Below, in pieces: positions 1 to 40,810 of a DNA stretch of 40,810 bases (the first letter of the stretch is position 1; the number at the start of each line of letters is the position of its first letter). Both the position numbers and the translations under genes were made by a program. The stretch comes from Candidatus Micrarchaeia archaeon (lineage in GTDB: Archaea; Micrarchaeota; Micrarchaeia; Anstonellales; Anstonellaceae). The notes under the pieces were generated by a model. That model ran no database searches. It was not told the origin of the DNA and was given only the letters and a program-made list of their open reading frames with translations. Location: contig JBAZTI010000001.1 in NCBI GenBank assembly GCA_041662045.1, forward strand, positions 41,111 to 81,920. The letters run 5' to 3'.

Positions 1-309
1 CTCATACACCTGAACAAGGGGCCTGCCATAAGCCTGGTGGAGGCCGGAGGCAGGGGCAACTTTGCGGATGCCGGGCTGTCCAAGAAATGCATCGAGGTTG
101 CAAAGAAAGCGAAGATACCATACCAGCTAGAGGTCATCGAGGGAGGCGCCACCGACGCGGCATCGGTGTATGGCGAGCGCGGGGGGATACCTTCCATTGC
201 GATTTGCGTGCCCACGCGCTATATCCATTCCAACGTTGCAGTGTGCTCCATGGATGACGTAGAGAAGACCGCGAACTACCTGGCAAAGCTCGTGGAAGCG
301 CTTGCCTGA
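1..309 (+). CDS. M42 family (FrvX-like) metallo-aminopeptidase, C-terminal fragment running off the window start
   Basis: Frame 1 is open from nt 1 to the TGA at 307-309. The tail IPYQLEVIEGGATDAASVYGERGGIPSIAICVPTRYIHSNVAVCSMDDVEKT matches the M42 C-terminal region as I remember it. Confidence 0.7.
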   Translation, partial: LIHLNKGPAISLVEAGGRGNFADAGLSKKCIEVAKKAKIPYQLEVIEGGATDAASVYGERGGIPSIAICVPTRYIHSNVAVCSMDDVEKTANYLAKLVEALA

Positions 310-324
310 CCGCAAAATATCACG

Positions 325-873
325 ATGAGGGGCGTAATTTCGTTTTTGGTTGCGTCCGTTTTCCTTCTTGTTCTCGTTTCATCAGCTGCAAGGATAGCCA
401 AAAGCGCGCCAGACCATTCCTACCAGCCCATTGTTGCGATGCACCTGCAGGAGCATGCCATGCTCGCGGCGTTTTCCGATGCGCTGTCGGAGGCTGCAGG
501 CAAGGCGCTTGCGGCTTCGCAGGCATCGGGAGCAGAGGCGCCTGCCCTGGCAAAGGCGGCAGCCTACCTGGCAGCCGTTGACTTTGAAGCGCAGGCCCGC
601 GGGGCGGGCTATGACGTTGTTTTCTGGTGCGGAAAGCCGGGGGAGGCTGCGCTGCAGGATGCTTCCGGAAAGATGGCAGATGACAGGAGCGCGGCCCTGC
701 CAGATGGCGCGCTCGCCCTGGCAAATCCGGCCTGCGCAGATTCGTTCGATGTCAACCTGCTCAGGAAAAAGGTGCTCGTGCGAAACGCCGGCTTTTCCAT
801 TTATTCAAAATGGGCAGGGGCAGGGCATGCCTTGCAGCTGCCTGACGGGCTCGAGGGTGGGATGGATGGCTAA
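325..873 (+). CDS. prepilin-like (class III signal-like) protein 1
   Basis: N-terminus MRG/VISFLVASVFLLVLV has a short charged leader, a Gly, then a hydrophobic helix. The stop overlaps the next start (ATGGATGGCTAA). Confidence 0.5.
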   Translation: MRGVISFLVASVFLLVLVSSAARIAKSAPDHSYQPIVAMHLQEHAMLAAFSDALSEAAGKALAASQASGAEAPALAKAAAYLAAVDFEAQARGAGYDVVFWCGKPGEAALQDASGKMADDRSAALPDGALALANPACADSFDVNLLRKKVLVRNAGFSIYSKWAGAGHALQLPDGLEGGMDG

Positions 874-1201
874 TGGGCAATCCTCGCTGGAAGCTTTGCT
901 TTCCCTTGCCGCGCTTTTGTGCGCGCTAGGCATGCTTGCCCATGCCGCAAAGGCGCAGTCGGATGCGCTTGCTTCTGCCGTGGAAGCTGCGGAGGGCAGG
1001 GCGGCGCTTGCGCGCGATGCGTTTGGCATTGACTTGGCTGCGGACATGCTGCCTGGCGCAAGGCTGCAACGGAACATGAGCGGCGTCCCTGTTTCCGAAG
1101 GGAACTATCTTGCCTTGAGGCAAAGCGGGGCGGTGCGCGAGCCGCTTTTCCACAGGATATCCGCGGATGCGGATGGGGAATACCATGCCCAAAGCGAATA
1201 A
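866..1201 (+). CDS. prepilin-like protein 2
   Basis: Internal ATG at 866 of tracked ORF 431..1201. N-terminus MANG/QSSLEALLSLAALLCALGML has Gly then Glu at +5, as in type IV pilins. The upstream part of the tracked ORF is Arg/Pro-rich junk. Confidence 0.55.
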   Translation: MANGQSSLEALLSLAALLCALGMLAHAAKAQSDALASAVEAAEGRAALARDAFGIDLAADMLPGARLQRNMSGVPVSEGNYLALRQSGAVREPLFHRISADADGEYHAQSE

Positions 1202-1577
1202 GGGGGGTGCACGCGCGTTCTGGTCTATTGACGCGGCCTTCGCGCTTGTGCTTTCCGTTGCAATGTTTGCCATGTTCTCGTCATTGCTCCATGCCGCAGG
1301 AGTTTCTGCCGCAAGGGGCGCTGAGGAAACGTCAGGCTCCCTTCTTTCGGCGCGGTTTTCATCCTATGCGCTTTCGCAGATGGAAAACGGAAAGGATGCG
1401 GACCTGCAGGGAGTTTTGGGGAGGACTGGAAGGAGGTATGCCAGCCTGCGGGTTGCGGATGCCGATGGCGAAATTTCGTTTGATTTTGCAGGGGAAAAAA
1501 ACAGGGAGGTGTACTGCACGGCAAGGATTGCGCTGGTTGGCAAGGCGATGGTGCGGATGGAGGCGTGCATAGGATGA
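1185..1577 (+). CDS. prepilin-like protein 3
   Basis: ATG at 1185 (alternatives 1167 and 1173). N-terminus MPKANKGG/ARAFWSIDAAFALVLSVAMF. It overlaps the previous gene by 17 nt. Confidence 0.5.
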   Translation: MPKANKGGARAFWSIDAAFALVLSVAMFAMFSSLLHAAGVSAARGAEETSGSLLSARFSSYALSQMENGKDADLQGVLGRTGRRYASLRVADADGEISFDFAGEKNREVYCTARIALVGKAMVRMEACIG

Positions 1578-1954
1578 TAAGGCCTCGCGCGTTCCTGTTC
1601 AGCCTGGAGGCTGCGTTCTCGCTCACGCTATTCGCTGTTGCCGCCGCCCATTTGCTTGCCTTTTCGCCGCAGGAGGAAACAGCCGGCGAGTTTCTTGCAT
1701 GCGCAGATATCGCAGGCGCGCTTGCGGAATCGCGCGCATTTTCCTCACAGGGGGCGCTGTCCGCGCGGGTGGCCGAGGCGGGCGCGCTTTCCGGCGCATG
1801 CGTGGAAGCGGAAGCTGGCGGCGCTGGCGCCTCGTCATGCGGAGCCGGAGAGGATGGCAATGGCGAGGAATACTCCTTCTCATTCCCAATCTGGAAGGAC
1901 GGCAGGCTGGGGGAAGCCAGGGCGGCGTGCCATGCAGCACAGGCCAGCACCTAA
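1574..1954 (+). CDS. prepilin-like protein 4
   Basis: ATG at 1574 overlaps the previous stop (ATGA). N-terminus MIRPR/AFLFSLEAAFSLTLFAVAAAHLL shares the AF-x-S-x-(D/E)-AAF-x-L pattern with protein 3. Confidence 0.5.
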   Translation: MIRPRAFLFSLEAAFSLTLFAVAAAHLLAFSPQEETAGEFLACADIAGALAESRAFSSQGALSARVAEAGALSGACVEAEAGGAGASSCGAGEDGNGEEYSFSFPIWKDGRLGEARAACHAAQAST

Positions 1955-2038
1955 AGGCGCGGGCTTGCGATTGCGGAGCGGCGGCGCCATTAGTGTGCTT
2001 TTTTATCCTTTCCATCGAAAGGGAAGCAGGGTGGTTGC

Positions 2039-3115
2039 GTGAAGTTGTTCCCGATATTCGCACTTTTGTCGCTTTTTGCCTCGCAGGCTCTTGCCTACGA
2101 TGTCGGAATCAAGGTGACTGTGACCCAGGACACCCTCGCAGTCGGCACCAACGTCACCATAGTGAAGGATGGCGTGCTGCTTTACACCGCAAAGGCCGGA
2201 GCGGACGGGATTGCGCCGTTCAAGCTCGACGCAGGCAGCTATTTCGTGTATCTTGACAGGGGGGGCTATTCAAGGCACGTCAACCTGCTTGAGGTCACCA
2301 AAACCGAGAACGTCACCTACACCATGCGCCAGCTGATATCGTCTGCAAGCGCATACGGGCAAATCACCGGCCCGTCCGACTTTTCCGGCTCATCGGTAGC
2401 AGCGTACCTGGACGGGAAGATAGTGAAGCGCGTTTCGCCGAATGCCGACGGGTATTATGTGCTGCCATTTGTCCCGGACGGCACCTACTCGCTTGTTTTT
2501 TCAGCGCCTGGCTTTGTGGACAGGAGCGCAGTGGCCTCGCTTGTGGCGTCGCAGTTCAGCGAGGTGAATGTGGAGCTTGGCAAGGAGGCTGAGCCTTTGG
2601 CAGAGCCGCCTGTGATGACCGCCCCGGCAGCAGCCAAGGAACAGTCGGCCATATGGATTGCCCTTGCAAGGGGCGGCGTTCCGCTTCCAGGGGAAACCGT
2701 GGCTGTTAAAACGCCGTCAGGGAGCATGGAAGTGGTTACAGGGGCGGATGGCAAGGCATGGGTGAATGCCGCCCAGCCAGGCACATATGTTTTCACCTAT
2801 GGCAATCTTTCCGCCACCACGGTCGTGGAGGGCGGGGAAAATCCTGCCCCGGCGCAGCCGCCTGCCGTTGATGATGAACCCTCTGCGCCTTCTTTGCCTG
2901 GCCAGCAGGCTTCGGGAGGCGGGCTTGCCGCAGGCGCGCTGGCGCTTGCGATGCTCGGCGCAATGGCGGTGCTGGGGGTAATTATTTTCGTGATGGGAAG
3001 GATGGTAAGGAAGGGAAAGCATGATGCCTGGGCAAAGCGCCCCGGGCAGGAAGCCCTCGCGCCGCCTGCGGAGCAGGAGGCGCACAAAAAGGGGCATGCG
3101 CACAAGAAGAAGTGA
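2039..3115 (+). CDS. secreted surface protein with three CarboxypepD_reg-like beta-sandwich repeats and a C-terminal TM anchor
   Basis: GTG start. Signal peptide MKLFPIFALLSLFASQALA. Repeats of the G-x-Y / ADG-x-Y / G-x-Y-x-L type. C-terminal GGLAAGALALAMLGAMAVLGVIIFVMG is followed by a K/H-rich tail. Confidence 0.7.
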   Translation: MKLFPIFALLSLFASQALAYDVGIKVTVTQDTLAVGTNVTIVKDGVLLYTAKAGADGIAPFKLDAGSYFVYLDRGGYSRHVNLLEVTKTENVTYTMRQLISSASAYGQITGPSDFSGSSVAAYLDGKIVKRVSPNADGYYVLPFVPDGTYSLVFSAPGFVDRSAVASLVASQFSEVNVELGKEAEPLAEPPVMTAPAAAKEQSAIWIALARGGVPLPGETVAVKTPSGSMEVVTGADGKAWVNAAQPGTYVFTYGNLSATTVVEGGENPAPAQPPAVDDEPSAPSLPGQQASGGGLAAGALALAMLGAMAVLGVIIFVMGRMVRKGKHDAWAKRPGQEALAPPAEQEAHKKGHAHKKK

Positions 3116-3119
3116 GCAG

Positions 3120-4076
3120 ATGCCTTTCAACGCGGAGAAGTTCATCGGCAGCGCGGTTTCCGCCATAGAAGCCACCGTAGGCAGGGAAAAGGCCATAATA
3201 GGGGTTTCCGGAGGGGTGGATTCCTCGGTGGCAGCAGTGCTTGCCACGCGCGCGCTTGGCAAGAGAATGGACTGCGTTTTCGTGGACACCGGCCTTATGA
3301 GGAAGGACGAGGCAAGGCTGGTCAAGGAGATGCTCGGCAAGGCTGGCGTGGACCTCAAGGTGGTGGACGCATCCGGCAAATTCTTCTCGGCGCTTGAAGG
3401 GGCGGAGGAGCCTGAGAAAAAGCGCAAAATAATAGGGGAGAGGTTCATCAGGGTGTTTGAGAAGGAGGCAAAGCGGTTCGGAGCCGCCTTCCTGATGCAG
3501 GGCACCATAGCCCCGGACTGGATTGAAAGCGGGGGCGGCAGCCGCGACACCATAAAATCGCACCACAACGTTGGCGGGCTGCCAGGGAAGATGGGCATGA
3601 AGCTTGTCGAGCCGCTGCGCGACCTGTACAAGCACGAGGTGAGGATTGTGGCGCGCGCGCTTGGCCTGCCGCCGGAAGTGTCGGAAAGGCAGCCTTTCCC
3701 GGGCCCTGGGCTGGCAGTGAGGATTGTGGGCGGGATAACCCCTGAAAAGGCAAGAATCGCCCGCAGCGCCTGCGCCATAGTGGAAGAGGAGCTCGAGGCA
3801 GCCGCAAAAGACGGGAAAATCGAGCTTCCGTGGCAGTACTTTGCCGCGCTCCTGCCCACGAGGACAGTGGGCGTGAGGGGGGATGAGAGGTCGTATCAAT
3901 ACACCATCGTCGTGCGCGCCGTGCGCTCGCTTGACGGCATGACTGCGAACTTCTCGCACATCCCGCCTGGAACGCTGCAGAAGATTTCCACCCGCATGAC
4001 AAACGAGATACGCGAAGTGGGGCGCGTGCTTTACGACATCACGAACAAGCCGCCTGCCACGGTGGAGCTTGAATAG
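3120..4076 (+). CDS. guaAB: GMP synthase [glutamine-hydrolysing] subunit B (ATP pyrophosphatase)
   Basis: ATG at 3120 within ORF 3021..4076. Contains the PP-loop motif GVSGGVDSSV and the C-terminal dimerisation region ending ATVELE, typical of the archaeal split GuaA. Confidence 0.9.
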   Translation: MPFNAEKFIGSAVSAIEATVGREKAIIGVSGGVDSSVAAVLATRALGKRMDCVFVDTGLMRKDEARLVKEMLGKAGVDLKVVDASGKFFSALEGAEEPEKKRKIIGERFIRVFEKEAKRFGAAFLMQGTIAPDWIESGGGSRDTIKSHHNVGGLPGKMGMKLVEPLRDLYKHEVRIVARALGLPPEVSERQPFPGPGLAVRIVGGITPEKARIARSACAIVEEELEAAAKDGKIELPWQYFAALLPTRTVGVRGDERSYQYTIVVRAVRSLDGMTANFSHIPPGTLQKISTRMTNEIREVGRVLYDITNKPPATVELE

Positions 4077-4094
4077 GCCTAAGCTTGTGATTTC

Positions 4095-4649
4095 ATGGCA
4101 GTACTGATAGTGGACATGGGAAGCCAGTACACGCACGTCATCTGGCGCACCTGCCGCGATTTGGGGCATGACGGGAAAATCGTGCCAAAAAAAGTTGCGC
4201 GCGCTGAGCTTGACGCTGCGGATGCCGTCATTCTTTCAGGAGGGCCTTCTTCTGTTACGAAAGACGATTTCCACTCCCTTCCCGGCTTCATCAGGGCGTC
4301 AAAAAAGCCAGTTCTCGGCATCTGCCTTGGGCACCAGCTCATCGCGCACACGCTTGGCGGCAAGGTGGTGAAAGGGAAGAATGCGGAGTATGGGATATCG
4401 AAAATCGAGGTTGACAAGCCGGGCGCTTTGCTTGCAGACGTGCCCACGCCCTTCAATGCGTGGGTGTCGCATTTTGACGAAGTGCTGGAAATGCCTGAAG
4501 GCTTCGTGTCGCTTGCGCACTCGGAAACGTGCGCGCACGAAGCTATGGAATCCCCGGCGCGCAAGCTTTTCTCGGTGCAGTTCCACCCGGAAGTGTGGCA
4601 CACTGAGAACGGCGAGAAGATATTGGAGAACTTCCTGAAGCAGGTTTAG
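4095..4649 (+). CDS. guaAA: GMP synthase subunit A (class I glutamine amidotransferase)
   Basis: Motifs GICLGHQL (catalytic Cys) and QFHPEV (His/Glu). 184 aa, directly downstream of guaAB. Confidence 0.9.
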   Translation: MAVLIVDMGSQYTHVIWRTCRDLGHDGKIVPKKVARAELDAADAVILSGGPSSVTKDDFHSLPGFIRASKKPVLGICLGHQLIAHTLGGKVVKGKNAEYGISKIEVDKPGALLADVPTPFNAWVSHFDEVLEMPEGFVSLAHSETCAHEAMESPARKLFSVQFHPEVWHTENGEKILENFLKQV

Positions 4650-4652
4650 GCG

Positions 4653-4672
4653 GCTAAAAATCTTTTTTTTCC
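4653..4672. terminator. putative bidirectional oligo-T terminator between convergent genes
   Basis: A5 at 4656-4660 (T5 on the minus strand) and T8 at 4663-4670, in the 24-nt gap between convergent stops at 4649 and 4674. Confidence 0.4.
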
Positions 4673-4673
4673 T

Positions 4674-5258
4674 CTAGTTGCCTTCGGCAACTTCTGAAAA
4701 AGCGCTTGCGCGCCTTTTCACTTCCTGCAGCGCAAGAGCGGCAGCGCCGCCCGAAAGCGCGGTGGCAAGCTGGAAGACCCCCATTGCCGTAAGGAAAACA
4801 GCAGGCACCATGCCAAACGAGAGGAGCGCAAGCGCTGCGAGGAAAAGAAAGGCTGCCTTTGCAGCTGCGCCAATGGAAAGCGCGGCAACCCTGTTCGTTT
4901 TCTTGTCAAGCACGAAATACTTTATGCAAATCACGAGAAGCGTGTTGCCTGCCCAGATGAACGGGATCATGTAGAAAAGCGCGCTTGAGGCTGCGCCGAA
5001 TACCAGGCCTGCAAGCAGGGCGCCGAGAGATGGGAGGATGATGACCGGCAGCAAACGCGCGCCGCGGAGATTGAGCGCGGCAAGCACAAGGGCGCAGTTC
5101 ACGGCAGCGCCGACAAGAAGCTGCTCGTGCCCAAGGAGGAACGGAAGGGAGAATGCGATGGCTGAGTAAATCGCCATCTCCACGTATTCCTGCAGGCGCG
5201 GAAGGGAATATTCCTGCCTGAAAAGCGAATCGGATATGCGCGAGTATTCGAATTTCAT
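4674..5258 (-). CDS. polytopic membrane protein, function unknown
   Basis: Only the last 194 codons of the 473-aa tracked ORF look real (MKFEYSRISDS..., several hydrophobic helices). The upstream part is antisense to hydC/hydB. ATG at 5258. Confidence 0.6.
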   Translation of the reverse strand: MKFEYSRISDSLFRQEYSLPRLQEYVEMAIYSAIAFSLPFLLGHEQLLVGAAVNCALVLAALNLRGARLLPVIILPSLGALLAGLVFGAASSALFYMIPFIWAGNTLLVICIKYFVLDKKTNRVAALSIGAAAKAAFLFLAALALLSFGMVPAVFLTAMGVFQLATALSGGAAALALQEVKRRASAFSEVAEGN

Positions 5259-5289
5259 GGGAATCACGGCAAATGTACGGAGGTTAGGA

Positions 5290-5297
5290 ATATAAAA
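5290..5297. promoter_or_regulatory. TATA-like box in the divergent spacer (membrane protein / hydC)
   Basis: ATATAAAA lies about 22-29 nt upstream of the hydC ATG (5319) and about 32-39 nt upstream of the divergent ATG (5258). Confidence 0.4.
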
Positions 5298-5318
5298 GGT
5301 GCGAACGAATGATGCTGG

Positions 5319-5786
5319 ATGGCGAAGGAAAACGGCAAGAAGGACGCGCGCCCGCTCATGAACATCCTCCACGAGGTGCAGGAAAGGCACGGCTACATCT
5401 CTGAGCACATGCTCAAGCAGATAGCGGTGGAGCAGGACATCCCGATTGCGCGGCTTTACGGGGTGGTGAAATTCTACACCATGTTCCACACCGAGCCGCA
5501 GGGGAAGTATGTCATCGAGATTTGCGGGTCGCCTTCCTGCGTGCTTAACAACGGGGTGCGGCTGGAGAAGTTCCTGGAGCAGGAAATCGGCGCAGCCATA
5601 GGGGAGACCTCCAAGGACGGGATGTTTTCCCTCTACAAAACCTCGTGCATAGGGTGCTGCGACGAGGCGCCCGCCATGCTGGTAAACGGGGAGCCGCACA
5701 CCAAGATGACCGTGGAGAGGCTGAAGCTTGTCCTGAAAAAGCTCCGCGAGGCCGAGGCGAAGCAGGCGCCTGGAAAAAAGAAGTGA
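5319..5786 (+). CDS. hydC: NuoE-like [2Fe-2S] thioredoxin-fold subunit (HydC of trimeric [FeFe] hydrogenase)
   Basis: Contains CGSPSC...CIGCCDEAP cluster cysteines and the NuoE-type N-terminus HEVQERHGYIS. Confidence 0.85.
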   Translation: MAKENGKKDARPLMNILHEVQERHGYISEHMLKQIAVEQDIPIARLYGVVKFYTMFHTEPQGKYVIEICGSPSCVLNNGVRLEKFLEQEIGAAIGETSKDGMFSLYKTSCIGCCDEAPAMLVNGEPHTKMTVERLKLVLKKLREAEAKQAPGKKK

Positions 5787-5790
5787 GCCC

Positions 5791-6912
5791 ATGCAGATAC
5801 TACGCCAGACAAAGATGGAGGCGCTTGAGAAGGCGCGCGCCCTGGGGCCGGAGGGAGTGATTGCCCTGCTTGGGAAAAAAGGGCTGGAGGGCAGGGGAGG
5901 CGCGGCATACCCGACTGCCAAGAAGTGGAAAACATGCAGGGATGCGCCTGCGGGCGAGCGGTTCGTGGTGTGCAATGCCGACGAGGGAGAGCCAGGCACT
6001 TTCAAGGACAAGCTCATCATCCGCCACAACGCCGAGACGCTTGTGGAAGGGATATTGGTTGCGGCGTACGCTGTGGGCGCAAAAAGGTGCTTCATCTACC
6101 TGAGGGGGGAATACGACTACCTGCGCCCGCGGCTGCAGGAGCAGATTGACGGGGTGCTGGCGCACGCCGGCATGGAGGGCGTGACAATCGAGATCGTGAG
6201 GGGAGCGGGCGCATACATCTGCGGGGAGGCAACCGCTCTTTTGCAGTCCATCATGGGCTTTCGGGGCAATGCAATGGCAAAGCCCCCAAACCCGACCACG
6301 CACGGCCTGTGGGGCAAGCCCACCGTCATCAACAACGTGGAGACGCTGACCTGCGCTGCGCAGGCTGTCCTTTTCGACGACTGGGACCCTGCACTTCGGC
6401 TGTTCTCGATTTCCGGCAACGTCAAGAACCCGGGCGTGTACGAGTTCCCGCTTGGCGTGAAGATGTCGACCGTCATAGACGTGGCCCGGCCCGAGAAAAA
6501 GCTCAAGGCAATGTCTTTCGGCTGCTTCGGAGGGATAATGCCGGTGGATGCGGACATGCCGATAACGCCGGAGACCATCTGCATGGAGAAGTGCCAGCAC
6601 GGCGCGTACAGCATAGTCTTCATCGACGAGACCAACAATGTTGTGGACGTTGCGTATTCCATTGCGAAATTCTACACCTACGAGTCGTGCGGCAAGTGCA
6701 CGCCTTGCCGGGAAGGCACCATCAGGATGCTGAACCTGCTCAAGAAGGTCCGCTCTGGGAAGGCTGTGAAAAAGGACCTGGACCTCATGCGCGAGCTTGC
6801 GCTCCATGTGCAGGAAACCTCGCTTTGCGGGCTGGGGCAGACTTGCGGCAACCACATACTCACAAGCCTTGAGCATTTCCCCAAGGACTATGAGGCATAT
6901 ATGAAGAAATAG
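5791..6912 (+). CDS. hydB: NuoF-like FMN/NADH-binding subunit (HydB), short form
   Basis: Motifs GRGGAAYPTAKKW (FMN), CNADEGEPGTFKD (NADH), and CGKCTPCREG...LCGLG ([4Fe-4S]). 373 aa with no extra ferredoxin-like domains. Confidence 0.88.
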   Translation: MQILRQTKMEALEKARALGPEGVIALLGKKGLEGRGGAAYPTAKKWKTCRDAPAGERFVVCNADEGEPGTFKDKLIIRHNAETLVEGILVAAYAVGAKRCFIYLRGEYDYLRPRLQEQIDGVLAHAGMEGVTIEIVRGAGAYICGEATALLQSIMGFRGNAMAKPPNPTTHGLWGKPTVINNVETLTCAAQAVLFDDWDPALRLFSISGNVKNPGVYEFPLGVKMSTVIDVARPEKKLKAMSFGCFGGIMPVDADMPITPETICMEKCQHGAYSIVFIDETNNVVDVAYSIAKFYTYESCGKCTPCREGTIRMLNLLKKVRSGKAVKKDLDLMRELALHVQETSLCGLGQTCGNHILTSLEHFPKDYEAYMKK

Positions 6913-6974
6913 GGAGAGGCGTGGCTGGCAGGGACGGATGGACAGCGATGGGAAAACTGGATAGGGGCAGGCAA

Positions 6975-8639
6975 ATGAAAATAAAGCTGAACAACACCGA
7001 AATCGAGGCGGCGGAGGGCAAGACGCTTCTTGACATATGCCGCGAGAACGGCATCAACGTGCCCACCTTGTGCTACCATGCCAGCCTCGCACCGGAGGCG
7101 CGCTGCAGGGTGTGCCTGGTGGAGATGGACGGAAAGCTCGTCACTTCCTGCTCCACCCGCCCGCGAGAGGGCTCGAAAATCGTGACAGGCTCGGAAAGGG
7201 TGATGAAGGCGCGGCGGCTGAATATGGAGCTCATGGTGCCTGAGCCTGCGTGCAGGCGCGAGGACGACTACGAGGTTTGCCAGACCTACAAGGAGGTCGG
7301 GATGGGCAATGCGCGCTTTGCGCAGATAAAGGACTACAAGCCTGACCTGGGCGCGGCGGTGATACGCGACAACAACAAGTGCATAAACTGCGGAAGGTGC
7401 GTGCGCGTGTGCGCGGACATACAGGGCGTTTTCGCAATAGACTTCGCAAGCCGGGCGCACAACGAGCATGTCACGCCCTATTGGGAAAACCACCTTGCCG
7501 ATATCGCGTGCATAAGGTGCGGCCAGTGCATACTGAACTGCCCGGTCGGGGCGATTTCGGAGCGCTCCCATATAGAGGAAGTGATGGCTGCGCTTGACGA
7601 CAAGGACAGGCACGTGGTTGCGCAGGTTGCCCCGTCCATAAGGGCTGCGCTGGGGGAGCTTTTCGGGATGCCGGCGGGCACTCTGGTGACCGGCAAGACT
7701 GTGTCGGCGCTCCGCAAGTGCGGCTTTGCCAAGGTGTTTGACGTCGACCTGGGGGCGGACATGACCATAATGGAGGAGGCGTCCGAGCTCCTGCGGCGCG
7801 TGGAGAAGGGAGGCACGCTGCCCATGATAACCACCTGCTGCCCCGGCTGGATATTGATGATGGAATTTTTCTACCATGACCTCATCGGGAACATGTCCAC
7901 CTGCAAGTCGCCCCACGAGATGCTGGGCATGCTCATCAAGACGTATTACGCGAAAAAGGCGGGCATTGACCCGAAGAAAATCACTGTGGTCTCCATCATG
8001 CCCTGCACTGCGAAGAAGTTCGAGTCCACCCGCCCCGAGATGGAAAGCGGGGTGGACTACGTGCTCACCACGCGCGAGCTTGGAAGGCTTGTGAAGATGA
8101 AGAAAGTGGACTTTGCTTCCTTGCCTGACGGGGAGTTCGACCCTGCCCTGGGGATTGCGACCGGGGCAGGAGTGATATTCGGCGCGACAGGGGGCGTTAT
8201 GGAGGCTGCGCTGCGCACCGCGCATTTCCTTGCGACAGGCAAGGAGCTGGAGCACGTTGAAATAAACGAAGTCAGGGGCATGGCGGGCATCAAGGAGGGG
8301 AAGATTGTGCTGAACGGCAAGGAAGTGAGGTTCGCCTGCGCGCACGGGGGCGCAAACGCGCGCAAGCTCATGGAGCAGAAGGGAAAATACCATTTCATAG
8401 AGGTGATGGCATGCCCTGGCGGCTGCATTGGCGGCGGCGGGCAGCCGATTTACCGCGACCCGGAGGTCTTAAGGAAGAGGACCGACGCGATATATTCCGC
8501 GGACCGCGCGAACAGGCTCCGCTGCTCGCACCAGAACCCGATTGTGAAGCGGATTTACGGCGAAATGCTTGGCGCGCCCCTCTCCGAAAAGGCCGAGGAG
8601 CTGCTGCACACCCATTACGAGAAGAGGAGCAGGTTCTGA
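6975..8639 (+). CDS. hydA: [FeFe]-hydrogenase catalytic subunit HydA (2Fe-2S, 2x[4Fe-4S] and H-cluster domains)
   Basis: ATG at 6975 (MKIKLNNTEIEA). All three H-cluster motifs are present: TTCCPGW, MPCTAKKFE and EVMACPGGCIGGGGQP. Also CINCGRCVRVC and CIRCGQCILNCP ferredoxin motifs. Confidence 0.9.
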   Translation: MKIKLNNTEIEAAEGKTLLDICRENGINVPTLCYHASLAPEARCRVCLVEMDGKLVTSCSTRPREGSKIVTGSERVMKARRLNMELMVPEPACRREDDYEVCQTYKEVGMGNARFAQIKDYKPDLGAAVIRDNNKCINCGRCVRVCADIQGVFAIDFASRAHNEHVTPYWENHLADIACIRCGQCILNCPVGAISERSHIEEVMAALDDKDRHVVAQVAPSIRAALGELFGMPAGTLVTGKTVSALRKCGFAKVFDVDLGADMTIMEEASELLRRVEKGGTLPMITTCCPGWILMMEFFYHDLIGNMSTCKSPHEMLGMLIKTYYAKKAGIDPKKITVVSIMPCTAKKFESTRPEMESGVDYVLTTRELGRLVKMKKVDFASLPDGEFDPALGIATGAGVIFGATGGVMEAALRTAHFLATGKELEHVEINEVRGMAGIKEGKIVLNGKEVRFACAHGGANARKLMEQKGKYHFIEVMACPGGCIGGGGQPIYRDPEVLRKRTDAIYSADRANRLRCSHQNPIVKRIYGEMLGAPLSEKAEELLHTHYEKRSRF

Positions 8640-8649
8640 TTTTGCATTT

Positions 8650-8955
8650 TTACGGCGGCATCCTGTAAAGCTGCAGGTGCGGCACGCCGCCTATCGTCTT
8701 TGCGTGCGAGACGGCAAGCCCTGCCTTTTTCGCGGCTGCAAGCGCCTTTTTGCCCACGATGTTGGCATTCTGCGCGCGCGAGAGGGCTTCCACCGCCTCT
8801 TTCTCGCCCACTTTCCTCCCGAGGTAGAAAGGCGCATATGCTGACAAGTCAAGGCGCAGCTTGCCGCTTTCGAGCACCTTGCCGATGAGCTCGATGTCGC
8901 AAAGCGCGGCAATCTCCCCGTCAGGCGATGCATGCATCTTCAGGTACATGCGCAT
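8650..8955 (-). CDS. DUF424 family protein
   Basis: 101-aa core MRMYLKMH...AALCDIELIGK...FYLGRKV...NIVGKKA...GGVPHLQLYRM fits my memory of archaeal DUF424. The upstream part of the tracked ORF overlaps the divergent lipoprotein gene. Confidence 0.7.
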   Translation of the reverse strand: MRMYLKMHASPDGEIAALCDIELIGKVLESGKLRLDLSAYAPFYLGRKVGEKEAVEALSRAQNANIVGKKALAAAKKAGLAVSHAKTIGGVPHLQLYRMPP

Positions 8956-9001
8956 GAAGGCAGCGGCAAGGCTAATAAAAGATTGGCATGGAAACAGTGA
9001 T

Positions 9002-9628
9002 ATGGGAAAACTTTCAGCGGCAGCGGCTGTTGCCTCGTTTTTGTTCCTGTTTGGATGCGCGCAGGGCGGGCCAGCCGGCCAAGCGGCAAGCGCTGCGAAC
9101 GGTTCTTTCATCCTGCCCCAATCCGCTGTTTCATACCATGCGCGCTATGCCGTCGAGGAAGGCGGCCCCATGGCAAAGGAGGTCTGGCGCGCGGGAGACG
9201 ATATGAGAATCGACTTGCTGGTTCAGGGGAAACAGGCCCTTTCATTCTATTTCACGGGCGGCCGCGCATATTCCTGCTCCCACCTTTCCGCGCCCCCTGC
9301 CTGCTATGACATGGGCGCGAGGTTCTCGCAGGGCGATGCCGGAAGGCTGGTTCCATCCGAGAAAGACGTGGCTGGCGCCACAAAGGCGGAGAGCGTGAAA
9401 ATCGGAAGCACAACCGGGGAATGTTATGATGTCTATGCCGGCGCCCTGGGCTCGCGCAAGCTCTGCTTTGCCCCGCACGGAGTGGTGGCGTACGACTCCT
9501 ATAATGTGAGCAAGACGATGGTGCACACGGAATACCTGACGGGCATAGAGTATTACGGCAATGGAGAAGGCATTGATGGCGGCGTGTTCGCCCTCCCGTC
9601 GGCGCCTGTTTTCGCGCCTTCAGGCTAG
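9002..9628 (+). CDS. hypothetical lipobox (lipoprotein-type signal) protein
   Basis: ATG at 9002. Signal MGKLSAAAAVASFLFLFGC with Cys after an L-F-G lipobox-like motif. Confidence 0.55.
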   Translation: MGKLSAAAAVASFLFLFGCAQGGPAGQAASAANGSFILPQSAVSYHARYAVEEGGPMAKEVWRAGDDMRIDLLVQGKQALSFYFTGGRAYSCSHLSAPPACYDMGARFSQGDAGRLVPSEKDVAGATKAESVKIGSTTGECYDVYAGALGSRKLCFAPHGVVAYDSYNVSKTMVHTEYLTGIEYYGNGEGIDGGVFALPSAPVFAPSG

Positions 9629-9654
9629 GCGCTTTGGGGGAATTGGAATAAAAG

Positions 9655-9760
9655 TGGGCCCGGGAGGAATCGAACCCCCAGTCTTCGCTGTGTAAGAGCG
9701 ACGTCTTAACCATTGCCGATCTTGCTGCCCGCAGGCAGCAAAGTGTTCGACTACGGGCCC
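9655..9760 (-). tRNA. tRNA-Val (anticodon UAC) with an intron of about 29-30 nt in the D-loop
   Basis: Minus-strand read: GGGCCCG UA GUCG...AGAC G UCGCU CUUACAC AGCGA AGACU GGGGG UUCGAUU CCUCC CGGGCCC A. 106 nt against about 76 expected. The extra sequence (about 9715-9743) holds a 9-bp hairpin UUUGCUGCC/GGCAGCAAG. Confidence 0.8.
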
Positions 9761-9829
9761 GCGCCTGCGGTTTAGCTTCGGTGCCAAAAGCATTAAATAC
9801 CGCGCGCGAGAATAGCGTCCTGGTGATTG

Positions 9830-10516
9830 ATGATGGCTTATGAAAACCTGCTGAACCAGCTCCAGGCAAGCTCGGTGGGCTTTGTCGGGAACCTGCTCGA
9901 GGGCGTGTTTGCGTTTTGTATCCTGGTCGCAATCATGCTTGTCGGCGTCTGGGTGGCAAACCTTCTCGGCATGGTCCTCAAGGAATTTTTCCAGAGGGCG
10001 AGGCTTGAGAAGTTCCTGGAGCACCATGGGGTGCACGACGCTCTTTTCGGCTTCACGCTTTCCGGGATCGCCATAATACTGCTCAAGCTTTACGTGGTGG
10101 TGGCTTTCCTGGGCATTGCTGCCGAGGCTGTGAAGGCACCCATGCTCTACACAATATCGGCGCAGGCGCTCAGCTACCTGCCATCCCTTGTGCAGGGGCT
10201 GATAATAGTGCTGGCCGCGCTCATGGCAGGGGACTACCTCACGGACAAGATAAGGGGAAGCAAGAAGCTCCCGTTTGCAAACAGCATCGGGGCGCTGGTG
10301 ATGCTCTTCATCGCCTACAACGCGCTCGTGATCGCGCTGCCCATGCTTCTTCCGTCGGCCGACCCGACGCTGCTCGTCTGGTCATTCCTGGTGATCCTCA
10401 CGGCATTCGCAATTGCCATAGGCTTTGGCTTCGCGATTGCGATAGGGCTCGGGATGAAGGACACTGTTGCAGACCTGGCCAGGAAGCACAAGGAAAAGTT
10501 CGACAGGCTGCTGTAA
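9830..10516 (+). CDS. membrane protein (multiple TM helices, function unknown)
   Basis: ATG at 9830/9833 (the tracked start at 9827 is TTG). Hydrophobic helices run throughout, with a basic C-terminal tail. Confidence 0.6.
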   Translation: MMAYENLLNQLQASSVGFVGNLLEGVFAFCILVAIMLVGVWVANLLGMVLKEFFQRARLEKFLEHHGVHDALFGFTLSGIAIILLKLYVVVAFLGIAAEAVKAPMLYTISAQALSYLPSLVQGLIIVLAALMAGDYLTDKIRGSKKLPFANSIGALVMLFIAYNALVIALPMLLPSADPTLLVWSFLVILTAFAIAIGFGFAIAIGLGMKDTVADLARKHKEKFDRLL

Positions 10517-10519
10517 GCG

Positions 10520-10549
10520 CCTGTTCTTTTTTTATTTCTTTTTTATTTG
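10520..10549 (+). terminator. oligo-T terminator region
   Basis: TTCTTTTTTTATTTCTTTTTTATTT lies immediately after the stop at 10516. Confidence 0.45.
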
Positions 10550-10568
10550 CCCCAGGGTCAGCGCTGCT

Positions 10569-11168
10569 TCAGAGCGCTATCCTGTCCCCGTCGCGCACCG
10601 CGCCGTTGCGGACGAGTTTCATCCGCACTAGGTCAACCACGGTTGAGCCCTGCGCATACCTGCATCTGCCGCCGTCTATCAGCAGGTCCGCGCCATCCGA
10701 GATTTCGCGGGCCACCCTTGCAGGCTCTGCCGCCCCTTCTTCTCCGGACAGGTTGGCGCTCGTGGAGACTATGGGCACGCCAAGAGATTTCGCAACCGCC
10801 CGCATGAAGGCGTGCTCAGGCACGCGCACGCCGGCCTCAAGACCTTCGGATATGGGAAGTGGCTGCCGGAGCGGCACGATGAACGTGTAGGGCCCTGGCA
10901 AAAGCGCGTGCATGATTTTCTCCTGCTCGGGCGAGATGCGGCAGAAACGGAGGAGCATTGCAAAGTCCGCAACCACGATGGAAAGCGGCTTTGCAGCATC
11001 GCGGCGCTTGAGGGCGCAAAGCCTTTTTACAGCGGAAGCCGAGGTCGCGTCGCACCCTATGCCGTAAAGGGTGTCGGTTGGGTAGATGACCAGCCCGCCT
11101 GCGGAAATGGCCGCGCAGGCTGCCTCAAAAGCAGTGTCATAGTCCTGGAGGGGGATGGTAAGCGCCAT
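10569..11168 (-). CDS. YrdC/Sua5-domain protein (L-threonylcarbamoyladenylate synthase-like, YrdC domain only)
   Basis: VIYPTDTLYGIGCDA...KRRDAAKPLSIVV...STSANLSGE are classic YrdC motifs. 199 aa. Confidence 0.85.
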   Translation of the reverse strand: MALTIPLQDYDTAFEAACAAISAGGLVIYPTDTLYGIGCDATSASAVKRLCALKRRDAAKPLSIVVADFAMLLRFCRISPEQEKIMHALLPGPYTFIVPLRQPLPISEGLEAGVRVPEHAFMRAVAKSLGVPIVSTSANLSGEEGAAEPARVAREISDGADLLIDGGRCRYAQGSTVVDLVRMKLVRNGAVRDGDRIAL

Positions 11169-11176
11169 AAAATCCG

Positions 11177-11944
11177 TCAGGTTTTCCTCTTCCCTGCCTC
11201 GCGGATGGCGCGCACGAATTCCGAGACTTTCTTCTTAGTGTCCCCGCCCTTCTCAAGGGCGGTGCCCACCTGGACCGCGCCTGCGCCAGCGGCTATCACA
11301 GAAGCGGCCTCCTGCGGGGTGCGTATGCCCCCTGCGGCAATGTAGGGGACTGAAACCGCGCGCGAAACCGCAGCCACCATGTCAAGGGGCATGTGGCCTT
11401 CCTTCGGGTTTGAGCCGCAGTCAGTGAGCACCAGGCGGCTTCCTGACATTTCGGCAGAGAGGGCTAGCGCTGCCGCGATTTGCGGCTTGTCACGGGGCAC
11501 AAGGTTGGCGTCGCCCACAAAGCCCACTGTGCCGCCGGGCGCAACCACGATGTAGCCCACAGGAAGCGCCTCAAGGCCCATTTTTTTCACTGAAGGCGCC
11601 GCAAGCATCTGCGCCTGGGAAATCCAGTACGGGTTGCGGCTGTTCAAAAGCGACATGAAATAGACCGCGTCGGCGTGCCTGGTCACCGTGGAGATGTTCC
11701 CCGGGAAGAGCACGACAGGCACGCTTGCTTTTTCCTTTATGCTTTTGGTGACCGTGTCCAGAAGCTCGCCTTGCGCGCCCATGCTGCCGCCTATGAGCAC
11801 GATGTCCGCCCCGCCTTCGGACGCCTGGCAGCCGGCGGATATCGCGTCCTGCGGGGACTTGTAGTCCACAGGGTCGATGAGCGCGAACAGCAGCCCGCCC
11901 TTTTTCGCGATTCCGTCCTTGATGTATGATTCCACTTTGCCCAT
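11177..11944 (-). CDS. geranylgeranylglyceryl phosphate synthase (GGGPS / PcrB family)
   Basis: LFALIDPVD..., GADIVLIGGS, and a C-terminal IAAGGIRTPQEA...GAGAVQVGTA TIM-barrel phosphate-binding pattern. Confidence 0.85.
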   Translation of the reverse strand: MGKVESYIKDGIAKKGGLLFALIDPVDYKSPQDAISAGCQASEGGADIVLIGGSMGAQGELLDTVTKSIKEKASVPVVLFPGNISTVTRHADAVYFMSLLNSRNPYWISQAQMLAAPSVKKMGLEALPVGYIVVAPGGTVGFVGDANLVPRDKPQIAAALALSAEMSGSRLVLTDCGSNPKEGHMPLDMVAAVSRAVSVPYIAAGGIRTPQEAASVIAAGAGAVQVGTALEKGGDTKKKVSEFVRAIREAGKRKT

Positions 11945-11948
11945 GGTA

Positions 11949-13031
11949 TCAAGCCTCGCTTTTGTTGCTTTTCCCTTCCTTGCCTGCCATTTTTCGCCGT
12001 TGGCTTTTTTCAGGCTCCTTCCTGCCGCTTTTTTCCAGGTAAATCCTTGCCATTTGTTTGATGCCGTCCCCTAATTTAACCTTTGCCTCAAAGCCGAGCT
12101 CCCGCGCAGCCCTGCCTGTCGAGTAGGCCCTGTCAAGCGTAAGCTGGCGGACGTTTTCCGCGTCAAACGGAAGGATGGGCTGCATGCCGAGCGCTGAAAG
12201 CAGCCCGCTTACCGCCACGGCGGACTGCACGATTAGCAGGGGGGAGCGGCGTATGGGCAGGGGCGCCTTGAGCTCTTTTGCAGCCATTTCCATCAGTTCG
12301 GCCTGGGTGGGCCCTTCCTCGCCGGCTATGTTGTATTCTCGGCATGAAACCAGGTGGGCATCCAGCGCGAGAAGCACTGCCCGCACTGCATCGTCCGCGT
12401 GCACCAGGGGTATCCTGTTCTGCCCGTCCCCGAATACCCTCATCTTGCCTTTTTCCAGGAAGCTAAAAACGTCGAAATACCCCTGCTCGAAGCCTGGGCC
12501 GTAAATCATGCCAAGCCTGAGCAGCGCGGTTGGGATGCCCCTGCGGTGCGCGCGCACCTCTTCCTCTGCCGCGAGCTTGCTTTTGCCATATGGGCTTTCG
12601 GCAAGGGGGGGAAAGTCCTCGTCCACAAGCTGCCCCCTGTATTCGCCGTATATGGAAATTGAGCTTGCAGCCACTAGCTTGGAAAGCCCCTGCGGGCAGG
12701 ATGAAACGAGGTTGCGCGTGGCAACCGCGTTTGAAAGCATGAGCTCGCCCATAGGGCGGCTGCCAAGCAATCCTGCCAGGTGGACAACCCTGTCAACCCC
12801 CAGGAACGCCCCGCGCGGCAGGGGGCCTGACGAGAGGTCGAACTCGAGCCTTTCCACGCCCCTGGGCAGCTGGCTTTTGCTTCCAGGCCGCACAATTGCG
12901 CGCACTTTTTCCTTCCTTGCCAGAAGCGCAGCTAGCACACGGCTCCCCAGCCTGCCGCTGGCACCCGTCAGGAGTATCTTGCGCTGCTCATCGCGAGAGG
13001 CAGGCGCAAAAGACGCCGGGATTTTCCCCAT
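11949..13031 (-). CDS. NAD-dependent epimerase/dehydratase (extended SDR) with a K/E-rich C-terminal tail
   Basis: Rossmann motif LLTGASGRLGSRV and Y-x-x-x-K (SPYGKSK). 4-nt gap to the GGGPS start. Confidence 0.75.
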   Translation of the reverse strand: MGKIPASFAPASRDEQRKILLTGASGRLGSRVLAALLARKEKVRAIVRPGSKSQLPRGVERLEFDLSSGPLPRGAFLGVDRVVHLAGLLGSRPMGELMLSNAVATRNLVSSCPQGLSKLVAASSISIYGEYRGQLVDEDFPPLAESPYGKSKLAAEEEVRAHRRGIPTALLRLGMIYGPGFEQGYFDVFSFLEKGKMRVFGDGQNRIPLVHADDAVRAVLLALDAHLVSCREYNIAGEEGPTQAELMEMAAKELKAPLPIRRSPLLIVQSAVAVSGLLSALGMQPILPFDAENVRQLTLDRAYSTGRAARELGFEAKVKLGDGIKQMARIYLEKSGRKEPEKSQRRKMAGKEGKSNKSEA

Positions 13032-13053
13032 GGGAAGGATAGGGAAAGCAGGC

Positions 13054-13061
13054 TATTTATA
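13054..13061. promoter_or_regulatory. TATA-like box shared by divergent epimerase operon and tmk
   Basis: TATTTATA sits in the 46-nt spacer between ATGs at 13031 (minus) and 13078 (plus). Confidence 0.4.
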
Positions 13062-13077
13062 GCTTAGCTGGAAAGGG

Positions 13078-13692
13078 ATGGCTATGCTCATTGTCATTGA
13101 AGGCATAGATGGCTCGGGGAAGGGGGGGCAGGTTGCGCGCCTGCTGGCCTTTTTCAGGCAGAACAGGATAAGGTGCAGGCTGCACAAATACCCGACCGGG
13201 AAGGCAAAGGAGGCTTTCTTGCACCTCAGGGGGGAAACGGATGTTGCCCCCGAGAGGCTGGCAGATGTTTTTGCAGACGACATTGCCTCGGAGCGGAAGA
13301 AAATCGAGCGCGAGATTGCCGCTGGCTTTGTGGTGGTGTGCGACAGGTACCTGCATTCCACGCTTGCCTACCAGGGGGCCGGGATGGGCTTTGCGCGGCT
13401 TAAGAGAAGGCTTTTGGGGGCTGACGCCCTGGTGCCTGACATCGTGATACTGCTTGATGTGCCTGCCAGCCTGTCAGGGGAGAGGAAGCGGCGGCAGAAA
13501 ACGCCAGACAGGTTTGAGAAGGATGGCGCCTTTTTGGAGAAAGTGCGCGCGAATTACCTGCGGGAGGCTGCAGAGGGATTCCTTGCCTACAAGTATGCGG
13601 TGGTGGATGCCAGCCGCTCGAAGGCGGAGGTTTTCTCCGAGGTGGTGCTGCACGTGGAGCCGCTTGTCGTCAAGAGGATGAAGAATTCCTGA
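13078..13692 (+). CDS. tmk: thymidylate kinase
   Basis: P-loop IEGIDGSGKG, DRY motif (CDRYLHSTLAYQ), and lid region. Confidence 0.88.
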   Translation: MAMLIVIEGIDGSGKGGQVARLLAFFRQNRIRCRLHKYPTGKAKEAFLHLRGETDVAPERLADVFADDIASERKKIEREIAAGFVVVCDRYLHSTLAYQGAGMGFARLKRRLLGADALVPDIVILLDVPASLSGERKRRQKTPDRFEKDGAFLEKVRANYLREAAEGFLAYKYAVVDASRSKAEVFSEVVLHVEPLVVKRMKNS

Positions 13693-13697
13693 GATGG

Positions 13698-14066
13698 TCA
13701 GGCCCCTTTTTCGCACCTCAAGTCAGCGCGAAGCTCGCATCTCTCCGCGATTGTGCCGTCCTTCCCGAAGCCGAAGAAGGTGAGCCTAAGGGCGTATGTG
13801 TCTGGATAGGACGAGGCTCCGCCGAAAATGCGGACTTTTTTCGAGATGCGCTCGCCTGGAAGCGCGATGCCTATGCGCAGCCTCCCGTGCGAGAGCGTCT
13901 TGTCTGGAGCAAGCGAGATTGCCTCTGGGATAACGAGGTCTGCCTCGACCCACAAAGGCGAGCCGCCCTCGTTTTTCACCGAAACTTCCATCTCGACCTC
14001 GCTTCGGGCGTAGGCATTCATCCTGATGGGTGAAAAGTGGGTGTTGGGGTTAAGCATGACTTGCAT
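13698..14066 (-). CDS. hypothetical protein (predicted beta-rich, 122 aa)
   Basis: ORF with coding-like composition and no recognisable motif. Divergent from the wHTH gene. Confidence 0.45.
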   Translation of the reverse strand: MQVMLNPNTHFSPIRMNAYARSEVEMEVSVKNEGGSPLWVEADLVIPEAISLAPDKTLSHGRLRIGIALPGERISKKVRIFGGASSYPDTYALRLTFFGFGKDGTIAERCELRADLRCEKGA

Positions 14067-14108
14067 TCGCTGGGGAGATTTTTAACCTTTGGCGCCCAAA
14101 GCGCGGAC

Positions 14109-14582
14109 ATGGGGATGCCTGAAAGCCAGCTCATACGGGGCGAGTGCCTGGTGCGCGAGCTGCAGTTCAACGAGGACGTCAAGCTCACGAGAAAGGCGCT
14201 TGTGAGGTGGCTTGCCCTCTCCCTCGGCTTGATTTCGCCGAACGAGACGCGCGCGGGCCTGCTCGAGGTGCTTGAAGCGCTCCTATATTTCCACTTCAGG
14301 AAAAGGCACGGCGGGGCTGACCCTGACATTTACCAGATACTTGACAAGGTGAAGGAGATAAGGAAGGATGAGCCCAACCCGAAGGCTGTGCGCTACCACC
14401 TGCTGCAGCTCAAGAAGCTCGGGATCATCGAGGCGAAATCGCGCAGGTACCGCTTCGTGCTTTCCCCGATGCAGGAAAACGACGACCTGTCGCTTGCGCT
14501 CTCGCATGTTTACCGCCAGAGGATGGACTCTTCTTTTGAGAAAATAAGGAAGGCGCTTTCCCTGCTTGAGAAGATGGGCTAG
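14109..14582 (+). CDS. putative winged-helix DNA-binding protein
   Basis: ATG at 14109. AVRYHLLQLKKLGIIEAKSRRYRF resembles a wHTH recognition helix plus wing. Confidence 0.5.
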   Translation: MGMPESQLIRGECLVRELQFNEDVKLTRKALVRWLALSLGLISPNETRAGLLEVLEALLYFHFRKRHGGADPDIYQILDKVKEIRKDEPNPKAVRYHLLQLKKLGIIEAKSRRYRFVLSPMQENDDLSLALSHVYRQRMDSSFEKIRKALSLLEKMG

Positions 14583-14584
14583 CA

Positions 14585-15655
14585 TTAGAAAGGTCCTTCG
14601 CACAGTATCTTTTTTTCAAACTCGGCTTTGCTGAAGCCAAAGCCATGCTCCGCCTTATTGAAATAATCGAAATATTCCTTTATCGGGACAAGAACGGGTT
14701 GGCCATTCAAAAATGGCACTAGCGGGGCTATTTTCTGTATGCCCATACTTGCGAGATTGAGTATTACCAGCTTCTTTGCGTCAAGTTTGACTATGTCGCT
14801 TTCCTTCGCTTCCAGGCTTCGGTAATAGCTGGTGATGAACGCAATTGCTGGGTCGTTTTTGTCTATCATTACATCCACTGTCATGAAAGAGCTGTTGTGA
14901 TGCCTTGTGACCGGCATTTTCGCTATAATTTCGTCCCCAAGCTCATAAACAATTTTTTGAGGCGGAATTGCAGCATCTGCACTGAACCGCCCCATATCAG
15001 GAGCAAATTTGTGCGAGATCGAGATGTTGTAATGGTACGTGGTGGCCCCAGGACGGAGTGGCTCTGGCCGTTCGTACCTGCGTGCCCCAAGGAAATACTT
15101 ATGCTTTGCCCTGTAATCCCCTGCTTTTTCGCCCACCCTTTTGAGAAGGGCGAACGCGAGTTCGGATGGCTTTATTGGTCGGAGCGGAACTTCGATTTTT
15201 CTGAGTTGTGCTAGCCTGGCGCTGGATGGGGAAAGGGTGGGCATAATTGAGGCTATCCCTTCCCTTTCCAGGCTTTTTGTTGAGATTATCTCGGCATAGC
15301 TTCCAAAGCCATTCATTATTTGTCCATACATCCACAGGCCTTGGAATGGATATAATCTCAAAAGCTGGGCATGCTGCCCGTCTTGTGAGATTTCGTATGC
15401 AATGGTCCCTGCATAAGCAATTCCGGTGGAAAAATCTATTTTTGATGCGCCGCTTTCAAACATTCTGGGGAGTTGATAAATCAGGCCCTGGTCATTCTTC
15501 CCGACATCAGGATATGTTTTGCCCAAGGTGAGGAAAAAGTGGTACTCCCGCTGTTTTTCGTATTTTTCAAGGCGCACGAACAGCTGGGTGCGCCCTGAAA
15601 CCTGAGAGTGGAGACGCCTGTGGACCGTGTTGTTTTGCTGAAGCGGCTGTTGCAT
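14585..15655 (-). CDS. hypothetical protein, compositionally anomalous (low-GC) orphan
   Basis: 356-aa uninterrupted ORF. Sampled lines give about 40-53% GC against about 62-72% in neighbours. It has its own TATA box and no motif I recognise. Confidence 0.6.
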   Translation of the reverse strand: MQQPLQQNNTVHRRLHSQVSGRTQLFVRLEKYEKQREYHFFLTLGKTYPDVGKNDQGLIYQLPRMFESGASKIDFSTGIAYAGTIAYEISQDGQHAQLLRLYPFQGLWMYGQIMNGFGSYAEIISTKSLEREGIASIMPTLSPSSARLAQLRKIEVPLRPIKPSELAFALLKRVGEKAGDYRAKHKYFLGARRYERPEPLRPGATTYHYNISISHKFAPDMGRFSADAAIPPQKIVYELGDEIIAKMPVTRHHNSSFMTVDVMIDKNDPAIAFITSYYRSLEAKESDIVKLDAKKLVILNLASMGIQKIAPLVPFLNGQPVLVPIKEYFDYFNKAEHGFGFSKAEFEKKILCEGPF

Positions 15656-15677
15656 GGCATTATTGTTATAAGAAATG

Positions 15678-15685
15678 TTTATAAA
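15678..15685 (-). promoter_or_regulatory. TATA box for the low-GC orphan gene
   Basis: TTTATAAA lies 23-30 nt upstream of the ATG at 15655, in a 48-nt AT-rich spacer. Confidence 0.45.
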
Positions 15686-15703
15686 TGAAGTTACTTGGCA
15701 GCA

Positions 15704-16528
15704 TTACCTGGCTTTGCCGAGTTTGGGGAGCCCCAGTGCGGAAGCGATGGAATGGAGCGCGCCCTGCCCCTGCCGCTCGAATTCCCCGTGCGAGTGGGGC
15801 GAGCGCACAAGAAGCGAGCAGCCCACCTTTTTCACAGCGCCCGATGCAAGCAGGCGTTCCAGCCCCTCCTCTGCGCGCGCAGGCGGGACTGCGTGCGCGC
15901 GGGAGAAAAGCGCGGCGTCGAACCTGCCGCGGTGCGAGGAGAGCCAGTCCTGCACGAGCTCAAGGAGCGCATCGTCGGAGACTGATTCCAGCTTCTTTAT
16001 GCGGGCAGAAAGCGCCGAGAGCTGGCGCTCAAGCTCGAGAGAGGACAGCACGCTTTCCTCCGAGGAGCGCAGGAGCGCGCGGTTCTTCGAAAGCAGGGAG
16101 GACAGGTCCTCCTGCGCATCGCGGCATTTCTTGGCAAGCGACTCGTACGGGGCATTTGCGATTTCCCCTGCAGAGGAGAGGGATGGGAGGATGAGCCCGG
16201 CAAGCCCCGATGCGCTTGCCTGGGCAGAGGGGAACAGCGAGAGCACATGGAGCAGCGTGGCGCAGGCGCGCATTTCCTCAAGGGAGGGGTCGCTTGACTG
16301 CGGGAAAGACGCCTTTATGGACACTGAGGAGCGGCGCAGCGCGATTTGCAGGCTTGAGATTGGCAGGTTGTGCATCCCTCGCCTGCTTTTCCTTATCACA
16401 ATGGAGGATTTTGAAGTGGAAACGCTGTCAAAGCCGAGCCCTGCGAGGGAAGCTGCGTTCGGGGGGAATTTGCCCGTGAATGAAACCGGCAGTGACCGCT
16501 CGAACGTCAAGCTTCGTGCCTGCTGCAT
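15704..16528 (-). CDS. hypothetical coiled-coil protein, translationally coupled to the HerA-like ATPase
   Basis: ATG at 16528 is preceded by GGAGGTAATCAT (Shine-Dalgarno, SD) lying over the ATPase stop. Contains heptad-like LELERQLSALSARIKKLESV. The opposite-strand 285-aa ORF is Ser/Arg-rich junk. Confidence 0.55.
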   Translation of the reverse strand: MQQARSLTFERSLPVSFTGKFPPNAASLAGLGFDSVSTSKSSIVIRKSRRGMHNLPISSLQIALRRSSVSIKASFPQSSDPSLEEMRACATLLHVLSLFPSAQASASGLAGLILPSLSSAGEIANAPYESLAKKCRDAQEDLSSLLSKNRALLRSSEESVLSSLELERQLSALSARIKKLESVSDDALLELVQDWLSSHRGRFDAALFSRAHAVPPARAEEGLERLLASGAVKKVGCSLLVRSPHSHGEFERQGQGALHSIASALGLPKLGKAR

Positions 16529-16532
16529 ATGA

Positions 16533-18011
16533 TTACCTCCTTTTTGCCCTTTTTCCCGGTCGCCTGGCGGTTTCCCCTGAAAGGATGGCGATCGCCTCCC
16601 CATTTTCCCTGCCTGGCTGGGAGAGCGCAGATAGAAGGTCGCGCTCCGACGCCCCAAGCTCGCGGAGCAGCGTGATTGCCGACGCGCGGCTGTGCCCTGC
16701 CTTTTCGACAAGGGCTGCGAATTCAGATGCCCCAAGCGAGAAGCTGTGCCGCTCGAATTCCAGGAGCACGGCGCGCGCCTGGGCGTCGGTGAGCCCGAAG
16801 GCAAGCAGCCTGGAGGAAAGCTCGCCGCGCTCGAATTTCAGGTCCATTCCACCACCCCTTATGCGAAGCCCCACCAGGAGGTCCTCCCCTTCCACCTTCC
16901 GCAGGATGAACGTGCGCGGGCAGGCGGCAGGCTGGGAGAATTCCAGGTGCACAAGGGCCTGCCCCACTGAAAGCGAGTGGGATTCCTCCTCGTAGAAATC
17001 AGAGTAGGAGAGCGAGGAGCGGACATAGCTCCGCTCCTGGGCATGCGTGAGGCGGAAGAGCAGCATGGTGCCGGCGTTTGAGAATATGCTCTTGTGGACG
17101 TCTGTCGGGTTCTGGCTTGCCACAATGAGCCCGAAGCCGTATTTCCTCCCCTCGCGCACTATGGAGACCACGTCCGAGCGCTCGTCGGCGGCGATTTTCC
17201 AGGCTTCGTCAACCACCACGAACAGGCGGGGCGCGCCTTGGCCGGGCGAATATTCCGAAGCCCGCATGCGCTCCTTTACGAACTGGAGGATGGAAAGCCC
17301 TGCAAGGCTGCGCAGCGACTCTGTGGGAAGGGAGTGCAAGTCCACGCACACCAGGCCCGAGGCAAGGGAGGAAAGCGGCAGGGTGGAGGATGTGAAAGAG
17401 CCGCCGGACGAGGCAATGAGGTTTTTTATGCGACGCGCGGCATCTGCGCGGTCTGCGCTTTTGCGCGAGCCCTTCCCAAGGGAGCGCAGCACGCTTTCAA
17501 GCGTGGGCGGTTTTTTCTTCTGCCCGGCCTTGCCCAGGGAAAAGCCTGTTTCCAGGTATGCCCGCTCGATTGCGTCCTCGGTAAGCCTGCATTGCGCAGG
17601 GGAGGATGAAACGTCCGTGAGCATGCGGAGCGAGTCCATCACCTGCTGCGTGCGCGTGCGGGGGGAGGCGCCTGCCGTGTCAAGCAGGTTTATGCCCTGC
17701 TTGCCGAAGGAGACCACCCTGCCGCCTGCACTTTTCACCCAGTCTGCGTATTCGCCGGCCCAGTCAAGTATGAGCGCGGACGAGCCAAGCGCGAGGCTGG
17801 CGCGCGTGATGAATGTCTTTACAAAGTAGGACTTGCCCGAGCCGGTGGTGCCCACCACGCACAGGTGGGGGTTGAGGAGCTTCTTGCTGTTCCAGAAAAA
17901 CGGCACGCCGAGATATTTTGTGCGCCCGACATAGACAGATTCAGATGGGGGGGACAGCAGCATTTCTGGGGAGGGCTCAGGCGGCCTGAAAAGGAAGCCG
18001 CGTGACGCCAT
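16533..18011 (-). CDS. HerA/FtsK-superfamily (DUF87, COG0433-like) P-loop ATPase lacking an obvious HAS-barrel
   Basis: Walker A GTTGSGKS, ILDWAGEY, Walker B LFVVVDEAW, and REGRKYGFGLIVASQNP. Start uncertain: ATG at 18011, with alternatives up to 18113. Confidence 0.75.
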   Translation of the reverse strand: MASRGFLFRPPEPSPEMLLSPPSESVYVGRTKYLGVPFFWNSKKLLNPHLCVVGTTGSGKSYFVKTFITRASLALGSSALILDWAGEYADWVKSAGGRVVSFGKQGINLLDTAGASPRTRTQQVMDSLRMLTDVSSSPAQCRLTEDAIERAYLETGFSLGKAGQKKKPPTLESVLRSLGKGSRKSADRADAARRIKNLIASSGGSFTSSTLPLSSLASGLVCVDLHSLPTESLRSLAGLSILQFVKERMRASEYSPGQGAPRLFVVVDEAWKIAADERSDVVSIVREGRKYGFGLIVASQNPTDVHKSIFSNAGTMLLFRLTHAQERSYVRSSLSYSDFYEEESHSLSVGQALVHLEFSQPAACPRTFILRKVEGEDLLVGLRIRGGGMDLKFERGELSSRLLAFGLTDAQARAVLLEFERHSFSLGASEFAALVEKAGHSRASAITLLRELGASERDLLSALSQPGRENGEAIAILSGETARRPGKRAKRR

Positions 18012-18040
18012 CTGCCCTGAAAGCACTTTCTGCGAGCAAA

Positions 18041-18055
18041 GCATGCCGCACATAA
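18041..18055. repeat. 15-nt direct repeat copy 1 (GCATGCCGCACATAA)
   Basis: Perfect copy of 18093-18107, in the spacer between the prs stop and the ATPase start. Confidence 0.6.
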
Positions 18056-18092
18056 GCATGAGGCGGCTCTGCCACAACACTCCACACGCGCG

Positions 18093-18107
18093 GCATGCCG
18101 CACATAA
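18093..18107. repeat. 15-nt direct repeat copy 2 (GCATGCCGCACATAA)
   Basis: Perfect copy of 18041-18055, 52 nt away. Confidence 0.6.
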
Positions 18108-18116
18108 ATGCAAATC

Positions 18117-19064
18117 TCAGAACCTGCCGACGATTTTCGCCCGAAGCACGTTGAGGATGTCGATTTTAGACGCCTCTGACGCTATTGTGTTGGATGCCAC
18201 TATCTCCTCGGCGCCAGCCAGCTGGAGCTTGGTGTAGGCATCCCCGAGGAAAAGCCCGTGGGTGCAGCCGCAGCACACTGACTTCGCCCCCCGCGCAAGC
18301 ACCGCCTTGGTGGCGCGGATCATGGTCCCGCCGCCGGCAATCATGTCGTCGAGTATCACCACGTCCCTGCCTGCGACCTCGAAGTTCGCGTCAAGGGACG
18401 CCACCTGGCGGACCGCGGTGCGCTTGCTGTTCTTGTACTCGCCGCGCACCTTCACCATGCTCTTTCCCTCGGCCTCGTTCACCATGTATGATGCGCCCTG
18501 GTCGGGGCTTATGAAAAGCGCATTGGGCTTCCTTGCCTTGAAGTACGAGACCAGCTCGTCGGAAAGGGAGAAATTGCGCAGCTGCAGCCCCTTGTAGGCA
18601 AACACGCCGGCTTGCTTGAGGAAATGGCAGTCGAATGTCGCGATGGATGTGAAGCCCGCTGCGGAAAGCATCTGCAGCACTATTTCCGCAGAGAGCGCCT
18701 CGCCGTGCTTCCAGATCTTGTCCTGGCGCGCGTAGGGGAGGTATGGGATGATTGCCTCAGTCCGGCTGGCGATTGCGCCCACGGTCTTGCCCATTATGAA
18801 AAGCTGGAGAAGGGAGGAGTCCTGCTTCGGGTAGCAGCGGTGCAGTATCTGCACGTTCTTGCCGTTGCATTCCTCCAGCCTGTGCATGAAGATGTGGGAC
18901 TCCTTGTCAGGGAAGTTCCTAAGCTCCACGTTGGAGGAGTAGATGTAGGAGCAGTTCTGGCTCACCATGAGGTGGTATGGCTTGCCGTCGGGGGCGGAAA
19001 TCTCGGATGGAGCCGGCTTGAATTCGGGCGTCTGTTGTGCGCCCCCGGTTGCTTGCGCGACCAT
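18117..19064 (-). CDS. prs: ribose-phosphate pyrophosphokinase
   Basis: YARQDK motif and PRPP-binding loop VVILDDMIAGGGTM. About 30-aa N-terminal extension if the start is at 19064. Confidence 0.85.
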   Translation of the reverse strand: MVAQATGGAQQTPEFKPAPSEISAPDGKPYHLMVSQNCSYIYSSNVELRNFPDKESHIFMHRLEECNGKNVQILHRCYPKQDSSLLQLFIMGKTVGAIASRTEAIIPYLPYARQDKIWKHGEALSAEIVLQMLSAAGFTSIATFDCHFLKQAGVFAYKGLQLRNFSLSDELVSYFKARKPNALFISPDQGASYMVNEAEGKSMVKVRGEYKNSKRTAVRQVASLDANFEVAGRDVVILDDMIAGGGTMIRATKAVLARGAKSVCCGCTHGLFLGDAYTKLQLAGAEEIVASNTIASEASKIDILNVLRAKIVGRF

Positions 19065-19111
19065 GGCAAGAATTGGGGCTTTTGAGTTTAAAAATGATGG
19101 TGCGGCAGCGG

Positions 19112-20956
19112 CTACCCCTTCGGCTTTTTGAGGAAGGAGCCTGCCTCGGCAGCATCCACCCTCAGGCGGTATTTTGCCATGAGGCTGGAAAAATCGAGGC
19201 TTTCCCCCTTGATGAGCGCCTCAAGTGCGCTTCCGGAGATTCTTTCAAGCGAAAGGGACTTTGCAGCGCCTTGGGGGGTTGCTCCTGGGTCCTTGCACAT
19301 TTCCCTCAATATATCCTGCATTGCGGCCTTTGCAAAAACCCCCTGCTGGCAGGCGGCAAGCGCGGAAAGCAGCCTTTCCTCGTCAAGCGCGCGCGTGCCC
19401 GCGCCTTCGCGCTTCAGGGATGAAAGCGAGTTCGTGATTGCCGAGGCTGCAAGCTTGCCGTCAATCCCGGCCTCGATTGCCGAGAGGTAAGCCGAAAGCT
19501 CTGGGGTGGGGGCGCGGCTCCTGTGGGAGGGCGAGTGCGAGAGGAGCCCCTTTGCAGATGAAAGCTGGGCTGAAAGCTCCGGGTTAAGCGAGGAAAGCGC
19601 GCTTTTTGCCTCCTCTTCGGCTTCGCGCATGGCAGCAGCGGCCTTTTTGGCTGCTGCGAGCATCCCTTGGGAGATTTCAATCGGTTCCACGTCGGTTTCA
19701 GGGTACATGCGCGCCCTGCCAGGAAGCGGGCGCATATAGCTTGAGGTGCCGTCAGGGTTTGCGCGGCGGGTTTCCTCTACGATGGAAAAGAGGGTTGCCC
19801 TGCCGAAAGCGGCTGCAAGCGCGGCGCGCGCCTTTTTCTCATCGGCGACAACGAGCAGGAAGGCGTCTTCCTTGCCGATTGAAAGCGCCACGCGCAGCTC
19901 TGAAAGCTCGTCGTCCGAGATGCCGTATTTGTCCATGCTCTCGTCAGAGTGCACAAGCCCGCGCACCCCGAACGCGCGCGCATAGTCGGCAAGCTCGCTG
20001 CCGAAGCGGCGGTTGGGGGAAATTTCCATGCCCAAAAGCCCTGCATACCTTGGCAGGGGCATGCCAAGCACGCGCGCCTTGCCCTTCAGCCCCTTGGCCA
20101 CCAGGGAGCACGCCGTATTGGAGAAAATTTCGGTAATGTCGAAGATGCTTTCAGGCGGGGCCTTGCCCGACAGGCGGGAGCGGGCCTCGTTGAGGATGGC
20201 AAGCAGCTTTTCCTGCCGCTGCACCTCCAGGTCCACGGTGAGTGCGATGAGCTGCAGGTCCTGCACGCCTTTTATCTCCACCCGCGCGCCGTTTGGTATG
20301 GAGATGTTGAGGTCCTGGCGTATGGTGCCTATGCCGCGGCTCACCAGGCCGGTTTTCCTAAGAAGAGTGCCTATGGCAAGCGCCGCCGCCCCTGCTTCCT
20401 TGCCCGAGCGCAGCGCTGGCGCGGTCGCGATTTCGACCAGGGGGATGCCAAGGCGGGACAGATCGTATTGCGCCGAGCCGTCCTTCCCCTCCATGATGCC
20501 TGCGCTTTCCTCCTCGATGCAGACCGTCTGTATGGGAAGGGGGCCGGAGGGGGTGGCAACCGAGCCGCCCAGCCCGACAACCGCGGTGCGCTGGAAGCCG
20601 GAAGTGTTGCTCCCGTCAATCACGTTCTTGCGCATTATGTGGAGCTCGTCCACTGCCTGGGAAGAGAGAAGGGAGCAGATGGCAAGGGCTGCGTGGAGCG
20701 CCCCGGGATCGAGGGCGTGTGGCGGCTCGTCGTCCATTTCCACGAGGCAGGTTGAGGCCGCGGGCGCAGAATATGAGAAGGTGCGGCTGCGGCTGGCTTC
20801 TGCCTTTGCCGCGGCATCCACCTCGCCAAGCTCTGAGCGCACTGTGTGTAGCCTGCGCGAAAAGCAGGTTTGTGCCCCTTGCTCGCCAGTAGGGGAGCAT
20901 GAGCAGAACAGCTTTTTGCCGGATAGCCTCTGGTGAATCTCAAGCCCGCACATCAT
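19112..20956 (-). CDS. gatE: Glu-tRNA(Gln) amidotransferase subunit E
   Basis: MMCGLEIHQRL... N-terminus and GatB/E core with a C-terminal YqeY-like tail. A GTG at 20965 is an alternative start. Confidence 0.9.
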   Translation of the reverse strand: MMCGLEIHQRLSGKKLFCSCSPTGEQGAQTCFSRRLHTVRSELGEVDAAAKAEASRSRTFSYSAPAASTCLVEMDDEPPHALDPGALHAALAICSLLSSQAVDELHIMRKNVIDGSNTSGFQRTAVVGLGGSVATPSGPLPIQTVCIEEESAGIMEGKDGSAQYDLSRLGIPLVEIATAPALRSGKEAGAAALAIGTLLRKTGLVSRGIGTIRQDLNISIPNGARVEIKGVQDLQLIALTVDLEVQRQEKLLAILNEARSRLSGKAPPESIFDITEIFSNTACSLVAKGLKGKARVLGMPLPRYAGLLGMEISPNRRFGSELADYARAFGVRGLVHSDESMDKYGISDDELSELRVALSIGKEDAFLLVVADEKKARAALAAAFGRATLFSIVEETRRANPDGTSSYMRPLPGRARMYPETDVEPIEISQGMLAAAKKAAAAMREAEEEAKSALSSLNPELSAQLSSAKGLLSHSPSHRSRAPTPELSAYLSAIEAGIDGKLAASAITNSLSSLKREGAGTRALDEERLLSALAACQQGVFAKAAMQDILREMCKDPGATPQGAAKSLSLERISGSALEALIKGESLDFSSLMAKYRLRVDAAEAGSFLKKPKG

Positions 20957-20968
20957 AGGAACCACTTT

Positions 20969-22318
20969 TCAGAAGCCAAAATCCACGGCTTCGGAGCGCT
21001 CGGAGATTTCGCCGGCCAGGTTTTTCTCCATGCGCTGCCGCACGCGCTCCATCTTTTTTTCGTGCCCAAGCACCCACATCAGCTTCACGTACGCCGCTTC
21101 GGGGGTGAAGTCGCAGAGGTGCCCGATGACGCCGGCCTCCCGCATGAGCCTGCCGGTCGAGTAGACGTTGAGGTTCACCCGCCCGTAGATCGTCTGAGGG
21201 GCGATAACGACCGGGATGCCTGATGAGATGAGGCTTTGCACTTCGCCAAGCAGGGAGGCCGAAAGGGGATCTGAAGAGGAATTGGCCGGGATGTGCCCGA
21301 GCCCTGTTCCCGCTATCACCACGCCATCGTATTTCGAGAGGCAGGAGATGGCTTCCGGCTTCATGCCAGGGTAGGAATAGAGAAGCGCCACGTTCGGGTT
21401 GAGCCTGTCGTCCAGCGCGAATTTGCCCTGCAAGCCCCTGCGGGGCGCAAGCGGGGAAATCCTCTCCGCCTTGCCCTGGGGCGCGAGTATGCGCGCCGCA
21501 GGAAGGGTGTTTATGGAAAGGAAGGCGTCGCGCCTCGAGGTGTGCATCTTGCGCACCTTGGCCCCGAAGTGGAGGAGGCAGGAGTCATCCGACATGTTTT
21601 CGTGCATGCAGACAAAAACCCCTGAGAAGTCCTCCTGGGCGGCAAAAAGCGCTGCGCGCATGTTAAGCTCTGCGTCTGACGAGCCCCTGTCCGAGCTTCT
21701 CTGGCTGCCTGTGAGTATTACCGGGCAGGCAAGGCCGGGCAGCATGAAGGAAAGCGCTGCGGATGTGAATGACAACGTGTCGGTGCCGTGCGTCAGCACC
21801 ACACCCAGCGCGCCGCCTTTTATCTCGTCTGACACGGCCTGCGCGGCTTTCTGCCAGTGCGCAGGCGTCATGTCTTCGGATGAGAGGGAGAAAAGCGACC
21901 TGGCGCGAAGGGGCGCCCTGGAGATGCCAGAGAACATCCCGACAAGCTCCTGCGGCGTGACTGCCGCGTCAACCGCGCCTGTCTTGTAGTCTATGCGCGA
22001 GGCAATGGTGCCGCCGCAGCCGAGTATGGAGAGGAAATCCTTTGCTGGCTGGGCGCCTGGGCGCGCTTTTGGCGCTGCAGAGGATGGAGGGGCGCCTTTT
22101 TCAACCACCTTGATGGCGGAGATGTTTTCCTGCCTTATGCCGATGTTGTAGCCCGACGGCAGCTTGAGCGCCATGGTGCCCGAGGTTGGCTGCGGAAGGA
22201 GGATGCCTTCCTGCTCGCCAAGGCTGCAGCTCACCTTCACCAGGTCGCCAGGCGCGGCCGCGCCTGCAGCCGCCTTGGCATGGGCGGAAGCCGATTTTTT
22301 GGATTTGGCCGGTGCCAT
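20969..22318 (-). CDS. gatD: Glu-tRNA(Gln) amidotransferase subunit D (asparaginase-like)
   Basis: GCGGTIAS and THGTDT asparaginase motifs. Directly upstream of gatE. Confidence 0.9.
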   Translation of the reverse strand: MAPAKSKKSASAHAKAAAGAAAPGDLVKVSCSLGEQEGILLPQPTSGTMALKLPSGYNIGIRQENISAIKVVEKGAPPSSAAPKARPGAQPAKDFLSILGCGGTIASRIDYKTGAVDAAVTPQELVGMFSGISRAPLRARSLFSLSSEDMTPAHWQKAAQAVSDEIKGGALGVVLTHGTDTLSFTSAALSFMLPGLACPVILTGSQRSSDRGSSDAELNMRAALFAAQEDFSGVFVCMHENMSDDSCLLHFGAKVRKMHTSRRDAFLSINTLPAARILAPQGKAERISPLAPRRGLQGKFALDDRLNPNVALLYSYPGMKPEAISCLSKYDGVVIAGTGLGHIPANSSSDPLSASLLGEVQSLISSGIPVVIAPQTIYGRVNLNVYSTGRLMREAGVIGHLCDFTPEAAYVKLMWVLGHEKKMERVRQRMEKNLAGEISERSEAVDFGF

Positions 22319-22340
22319 GCGTGGGAATTGGGCGCCGCAG

Positions 22341-22348
22341 TTTTAAAT
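22341..22348. promoter_or_regulatory. central TATA-like box in the gatD/DRG divergent spacer
   Basis: TTTTAAAT is centred at the midpoint between ATGs at 22318 (minus) and 22371 (plus), about 26 nt from each. Confidence 0.45.
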
Positions 22349-22370
22349 GGTTGGTGGCGCTAATAGGATC

Positions 22371-23459
22371 ATGGGATACGAGGAGAAGCTGCGCGAGCTT
22401 GAGGAGGAGATGGCGCGCACCCAGAAGAACAAGGCTACAGAGTACCACATTGGCCTTCTCAAGGCGAAAATCGCCAAGCTCAAGCGGGAGATAATAGCGC
22501 CTAAGAAGTCAGGCGTGAGGACCGGCGGCTTTGACGTCAAGAAAAGCGGGGATGCCACAGTCGTCTTCATAGGGCTGCCATCCGTGGGGAAGTCCACGCT
22601 CCTGAATGCGCTGACAGGGGCAAGGTCAAAAACCGCGTCCTATGCGTTCACCACGCTCACATGCATACCCGGAGTGATGGAGTACAATGGGGCGAAGATA
22701 CAGCTTCTGGACTTGCCGGGAATCATTGTTGGCGCAAAGGAAGGCAAGGGAAGGGGGAAGGAGGTGCTTGCCGTGGCAAGGAACGCCGACCTTGTGCTCA
22801 TCCTCCTTGACGTTTTCCAGCCCGGCATACTCTCGAGCATAAAGGAGGAGCTGGCGGGGATTGGCATCAGGCTGGATGAGGAGCCGCCGAAGATATACCT
22901 CACCAAGAAGCTGCGGGGAGGCGTGGAGATAAATTCCACTGTCCCGCTCACCAAGCTGAACGAGAAGATGATTACGGGCGTGATAAACGAGTACGGCATG
23001 CACAACGCCTCCATTGTCTTCCGCGAGGACGCGAACGTGGACAGGCTGATAGACGTGCTTGCAGGCAACCGCAAGTACAACCGCTCGCTCGTGGTGCTGA
23101 ACAAGGTGGACATGGTAAGCCCGGAGTACCTGAAGGCGATAACTTTCGACTATGTGCCGGTTTCCGCAGAGAAGTCGCAGAACATAGAGGGGCTGAAGAA
23201 GGCGATTTTCGACCACCTCAGGATGATGAGGGTGTACACCAAGCCGCGGATGGACGTTGCAGACCTGAAGGAGCCCATGATGATGAGGACCGGCGCCACC
23301 ATAGAGGATGCGTGCAACAGGCTGCACCGGGACCTTGCGCGCGACTTCAAGTACGCCCTGGTCTGGGGAAAGAGCGCAAAGTTCCCGGGGCAGAAAGTGG
23401 GCCTGCAGCACGTGCTGCAGGAAGGCGACATTTTCAGCATAATAAAAAAACAGGGCTAG
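22371..23459 (+). CDS. DRG-family (Obg-like) GTPase with a C-terminal TGS domain
   Basis: ATG at 22371. NKATEYHIGLLKAKIAKL, G1 GLPSVGKST, G3 DLPG, G4 NKVD, and a TGS-like tail. Confidence 0.88.
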   Translation: MGYEEKLRELEEEMARTQKNKATEYHIGLLKAKIAKLKREIIAPKKSGVRTGGFDVKKSGDATVVFIGLPSVGKSTLLNALTGARSKTASYAFTTLTCIPGVMEYNGAKIQLLDLPGIIVGAKEGKGRGKEVLAVARNADLVLILLDVFQPGILSSIKEELAGIGIRLDEEPPKIYLTKKLRGGVEINSTVPLTKLNEKMITGVINEYGMHNASIVFREDANVDRLIDVLAGNRKYNRSLVVLNKVDMVSPEYLKAITFDYVPVSAEKSQNIEGLKKAIFDHLRMMRVYTKPRMDVADLKEPMMMRTGATIEDACNRLHRDLARDFKYALVWGKSAKFPGQKVGLQHVLQEGDIFSIIKKQG

Positions 23460-23481
23460 CCGGGAGCAGGGGGCGCGCCGG

Positions 23482-23787
23482 CTATTTTTTCCTCATCTTC
23501 TTGTCCGTCATGAACGCCCCGCCGCGCTTCGAAAGCGCGATGCGCTCGGAAAAGTCAAGTATCTTAATCTCGTTGCCGCGCTGGATTGCGCTCACCATGG
23601 GCTCCCCTTCCTCGCTTGAGAGCGTAAGCTCCGTCTGCCCGGGAGCCACTGTGACTGCCATGCGCTGGCGGCGCCCGTTGAGGTCGAACTCGAAGCTGTA
23701 TGCCTTGCCGTCGGATGAGACGCGGACCTCCTTTATCCTGTCCCACTGTATGGTGCCTGGCTTGGGGAATTTTTCTCTGCCCATCAT
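23482..23787 (-). CDS. hypothetical protein (101 aa)
   Basis: ORF with coding-like composition. Last gene of a three-gene minus-strand unit. Confidence 0.45.
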   Translation of the reverse strand: MMGREKFPKPGTIQWDRIKEVRVSSDGKAYSFEFDLNGRRQRMAVTVAPGQTELTLSSEEGEPMVSAIQRGNEIKILDFSERIALSKRGGAFMTDKKMRKK

Positions 23788-23796
23788 ATCACTTGC

Positions 23797-23928
23797 TCAT
23801 TTATGGATGCAGGTGAGAGCCTGTTCGACCGCGGAGGCGAGAATCTGCCTGGAAGACGCATCCAGCTTGATTGCCCGGGGCTGCTGCGGGAGTTCGGCTT
23901 GCCTTTGCTTGAACATCGGGTCCGGCAT
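23797..23928 (-). CDS. candidate small ORF (43 aa), absent from the ORF track
   Basis: MPDPMFKQRQAELPQQPRAIKLDASSRQILASAVEQALTCIHK. Preceded by GAGGTG plus 5 nt overlapping the upstream stop. Its stop lies 9 nt before the next ATG. Confidence 0.35.
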   Translation of the reverse strand: MPDPMFKQRQAELPQQPRAIKLDASSRQILASAVEQALTCIHK

Positions 23929-23937
23929 AAAAACACC

Positions 23938-24357
23938 TCATGCGATTATTTCGTGGATGACCTCGCTGCCTTTCTGGTAGTGGCGCTCTGCAAGCTCGCC
24001 GTTCCTGAAATATGAAAGCTCTGTGAAATCGCCGACGCGCAGCGAGAATATGCATGTTTCCGAGTCTGTGGCTATCTTGATGCTGTAGATTGCCGCGCCG
24101 TTCTTCCTCACCTTTTCCTCAGCCCCGAACAATACCTGCGCGTCGCTGACCTTTTCCGGGTTTTTCATGATGTAGGAAAGCTCCTTGCCCATGGGCGTGC
24201 CTTTGGCATGGAACGGGTCCCTGTAGGCATTGAGGATTATCCTTGCCGCTTCCTGGAGGTTCTGGGCGTGCGTTTCCTTGTAGAATTCCGTGGTGAGCTT
24301 CTCAGGGGGGGAAAATGAGATTGCCGGCTTTGGCGCCTTGTATGCTTCGGTTGCCAT
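23938..24357 (-). CDS. hypothetical protein (139 aa)
   Basis: ATG at 24357 within tracked ORF 23938..24624. The upstream part overlaps the divergent promoter and the alkD-like gene. Confidence 0.5.
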   Translation of the reverse strand: MATEAYKAPKPAISFSPPEKLTTEFYKETHAQNLQEAARIILNAYRDPFHAKGTPMGKELSYIMKNPEKVSDAQVLFGAEEKVRKNGAAIYSIKIATDSETCIFSLRVGDFTELSYFRNGELAERHYQKGSEVIHEIIA

Positions 24358-24380
24358 GCCATATTTGTGTTGCCTGCGCC

Positions 24381-24388
24381 TTATATAG
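24381..24388. promoter_or_regulatory. central TATA-like box in a divergent spacer
   Basis: TTATATAG lies about midway between ATGs at 24357 (minus) and 24410 (plus). Confidence 0.45.
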
Positions 24389-24409
24389 CTTTTCGTCAAA
24401 TCCACGCTT

Positions 24410-25087
24410 ATGAAGGCATACGAGCTTTTGGCGCACCTGAAGAACAAGGGCAAGCCCAAGAACCTGGAGGGCATGGCGCGCTTCGGCATCAACGTGGAGA
24501 AGGCGTACGGCGTGCCCATCCCGGAGCTGCGCAGGCTTGCAAGGCACATAGGCCCGCACCACGGGCTGGCGTTCGACCTGTGGCGCACGGGCATCCATGA
24601 GGCCAGGATACTTGCGGCATACATTGACGATTACAAGCGCGTCAGCGAGAAGCAGATGGAGGAGTGGGTGAAATGCTTCGACTCCTGGGACCTGTGCGAT
24701 CAGGTGTGCGGCAACCTGTTTGACAGGACGGAGTTTGCGCACAGGAAAGCCATCGAATGGAGCTTCCGCAAGGAGGAGTATGTGAAGCGCGCGGGCTTTG
24801 TGCTCATGGCGACCCTTGCCGTGCATGACAAGCGCGCGGGGAAGGCGGCTTTCGAGAAGTTCTTCCCGCACATTGTGCGCGGCTCCACTGACGAAAGGAA
24901 TTACGTGAAAAAGGCGGTGAACTGGGCGCTCCGCCAGATAGGCAAGAGGAGCTTCACGCTCAACAAGGAGGCGATTGCAGTCGCGCGCGAGATTGCGAAA
25001 ATCGACTCGCCCTCGGCAAAATGGGTGGCATCAAACGCGCTTTATGAGCTTGAGGGAGAGGCTGTGCAGAAGCGGCTGACCGAATGA
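24410..25087 (+). CDS. DNA alkylation repair protein (AlkC/AlkD-like HEAT-repeat family)
   Basis: MARFGI...YGVPIPELRRLA...LWRTGIHEARILA...DSWDLCD...VKKAVNWALR matches the family pattern as I remember it. Confidence 0.75.
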   Translation: MKAYELLAHLKNKGKPKNLEGMARFGINVEKAYGVPIPELRRLARHIGPHHGLAFDLWRTGIHEARILAAYIDDYKRVSEKQMEEWVKCFDSWDLCDQVCGNLFDRTEFAHRKAIEWSFRKEEYVKRAGFVLMATLAVHDKRAGKAAFEKFFPHIVRGSTDERNYVKKAVNWALRQIGKRSFTLNKEAIAVAREIAKIDSPSAKWVASNALYELEGEAVQKRLTE

Positions 25088-25090
25088 TGC

Positions 25091-25951
25091 TCATTTTTCC
25101 TTTCCTTCCTGTTCGGCCTTGAAGGAGGAAAACGGCTTGCTTGCCTTCTGGGACCAGAAAGATGGGAGCCTGTTTGCAACGAAACCCTCGAATTCGTCAG
25201 AGTAGACATAGGTGGCGTGCCGCCCTTTTTCCGGAAGCGTTTCAAAGCCGCTGGCTATGCGGCTGTAGATCTCCCCGATTTTCTTGCGCTCGAAGTCCAT
25301 CTGCAAAAGAGACGGCTTTCTGAGCAGGAGGTAATCGGACTGGCGGATGGCGTTTATCTCGAGATTGGATGAGTTTTGGGAAATGAAAAGGACCGAGATG
25401 TCCTTGTGCCTTGCTATCAGGATGAGGGAGGAGAGCAGCTTGTTGGCGCCTGACATGGACTGCCTTGAGGAAAACGCTATCCCTCCCTCGTCCACCAGCA
25501 CAAATGCGCCATTAGGGATGCTGCCAAGCTCCCCTGTGCAGGAGACCCAGGCCGGGAGGGCGGACTGCTCGAAGCCCATTGCATAGACCTGCCGGGTTTT
25601 TTTGGCCGCAATATTTTCAAGCAGGCGCATGCCAAGCGCGCTCTTGCCGCTTCCCCTTGCGCCAAGCACAAGGCCTATCGTGCTTTTAGAGGAATATATC
25701 TTCTCTTCGAATGCTGCAAGGCTTCCCTTCCGGGAGCGAATCTGCTCCAGCGGAATGCCTTCCGCGCGGATTGCCGGCCTTGAGGCGCGCTTGGCCGCGT
25801 CGTTGGACCCCCTGCCAACTGCAACGAGAGCTGAACTAAGCCAGTTGAAAAGCCACCTTGCCGAGACATAAATCACATGGAGGATTGATGAAACTAGCCA
25901 GACCCACGCATTCCACAGGCTGCCCGGAATTCCGGGCTTTTTTCTTGCCAT
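25091..25951 (-). CDS. Zot-like P-loop NTPase with an N-terminal TM segment
   Basis: TM WNAWVWLVSSILHVIYV, Walker A GARGSGKS, Walker B FVLVDEGG, then ARHKDISVLFISQ (like the HRH-x-G-x-D-(I/L)-x-x-x-(T/S)-Q of Zot/pI). Confidence 0.55.
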   Translation of the reverse strand: MARKKPGIPGSLWNAWVWLVSSILHVIYVSARWLFNWLSSALVAVGRGSNDAAKRASRPAIRAEGIPLEQIRSRKGSLAAFEEKIYSSKSTIGLVLGARGSGKSALGMRLLENIAAKKTRQVYAMGFEQSALPAWVSCTGELGSIPNGAFVLVDEGGIAFSSRQSMSGANKLLSSLILIARHKDISVLFISQNSSNLEINAIRQSDYLLLRKPSLLQMDFERKKIGEIYSRIASGFETLPEKGRHATYVYSDEFEGFVANRLPSFWSQKASKPFSSFKAEQEGKEK

Positions 25952-26018
25952 GCTGATGGGTTGGGAGGCTTGGTTTATTAACTTTTGATTGGCTGCGCTT
26001 GGAGGGCATCGGCAGTTA

Positions 26019-26030
26019 TATTAATTAATA
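26019..26030. promoter_or_regulatory. 12-bp perfect palindrome TATTAATTAATA in a divergent spacer
   Basis: Centred near the midpoint of the 141-nt spacer between 25951 (minus) and 26093 (plus). Contains a TAATAA half-site also found in the 57-nt operator repeats. Confidence 0.35.
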
Positions 26031-26092
26031 ACATGTAAGAAATGTTAGAAGGTGACTGGGAACCAAAGGAACTGGAAAACGGGTGAGCATGA

Positions 26093-26767
26093 ATGCCAAA
26101 AGCCGTCAACTACACAGACGAGGAGATTTTGCTTGCGCTTATCTGGTCCATGCCCAAAAAGGTGACCAAGGGCCAGATAGGCCGCCTCCTGGGGATCAAG
26201 TCCGCCGGGCAGAAGCACTGGCGCGAACGGTTGGAGAAGCTGGGAAAAAAGAGCCTGCTTTCGATTGAAAGGCTGGACACCGGGGAACTGTTCTTCGGGT
26301 CGCCCATCCTGAAGTATTACCTTACCGAGGCGAACCTGGAGGCGATTTGGGCCTACTATTTCAGCAACGATGAGCGCACCGGAAGGGTCAACGACCCTTT
26401 CCTGACCCCGTTTTCAGCCGGGATCTGGAATGTCACTTCGTCGCCCGAGTTTTCCAGGCTCGTGGGCTCGAAGTTCAACTACCATTTCCTTTGCGCCAAG
26501 AACGAGGCAAACCCGATAAATGCGTTGGAGCGCATCCGGTCGGCAAGCAAGGAAAAGATTTGGAAAACTATGGACGCCGTGCTCTCTATCGGCTGGAAGA
26601 CCGAGGCATATGGGAGAAAGCCCGTGCTGATGGACACGATGAGCCCCGAGCAGAAAAAGGCGTACAAGACCATAAAGTCGATTTACGACGGGCAGGTCAA
26701 GGCGCATCCGGCCGACTACAAGAAGTTCACTGCGCTGTTTGAGAAGGACTTCAAGTACTACCTCTGA
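26093..26767 (+). CDS. hypothetical protein with an N-terminal HTH-like segment, paralog 1
   Basis: MPKAVNY...TKGQIGRLLGIKSAGQKHWRERLEKLG. About 80-85% identical by eye to 27550..28227. Confidence 0.65.
   Translation: MPKAVNYTDEEILLALIWSMPKKVTKGQIGRLLGIKSAGQKHWRERLEKLGKKSLLSIERLDTGELFFGSPILKYYLTEANLEAIWAYYFSNDERTGRVNDPFLTPFSAGIWNVTSSPEFSRLVGSKFNYHFLCAKNEANPINALERIRSASKEKIWKTMDAVLSIGWKTEAYGRKPVLMDTMSPEQKKAYKTIKSIYDGQVKAHPADYKKFTALFEKDFKYYL
26387..26511 (+). repeat. 125-nt block identical to 27847..27971
   Basis: Compared base by base by eye. Encodes VNDPFLTPFSAGIWNVTSSPEFSRLVGSKFNYHFLCAKNEAN. Confidence 0.8.
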
Positions 26768-26846
26768 GCCGGGCGCATCCGCGAGCCATGGGCGCAAGAG
26801 AGGCATCCACACGCCTAGCCAGGGCCGGATTTTCCAACTCTTACCT

Positions 26847-26903
26847 AATACATAGTTATATATATGTGTATGGTTAATAAGTTATTAGATTAGTAATATG
26901 AAA
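26847..26903 (+). promoter_or_regulatory. 57-nt promoter/operator repeat, copy A (alternating-TA TATA element plus palindrome TAATAAGTTATTA)
   Basis: 49/57 ungapped identity to 29336..29392. TA run at 26857-26865. 13-nt palindrome at 26875-26887. Followed by SD AGGGGTG and the ATG at 26921. Confidence 0.65.
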
Positions 26904-26920
26904 GAATAGGGGTGTATATT

Positions 26921-27184
26921 ATGACCAAGAACGGGCGGATCCTTGACAAGGAGTTTGAAGATGGAATCACAGGCAGGGCTGGCGAACTGCAGAGGGAGGC
27001 GCAAGCCGGGATAAGCCGGGCGCAGGCAGGGGCGCAGTCCGGGATAAACAGGGCGCAGAGCTATGCATACGAAAAAAATGACGAGGTCGAAGCCATGATA
27101 AAGGAGCACCCGAAGGCGTTTGTGCTTGGGTCGTTCATCGGCGGGGTGGCCCTGGGCGCTTTGCTTGGCAGGGGAAACAAGTGA
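26921..27184 (+). CDS. DUF883/ElaB-YqjD-like tail-anchored membrane protein
   Basis: SD AGGGGTG lies 6 nt upstream. Tandem AQ(A/S)GI(S/N)RAQ repeats. The C-terminus EHPKAFVLGSFIGGVALGALLGRGNK resembles the ElaB-family anchor. Confidence 0.5.
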   Translation: MTKNGRILDKEFEDGITGRAGELQREAQAGISRAQAGAQSGINRAQSYAYEKNDEVEAMIKEHPKAFVLGSFIGGVALGALLGRGNK

Positions 27185-27504
27185 GCTTTCTTGATTCGGC
27201 CCTTGCATTTATCGAGGGCGTCAAGAGCGTGATAGATGCCTCTGGCGCGGCCCAGGGCGCCATCTCAGATTCCATCTCAAGCGGCATTGAACGCGCTTTC
27301 AAGAGCATCAGGCGGCCGCTTGAGCAGACCCTGATGAGGACCGCATTCATGTTTGTGAGCGTGTTCTTCATCGTTTGGGGGGCGGCGCTGTTCCTGGACA
27401 GCTTTGCGCCATACCGGGGCACGGGTTTTGTGCTGGCGGGAGCGCTCTTTGGAGCCGTGGCCTCGCTTTTCCTTAAGGAAAAGGAACCCGGGCGCTGTTG
27501 TTAG
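27181..27504 (+). CDS. small two-TM membrane protein
   Basis: GTG start overlaps the previous stop (GTGA). Helices AFMFVSVFFIVWGAALFL and GFVLAGALFGAVASLFL. Confidence 0.5.
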   Translation: MSFLDSALAFIEGVKSVIDASGAAQGAISDSISSGIERAFKSIRRPLEQTLMRTAFMFVSVFFIVWGAALFLDSFAPYRGTGFVLAGALFGAVASLFLKEKEPGRCC

Positions 27505-27549
27505 TGCGGCTATAAGATTCGAAAATATTTTGAAATGGGGGTTGTCAGG

Positions 27550-28227
27550 ATGCCAAAAGCAGCAAATTACTCCAATACTGAGATTTTGCTTGCGTTAATC
27601 TGGGTCATGCCCAAAAGGATGACCAAGGGGCAGATCGGCCGCCTCCTGGGGATAAAGTCCGCCGGGCAGAAGCACTGGCGCGAGCGGCTGGAGAAGCTGG
27701 GAGACAATGACCTGCTGACAGTGGAAACGCTTGACGCAGGGGAGTTGTTCTCAGGGTCGCCTATCCTGAAGTATTACCTTACCGAGGCAAACCTGGAAGC
27801 GATTTGGCGGCAGTATTTCGTAAATTATGATGAGCGCCACGGCTTGGTCAACGACCCTTTCCTGACCCCGTTTTCAGCCGGGATCTGGAATGTCACTTCG
27901 TCGCCCGAGTTTTCCAGGCTCGTGGGCTCGAAGTTCAACTACCATTTCCTTTGCGCCAAGAACGAGGCAAATCCGACCAAGCCCATGGAGAGCGTCGGAT
28001 CGGTGAGCAAGGAAAAGATTTGGAAAACCATGGATGCCGTGCTCTCTATCGGCTGGAAGACCGAGGCATACGGGAGAAAGCCCGTGCTCATGGACACGAT
28101 GGGCCCTGAACAGAAAAGGGCGTACAAGACCCTAAAATCCCTTTATAACGAGCAGATAAAGGCGCACCCTGCGGACTACAAGAAGTTCACTGCGCTTTTT
28201 GAGAAGGACTTCAAGTACTACCTGTAA
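27550..28227 (+). CDS. hypothetical protein with an N-terminal HTH-like segment, paralog 2
   Basis: ATG at 27550 (MPKAANY...). Paralog of 26093..26767. Confidence 0.65.
   Translation: MPKAANYSNTEILLALIWVMPKRMTKGQIGRLLGIKSAGQKHWRERLEKLGDNDLLTVETLDAGELFSGSPILKYYLTEANLEAIWRQYFVNYDERHGLVNDPFLTPFSAGIWNVTSSPEFSRLVGSKFNYHFLCAKNEANPTKPMESVGSVSKEKIWKTMDAVLSIGWKTEAYGRKPVLMDTMGPEQKRAYKTLKSLYNEQIKAHPADYKKFTALFEKDFKYYL
27847..27971 (+). repeat. 125-nt block identical to 26387..26511
   Basis: See the partner entry. Confidence 0.8.
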
Positions 28228-28236
28228 GCCCGCGCG

Positions 28237-28251
28237 TTTTGCAGTTTTTTT
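28237..28251 (+). terminator. oligo-T terminator
   Basis: GTTTTGCAGTTTTTTT lies 10-24 nt after the stop at 28227. Confidence 0.4.
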
Positions 28252-28318
28252 AGACCGCCTAGCTGTGGGCAGTGACAATGGCAAAAGATTGGGAGAGCCT
28301 GGGCTCTTCCAAGGGCAT

Positions 28319-29323
28319 TCACTGCTTCTTATTTCCAGTTTCGCGGGTTTCAATCGCATCTTCAATGAGCATAAGCGAATTAACCAGCACCAGCGGGCCT
28401 ATGATGAACCCAAAAATCCCAAAAACGCCGATTCCGCCAAGCACGCCAACAAGCAGAATAAACGGATGAATATGCGACCTGCCGCCAACAAACCGGGTGT
28501 AGAAGTAAAACTCGATGCCGATCCAGAGGATTAGACCCAGTATGAGTATGCCCCCGGCAGTGGCGTATTGGCCGATTGAGAAATAATAGAGCGCCAGCGG
28601 GATCCAGATAAGTTCGGTGCCAATGCCGGGCATGAAAGCGAATATGAAGACCAGGGCGGCAAAGACCAGGCTCGCCTGAACTCCGACCAAGGAAAAGCCA
28701 ATAAACGCGATGACCCCCTCGAGCAACGAAACCGAGCCATGGCCAAGGACGATTGCGTCGGTCGTGCTCCCGAGCTTGGCGACCGTTTTGTCGTTGTCCT
28801 TGAACGGCAGGTATTTCTTCAGGTGGGAAGAAAGCTCGTCCCATCTGCACAAGAGATAAAACATGCCATTCAGGGTGACGACCAGGCCTATGATAAAGTT
28901 CGGGGCGGACATGATAAGGGAATTGACCAGGGCATCTATGGCCAGGACGATGGATGCCTTGAGCCCGTCTGTGTCGATGTTCAGGCTTTTCAGGAATGGC
29001 TGGCCCAGGAAAGTATCGAGCATGCGCGCAAGCCCTTGGCCCTTGGAGATCCCGCCCACCTGGTTCAGAATCTCGATTGTGATCAGGAAGATGGGCACTA
29101 CCACCAGGATAACCGTGATCGCGAGGCAAAACAATGCCGCCAGCGTAGTGCCGTACCGGGTCTTGAGTATCAGGAACAGCGGCCTGACCAAAAAAGCCAG
29201 GGCGTACGCCGAGATTATTGCGCCAATGAAAGGCAGCACAATCAATGCTGAAAGCAGGATAAACCCTAGGACCACTGCCCAAAGCAAATAATTGTGAAGC
29301 TGGAGCCGGCGCAGCAAGTTCAT
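28319..29323 (-). CDS. AI-2E family transporter (PerM/UPF0118)
   Basis: 334 aa, about 8 TM. FMPGIGTELIWIP and HPFILLVGVLGGIGVFGIFGFIIGP match the family's C-terminal signature. Confidence 0.75.
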   Translation of the reverse strand: MNLLRRLQLHNYLLWAVVLGFILLSALIVLPFIGAIISAYALAFLVRPLFLILKTRYGTTLAALFCLAITVILVVVPIFLITIEILNQVGGISKGQGLARMLDTFLGQPFLKSLNIDTDGLKASIVLAIDALVNSLIMSAPNFIIGLVVTLNGMFYLLCRWDELSSHLKKYLPFKDNDKTVAKLGSTTDAIVLGHGSVSLLEGVIAFIGFSLVGVQASLVFAALVFIFAFMPGIGTELIWIPLALYYFSIGQYATAGGILILGLILWIGIEFYFYTRFVGGRSHIHPFILLVGVLGGIGVFGIFGFIIGPLVLVNSLMLIEDAIETRETGNKKQ

Positions 29324-29335
29324 ATTAGATTATGG

Positions 29336-29392
29336 AATACATAGCTATATATATGTATATGTTTAATAGGCTATTATATTCATAATATGAAA
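29336..29392 (+). promoter_or_regulatory. 57-nt promoter/operator repeat, copy B (TATA element plus palindrome TAATAGGCTATTA)
   Basis: 49/57 identity to copy A. TA run at 29346-29354. Palindrome at 29364-29376, with A:T replaced by G:C symmetrically in both arms. Confidence 0.65.
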
Positions 29393-29424
29393 AACTGCAA
29401 GAACGGAGGAAACAGGCCGTTGAA

Positions 29425-29871
29425 ATGGAGATGATATGGATGGGTAAGCACAACACAGTGTCTGGAATTCTTGTTTTTGTCGTCCTTTTGACGATTGTGG
29501 CGGCCACTGTCATGGTGGTAACTTACGCCACGGGCGTTTTGGCATCGGCAGTTGCTTTTGCGTCATCGGACCAGGTTGCCAAGATGCAATCATGCGGGAT
29601 AGCCGCCCCTCCCGAGTTATTCAAGCTCCAGGCGGACGTTTCAAGCCTCCTGATTCCGGCAATTTATGTGGGTTTCCCGGGATTGATGATAGCCATCGCA
29701 ATACTGATGTTCATAGCGGGGCATTACTACGGCAGCGATAAGGAAGGGCACAGCAGCAGCGAAACCACCGTCACGACTTCCAGCCCGAACAGGAACCATG
29801 GCAAGTACGCGAGGGGCAGGCGTGTTGAGGAGACGCGAACGCAGCGATCGTCCAAGAGCGAGGAAACGTAG
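29425..29871 (+). CDS. two-TM membrane protein with a hydrophilic Ser/Thr/Arg-rich tail
   Basis: Helices ILVFVVLLTIVAATVMVV and GFPGLMIAIAILMFIAG. First gene after operator copy B. Confidence 0.55.
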   Translation: MEMIWMGKHNTVSGILVFVVLLTIVAATVMVVTYATGVLASAVAFASSDQVAKMQSCGIAAPPELFKLQADVSSLLIPAIYVGFPGLMIAIAILMFIAGHYYGSDKEGHSSSETTVTTSSPNRNHGKYARGRRVEETRTQRSSKSEET

Positions 29872-29915
29872 CTTTGAAGATAATTGAAATGAGATAAACA
29901 ACGAGGTGGATAGGT

Positions 29916-30035
29916 ATGGCAAAGAAAAGCAGGGGCGGAAGGATGACAGCGGCCAAGAGGCGCGCTGCGGCTGGCAAGGGCGGAAAGGGAATGGTCAAGA
30001 ATCGCCCGGCAGGAAAGAATATCATGAAGACATAG
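29916..30035 (+). CDS. candidate 39-aa highly basic small protein, absent from the ORF track
   Basis: MAKKSRGGRMTAAKRRAAAGKGGKGMVKNRPAGKNIMKT. GAGGTG lies 6 nt upstream of the ATG. It fills the gap between neighbouring genes. Confidence 0.35.
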   Translation: MAKKSRGGRMTAAKRRAAAGKGGKGMVKNRPAGKNIMKT

Positions 30036-30043
30036 GCTTGGGA

Positions 30044-30823
30044 ATGAGAAGGAAATTGACGGGGGGTTTGATGGGAACATGGGTTTTGCTAATGGCAGCG
30101 TTAGTTGCATCGGTTCTGTTGCCGGGCTGCACAGGCGGCTGCAATGACGCATCATGCACCAATGGCGGATTCTGCATTGGCCTCAACTGCAATGCCACCC
30201 AGCAGCAGCCTGCGCAAAATGCGCCGGCAATCAACGCGAGGACAGGCGCGAACATTGAGCCGTTGGGGGGGTTGCCGCAACAGCAGAAGCAATACACTTG
30301 CTCGCTCACGCTCAACCCGTCAACCATCCCCCCTGGCAGCTCCACAGACATAGGCTTTGCCGTGCAGTCAGAGCAAAAGGTGGTGTTCACTTACAACTGC
30401 GGCAATGAAATACGTGAAATTTCCACCGGCGGCCTGACCAGCGGTTCGAGGCTGTGCCAGTTTGATACTCCAGGCAGCGTGAACGTTTGGATAAAGGCGG
30501 ATGGTGCGGTATGCGCGCAAAAAACGCTTATTGTCCAGCCGCTCCAGACTGCCAAGACATGCTATATAGACCAGGCCAGTGTGAAGCGAGACCTTGCCAA
30601 CTACTATTACGAGGCCAGGGTGCAGTTCTTGGGCTTTGCCCCGCAGGACGAGCTCGTGTGGATATGCGACCGCACCACAGCCAGGCATCCGCTGGGAGGG
30701 GGCGGAAGCGCGGGAATGCCCCTTTACAGCGACATCTACTGCGACTTTGCAAACCAGCCTGTAAACAGCGCCATTGAGGTCTCGATAGGGGATGTTTCGT
30801 GCGGCAGCATTTCAACCAGATGA
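30044..30823 (+). CDS. Cys-rich lipobox protein
   Basis: ATG at 30044. Signal MRRKLTGGLMGTWVLLMAALVASVLLPGC, followed by CNDASCTNGGFCIGLNC and beta-rich domains. The tracked start at 29906 is rejected. Confidence 0.6.
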   Translation: MRRKLTGGLMGTWVLLMAALVASVLLPGCTGGCNDASCTNGGFCIGLNCNATQQQPAQNAPAINARTGANIEPLGGLPQQQKQYTCSLTLNPSTIPPGSSTDIGFAVQSEQKVVFTYNCGNEIREISTGGLTSGSRLCQFDTPGSVNVWIKADGAVCAQKTLIVQPLQTAKTCYIDQASVKRDLANYYYEARVQFLGFAPQDELVWICDRTTARHPLGGGGSAGMPLYSDIYCDFANQPVNSAIEVSIGDVSCGSISTR

Positions 30824-30871
30824 GGAACATGCGGATGCTAGGACCGAATGAGGGAATGTGGAGGGGATGCT

Positions 30872-31135
30872 ATGTCTAGGCAGTATATAGAAATTGGAAC
30901 GCTGATAGTTGCTTTGGTTGCCCTGTGGCTGCTGTTCGTGTTTATCCAGAACCCCGTGGCCCTCCTGGTCAACTCGGTTTTCGCAATCATCCTGCTGATG
31001 CTCTTGAACATCATCTTCAAGGTGGGCATACCCATCAATATAATCACCGTCCTGGTAGTCGCAATAGGCGGCATCATCGGCCTTCTGCTGATACTCCTAT
31101 TCCGATTCTCGAACGTGGCATTCTATAACGAATAA
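30872..31135 (+). CDS. BofA-like small membrane protein 1
   Basis: NPVALLVNSVFAIILLMLLN...GIPINIITVLVVAIGGIIGLLLILL resembles the BofA family pattern (IPIN...LG-PG). Confidence 0.5.
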   Translation: MSRQYIEIGTLIVALVALWLLFVFIQNPVALLVNSVFAIILLMLLNIIFKVGIPINIITVLVVAIGGIIGLLLILLFRFSNVAFYNE

Positions 31136-31146
31136 GAGGTGGGCAT

Positions 31147-31398
31147 ATGGTTTTCTTCGTAGAATTTGGGGCGCTGCTGCTTGCGCTGTTCATTCTATAC
31201 CTGATATACACCCTCCTGAAAAACCCAGTGTATGTCGTTGCCAACGCAGTCATGGGCATCATTGTGTTCATGATTGTGAACATGTTCCTGGTGCGCGACG
31301 TTGCAATCAATTTTTTCTCAATTGCAATAGTTGCAATTGCAGGAATCCCCGGAGTGCTGCTGGTCCTGCTGCTCCATTTCCTGGGCCTTGGGTTCTGA
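31147..31398 (+). CDS. BofA-like small membrane protein 2
   Basis: NPVYVVANAVMGIIVFMIVN...AINFFSIAIVAIAGIPGVLLVLL. Tandem paralog of the previous gene. Confidence 0.5.
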   Translation: MVFFVEFGALLLALFILYLIYTLLKNPVYVVANAVMGIIVFMIVNMFLVRDVAINFFSIAIVAIAGIPGVLLVLLLHFLGLGF

Positions 31399-31422
31399 CG
31401 CCAAGAAAAACGAGGTGCATTT

Positions 31423-32352
31423 ATGGAAACAGACAAAATGGCCCTGCTTTTCGCAGTGGCGGCAATCTCGCTGTTCGCAGCCGGCTGCGCGCAGGAGGGA
31501 AGCGGAGCTTCTGCAGGCCAGGGAAGGGCGGTATTCGCAGTTACTGATGCTGCAGCTGATATGGGCCAGGTATCAAGCATCAAAATGACCGTGGACAGCA
31601 TGCAGGTGCAAAGCCCCTCGCAGGGCTGGATAACCGTTTCATCGGCATCCAAGACCTATGACTTGCTGCAGCTGAAGGCATCCGGCGCAAGCGCGCTTCT
31701 TGCGGATGCTAACCTGACGGCAGGAAGCTACGGCCAGGTCAGGATGCACATATCCAAAGTAATAGTCACTGATTCTTCCGGCGACCATGAGGCAAAGCTG
31801 CCTTCAGGCGACTTGAGGATTGCCGGCGGTTTCGAAGTGGCGAACAATTCCACCACAACAGTTACTTTTGACTTCCTGGCAAGCGAGTCCCTGCATATGA
31901 CCGGAAACGGCTTGTACATCCTGGCGCCAGTTGTGCACCTGCAGGAGAGGCAAGGCGCACAGGTTGACGCCAGCAGCCAGGCAAATGTCAGGATAACCGG
32001 CGGCAGGATTGGCACGGATATGAAGATTGGCATGGATGAGAAGGGCAATGCCGGGGCCGGGCTCGGGATACCTGCAAATGCCAACCTAGCGATTAATGGA
32101 AACGCAGTGGTGGTGCTTGGAACAGGCAAAGGCTCAGTTGAGGGGCAGCCCCCTTTCGGGAACGGATTGAACAATATATGGGCAACTGATGTGACTGCCT
32201 GCACAGCCATTTCCGACCAGCAGGAGAGGCTTTCCTGCATAGCCCAATGGTGCGGGTCGGAAGACAGGGATTACCAGAAATGTTACGACCTTACTGATGA
32301 GGACGACAGGCTCGGATGCCTGAATAAGTGCAACCCTAACTCGAACATTTGA
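31423..32352 (+). CDS. DUF4382-like lipobox protein with a Cys-rich C-terminal module
   Basis: Signal ...AISLFAAGC. AVTDAAADMG...GWITV...YDLLQLK...LTAGSYGQVRMHI matches DUF4382 as I remember it. C-terminus CTAIS...CIAQWC...KCY...GCLNKC. Confidence 0.6.
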   Translation: METDKMALLFAVAAISLFAAGCAQEGSGASAGQGRAVFAVTDAAADMGQVSSIKMTVDSMQVQSPSQGWITVSSASKTYDLLQLKASGASALLADANLTAGSYGQVRMHISKVIVTDSSGDHEAKLPSGDLRIAGGFEVANNSTTTVTFDFLASESLHMTGNGLYILAPVVHLQERQGAQVDASSQANVRITGGRIGTDMKIGMDEKGNAGAGLGIPANANLAINGNAVVVLGTGKGSVEGQPPFGNGLNNIWATDVTACTAISDQQERLSCIAQWCGSEDRDYQKCYDLTDEDDRLGCLNKCNPNSNI

Positions 32353-32373
32353 GGGTCTGGAACGGTGCGGTAT

Positions 32374-32592
32374 ATGCAATTGCTATTGGCGCAATGTGAC
32401 GAGCTTGCTGCGCAAAGGCTAGCAGGGCAGGGGATGTGGGAAGAGTCCCAGCCAGGCCAGGAGGAAGAGCTCAGGCCCATTGAAATCGATATCTCAGAAA
32501 ATGCCAGGCCCGAGGGGGCGCGGGAGTTTCTTCACAATGCAGCTGAGTTCCTCATAATCTCCATTTCCGGCTGCGGCCCCAAAAGGCGGTAA
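32374..32592 (+). CDS. hypothetical acidic protein (72 aa)
   Basis: The stop lies 1 nt before the next ATG, suggesting coupling. No recognisable motif. Confidence 0.35.
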   Translation: MQLLLAQCDELAAQRLAGQGMWEESQPGQEEELRPIEIDISENARPEGAREFLHNAAEFLIISISGCGPKRR

Positions 32593-32593
32593 T

Positions 32594-32905
32594 ATGAAGA
32601 CGTTGATGATAACTGCGTTGCTGCTTGCGTTGCTTATTGCATATGGCTGCGTTTTGCAGCCCCTCCCACAAGCCTGCACAGAAGAAGCGAAAATCTGCCC
32701 TGATGGCAGCGCTGTTGGCCGCCAGGGCCCGGATTGCGAGTTTGCGTCCTGCCCGCAAGCCGAAACTAATTCCACGCCATGCACAGACCATGGCTGGCGC
32801 GAATGCGGCAGTTTCACTGGCTGCGAAGTCTGCGCCTCGTGCCCCGGCTGCGATGCGCCCTCCTGCCAGACCGTGAACTTTTGCGCAAGCATGGGCGCCA
32901 ATTAG
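32594..32905 (+). CDS. small Cys-rich lipobox protein
   Basis: Signal MKTLMITALLLALLIAYGC, then about 14 further Cys in 84 residues. Confidence 0.6.
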   Translation: MKTLMITALLLALLIAYGCVLQPLPQACTEEAKICPDGSAVGRQGPDCEFASCPQAETNSTPCTDHGWRECGSFTGCEVCASCPGCDAPSCQTVNFCASMGAN

Positions 32906-32910
32906 TGGGA

Positions 32911-33258
32911 ATGTGGATTCGAGGTGAAGCGGTGGGAAAAAATGATGAAGCCAAAATAACCATCTGCACGGCGCCGCCAGGGCTATATGCCGTGATTAAG
33001 AACATGGAAAGGCCGGAAGACTCGGACGTGCTGCATACCATGCAGGTTGTGACTGCTTTCAAATACACGTACCAGGGGGATGGCGCAGGGGGGATTTTTT
33101 CCGAGCCATTAGTCTATTGCGAAAGTAAAAATGCAAACGCGCTCATTGATGGCAAGTCAAAAATCGAATTCGTCGGCTCGTTTGAAAATTGCGTTTTGAG
33201 GATAAAGGAGCTGATTTCGGCTTATTACGCTGTGAAAAATAAGAAGAACGGCGTGTGA
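32911..33258 (+). CDS. hypothetical cytoplasmic protein (115 aa)
   Basis: ATG at 32911, in frame within tracked ORF 32779..33258. Last gene of the plus-strand operon. Confidence 0.45.
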   Translation: MWIRGEAVGKNDEAKITICTAPPGLYAVIKNMERPEDSDVLHTMQVVTAFKYTYQGDGAGGIFSEPLVYCESKNANALIDGKSKIEFVGSFENCVLRIKELISAYYAVKNKKNGV

Positions 33259-33308
33259 AAGGAAAAAATAAAGAAAAAGAAGAGAAAAAAACAAAGGAAA
33301 AAAGAAAC
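33259..33308 (-). terminator. T/C-rich multi-oligo-T terminator region for hppA
   Basis: The plus strand reads AAGGAAAAAATAAAGAAAAAGAAGAGAAAAAAACAAAGGAAAAAAG. The minus strand carries several T5-T7 runs directly after the hppA stop. Confidence 0.5.
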
Positions 33309-35342
33309 TCAAATAGCCCCTACCTGCTTGCCTGCGATTATCGCCGCGACAAGCAAGGAGACGATGTTGAGTATCTTTATCATTGGATTGAGCGCGGGGC
33401 CAGATGTGTCCTTGAACGGGTCGCCCACAGTGTCGCCCACCACCGCAGCCTTGTGCGCGTCTGAGCCTTTCCCGCCGAAGTGGCCTTCCTCTATGTACTT
33501 CTTGGCGTTGTCCCATGCCCCGCCCGCGTTTGACATGAATATTGCCATGAGCTGGGAGACCAGTATGGCGCCGGCAAGGAAGCCGCCCAGCGCCTCAAGC
33601 CCGAGCGTGAAGCCAAGCACTATGGGGGTGAGCACCACGAGCGCCGCTGGCAAGTAAAGCGAGTCTATTGCCGCCTTGGTGGAGATGTCCACGCATGCTG
33701 CATAGTCGGGGTCGATTGTGCCTTTCATGATGCGCGGGTCGCGGAACTGCCTGCGCACCTCCTCCACCACAAGGTTTGCCGCCTTGCCCACAGCTTTCAT
33801 GGTGAGCGAGGAGAAGATGAAGGGAAGCGCGCCGCCTATGAGGAGCCCTATGAAGACATTGGGCAGCGCGACGTTTATCGCTGTGAGCCCGGTGGTCTCA
33901 AAATAGGTGGAAAAGAGCGCCACCGCAGCGATTGCCGCGGATGAGATGGCAAACCCCTTGGTGACTGCCTTGGTGGTATTCCCGACCGCGTCGAGCTTGT
34001 CCATCCGCTTCCTGCCTTTGGGCGAAAGCCCGGACATCTCGCCGATTCCGTTTGCGTTGTCCGATATCGGCCCGAAGGTGTCCATTGCCATTATCATGGC
34101 CGTGGTGGAAAGCATGCCCAGCCCCACAAGCGCAATCCCGAAATAGCCAAGGCCGAATGCATAGTAGCCCACCCCTATAGAGGCGGCTACCACAAGGATG
34201 CCTGCCACGGCGGATTCCATGCCCACCCCCAGCCCGGAAATCAGGTTGGTGCCTGCGCCGGATTTTGCCGCTGCTGCAATCTCCTGCACCGGCTTGTGCT
34301 TTGTTGAAGTATAGTAGTCGGTCAGGTTCATTATCACATGCGTGGCGAAAAGCCCGGTAAGCAGGGCGAAGAAAGGCTCGCTGCTCCCGAGCATGAACAC
34401 CGAGAGCGCGGCAAATGCGATTGCCTGCAGCACCGTTGAGTAGAGGAAGCCCCGCTTCATCGCCTCAAATGGGTATTCGCCCTCGTTTTTGACGCGGACG
34501 AAAACGCTTGACGCAAGGGCGAGCAGCATTCCGATGCCTGCCACGAAAAGCGGGAAAAGCGCGCCGTTTATCCCAAGGGCGAAACCGAGCACCATGGTGG
34601 ATATGATTGTCACGGTGTAGGACTCGAACACGTCTGCGCCCATGCCTGCGCAGTCGCCCACATTGTCGCCCACGTTGTCTGCGATGGTCGCGGGGTTGCG
34701 CGGGTCGTCCTCAGGGATGCCCTTTTCAACCTTGCCAACCAGGTCGGCGCCCACATCCGCCGCCTTGGTGTAGATGCCTCCACCCACCCTCATGAAAAGC
34801 GCCAGGAGGTTGGCGCCGAACCCAAAGCCGATGAGCGCCTGCCCTGCCTGGGCAAGCGCTGCGTCATTTGCCCCAAGCGAGAGGTATGCGCCTATGAAAA
34901 CAACCGCAACGCCCAGGAGCCCGACGCCTGACACGAGCGAGCCCGACACCACGCCTGCGGAGAACGGGACGGAAAGCGCGTCCTGCATTGAGGAAAGCGA
35001 CGCCTGCGCAGCGCGCGCGTTTGAGCGCACTGACAGGTACATGCCGAAGTAGCCCACTAGCCCGGAGCATGCCGCGCCCACCACAAAGGCGGACGCCACC
35101 AGGGCTCCCAGCGCAAGATAGACCACAATGGTGAGGATGACTGCGAATATTGCAATGGTGCGGAACTGGCGCGACAGGTAGGCGTCCGCGCCCTCGCGGA
35201 TTGCCTTGGAAATTTTCTTCATCCTGTCCGTGCCCTCACTTTTCCTGAAGATGGAGAGCGCAACCATGATGCCGTATGCTATTCCAACCACTGCAAGCGC
35301 AACCGGGAGGTAAAGCGCAAAGCCCGGCAGTGTTCCTGACAT
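33309..35342 (-). CDS. hppA: membrane-bound proton/sodium-translocating pyrophosphatase
   Basis: GGIYTKAADVGADLVGK, DNVGDNVGDCAGMGADVFES and GDTVGDPFKDTSGPALN motifs. ATG at 35342, with GAGGTGAT about 9 nt upstream. Confidence 0.93.
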   Translation of the reverse strand: MSGTLPGFALYLPVALAVVGIAYGIMVALSIFRKSEGTDRMKKISKAIREGADAYLSRQFRTIAIFAVILTIVVYLALGALVASAFVVGAACSGLVGYFGMYLSVRSNARAAQASLSSMQDALSVPFSAGVVSGSLVSGVGLLGVAVVFIGAYLSLGANDAALAQAGQALIGFGFGANLLALFMRVGGGIYTKAADVGADLVGKVEKGIPEDDPRNPATIADNVGDNVGDCAGMGADVFESYTVTIISTMVLGFALGINGALFPLFVAGIGMLLALASSVFVRVKNEGEYPFEAMKRGFLYSTVLQAIAFAALSVFMLGSSEPFFALLTGLFATHVIMNLTDYYTSTKHKPVQEIAAAAKSGAGTNLISGLGVGMESAVAGILVVAASIGVGYYAFGLGYFGIALVGLGMLSTTAMIMAMDTFGPISDNANGIGEMSGLSPKGRKRMDKLDAVGNTTKAVTKGFAISSAAIAAVALFSTYFETTGLTAINVALPNVFIGLLIGGALPFIFSSLTMKAVGKAANLVVEEVRRQFRDPRIMKGTIDPDYAACVDISTKAAIDSLYLPAALVVLTPIVLGFTLGLEALGGFLAGAILVSQLMAIFMSNAGGAWDNAKKYIEEGHFGGKGSDAHKAAVVGDTVGDPFKDTSGPALNPMIKILNIVSLLVAAIIAGKQVGAI

Positions 35343-35372
35343 CACCAAATTATCACCTCAAATTCCCTGGGC

Positions 35373-35771
35373 TCAAACGTAATCCAGCTTGGATTTGCCC
35401 TTGACCGCGATCACCGGCACTCCCAGCGCCAGCAGCCGCCTGCGCAACGCCACGTCGTTGGTGGCAACGCAGGAATGGTTTTTCTGCGCGTATTTAAAAA
35501 TCCAATCGTCGGCGCGGGCAGGGAACCCTTTCTCTTCCGCCACCGTTACGGGGAAAAGCGTTTTTATGCGCGGGAGGCTCTGGAGGGCGAACCGCGCGGC
35601 GGCTGCGCGCTTGCCGGTCCTGCCGGCGATTGCATCAAGCTCGGCCATCACGGCAGAAGGGATGACGAGCATGAATGGCCCTGAGGCGATGCGCATAAGC
35701 TCGCCAGGCATGTCGAATGCGTATTCGAACTGCGAAAGGAGCATGTTGGTGTCGATGAGGATTTTTTGCAT
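35373..35771 (-). CDS. PIN-domain nuclease, Fcf1/Utp24-like
   Basis: ATG at 35771. ILIDTN..., AVMAELD, and CVATNDVALRRRLLALGVPVIAV resemble the Fcf1-type PIN. Confidence 0.7.
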   Translation of the reverse strand: MQKILIDTNMLLSQFEYAFDMPGELMRIASGPFMLVIPSAVMAELDAIAGRTGKRAAAARFALQSLPRIKTLFPVTVAEEKGFPARADDWIFKYAQKNHSCVATNDVALRRRLLALGVPVIAVKGKSKLDYV

Positions 35772-35792
35772 GCCATGGATTTGGCTGCAAGG

Positions 35793-35799
35793 TTTTAAA
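35793..35799. promoter_or_regulatory. central TATA-like box in the PIN/aTrm56 divergent spacer
   Basis: TTTTAAA is centred at the midpoint between ATGs at 35771 (minus) and 35822 (plus). Confidence 0.45.
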
Positions 35800-35821
35800 G
35801 CGCAAGGATGGAGAACCTTCC

Positions 35822-36352
35822 ATGGCGGAAGTTTGCATTTTGAGGCTTGGCCACCGCACAATGCGGGACCAGAGGATAACCACCCATGTTTTCCTGGTGG
35901 CGCGTGCGCTTGGCGCAACTGAGGGCGTCCTGTCGGGCGATTGGGATGAGTCGGTGCTGAATGGAATCGCGCGGGTCTCCGATATATGGGGCGGGAATTT
36001 CAAGGTAAGGCACGAGCAGAATTGGAAAAGGTTCCTGATGGAGAGGAAGCGGGATGGTTGGAAGGTGGCGCACCTCACAATGTACGGCGAGGACTTCAGG
36101 GCGGCGGCAAAAAAGCTCTCCGTGAAAAAATGCGTAGTTGTTGTGGGCGCGGGGAAGGTGCCCCGGGAGGCGTACGAGCTTGCAGACTTCAACCTTTCAG
36201 TCACCACGCAGCCGCATTCCGAAGTCGGCGCTCTGGCGCTTTTCCTGGACAGGTATTTCACAGGCAAGGAGCTGGGAAAGGAGTTTTCTGGCAGGCTCAA
36301 AATAGTGCCAAATTCGTGTGGAAAGGTTGTGCTTCGTGGTGAAAGCGACTGA
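35822..36352 (+). CDS. tRNA (cytidine56-2'-O)-methyltransferase aTrm56 (SPOUT)
   Basis: ILRLGHRTMRDQRITTHVFLVARALGA N-terminus and about 176 aa, typical of aTrm56. Confidence 0.8.
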   Translation: MAEVCILRLGHRTMRDQRITTHVFLVARALGATEGVLSGDWDESVLNGIARVSDIWGGNFKVRHEQNWKRFLMERKRDGWKVAHLTMYGEDFRAAAKKLSVKKCVVVVGAGKVPREAYELADFNLSVTTQPHSEVGALALFLDRYFTGKELGKEFSGRLKIVPNSCGKVVLRGESD

Positions 36353-36524
36353 AGGGATATATAAAGGGTGGGTCAGAAAAACAATGTGATTTTGGATGCC
36401 TACTCCGAACAGTAAATTCAAAATCGGAAGGAAAGCCAGTCCTGCTTCTTATCGCCCTTCAAAAAACAACAAAGCAACCCACACATTTTCAAAAAACAAG
36501 GCCGCAAGGCACGCAAGGAAGACA

Positions 36525-37025
36525 ATGAATGCGGACATTGTGGTCAAGAGGAACAGCTACTCGAAGGCTGTAAGGGCCGCAGTGCTCGTGGATGCGGCCG
36601 CGCGCCAGAGGCTTATTGAGATGGGCGGCGAGAACACGATAGATGTGATCCGCGAGTTCAATAATGACATGAGCGATGACGAGCTGGCGAAGAAGACCGG
36701 TATAAAGCCGAGTGAGGTCAGGGTGGTCCTGAACAGGCTGCACAATAGGGGGGTTTTCGCCTACACGCGTGTGAGGGACAAGGACAGCGGCTGGTACTCA
36801 TATATTTGGAAGATGGATGAGAAGCGGCTCCGCGAGGTCGGCAGCGCAAATATGAAGGGGGAAGCAACGCAAAGCACTGGCAAGGAAGGTTATAGGTGCT
36901 CAAGCTGCAACCCGCAAAAAATTGTGGATTTCCCAGATGCTGTGGACGCCCGGTTCCGCTGCGGCAACTGCGGCAGCTGCCTGGAATATGTTGATTCCAG
37001 GCGCGGCAAGGCAGGGAGCCTGTAG
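36525..37025 (+). CDS. tfe: transcription factor E (TFE alpha: winged helix plus Zn ribbon)
   Basis: DDELAKKTGIKPSEVRVVLNRLHNRGV...SGWYSYIW wHTH, and CSSC...CGNC zinc ribbon. An alternative start at 36396 adds a 43-aa basic extension. Confidence 0.8.
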   Translation: MNADIVVKRNSYSKAVRAAVLVDAAARQRLIEMGGENTIDVIREFNNDMSDDELAKKTGIKPSEVRVVLNRLHNRGVFAYTRVRDKDSGWYSYIWKMDEKRLREVGSANMKGEATQSTGKEGYRCSSCNPQKIVDFPDAVDARFRCGNCGSCLEYVDSRRGKAGSL

Positions 37026-37062
37026 TTTGCCGTTTTCTTCTTTCAAGGGGTGTTGCCAAGCT

Positions 37063-37070
37063 TTTTAATT
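37063..37070 (+). promoter_or_regulatory. TATA box for initiator tRNA
   Basis: TTTTTAAT is centred about 27 nt upstream of the tRNA 5' end. Confidence 0.45.
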
Positions 37071-37093
37071 ACCTCATCTCTAATACGCCTTGT

Positions 37094-37168
37094 AGCGGGA
37101 TAGGGTAGTTTGGAGTGCCCGCTGGGCTCATAACCCAGAGATCAGTGGTTCAAATCCACTTCCCGCTA
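37094..37168 (+). tRNA. initiator tRNA-Met (CAU)
   Basis: AGCGGGA...TCCCGCT-A with an A1:U72 pair. Anticodon stem CTGGG/CCCAG with three G:C pairs, loop CTCATAA. T arm AGTGG TTCAAAT CCACT. No encoded CCA. Confidence 0.88.
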
Positions 37169-37331
37169 TTTCATCCTGTTTCAGCGCTTGTTGTTTGAAG
37201 GATTTTTTACATTCTACTGGTTTTGTTTTTTGTTCTTGCTCCGCTCCTCTTTGGCTTGCCTGCAGCCCACCACCCCCACCAGACCTCCACACTTCCACTA
37301 TTGATGAATGATATTGTTGTTTGTATTGTTA

Positions 37332-37347
37332 TGTAACTATAGTTACA
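37332..37347. repeat. 16-bp perfect palindrome TGTAACTATAGTTACA at the centre of a larger imperfect inverted repeat
   Basis: All 8 pairs checked by hand. Flanked on the left by TTGTT-type repeats and on the right by AACAA-type repeats. Confidence 0.7.
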
Positions 37348-37494
37348 ATAAACAACAACAAACATCATAAACAACAAAAAACACAGGATAAAAATTCAAA
37401 AACCCCACCCATTATTACCGGAACCCTGGGGGTGGGCGGCCGCCTGCCGGGGCAGGGAGCTGCGCTATGGCAGGCAACAAACAAGAAAAACAAC

Positions 37495-37764
37495 TCAGGC
37501 ATCCAAACCAGCTGACGAGGCGGCGCCCTTTGTCACAACCACCACATCTTCAACTGACTTGACTGACTTGTAAAGCACGCTCTTGTCCCGCAGTATCCTT
37601 TTTGCCTCCTCCTTTGAAACCGAGTTGAGGGGCTCCATTGTCAGGCGGATGATTTCCCCCTTTTCCAAGTCCAGGAGAATCTCCTGCACGCGGCCGAGGA
37701 ACTTGCCTCCATCAGTGTAAATATCCATTCCATAGATTTTCGAGACTTTTGTTGTCATTAACAT
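37495..37764 (-). CDS. PRC-barrel domain protein
   Basis: KVSKIYGMDIYTDGGKFLGRVQEILLDLEKGEI is typical of PRC barrels. Possible starts: GTG 37767, ATG 37764, ATG 37758. Confidence 0.7.
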   Translation of the reverse strand: MLMTTKVSKIYGMDIYTDGGKFLGRVQEILLDLEKGEIIRLTMEPLNSVSKEEAKRILRDKSVLYKSVKSVEDVVVVTKGAASSAGLDA

Positions 37765-37816
37765 CACCTTGGGTCTGCCCTGGCGTTTCTTCTCGGTTCC
37801 AATTTAAAAATCTTCC

Positions 37817-38821
37817 TTATCTTTCGCGCTTTGTTATATACGCAGCGAGCTGCGCGAGGAAACGCCTGGCTTCGCTTTCCGGCAGGCACGCAAGCTCGGA
37901 TAGCGCCGAATCCACCCTTGCCTGCGCGTAGCGCATGGCCTTTTCCGGGGCGCCAGACTCTATGAGGAGGGATAGCGCCTCCTTCACCTCTGCGCCGCTC
38001 TTGCCGTTTTTCCTGAGTATGCCTGCGAGGCGCTTCCTCTTCCCCCCCTCAAGCTCCCTAAGCGCCCACATGGTGACCAGGGTTCGCTTCCCCTCGCTGA
38101 TGTCGCCGCCAATCTCCTTCCTGTACTTTTTCTCATCCCCGATGATGTTGAGGACGTCGTCGATTATCTGGAAGCTGATGCCTATCCCGGCGCCGAAGCG
38201 GGACATCGCGCCGCAGGTTTTCGCATCCGCGCCTCCAAGAAGCGCGCCCACCTCGCAGGATGCCGCGATGAGCGCGCCTGTCTTGCCGCCCACCATCCTC
38301 AGGTACTCCTCCTCTGTAACATCCCATTTCCCGCTCCCGTGCCATCCAAGCTCAAGCGCCTGGCCCTCCAGCACCTTTGTAAAGGCGGAAAGGAGCATCT
38401 CCTGCGCCTCCTCCCGCCTGGGGCCGCGTATGGCCAGCGCCTCCCGCCACACCATCATGAACAGCCCGTCGCCGGCATTGAGCGCAAGCGGCACTCCATA
38501 TTTCACGTGCATGCACGGCCTGCCCCTCCGCATTTCTGAGCAATCCTCAATGTCGTCGTGGATTAGGGTGAAGTTATGGAACATCTCAATGGCGGCAGCG
38601 GCCTCGATGGCGCGCCCCCTCTCCCCCCCCGCCGCTTCGCAGGAAAGCAGGCAAAGCGCAGGGCGTATCCCCTTGCCTTCCACAAGCAGGAATTCCGACA
38701 GGAGCCCGTAGACAGACGCCGGCTCGCGCTTCCTTGCGAATATCTCCTTGAGCCTGCCCTGCACCGGCACGTTCAATGCCGCAAGCCTTGCCTCAAGCCC
38801 GGCAGTTTCACCCTTTGCCAT
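37817..38821 (-). CDS. idsA: polyprenyl (geranylgeranyl) diphosphate synthase
   Basis: ATG at 38821. First Asp-rich motif LIHDDIED and second IIDDVLN. The tracked 401-aa ORF runs over tRNA-Lys and is trimmed. Confidence 0.85.
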   Translation of the reverse strand: MAKGETAGLEARLAALNVPVQGRLKEIFARKREPASVYGLLSEFLLVEGKGIRPALCLLSCEAAGGERGRAIEAAAAIEMFHNFTLIHDDIEDCSEMRRGRPCMHVKYGVPLALNAGDGLFMMVWREALAIRGPRREEAQEMLLSAFTKVLEGQALELGWHGSGKWDVTEEEYLRMVGGKTGALIAASCEVGALLGGADAKTCGAMSRFGAGIGISFQIIDDVLNIIGDEKKYRKEIGGDISEGKRTLVTMWALRELEGGKRKRLAGILRKNGKSGAEVKEALSLLIESGAPEKAMRYAQARVDSALSELACLPESEARRFLAQLAAYITKRER

Positions 38822-38850
38822 CCAAATCACGCCCAACATGGGCAAAGAAC

Positions 38851-38858
38851 TTTTATAT
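38851..38858. promoter_or_regulatory. TATA-like box shared by divergent idsA and tRNA-Lys
   Basis: TTTTATAT is centred about 30 nt from the tRNA 5' end (38885) and about 33 nt from the idsA ATG (38821). Confidence 0.45.
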
Positions 38859-38884
38859 CCTTCCACTCCTAAAGCCTCGATTGG

Positions 38885-38981
38885 GGGCCCATAGCTCAGC
38901 TTGGTAGAGCAGTGGACTCTTATGCACGCAAAAGCGCGCAGAGCCATCCACGTGTCGTGGGTTCGAATCCCACTGGGCCCG
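38885..38981 (+). tRNA. tRNA-Lys (CUU) with a 23-nt intron at the canonical 37/38 position
   Basis: GGGCCCA TA GCTC AGCTTGGTA GAGC A GTGGA CTCTTA [38923-38945] A TCCAC GTGTC GTGGG TTCGAAT CCCAC TGGGCCC G. BHB motif: 4-bp helix CUCU/AGAG flanked by 3-nt bulges UAU and CCA. Confidence 0.88.
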
Positions 38982-39002
38982 CTCCATTCGCCCCTGCCTG
39001 CC

Positions 39003-40496
39003 TCACGGCCCCCCCGTCGCATTCTGGGCCGTTGAGTTGTTTGGTATGAGGCTGCGTATGTACTCCTTCAGTATCTCCTCCTCCACGCCGCCCACGCACG
39101 AGTAATAAGTCTCGTTTTTCGCAAATCCGCAATAGCCGTCCATGCAGCCGCAGGGCACTCCGGCAAGGCACGCGTAAATCGGGCTGCTGTCGCTGGCAAA
39201 CTGGCTGGTGGAATTTTTCGGGGCGCAATACTGCAATGCATTCCCAAACGCCTTGCAATCCGCGTCTGCCGCGCAGTTCCTGCCTGCGTATTCCTTCGCC
39301 GCAACGGCGGCAGCCTCATCCGCCTTCCTCTTCCCATCCGCTGCGGCCTGCGCGCAGTTTGGTGCAAGGCTGCTGTTCTTCAGGTTCCTGCAAAGCTCCG
39401 CGTTGCCGGTCTCCCCGACCACCGAGATGTAGCACTCGTCCGAAAGCGCCTCCAAGCTCCCGCAAATCGCGTGGTTCTTGGTGATCTGCGCGACTATGAG
39501 GCTGCAGCTTTCGTAAATCTGCCTGCTGCTTATTGCCTTGCAGGCTTCCCAGCTCCTCTTTTCAACCGCATTGTTCCTGAAGCAAAGGTCGCGGTCATCC
39601 CCGGAAAGCGAAAGGCACGCCTCCCTCCTGGCATAATCCTCCTGCGATTGGGTGTAGAACTCCACAAAGGCGCCTGCGCCTACCCGCGTCATGTTCCTTC
39701 CCGGGAGCTTCACATCCCCGATGGAAAGTTCCGTGTACTCCCTCTCGTACACGCCCAGCCCGTTGGCTTCCTTCATGAGGATTTTCGCGACCAACCCGGT
39801 TTTCCTGTCTATCCAGAACGTGACGTCCCTCACAATGCTCAGTGCCGCGTCGCTTGGCGAAAAGCCGAGGGAAACCAGCTGCTGCACGGTGAGGTTGCGG
39901 TAGTCCAGGGTGTAGGATATCTTCTGCGTGTCAAACGCCCCGACCTTCTCTTCAGAAATTCCGGGCGCCAGCCTGACTGCCCCAACTGCAATGAGCGCGC
40001 GCGTCCCATCCTTCCCGTCCTCATATGTGGTGCTGTTCAGCAGCCATATCCTGAGGCTGGAATCTATCTCGTTCATTTTCTCATCCGTTCCGGCCATTGC
40101 GCATTTTTCAACCCCGTCATATTCAAGGCATATTATGTCTGAAGTGCTGTTTGCGCTGAAAAAGCCCGCCATCCTGCTGGCGTCATCCTCTATGCTGACC
40201 CAGCCTTCGCCCCCTTTGCTGGCTATTGAATAGTTGGTCAAAGCGCCATTGTCGTTTTCCATGTATTTTATGGAATAGCCCTCCAACGCGGCTCCCTTGT
40301 CGAAGCTTGCAAGCAGCAGCCGCGCCTCGGGCGTGGCAAGCGGCAGCGTTTGGCTGGGCTGCGCCGGCTCCGCAGGCCCGAAAAAGCCGCTGTAAAATCC
40401 TATCGCGACAATCGCGGCAATTACCACCACGGCCGCAAAAACAATCACCTTTGGGCTCGCGCCGCCATTCCCACCCTCTGCATTTTCCTTTGCCAT
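39003..40496 (-). CDS. N-terminally anchored extracellular protein with a Cys-rich C-terminal half and many N-x-S/T sequons
   Basis: TM KVIVFAAVVVIAAIVAIGFY, about 24 Cys in the C-terminal 230 aa, and sequons NST, NLT, NMT, NSS, NET and NAT. SD GGGTGAGGAG upstream. Confidence 0.65.
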   Translation of the reverse strand: MAKENAEGGNGGASPKVIVFAAVVVIAAIVAIGFYSGFFGPAEPAQPSQTLPLATPEARLLLASFDKGAALEGYSIKYMENDNGALTNYSIASKGGEGWVSIEDDASRMAGFFSANSTSDIICLEYDGVEKCAMAGTDEKMNEIDSSLRIWLLNSTTYEDGKDGTRALIAVGAVRLAPGISEEKVGAFDTQKISYTLDYRNLTVQQLVSLGFSPSDAALSIVRDVTFWIDRKTGLVAKILMKEANGLGVYEREYTELSIGDVKLPGRNMTRVGAGAFVEFYTQSQEDYARREACLSLSGDDRDLCFRNNAVEKRSWEACKAISSRQIYESCSLIVAQITKNHAICGSLEALSDECYISVVGETGNAELCRNLKNSSLAPNCAQAAADGKRKADEAAAVAAKEYAGRNCAADADCKAFGNALQYCAPKNSTSQFASDSSPIYACLAGVPCGCMDGYCGFAKNETYYSCVGGVEEEILKEYIRSLIPNNSTAQNATGGP

Positions 40497-40562
40497 CTCC
40501 TCACCCTCTTCCCATTAAATCACGGTTGTATTTATATCCCATTCGCTTCTGTTCGGCGCCCG

Positions 40563-40810
40563 CTACCTTCCGGCAATGATTTTCACGATGTCCCCGTTTT
40601 CAAGCGCGTGGCCCGCCCCAACCCTCAAGTGGCGCCTGCAGTCCACGGCCCCTATGAACTTATGCGCAAGGTCGGTGTGCACCATAGCGGCAAGCTGCAA
40701 TGCGGTGGTGCCTTTTGGCACGAGATATGCGTCCGGAAGCACCTCGCCCTTGTTGTTCGAGTACTTGTGCTCGTCTTCCACTGGGTAACTATGATGCAAT
40801 CCATGTGCTG
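40563..40810 (-). CDS. C-terminal (TGS-like) fragment of a GTP-binding protein, running off the window end
   Basis: ...AYLVPKGTTALQLAAMVHTDLAHKFIGAVDCR...ALENGDIVKIIAGR resembles the TGS-type tail of Obg/YchF-like GTPases. The ORF is open to the window edge. Confidence 0.55.
   Translation of the reverse strand, partial: AHGLHHSYPVEDEHKYSNNKGEVLPDAYLVPKGTTALQLAAMVHTDLAHKFIGAVDCRRHLRVGAGHALENGDIVKIIAGR

What the first reader, a model, noticed from the sequence alone, without database searches (positions are those of the whole stretch)
25091..33258. Lower-GC accessory island of about 8 kb: Zot-like membrane ATPase, duplicated HTH-like genes, and operons of small membrane and Cys-rich secreted proteins (cryptic virus/plasmid remnant or envelope-remodelling island)
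Sampled lines give about 50-54% GC in the island, against 62-65% in the flanking alkD-like and hppA genes. The island contains:
- a P-loop NTPase with Zot/pI-like motifs and a TM segment
- two paralogous HTH-like genes
- an AI-2E permease
- two operons of short membrane proteins, two BofA-like proteins, three lipobox Cys-rich proteins and candidate mini-ORFs
A Zot/pI-type ATPase together with many short TM proteins is the signature used to detect cryptic filamentous (inovirus-like) elements. Here, however, the TM is N-terminal, I see no integrase or replication initiator, and I found no flanking direct repeats by eye. The alternative is a chromosomal cell-surface island.
Basis: partly seen in the sequence, partly recalled or inferred. 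Interest (0 to 1): 0.65.

Follow-up and report, generated by a model that had tools for sequence, protein, structure and literature searches.

The report
Conserved archaeal envelope cluster, swapped ATPase
The 8-kb stretch is not a hidden virus or plasmid but a chromosomal cluster of membrane and surface-protein genes that related Micrarchaeota carry at the same site, and only its Zot/pI-like ATPase gene is a separately inherited insert.

Summary
The GC dip is real but about half the claimed size: 53.5% in the island against 58.6% elsewhere, with alkD and hppA at 59-60%.

The cryptic virus/plasmid reading is not supported.
- From the first wHTH gene to the last small ORF (26.0-33.3 kb), the block lies between alkD and hppA in every related Micrarchaeia contig that spans the site. 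Only local rearrangements differ.
- There is no integrase, Rep, capsid, att repeat or adjacent tRNA.
- IMG/VR holds no close relative of the ATPase or the wHTH protein. PHROGs gives two sub-significant ATPase hits.
- Assembly depth in the island equals that of the flanks.

The ATPase is a true distant relative of Zot/pI morphogenesis ATPases. It belongs to a cellular family found across DPANN archaea, usually among housekeeping genes. In Woese/Nanoarchaeota it has fixed Trm5-ATPase-FEN1 synteny.

At this locus the ATPase is the variable piece. It is a 0.92-kb single-gene module with its own promoter, from a different clade and on the opposite strand compared with close relatives. Some relatives have an empty slot or a different gene there.

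Best reading: a lineage-specific envelope cluster with PadR-like regulators, plus a xenologous ATPase insertion in a hotspot.

The parts
25091..25951 (-). 286-aa Zot/pI-superfamily ASCE P-loop ATPase. It has Walker A (GARGSGKS), Walker B (VLVDEGG), an N-terminal hydrophobic helix, and conserved PSLLQ..FER and LPSFWS motifs. It belongs to clade A of a DPANN-wide family.
25088..26013 (-). Extent of the ATPase module: the gene plus about 55 bp of its own upstream region, with a TATA-like TTAATAAA on the minus strand at 25974-25981. It sits between the alkD stop codon and the wHTH promoter.
   Evidence: DNA similarity to syntenic relatives ends at 25087/25088 and resumes at 26014. In between, only clade-A ATPase loci match (L085: 81.7% over 25111-26004). 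The slot is empty in L094 (73 bp) and L135 (107 bp).
26093..26767 (+). wHTH regulator paralogue 1 (224 aa). It has an N-terminal PadR/MarR-like winged helix and a C-terminal all-helical domain with no good structural match.
26847..26903 (+). AT-rich 57-nt promoter-like repeat, copy 1, upstream of the 90-aa/107-aa gene pair. It contains ATACATA-N9-TATGT(G)TAT around a TATA-like run.
   Evidence: A similar element lies upstream of the same gene pair in L006.
26912..27184 (+). 90-aa protein with one C-terminal TM segment (tail-anchored).
   Evidence: It is conserved next to the wHTH gene in 12 of 51 loci.
27181..27504 (+). 107-aa protein with two TM segments; its start overlaps the stop of the 90-aa gene.
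   Evidence: The Pfam Phage_holin_3_6 hit (E 0.14) is not significant.
27535..28227 (+). wHTH regulator paralogue 2 (230 aa as the ORF reads; the conserved start MPKA is at 27550).
   Evidence: 84% identical to paralogue 1; DNA repeats D1 and D2.
28319..29323 (-). AI-2E family (PerM/YtvI-like) permease, 334 aa.
   Evidence: Pfam PF01594, E 5.5e-30; NCBIfam YtvI, E 1.5e-17, below cut-off.
29336..29392 (+). AT-rich 57-nt promoter-like repeat, copy 2 (86% identical to copy 1). It lies in the divergent spacer between the AI-2E gene and the 148-aa gene.
29425..29871 (+). 148-aa membrane protein with two hydrophobic segments and a charged C-terminal tail. First gene of the surface operon.
   Evidence: Conserved in L006, L007, L018, L037, L094 and others.
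29906..30823 (+). Cys-rich secreted or lipid-anchored protein with 14 Cys. The likely start is 30044 (MRRKL...), followed by a signal peptide ending LLPGC.
   Evidence: It is 62-77% identical in relatives.
30848..31135 (+). BofA-family small membrane protein 1.
   Evidence: PF07441, 32.3 bits against a 26.1 cut-off.
31147..31398 (+). BofA-family small membrane protein 2.
   Evidence: PF07441, 37.9 bits.
31423..32352 (+). DUF4382 protein with a signal peptide ending FAAGC and a Cys-rich C-terminal tail.
   Evidence: PF14321, E 2.2e-19; sequence.
32594..32905 (+). 103-aa protein with 13 Cys and a signal peptide ending IAYGC.
   Evidence: It is 45-64% identical in relatives.
32911..33258 (+). Small soluble protein of unknown function. 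The conserved part is the last ~102 aa of the 159-aa ORF. It is the last gene before hppA.
   Evidence: 78% identical in L007 and 67-73% in L094, L104 and L138.

Best explanation
The region holds two things with different histories.

(1) 26.0-33.3 kb is a lineage-specific chromosomal gene cluster of a Micrarchaeia (DPANN) archaeon. It encodes cell-envelope proteins:
- a tail-anchored protein paired with a 2-TM protein;
- an AI-2E permease;
- an operon of one 2-TM protein, two BofA-family proteins, a DUF4382 protein and two Cys-rich proteins with signal peptides.
The cluster also encodes one or two copies of a highly conserved PadR-like winged-helix protein. I infer that this protein regulates the adjacent operons through the AT-rich promoter repeats. 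The duplicated wHTH genes and promoter repeats provide homology that could explain why gene order is reshuffled between relatives. The secreted components evolve fastest, as expected for surface proteins of an episymbiont.

(2) 25.09-26.01 kb is a separate 0.92-kb single-gene module with its own promoter. It encodes a membrane-associated ATPase of the Zot/pI branch of ASCE P-loop ATPases. The family is conserved across DPANN as a cellular gene. In this genome the copy is a xenologue that landed in the alkD-wHTH intergenic hotspot. It is not the orthologue that close relatives carry there.

Shown: synteny, family membership, module boundaries and phylogenetic discordance.
Inferred: the regulatory role of the wHTH proteins, the envelope function, and the membrane association and role of the ATPase. 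My best guess for the ATPase is an ATP-driven membrane assembly or translocation step, by analogy with pI.
For: Synteny of the island body
- L094 carries DRG-o101-alkD-wHTH-AI2E-s90-s107-tm148-cys305-bofA-bofA-DUF4382-cys103-o159-hppA in 11.1 kb.
- L006, L007 and L104 carry the same families, with 1 or 2 wHTH copies and a different order.
- More distant Micrarchaeia keep wHTH with AI2E, s90/s107, tm148, bofA and DUF4382 (L037, L092, L108, L113). Counts over 51 wHTH loci: AI2E 14, s90 12, tm148 11, bofA 11.

No sign of a mobile element
- Pfam, PHROGs, NCBIfam and PADLOC give no mobile-element or defence hallmark.
- IMG/VR holds no relative of the ATPase or the wHTH protein.
- Independent unitigs of run X1 span both borders (24773-25999 and 31064-33378). 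Depth is 4.5-6.5x, the same as the flanks, and no circular joints are seen.

The ATPase as a cellular family
- 922 homologues, all with DPANN names where named.
- At least 280 stretches in the GTDB species-representative genomes encode a relative.
- In Woese/Nanoarchaeota it is flanked by Trm5/TYW2 (21 loci), FEN1 (19) and tRNA-splicing endonuclease (10). In Micrarchaeota it sits beside RNAP, aaRS, PolD and hppA genes.
- It is homologous to pI-like ATPases: hhalign 95.8% to WyrdV1 and Zot hits in 30 of 32 members. Foldseek finds the STIV B204 and A32 packaging ATPases, a Nitrosopumilus spindle-shaped virus protein and Inoviridae Zot.

The ATPase as a xenologue at this site
- The window ATPase groups with L085 (83%), L004, L005, L086 and L001. 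It is 60-62% identical to the syntenic L006 and L007 copies and on the opposite strand.
- L006 and L007 are 82% identical to each other at equal flank divergence.
- DNA breakpoints fall at 25088 and 26013.
- The slot is empty in L094 and L135, and holds a different 152-aa ORF in L096 and L141.
Against: - The island body is compositionally distinct: GC3 is about 10 points lower, and tetranucleotide correlation with the window is 0.79. An old foreign origin therefore cannot be excluded.
- The ATPase lies next to island genes in several lineages (L003, L006, L007, L018, L019, L037, L098). This could mean a functional link rather than coincidence.
- No function of any island protein has been tested. 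The wHTH protein has no Pfam match, and its global fold match to PadR/VanR is poor (TM 0.25-0.3).
- Whether relatives with an empty slot carry the ATPase elsewhere is unknown.
- The read evidence comes from assembled contigs, which cannot show rare circular forms.
Confidence: 0.8

Rival explanations
1. One reading: a cryptic filamentous (inovirus-like) or spindle-virus-like provirus or plasmid remnant. A pI/Zot-type morphogenesis ATPase and small TM coat-like proteins would be integrated between alkD and hppA.
For: - The ATPase is homologous to pI-like ATPases of viruses.
- Many short TM proteins lie nearby.
- GC3 is lower and tetranucleotide usage deviates.
Against: - The island body is fixed at the same site in all spanning relatives. 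Its divergence is normal to fast, at 45-86%.
- The ATPase and the small TM genes are inherited separately: the slot can be empty, hold another clade, or be on the opposite strand.
- There is no Rep, integrase, capsid, att repeat or tRNA target.
- IMG/VR holds no close relatives.
- The ATPase family sits in housekeeping synteny across DPANN.
- Depth equals the flanks.
Confidence: 0.04
2. An anciently acquired island, now domesticated. The 26.0-33.3 kb block would have entered an ancestor of this Micrarchaeia group by horizontal transfer and become fixed, which would explain its deviant composition.
For: - GC is 0.535 against 0.586, and tetranucleotide correlation is 0.79.
- The wHTH family has a narrow distribution (131 proteins, all at least 63% identical) and is multi-copy in some MAGs.
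- wHTH is about 80% identical even in L037, whose ATPase is 53% and whose other cluster proteins are 27-62% identical.
Against: - The GC dip is weak or absent in the syntenic regions of L007, L006 and L037.
- Low GC2 and GC3 are expected for membrane proteins rich in Ile, Phe and Leu, and for weakly expressed genes.
- No donor lineage or mobility gene is seen.
- The same families cluster in distant Micrarchaeia, which fits vertical inheritance.
Confidence: 0.15
3. The ATPase works with the island. It would be a pI-like membrane ATPase that energises assembly or export of the neighbouring small TM and Cys-rich surface proteins, and that is why an ATPase copy keeps being found at this site.
For: - The ATPase lies next to cluster genes in L003, L006, L007, L018, L019, L037, L098 and the window.
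- Two different clades of the ATPase occupy the same slot.
- Distant relatives of the ATPase domain are fused to thioredoxin, C39-like peptidase and AhpC/TSA domains, which act on secreted or Cys-containing proteins.
Against: - The cluster exists without an ATPase at the site in L094 and L135.
- Only 2 of 51 wHTH loci and 6 of the 83 ATPase loci first examined show the linkage.
- In Woese/Nanoarchaeota the ATPase neighbours are Trm5 and FEN1 on other strands.
- Most fused relatives have no predicted TM segment.
Confidence: 0.15
4. Assembly chimera: the ATPase gene was joined into this contig by mis-assembly of two Micrarchaeota populations.
For: The ATPase is phylogenetically discordant with its flanks.
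Against: - An independent Logan unitig of run X1 covers 24773-25999 with no differences, at the same depth as the flanks.
- A unitig from a different study (X2) covers 25863-26068.
- The breakpoints coincide exactly with gene and promoter boundaries.
Confidence: 0.03

Closest known systems
Zot / pI morphogenesis ATPases (Pfam PF05707) of inoviruses, and the pI-like 'AAA+ ATPase' of archaeal spindle-shaped viruses (e.g. Lokiarchaeota virus WyrdV1, MZ666939.1; a Nitrosopumilus spindle-shaped virus protein)
   Same: - Same ASCE P-loop core with Walker A and B.
- Profile match to the WyrdV1 protein: 95.8% probability, 32% identity over 116 columns.
- Zot hits in 30 of 32 family members.
- Structural matches to Inoviridae Zot and the spindle-shaped virus protein, and to 2r2a.
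- A hydrophobic helix suggests work at the membrane.
   Different: - It is cellular, spread across DPANN, and sits in housekeeping synteny.
- The hydrophobic helix is N-terminal. There is no TM plus periplasmic domain after the ATPase, as pI has.
- It has its own conserved C-terminal motifs (PSLLQ..FER, LPSFWS..SK).
- It has no linked coat, Rep or secretin genes.
- The window protein scores below the Pfam Zot cut-off (18.5 against 20.3 bits).
FtsK-HerA superfamily packaging ATPases (STIV B204, poxvirus A32-like)
   Same: These are the best Foldseek matches in the PDB (4r2h, E 5.5e-6) and BFVD (Medusavirus A32-like, E 1.3e-7). The core is of similar size.
   Different: TM-scores are only 0.4-0.58 and sequence identity 12-14%. 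No sequence-level match was found. The genomic context is not viral.
PadR-family winged-helix regulators (e.g. B. subtilis PadR 5x11, VanR 5z7b)
   Same: Same two-part plan: an N-terminal wHTH plus a C-terminal helical domain. These are the top Foldseek hits. The gene sits beside membrane-protein operons, as is common for PadR-like regulators (from general knowledge).
   Different: No Pfam PadR match and a poor global superposition (TM 0.25-0.3). The protein is unusually conserved (63-86% identity) within a narrow Micrarchaeia clade and is often duplicated.
Genomic islands and integration hotspots of prokaryotic chromosomes
   Same: The alkD-wHTH spacer behaves like a hotspot. In close relatives it is empty, or holds ATPase clade A(-), ATPase clade B(+), or an unrelated 152-aa ORF.
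   Different: The inserts are single genes without integrase, transposase or clear target-site duplications. The 8-kb 'island' itself is not the variable unit.

Membership tests
Cryptic inovirus-like provirus (pI/Zot marker plus small coat proteins) | A pI-like ATPase with a Zot domain | tested here: met
   Met at superfamily level only. Pfam Zot scores 18.5 bits, below the 20.3 cut-off. 30 of 32 relatives hit at E<=0.01. hhalign gives 95.8% to the WyrdV1 pI-like ATPase.
Cryptic inovirus-like provirus (pI/Zot marker plus small coat proteins) | pI architecture: an N-terminal ATPase followed by a TM segment and an extracytoplasmic C-terminal domain | tested here: not met
   The hydrophobic helix is N-terminal (residues 8-56), and no TM segment follows the ATPase domain.
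Cryptic inovirus-like provirus (pI/Zot marker plus small coat proteins) | A replication initiator and/or integrase in the element | tested here: not met
   Pfam, PHROGs and NCBIfam find no such hit in any island protein.
Cryptic inovirus-like provirus (pI/Zot marker plus small coat proteins) | The element is gained or lost as a unit between related genomes, with att repeats | tested here: not met
   The island body is present in all spanning relatives, and only the ATPase gene varies. No credible flanking repeats were found.
Cryptic inovirus-like provirus (pI/Zot marker plus small coat proteins) | Relatives in viral sequence collections | tested here: not met
   IMG/VR scans with the ATPase profile and the wHTH protein confirmed no relative; those scans used patterns specific to these two families. 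GenBank phages give only remote hits of E 5e-5 or weaker.
Cryptic inovirus-like provirus (pI/Zot marker plus small coat proteins) | An extrachromosomal or circular form, or excess coverage | tested here: inconclusive
   Depth in the island equals the flanks and no circular joints are seen. However, only assembled contigs of the runs were available, not raw reads.
Zot family, Pfam PF05707 | Score at or above the Pfam gathering threshold | tested here: not met
   The window protein scores 18.5 bits against 20.3. Some relatives pass, with a best E of 5.6e-6.
PadR-like wHTH regulators | An N-terminal winged helix-turn-helix fold | tested here: met
   The AF2 model (pLDDT 80) has H-H-H-strand-strand over residues 9-76. 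Foldseek finds PadR, VanR, MarR and AbfR, with TMt about 0.5 for the wHTH part.
PadR-like wHTH regulators | A match to the PadR sequence family | tested here: not met
   No Pfam or NCBIfam hit, and no PDB sequence hit.
PadR-like wHTH regulators | Binds operators in the promoters of neighbouring genes | not testable with these tools
   Only circumstantial evidence: conserved AT-rich promoter repeats with dyad symmetry at 26847-26903 and 29336-29392.
BofA family, PF07441 | Pfam score above the cut-off, and a small protein that is hydrophobic throughout | tested here: met
   32.3 and 37.9 bits against 26.1; hydrophobic throughout.
AI-2E transporter family, PF01594 | Pfam score above the cut-off over the full length | tested here: met
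   105 bits against 34.3, covering residues 19-316.
Horizontally acquired genomic island | Composition deviates from the host | tested here: met
   Modest deviation: GC 0.535 against 0.586, and tetranucleotide correlation 0.79 against about 0.95. It is weaker in the syntenic relatives.
Horizontally acquired genomic island | Presence/absence polymorphism among close relatives | tested here: not met
   Not met for 26.0-33.3 kb. It is met only for the 0.92-kb ATPase module.

The most novel reading that the evidence does not exclude
The DPANN-wide Zot/pI-like ATPase could be a domesticated, or ancestral, counterpart of the morphogenesis ATPases of filamentous and spindle-shaped viruses. DPANN cells would use it for a membrane assembly or translocation step, for example building surface or cell-cell contact structures from small membrane proteins.

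On this reading its gene is a self-contained promoter-plus-ORF module. Micrarchaeota would exchange it and re-insert it at hotspots, so that xenologues replace residents while the function stays essential.
Probability: 0.15. Interest if true: 0.7.

Novelty: new variant of a known kind. Interest (0 to 1): 0.4.

Why it matters
A Zot/pI-type ATPase next to short TM proteins is used as a signature for cryptic inoviruses. This case shows the rule gives a false positive in DPANN archaea, because a cellular branch of that ATPase superfamily is widespread there.

The case also flags three things in organisms whose surface biology underlies their symbiotic lifestyle:
- an uncharacterised, very conserved DPANN ATPase family with viral morphogenesis relatives;
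- a narrow, highly conserved wHTH family in Micrarchaeia;
- a conserved envelope gene cluster.

The envelope cluster itself is otherwise an ordinary chromosomal locus.

Tried and rejected
- PHROGs on ten island proteins: only two sub-significant ATPase hits.
- PADLOC: only Walker-A-level hits such as mad8 residues 22-57, so I rejected a defence-system reading.
- PDB sequence search with the ATPase profile: only P-loop-level matches such as Ras and F1 alpha, all at E>0.1. The wHTH profile found nothing.
- att-like repeats: the only pair spanning the island (25171-25198 and 33147-33174, 28 nt, 71% identical) lies inside ORFs and looks like chance.
- My recollection that the 90-aa/107-aa pair resembles the bacterial YqjD(ElaB)/YqjE pair: Pfam gave only Phage_holin_3_6 at E 0.14 for the 107-aa protein and nothing for the 90-aa protein. 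I keep it as a lead only.
- The idea that long ATPase-domain relatives share the pI topology (ATPase-TM-outside domain): only P0339 has a borderline TM segment after the ATPase, and most have none.
- Literature searches for Zot in DPANN, and for BofA in Micrarchaeota: no paper found in the held library.
- An exact search for the 57-nt repeat in the other loci found nothing. An alignment then showed a slightly different copy in L006.
- One context look-up failed because the server did not answer. One returned gene calls but no DNA.

Full report
**Setting**

The window comes from a DPANN archaeon of the Micrarchaeota. Around the finding lie housekeeping genes, in this order:
- a HerA-like DUF87 ATPase (16533-18113), PRPP synthase, GatE, GatD;
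- a DRG GTPase (22347-23459), a 101-aa ORF, and an AlkD-like gene (24410-25087);
- then the finding (25091-33258);
- then H+-pyrophosphatase (33309-35348, minus strand), a PIN protein, aTrm56, TFE and tRNA-Met.

Homologues of the island proteins carry Micrarchaeota names wherever they are named.

**Observation**

All the listed genes are real ORFs at the given coordinates, and their family calls hold:
- AI-2E, E 5.5e-30;
- two BofA-family proteins, above the Pfam cut-off;
- a DUF4382 protein;
- three proteins with a signal peptide ending in Cys, holding 14, 7 and 13 cysteines;
- two 84%-identical paralogues with a predicted winged helix.

The composition claim is overstated. The island is 53.5% GC against 58.6% for the rest of the window, and alkD and hppA are 59-60%, not 62-65%. 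GC3 falls by roughly ten points, and tetranucleotide usage correlates 0.79 with the window against about 0.95 elsewhere. Two other patches of the window are as low or lower in GC.

The 'N-terminal TM' of the ATPase is a long aromatic-rich hydrophobic helix, borderline by hydropathy: 1.51 for the window protein, with 17 of 32 relatives reaching 1.6.

**The island body is syntenic**

I fetched 83 loci through the ATPase (plus context look-ups) and 51 loci through the wHTH protein. This showed that the block from the wHTH gene to the last small ORF lies between alkD and hppA in every related contig that spans the site.
- L094 holds DRG (94%), the 101-aa ORF, alkD (82%), wHTH, AI-2E, the 90-aa and 107-aa genes, the 148-aa gene, the Cys-rich protein, two BofA genes, DUF4382, the small Cys-rich protein, the last ORF and hppA (92%), all in 11.1 kb.
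- L006, L007 and L104 hold the same families, with one or two wHTH copies and a different order of the AI-2E and 90/107-aa genes.
- More distant Micrarchaeia (L037, L092, L108, L113) still keep wHTH next to these families.

Identities follow an ordinary pattern. Flanking genes are 82-95% identical, membrane proteins 59-86%, and secreted Cys-rich and DUF4382 proteins 45-77%.

**No mobile-element hallmarks**

- Pfam, PHROGs, NCBIfam and PADLOC find no integrase, Rep, capsid, transposase or defence protein.
- No credible flanking repeats exist, and no tRNA abuts the island.
- IMG/VR contains no confirmed relative of the ATPase or of the wHTH protein. Those scans used family-specific peptide patterns, so only fairly close relatives would have been caught.
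- In the run that holds the sequence, independent unitigs span both borders (24773-25999 and 31064-33378). The island has the same 4.5-6.5x depth as its flanks, and no joints indicate a circle. Only assembled contigs were available, so rare forms would be missed.

**The ATPase is Zot/pI-like but cellular**

The family has 922 detectable members in the 90%-clustered database. All named ones are DPANN, they are 47-81% identical to the window protein, and some sit on contigs up to 1.57 Mb. At least 280 stretches in the GTDB species-representative genomes encode a relative, including Micrarchaeota, Iainarchaeota, Woesearchaeota and Nanoarchaeota.

A profile search of 1.84 billion representatives finds 866 clusters at E<=1e-10. 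They include longer proteins in which the same core is fused to thioredoxin, C39-like peptidase, AhpC/TSA, Fic or HTH domains.

Homology to the viral morphogenesis ATPases is real but distant:
- 30 of 32 members hit Pfam Zot at E<=0.01;
- tblastn against GenBank phages finds first the WyrdV1 protein, annotated there as related to pI of filamentous phages, then two inovirus Zot genes;
- hhalign gives 95.8% probability to the WyrdV1 protein;
- Foldseek places the AF2 model (pLDDT 80) among the STIV B204 and A32 packaging ATPases, RecA/KaiC/HerA, a Nitrosopumilus spindle-shaped virus protein and Zot, with TM-scores of only 0.35-0.6.

The genomic context is housekeeping. In Woese/Nanoarchaeota the order Trm5/TYW2(-), ATPase(+), FEN1(-), tRNA-splicing endonuclease is conserved in 21, 19 and 10 loci respectively. 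In Micrarchaeota the neighbours are RNA polymerase, aminoacyl-tRNA synthetases, PolD and hppA.

**The ATPase is the variable piece at this locus**

- In L006 and L007 an ATPase sits between alkD and wHTH on the plus strand. In the window it is on the minus strand.
- In L094 and L135 the slot is empty (73 and 107 bp).
- In L096 and L141 the slot holds an unrelated 152-aa ORF.
- A neighbour-joining tree puts the window protein with L085 (83%), L004, L005, L086 and L001. All of these lie in different contexts.
- The L006/L007/L003/L008 proteins form another clade.
- At equal flank divergence, L007 against L006 is 82% identical in the ATPase, while L007 against the window is 60%.
- DNA similarity to the syntenic relatives stops at the alkD stop codon (25087/25088) and resumes at 26014. 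In between, only clade-A ATPase loci match, and that match includes 53 bp upstream of the start codon with a TATA-like box.

The ATPase is therefore a 0.92-kb promoter-plus-gene module of foreign (clade A) origin in a hotspot. It is not part of the island. Mis-assembly is unlikely, given the unitig support from two studies.

**The wHTH family**

Only 131 proteins were found. All are about 225 aa, at least 63% identical, and from Micrarchaeia. There is no Pfam or PDB sequence match.

The AF2 model (pLDDT 80) has an N-terminal winged helix and a helical C-terminal domain. PadR, VanR and MarR are the top structural hits, but the global fit is poor.

The window has two copies. Each precedes or ends a membrane-protein operon. 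A 57-nt AT-rich repeat with dyad symmetry lies upstream of the 90-aa gene and again upstream of the 148-aa gene, and a similar element precedes the 90-aa gene in L006. I infer local regulation, which is untested. I also infer that the duplicated wHTH genes and repeats are the substrate for the rearrangements seen between relatives.

**Verdict**

The headline interpretation (virus or plasmid remnant) is not supported.

Two points go beyond ordinary annotation. First, a cellular, DPANN-wide branch of the Zot/pI ATPase superfamily can mislead inovirus detection. Second, that gene undergoes xenologous, orientation-independent replacement in an intergenic hotspot.

A functional link between the ATPase and the envelope cluster remains possible, because adjacency recurs in several lineages. 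It is not required by the data, since the cluster exists without an ATPase at the site and the ATPase usually sits elsewhere.

Noticed in passing
L096:1615-2284 and L141:2268-2949 (same slot as window 25088-26013): In two close relatives the alkD-wHTH slot holds a low-GC 152-aa ORF on the minus strand with no family match. Directly after alkD there is an imperfect ~22-nt duplicate of the alkD 3' end (GCAGAAAAGGCTGGCAGAATGA / GCGGAAAAGGCTGGCAGAGTAA), which may be the scar of an insertion.
   Followed up: partly
window 26847-26903 and 29336-29392: A 57-nt AT-rich repeat (86% identical) with dyad symmetry (ATACATA..TATGTAT) around a TATA-like run lies upstream of two operons. A similar copy lies upstream of the 90-aa gene in L006. 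It is a candidate operator for the wHTH proteins.
   Followed up: partly
L007:10860-11040: The spacer after the clade-B ATPase contains a run of short GC-rich hairpins, such as CAGAACGTcgcAACGTTCTG and CCAGAACGGttcgCCGTTCTGG. They could be terminators or a small repeat element.
   Followed up: no
window 13698-15700: This is the lowest-GC patch of the window (0.47). It has ORFs without any Pfam match (122 aa, 181 aa and a 356-aa ORF on the minus strand), and lies next to a 366-aa orphan ORF and a HerA-like DUF87/FtsK-type ATPase (16533-18113). It looks more like recently acquired DNA than the reported island does.
   Followed up: partly
window 38885-38981: Rfam finds a second tRNA (97 nt, 59 bits) that ARAGORN misses. 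It probably contains an intron, and it overlaps the spurious N-terminal extension of the polyprenyl synthase ORF.
   Followed up: no
P0339, P0355, P0335, P0300 (relatives of the ATPase domain); L088: Long proteins keep the GxRGSGKS, DEAG, ARHK, PSLLQ and LPSFWS motifs but are fused to thioredoxin, a C39-like peptidase, AhpC/TSA or Fic domains. P0339 lies next to a large Eco57I/N6-methylase/SNF2 fusion protein, a context that looks mobile or defence-related.
   Followed up: partly
L025 and L053 (contigs of MAG JAZDKC01): One MAG carries two diverged ATPase copies on different contigs. This is consistent with transient coexistence of xenologues, or with bin contamination.
   Followed up: no
L131:2-3511: In one relative a wHTH gene abuts hppA(-) and PIN(-) directly. 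The whole surface operon therefore lies elsewhere or is missing at that junction, another structural variant of the region.
   Followed up: no
window 23788-24409: About 600 bp between the 101-aa ORF and alkD has no convincing gene. The 228-aa minus-strand ORF there is mostly antisense to alkD and looks spurious.
   Followed up: no

What the first reader, a model, noticed from the sequence alone, without database searches (positions are those of the whole stretch)
26847..26903. Duplicated 57-nt promoter/operator whose 13-nt palindrome carries a compensatory arm substitution
26847-26903 and 29336-29392 align without gaps at 49 of 57 positions. Each copy has an alternating-TA run (TATA element) followed about 20 nt downstream by a perfect 6+1+6 palindrome. 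Copy A reads TAATAA-G-TTATTA (26875-26887) and copy B reads TAATAG-G-CTATTA (29364-29376). The only differences inside the palindrome are A to G in the left arm and the mirrored T to C in the right arm, so dyad symmetry is preserved. That is the expected signature of selection for a dimeric DNA-binding protein site (or a hairpin) rather than chance AT-richness. The palindrome sits where an archaeal repressor would block TFB/RNAP, between the TATA element and the predicted start. Copy A heads the ElaB-like, 2-TM and paralog-2 operon. Copy B heads the nine-gene membrane and lipobox operon and also faces the divergent AI-2E permease. A related TAATAA-containing palindrome (26019-26030) lies upstream of paralog 1.
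Basis: partly seen in the sequence, partly recalled or inferred. Interest (0 to 1): 0.7.

Follow-up and report, generated by a model that had tools for sequence, protein, structure and literature searches.

The report
Conserved Micrarchaeota promoter-operator, duplicated
The two 57-base repeats are copies of a promoter and probable regulator-binding site that is conserved across Micrarchaeota, sits beside an uncharacterised winged-helix protein gene, and heads cell-envelope operons; the claimed compensatory mutation does not hold up.

Summary
26847-26903 and 29336-29392 match at 49/57 positions without gaps, and each carries a TATA run and a 13-nt palindrome.

The element is not private to this window. 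At least one instance occurs in 16 of 23 related Micrarchaeota loci, always in the same conserved gene cluster. It heads operons for small membrane or secreted proteins, or for the paralog ("PAR") itself.

Across five genomes the 57-nt block is 61-89% identical, while its flanks are at background (19-52%). A matrix built only from other genomes finds exactly these two sites in the 40.8-kb window.

The conserved parts are ACATA(G), TATATATAT, and three half-sites: TAATA-N3-TATTA-N6-TAATA.

The "compensatory" inner pair is complementary only in the two window copies. It is unpaired in 4 of 4 orthologous elements.

PAR is an orphan family with no Pfam or NCBIfam match. Its AlphaFold model has an N-terminal winged helix that weakly resembles PadR, MarR and ArsR regulators.

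Best reading: a core promoter plus an operator array overlapping the predicted transcription start, probably bound by PAR and autoregulatory. It was probably duplicated with its gene block. Binding and the start site are inferred, not shown. Moderate interest; a new member of a known kind.

The parts
26847..26903 (+). Copy A of the 57-nt promoter/operator module. It lies downstream of PAR1 and upstream of the ElaB-like gene.
   Evidence: 49/57 identity to copy B; conserved block in 5 genomes.
29336..29392 (+). Copy B of the module. It sits in the roughly 100-nt divergent spacer between the AI-2E permease (-) and the MGKHN operon (+).
26850..26865 (+). ACATAG block in the BRE position (26850-26855) plus the TATA box TTATATATAT (26856-26865). 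Copy B equivalents are 29339-29344 and 29345-29354.
   Evidence: Invariant columns ACATA and TATATATAT in alignment A2. The role as BRE/TATA is inferred from the archaeal promoter consensus.
26875..26887 (+). The 5-nt arms are invariant; the inner pair is not conserved.
26883..26898 (+). Best-conserved core dyad TATTA-N6-TAATA (family consensus TATTAYATTNGTAATA). The copy B equivalent is 29372-29387. It overlaps the predicted transcription start near 26887 (copy A) and 29376 (copy B).
   Evidence: The start site is inferred from the usual -26/-27 position of the TATA box.
26093..26767 (+). PAR1, an orphan predicted winged-helix protein and the candidate cognate regulator.
27535..28227 (+). PAR2, 84% amino-acid identity to PAR1 (the conserved start is probably ATG 27550). 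It is the third gene of the operon headed by copy A.
26921..27504 (+). Tail-anchored 'ElaB-like' gene (26921-27184) and 2-TM gene (27181-27504), the first genes downstream of copy A.
   Evidence: orthologues behind the same motif in L001, L013, L019 and others.
28319..29323 (-). AI-2E family transporter. Its ATG lies 13 nt left of copy B and 22 nt from the TATA box, so a leaderless transcript from the shared TATA box is possible.
   Evidence: The TATA-to-ATG distance is 22-24 nt in the window, L013 and L019 but not in other loci.
29425..33258 (+). Operon headed by copy B: the MGKHN membrane protein (probable start ATG 29440), g29906, two BofA-like genes, a DUF4382 lipoprotein and small Cys-rich proteins.
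   Evidence: the same gene order in L001, L013, L023.
26019..26042 (+). PAR1 upstream motif TATTA-AT-TAATA followed by ACATGTAAGAAA. It is the window version of the conserved PAR-upstream motif TATTAAGTAATAG-N3-TGTAAGAAAC.

Best explanation
Each 57-mer is one copy of a promoter-operator module conserved across Micrarchaeota (DPANN archaea).

The module has three parts. First comes a strong archaeal core promoter: an ACATAG block in the BRE position followed by a consensus TATA box. Second, 9 nt downstream, comes an array of three pentamer half-sites, TAATA-N3-TATTA-N6-TAATA. Third, this array spans the region from about -13 to +11 around the predicted transcription start.

Copy A drives the ElaB-like, 2-TM and PAR2 genes. 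Copy B drives the MGKHN/BofA/DUF4382 envelope operon. Copy B probably also drives the divergent, leaderless AI-2E permease gene through the same near-symmetric TATA box.

The half-site array is the binding site of a dimeric or oligomeric DNA-binding protein. The most likely candidate is PAR, the adjacent orphan winged-helix protein. Bound there, it would act after TBP/TFB binding to block RNA polymerase recruitment or promoter opening, i.e. repression, and it would regulate its own gene.

The two copies in this window most likely exist because a block [PAR - AI-2E(-) - module - ElaB - 2TM] was duplicated in tandem and each copy then lost different genes.

Shown: the repeat itself, its phylogenetic conservation, its specificity to this gene cluster, and its position at operon heads. 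Inferred: the transcription start, protein binding, PAR as the binder, the direction of regulation, and the duplication history.
For: 1. Conservation.
- Nearly the same module occurs in related genomes: nhmmer and weight-matrix hits in 16 of 23 loci.
- In six comparable elements from five genomes, the 57 columns are 61-89% identical and the flanks 19-52%. The PAR proteins of these genomes are only 68-89% identical.

2. Specificity.
- A matrix built without the window copies finds only these two sites in 40.8 kb.
- In about 300 kb of window plus loci, the strong hits (about 24 bits or more) all lie at heads of genes of the same cluster. These genes are ElaB-like/2TM, MGKHN, DUF4382, Ice_binding (PF11999) secreted proteins, DUF5670, a PRC-barrel protein, tiny TM proteins, and PAR itself.
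- Copies of ElaB-like and MGKHN genes that sit inside operons have no motif.

3. Geometry.
- The TATA box is 9-18 nt upstream of the dyads, with Shine-Dalgarno-like sequences and start codons 20-170 nt further on.
- The half-site centres of TATTA-N6-TAATA are 11 bp apart, one helical turn.

4. The candidate regulator.
- PAR is the only predicted DNA-binding protein in the conserved neighbourhood.
- Its AlphaFold model (pLDDT 78, pTM 0.80) has an alpha-alpha-alpha-beta-beta winged helix at residues 9-76 plus a helical C-terminal domain.
- The best Foldseek PDB hits are PadR/VanR, MarR, ArsR, AbfR2 and Phr regulators.
- The invariant stretch G30 R31 ... K36 S37 A38 G39 Q40 K41 W43 R46 falls on and just before the third helix of the predicted winged-helix domain (helices at residues 37-40 and 43-52 in the model). 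That helix is presumably the recognition helix, which fits recognition of an invariant DNA motif.

5. Signature of autoregulation.
- The motif lies directly upstream of PAR in L013 and L005. PAR is the third gene of a motif-headed operon in the window, L003, L014, L015 and L021.
- PAR genes carry their own TATTA-N2-TAATA motif upstream.

6. Duplication.
- L001 and L019 have PAR | AI2E(-) | motif | ElaB 2TM MGKHN...
- The window has PAR1 | motif | ElaB 2TM | PAR2 | AI2E(-) | motif | MGKHN.
- L013 has the two blocks in the opposite order.
- A 9-nt CAAGAACGG, matching ElaB codons 3-5, also follows copy B.
Against: - No binding or expression data exist. The transcription start is only predicted.
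- The fold matches of PAR are weak (best E 1e-3, TM about 0.3 over the full length). PAR has no Pfam, NCBIfam or PDB sequence match.
- All related loci were fetched through PAR, so the co-localisation of PAR and the motif is partly built into the sampling. Only the roughly 150 kb of non-cluster flanks serve as a control.
- Whole genomes could not be scanned, and the one metagenome scan was swamped by AT-rich junk.
- The spacing between the TATA box and the core falls into two classes (about 11 and 18 nt), and the half-site arrangement varies, so the exact operator is not defined.
- Seven of 23 loci have no strong core hit.
- PAR1-PAR2 identity (84%) is only marginally above identity to orthologues (81-83%), so the duplication history is tentative.
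Confidence: 0.6

Rival explanations
1. A constitutive 'strong promoter' architecture with no dedicated regulator. The conserved ACATAG/TATA/AT-rich pentamers are core-promoter elements (BRE, TATA, promoter-proximal and initially melted region, initiator). They would be selected for high expression of envelope genes in a 58% G+C genome and read only by TBP, TFB and RNA polymerase.
For: The element begins with a textbook TATA box, and the conserved AT-rich blocks lie exactly where the DNA is melted, about -12 to +2. The downstream genes are surface and membrane proteins, which are often highly expressed. PAR's own putative TATA box is built from the same pentamers.
Against: Conservation is of specific pentamers in fixed inverted or direct arrangements, not of AT-richness as such. 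Further GTAATA units repeat at about 19-nt intervals well downstream of any plausible start in L016, L012, L002 and L014. Other promoters in the window lack the motif. The motif tracks one gene cluster that always encodes a winged-helix protein.
Confidence: 0.2
2. One reading: the 13-nt 6+1+6 palindrome is the operator, and its dyad symmetry is maintained by compensatory change.
For: Both window copies are perfect 6+1+6 palindromes that differ by mirrored substitutions. The 5-nt arms are invariant in six related elements.
Against: Positions 6 and 8 are non-complementary in all four orthologous elements and in 8 of 11 instances overall, and shuffles match the observed covariation 227 times out of 500. 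The left arm is missing or degenerate in many loci that still keep the TATTA-N6-TAATA core.
Confidence: 0.12
3. An RNA-level element: the conserved sequence is the 5' end of the mRNAs and acts as a hairpin or as the binding site of an RNA-binding protein.
For: Part of the array (TATTA-N6-TAATA and later GTAATA units) would be transcribed in elements of the window type. The U-G combination at the sixth pair of the second dyad would be tolerated in RNA.
Against: Predicted folds are no more stable than shuffled sequence (z between 0 and +1.5). There is no Rfam match and no covariation. In elements with the short spacing the core lies between the TATA box and the predicted start, so it would not be transcribed.
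Confidence: 0.05
4. A neutral leftover of a recent segmental duplication with no function of its own.
For: The 86% identity of the two copies is about what near-neutral sites of the co-duplicated paralog genes show (81% at fourfold sites).
Against: The flanks of the 57-mers are unalignable although neutral sites are still 81% identical. The same block is conserved in other genomes while its flanks are at background.
Confidence: 0.03

Closest known systems
Phr (PF1790), the heat-shock regulator of Pyrococcus furiosus, and similar archaeal repressors such as MDR1 and LrpA that bind between the TATA box and the transcription start (from my own knowledge of the literature; PDB 2p4w is among the fold hits)
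   Same: A protein of about 200 aa with an N-terminal winged helix and a helical C-terminal part. A dyad operator lies downstream of the TATA box and overlaps the transcription start. The regulator controls a small stress or envelope regulon that includes its own gene. The mechanism is blocking RNA polymerase recruitment after TBP/TFB binding.
   Different: There is no detectable sequence similarity, and the fold match to 2p4w is weak (E 0.07, probability 0.54). The half-site sequence and arrangement differ (three TAATA/TATTA pentamers). Nothing has been tested experimentally for PAR.
PadR subfamily 1 regulators (B. subtilis PadR 5x11, C. glutamicum VanR 5z7b)
   Same: These are the best Foldseek hits. 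They share the two-domain plan of an N-terminal winged helix and a separate C-terminal helical dimerisation domain, as described in PMC5728393. They are local regulators encoded next to their targets.
   Different: No member of the PAR alignment matches Pfam PadR, even at E up to 10. PAR is longer (224 aa, against the 19-22 kDa of subfamily 1). TM-scores are only about 0.3. The bacterial PadR operator consensus, as I recall it (ATGT-N8-ACAT), is not the conserved core here.
Canonical archaeal core promoter (BRE-TATA-initiator), including divergent gene pairs that share one AT-rich spacer
   Same: A TATATATA box lies at a suitable distance from the start codons. A conserved block lies immediately upstream in the BRE position. 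In copy B the divergent AI-2E start codon is 22 nt from the TATA box, the distance expected for a leaderless mRNA.
   Different: The block in the BRE position (ACATAG) is not the usual purine-rich BRE. The additional conserved pentamer array is not part of the general promoter.

Membership tests
Archaeal core promoter | A TATA box (consensus about TTTAWATA) roughly 25-30 nt upstream of the transcription start, on the strand of a downstream gene | tested here: met
   TTATATATAT at 26856-26865 and CTATATATAT at 29345-29354. They lie 56 and 86 nt upstream of the probable start codons ATG 26921 and ATG 29440, and Shine-Dalgarno-like GGGGTG and GGAGATGA sequences lie between. The TATA run is invariant in 6 of 6 related elements.
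Archaeal core promoter | An experimentally mapped transcription start about 23-27 nt downstream of the TATA box | not testable with these tools
   No transcript data are available. Starts near 26887 and 29376 are predictions only.
Operator of a dimeric HTH regulator | Dyad-symmetric half-sites conserved in sequence and spacing at orthologous promoters | tested here: met
   The TAATA / TATTA / TAATA blocks are invariant in alignment A2. The core TATTAYATTNGTAATA was recovered in 16 of 23 loci.
Operator of a dimeric HTH regulator | Demonstrated protein binding | not testable with these tools
   This needs a gel shift or footprint.
   For pair 54-56 of A2 the counts are AU 1, GC 1 and other 4, and 227 of 500 shuffles do as well. 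Only 3 of 11 instances are complementary.
PadR family (Pfam PF03551) | Sequence match to the family profile | tested here: not met
   None of the 27 members of alignment A1 matches PadR at E up to 10. There is no NCBIfam match and no PDB sequence match.
PadR family (Pfam PF03551) | Fold: an N-terminal winged helix plus a C-terminal helical dimerisation domain | tested here: inconclusive
   The top Foldseek hits are 5z7b and 5x11 (E 1e-3 to 3e-2), but TM is only 0.25-0.33 and rmsd 12-20 A over the full length.
Winged-helix (MarR/ArsR/Lrs14-type) DNA-binding domain | An alpha1-alpha2-alpha3-beta-beta wing topology that superposes on solved wHTH regulators | tested here: met
   The model has helices at 9-19, 26-32 and 37-52 and strands at 57-60 and 73-76. 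About 70-90 residues align to AbfR2, MarR, ZitR and ArsR-type chains at 3-5 A with probability 0.96-1.0, but E-values are only 0.06-0.2.
Known structured RNA (Rfam) | A match to a covariance model, or a fold more stable than shuffled sequence | tested here: not met
   No Rfam match at E up to 1 in 25800-30000. Only two tRNAs were found in the whole window. Fold z-scores range from 0 to +1.5.
   No Pfam hit at E up to 0.01 and no NCBIfam hit at E up to 0.1. Only the C-terminal tail-anchor motif looks similar by eye.

The most novel reading that the evidence does not exclude
PAR is a Micrarchaeota-specific master regulator from a previously unrecognised winged-helix family. By binding arrays of TAATA/TATTA (GTAATA) boxes it would switch a conserved cell-envelope programme on or off. 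That programme includes Ice-binding-like adhesins, tail-anchored stress proteins, small membrane proteins and an AI-2E transporter, and it could be the host-attachment or envelope-stress programme of these episymbiotic DPANN archaea. The motif would then give a ready-made sequence handle for predicting the regulon in uncultivated lineages.
Probability: 0.3. Interest if true: 0.55.

Novelty: new member of a known kind. Interest (0 to 1): 0.36.

Why it matters
Almost nothing is known about gene regulation in DPANN archaea, which are mostly uncultivated. This finding pairs a sharply defined cis-element of about 50 nt, conserved across many Micrarchaeota genomes, with an orphan protein family that looks like a winged-helix regulator. 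It also gives a target set of envelope and surface genes. That is a concrete hypothesis testable in vitro: a gel shift or footprint with a recombinant 26-kDa protein on a 60-bp probe. It would also assign a function to a family of several hundred 'hypothetical proteins'. Conceptually it remains an ordinary promoter-operator arrangement.

Tried and rejected
1. Looking up PAR1 by exact sequence in public assemblies found no record.
2. The metagenome scan with ATATATA-N(3,30)-TATTAYATTNRTAATA returned 120 stretches, all from contigs of 10-49% G+C and none with a cluster gene. The result is uninformative.
3. IMG/VR contains no PAR relative, so a viral origin is not indicated.
4. PDB sequence search, Pfam and NCBIfam gave nothing for PAR.
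5. An exhaustive profile search found only one cluster at 50% identity, plus fragments and two distant relatives. The contexts of those two relatives (L144; L145, which is next to an integrase) show no clear motif.
6. Extending the A/B alignment beyond 57 nt, or aligning the spacers after the two PAR stop codons, gave only 8-nt chance-level matches.
7. An RNA hairpin, an Rfam family and covariation were all tested and rejected.
8. I considered that one symmetric TATA box always serves the divergent AI-2E gene. The 22-24-nt spacing holds in the window, L013 and L019 but not in L001, L005, L007 or L014, so I keep this as a local possibility only.
9. About 150 kb of non-cluster sequence was already free of hits.

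Full report
**1. The observation.**
- Reading the sequence and the repeat finder confirm that 26847-26903 and 29336-29392 align without gaps at 49 of 57 positions. A local alignment with flanks does not extend the match in either direction.
- Each copy has a TA run (26856-26865; 29345-29354) and, 9 nt further on, a 13-nt palindrome. These are TAATAAGTTATTA at 26875-26887 and TAATAGGCTATTA at 29364-29376.
- TAATA-N3-TATTA occurs nowhere else in the window, against 0.08 expected.
- The window is about 58% G+C with only about ten AT-rich patches.

**2. Organism and genes.**
- The window comes from a Micrarchaeota (DPANN) archaeon. Homologues of the paralog ('PAR', 26093-26767 and 27535-28227) carry names from their sources such as 'Candidatus Micrarchaeia/Micrarchaeota archaeon'.
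- Copy A lies 79 nt after the PAR1 stop codon. It is 18 nt upstream of a tail-anchored 87-aa gene (ATG 26921, preceded by GGGGTG), which is followed by a 2-TM gene and PAR2.
- Copy B lies in the roughly 100-nt spacer between an AI-2E family transporter on the minus strand (PF01594, ATG at 29323) and a run of same-strand genes. That run consists of the MGKHN membrane protein, g29906, two BofA-like genes, a DUF4382 lipoprotein and small Cys-rich proteins.
- Orthologues start at MGKHN, so the likely start is ATG 29440 behind GGAGATGAT.

**3. The element is conserved in other genomes.**
- Twenty-three related loci were fetched through PAR.
- The exact TAATA-N3-TATTA pattern is present in 9 of them.
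- An nhmmer profile of the two window copies, and then a weight matrix of the core, find the element in 16 of the 23.
- The common plan is (A)CATAG, then TATATATA, then a spacer, then TAATA/TATTA pentamers. The best-conserved stretch is TATTAYATTNGTAATA.
- In six directly comparable elements from five genomes (alignment A2) the invariant blocks are ACATA, TATATATAT, TAATA, T.TTA.A and TAATA.
- Over the 57 columns, identity is 61-89%. Over the 42 flanking columns it is 19-52%. The PAR proteins of these genomes are only 68-89% identical, so this is a phylogenetic footprint.
- A matrix built from other genomes only picks out exactly 26882 and 29371 in the window, at 27.0 and 29.3 bits. The only other window hit of 12 bits or more is 15.5 bits on the reverse strand inside copy B, and the best of 200 Markov controls is 17.8.

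**4. What the element heads.**
- Synteny mapping shows a conserved cluster: PAR | AI-2E(-) | motif | ElaB-like 2TM | MGKHN g29906 BofA BofA DUF4382.
- Across loci the motif always points the same way as PAR, with one exception (the L015 instance at 4192, upstream of a PRC-barrel gene).
- It precedes the first gene of a run. These first genes are the ElaB-like/2TM genes, MGKHN, DUF4382, large secreted Ice_binding (PF11999) proteins, a DUF5670 protein, a PRC-barrel protein, tiny TM proteins, or PAR itself.
- ElaB-like or MGKHN genes that lie inside runs have no motif and no AT-rich spacer.
- The left flanks of the loci and the rest of the window, about 150 kb of non-cluster genes, have no strong hit.
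- The element is therefore not a general feature of promoters in these genomes, as far as the available sequence shows.

**5. The compensatory-change claim.**
- The two substitutions are real. In the four orthologous elements, however, the same two positions read C/A, A/C, T/C and A/C.
- On A2 the pair counts are AU 1, GC 1 and other 4, and 227 of 500 shuffles do as well.
- Over all 11 exact instances only 3 are complementary.
- The arms that are conserved are 5 nt long and never vary, which says nothing about pairing.
- The second dyad shows no covariation either.
- RNA folds of the 57-mers and of the predicted leaders are no more stable than shuffled sequence, and Rfam has no match.
- The evidence therefore favours sequence-specific recognition of double-stranded DNA, not a hairpin.

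**6. Geometry.**
- If TATATATA (26857-26864) is centred at -26/-27, the transcription start falls near 26887 in copy A and near 29376 in copy B. This is an inference.
- TAATA-N3-TATTA then spans about -13 to -1, and TATTA-N6-TAATA about -5 to +11.
- In a second class of elements the gap between the TATA box and the core is about 11 nt instead of 18 nt. There the TATTA-N6-TAATA dyad itself occupies the -13 to +3 position.
- Some loci add further GTAATA units at about 19-nt intervals, for example L016, L012, L002 and L014.
- Sites in this position are typical of archaeal repressors that let TBP/TFB bind but exclude RNA polymerase. That statement rests on established knowledge of Phr, MDR1 and LrpA, not on a test here.

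**7. The candidate regulator.**
- PAR has no Pfam, NCBIfam or PDB sequence match.
- An exhaustive profile search finds essentially one family, plus fragments and two distant relatives. None is in IMG/VR.
- The AlphaFold model (pLDDT 78, pTM 0.80) has a winged-helix topology at residues 9-76 and a helical C-terminal half.
- The best Foldseek PDB hits are VanR and PadR over the full length, but they are weak (E 1e-3 to 3e-2, TM about 0.3). Over the N-terminal 70-90 residues the hits are MarR, ZitR, ArsR, AbfR2 and Phr (3-5 A, probability up to 1.0, E 0.06-0.2).
- The two-domain plan matches the description of PadR subfamily 1 in PMC5728393.
- The most invariant stretch of the family, G30 R31 ... 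KSAGQK.W..R, falls on and just before the third helix of the predicted winged-helix domain, presumably the recognition helix.
- PAR is the only predicted DNA-binding protein in the conserved neighbourhood.
- PAR is often itself downstream of the motif. The motif lies directly upstream of it in L013 and L005, and PAR is the third gene of a motif-headed run in the window, L003, L014, L015 and L021.
- PAR genes also carry their own conserved upstream motif, TATTAAGTAATAG-N3-TGTAAGAAAC. It is built from the same pentamers.
- Together this is the usual signature of a local, autoregulated transcription factor. It remains an inference, and the sampling through PAR inflates the co-localisation.

**8. 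Why there are two copies here.**
- L001 and L019 have one motif between AI-2E(-) and the ElaB-like gene.
- The window has [PAR1, motif, ElaB, 2TM] followed by [PAR2, AI-2E(-), motif].
- L013 has the two blocks in the opposite order.
- Both arrangements follow from a tandem duplication of [PAR, AI-2E(-), motif, ElaB, 2TM] with different losses in each copy.
- A 9-nt CAAGAACGG, identical to ElaB codons 3-5 at 26925, follows copy B at 29398 and may be a remnant.
- PAR1 and PAR2 are 84% identical in protein and 81% identical at fourfold sites. The 86% identity of the 57-mers is therefore unremarkable on its own. What is remarkable is that everything around them is unalignable.

**9. Verdict.**
The interpretation as a duplicated promoter/operator is broadly right.
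- The specific argument from a compensatory substitution is not supported. The operator core is better described as TATTA-N6-TAATA with an optional upstream TAATA.
- This is a new instance of a familiar kind of system, a local winged-helix regulator with an operator overlapping the promoter. It occurs in a poorly studied phylum and involves an orphan protein family.
- The main gaps are the lack of any binding or transcript data and the lack of a whole-genome scan. My one metagenome scan was wasted on an all-AT pattern.

Noticed in passing
window 26019-26042, and about 20-60 nt upstream of the PAR start in L001-L023: PAR genes carry their own conserved upstream motif, TATTA-N2-TAATA followed by N3-TGTAAGAAAC, about 20 nt before a Shine-Dalgarno-like AGGAAGTGA. 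It is present even in loci that lack the main core motif (L006, L008-L011, L017, L018).
   Followed up: partly
window 29324-29340: Left of the TATA box of copy B, abutting the start codon of the AI-2E gene (ATG 29323-29321 on the minus strand), TATTAGATTATGGAATA resembles the core of copy A (TATTAGATTAGTAATA) with one extra base. It may be a further site serving the divergent promoter.
   Followed up: no
window 29398-29406 and 26925-26933: The 9-mer CAAGAACGG, which is codons 3-5 of the ElaB-like gene behind copy A, recurs 5 nt after copy B in non-coding DNA. It may be a remnant of a deleted ElaB-like gene.
   Followed up: partly
window 37169-37500: An AT-rich non-coding stretch of about 330 nt lies directly after a tRNA gene (37094-37168). 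It has nested imperfect inverted repeats of TTGTTGTTTG / CAAACAACAA around a centre near 37339/37340. Its function is unknown; an origin, an attachment site or a divergent promoter have not been examined.
   Followed up: no
window 14400-15650: A low-G+C island (47-50%, against about 59% around it) coincides with a 356-aa minus-strand ORF (14585-15655) that I did not annotate. A 63-nt AT-rich spacer at 15646-15708 carries two TATA-like boxes.
   Followed up: no
window 33251-33318: A 68-nt tract that is almost entirely purine (AAAGGAAAAAATAAAGAAAAAGAAGAGAAAAAAACAAAGG...) lies between the convergent ends of the copy-B operon and the membrane pyrophosphatase gene.
   Followed up: no
L011, L013 (two copies) and L018, all from one MAG (LacPavin_0419_WC90_MAG_54_17); L145: PAR is multi-copy in some genomes, with four copies on three contigs of one MAG. 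Two of those copies lie outside the envelope cluster. The most distant relative found (P0127) sits next to a phage-integrase-family gene.
   Followed up: no
L016 6801-6860; L012 6790-6850: In some genomes the GTAATA unit is repeated three times at a 19-nt period downstream of the TATA box, in an iteron-like array. Other genomes have an 18-nt rather than an 11-nt gap between the TATA box and the core. The meaning of the two spacing classes is unexplained.
   Followed up: partly
window 38885-38981: The second tRNA match is 97 nt long for a 71-position model, so it probably contains an intron.
   Followed up: no
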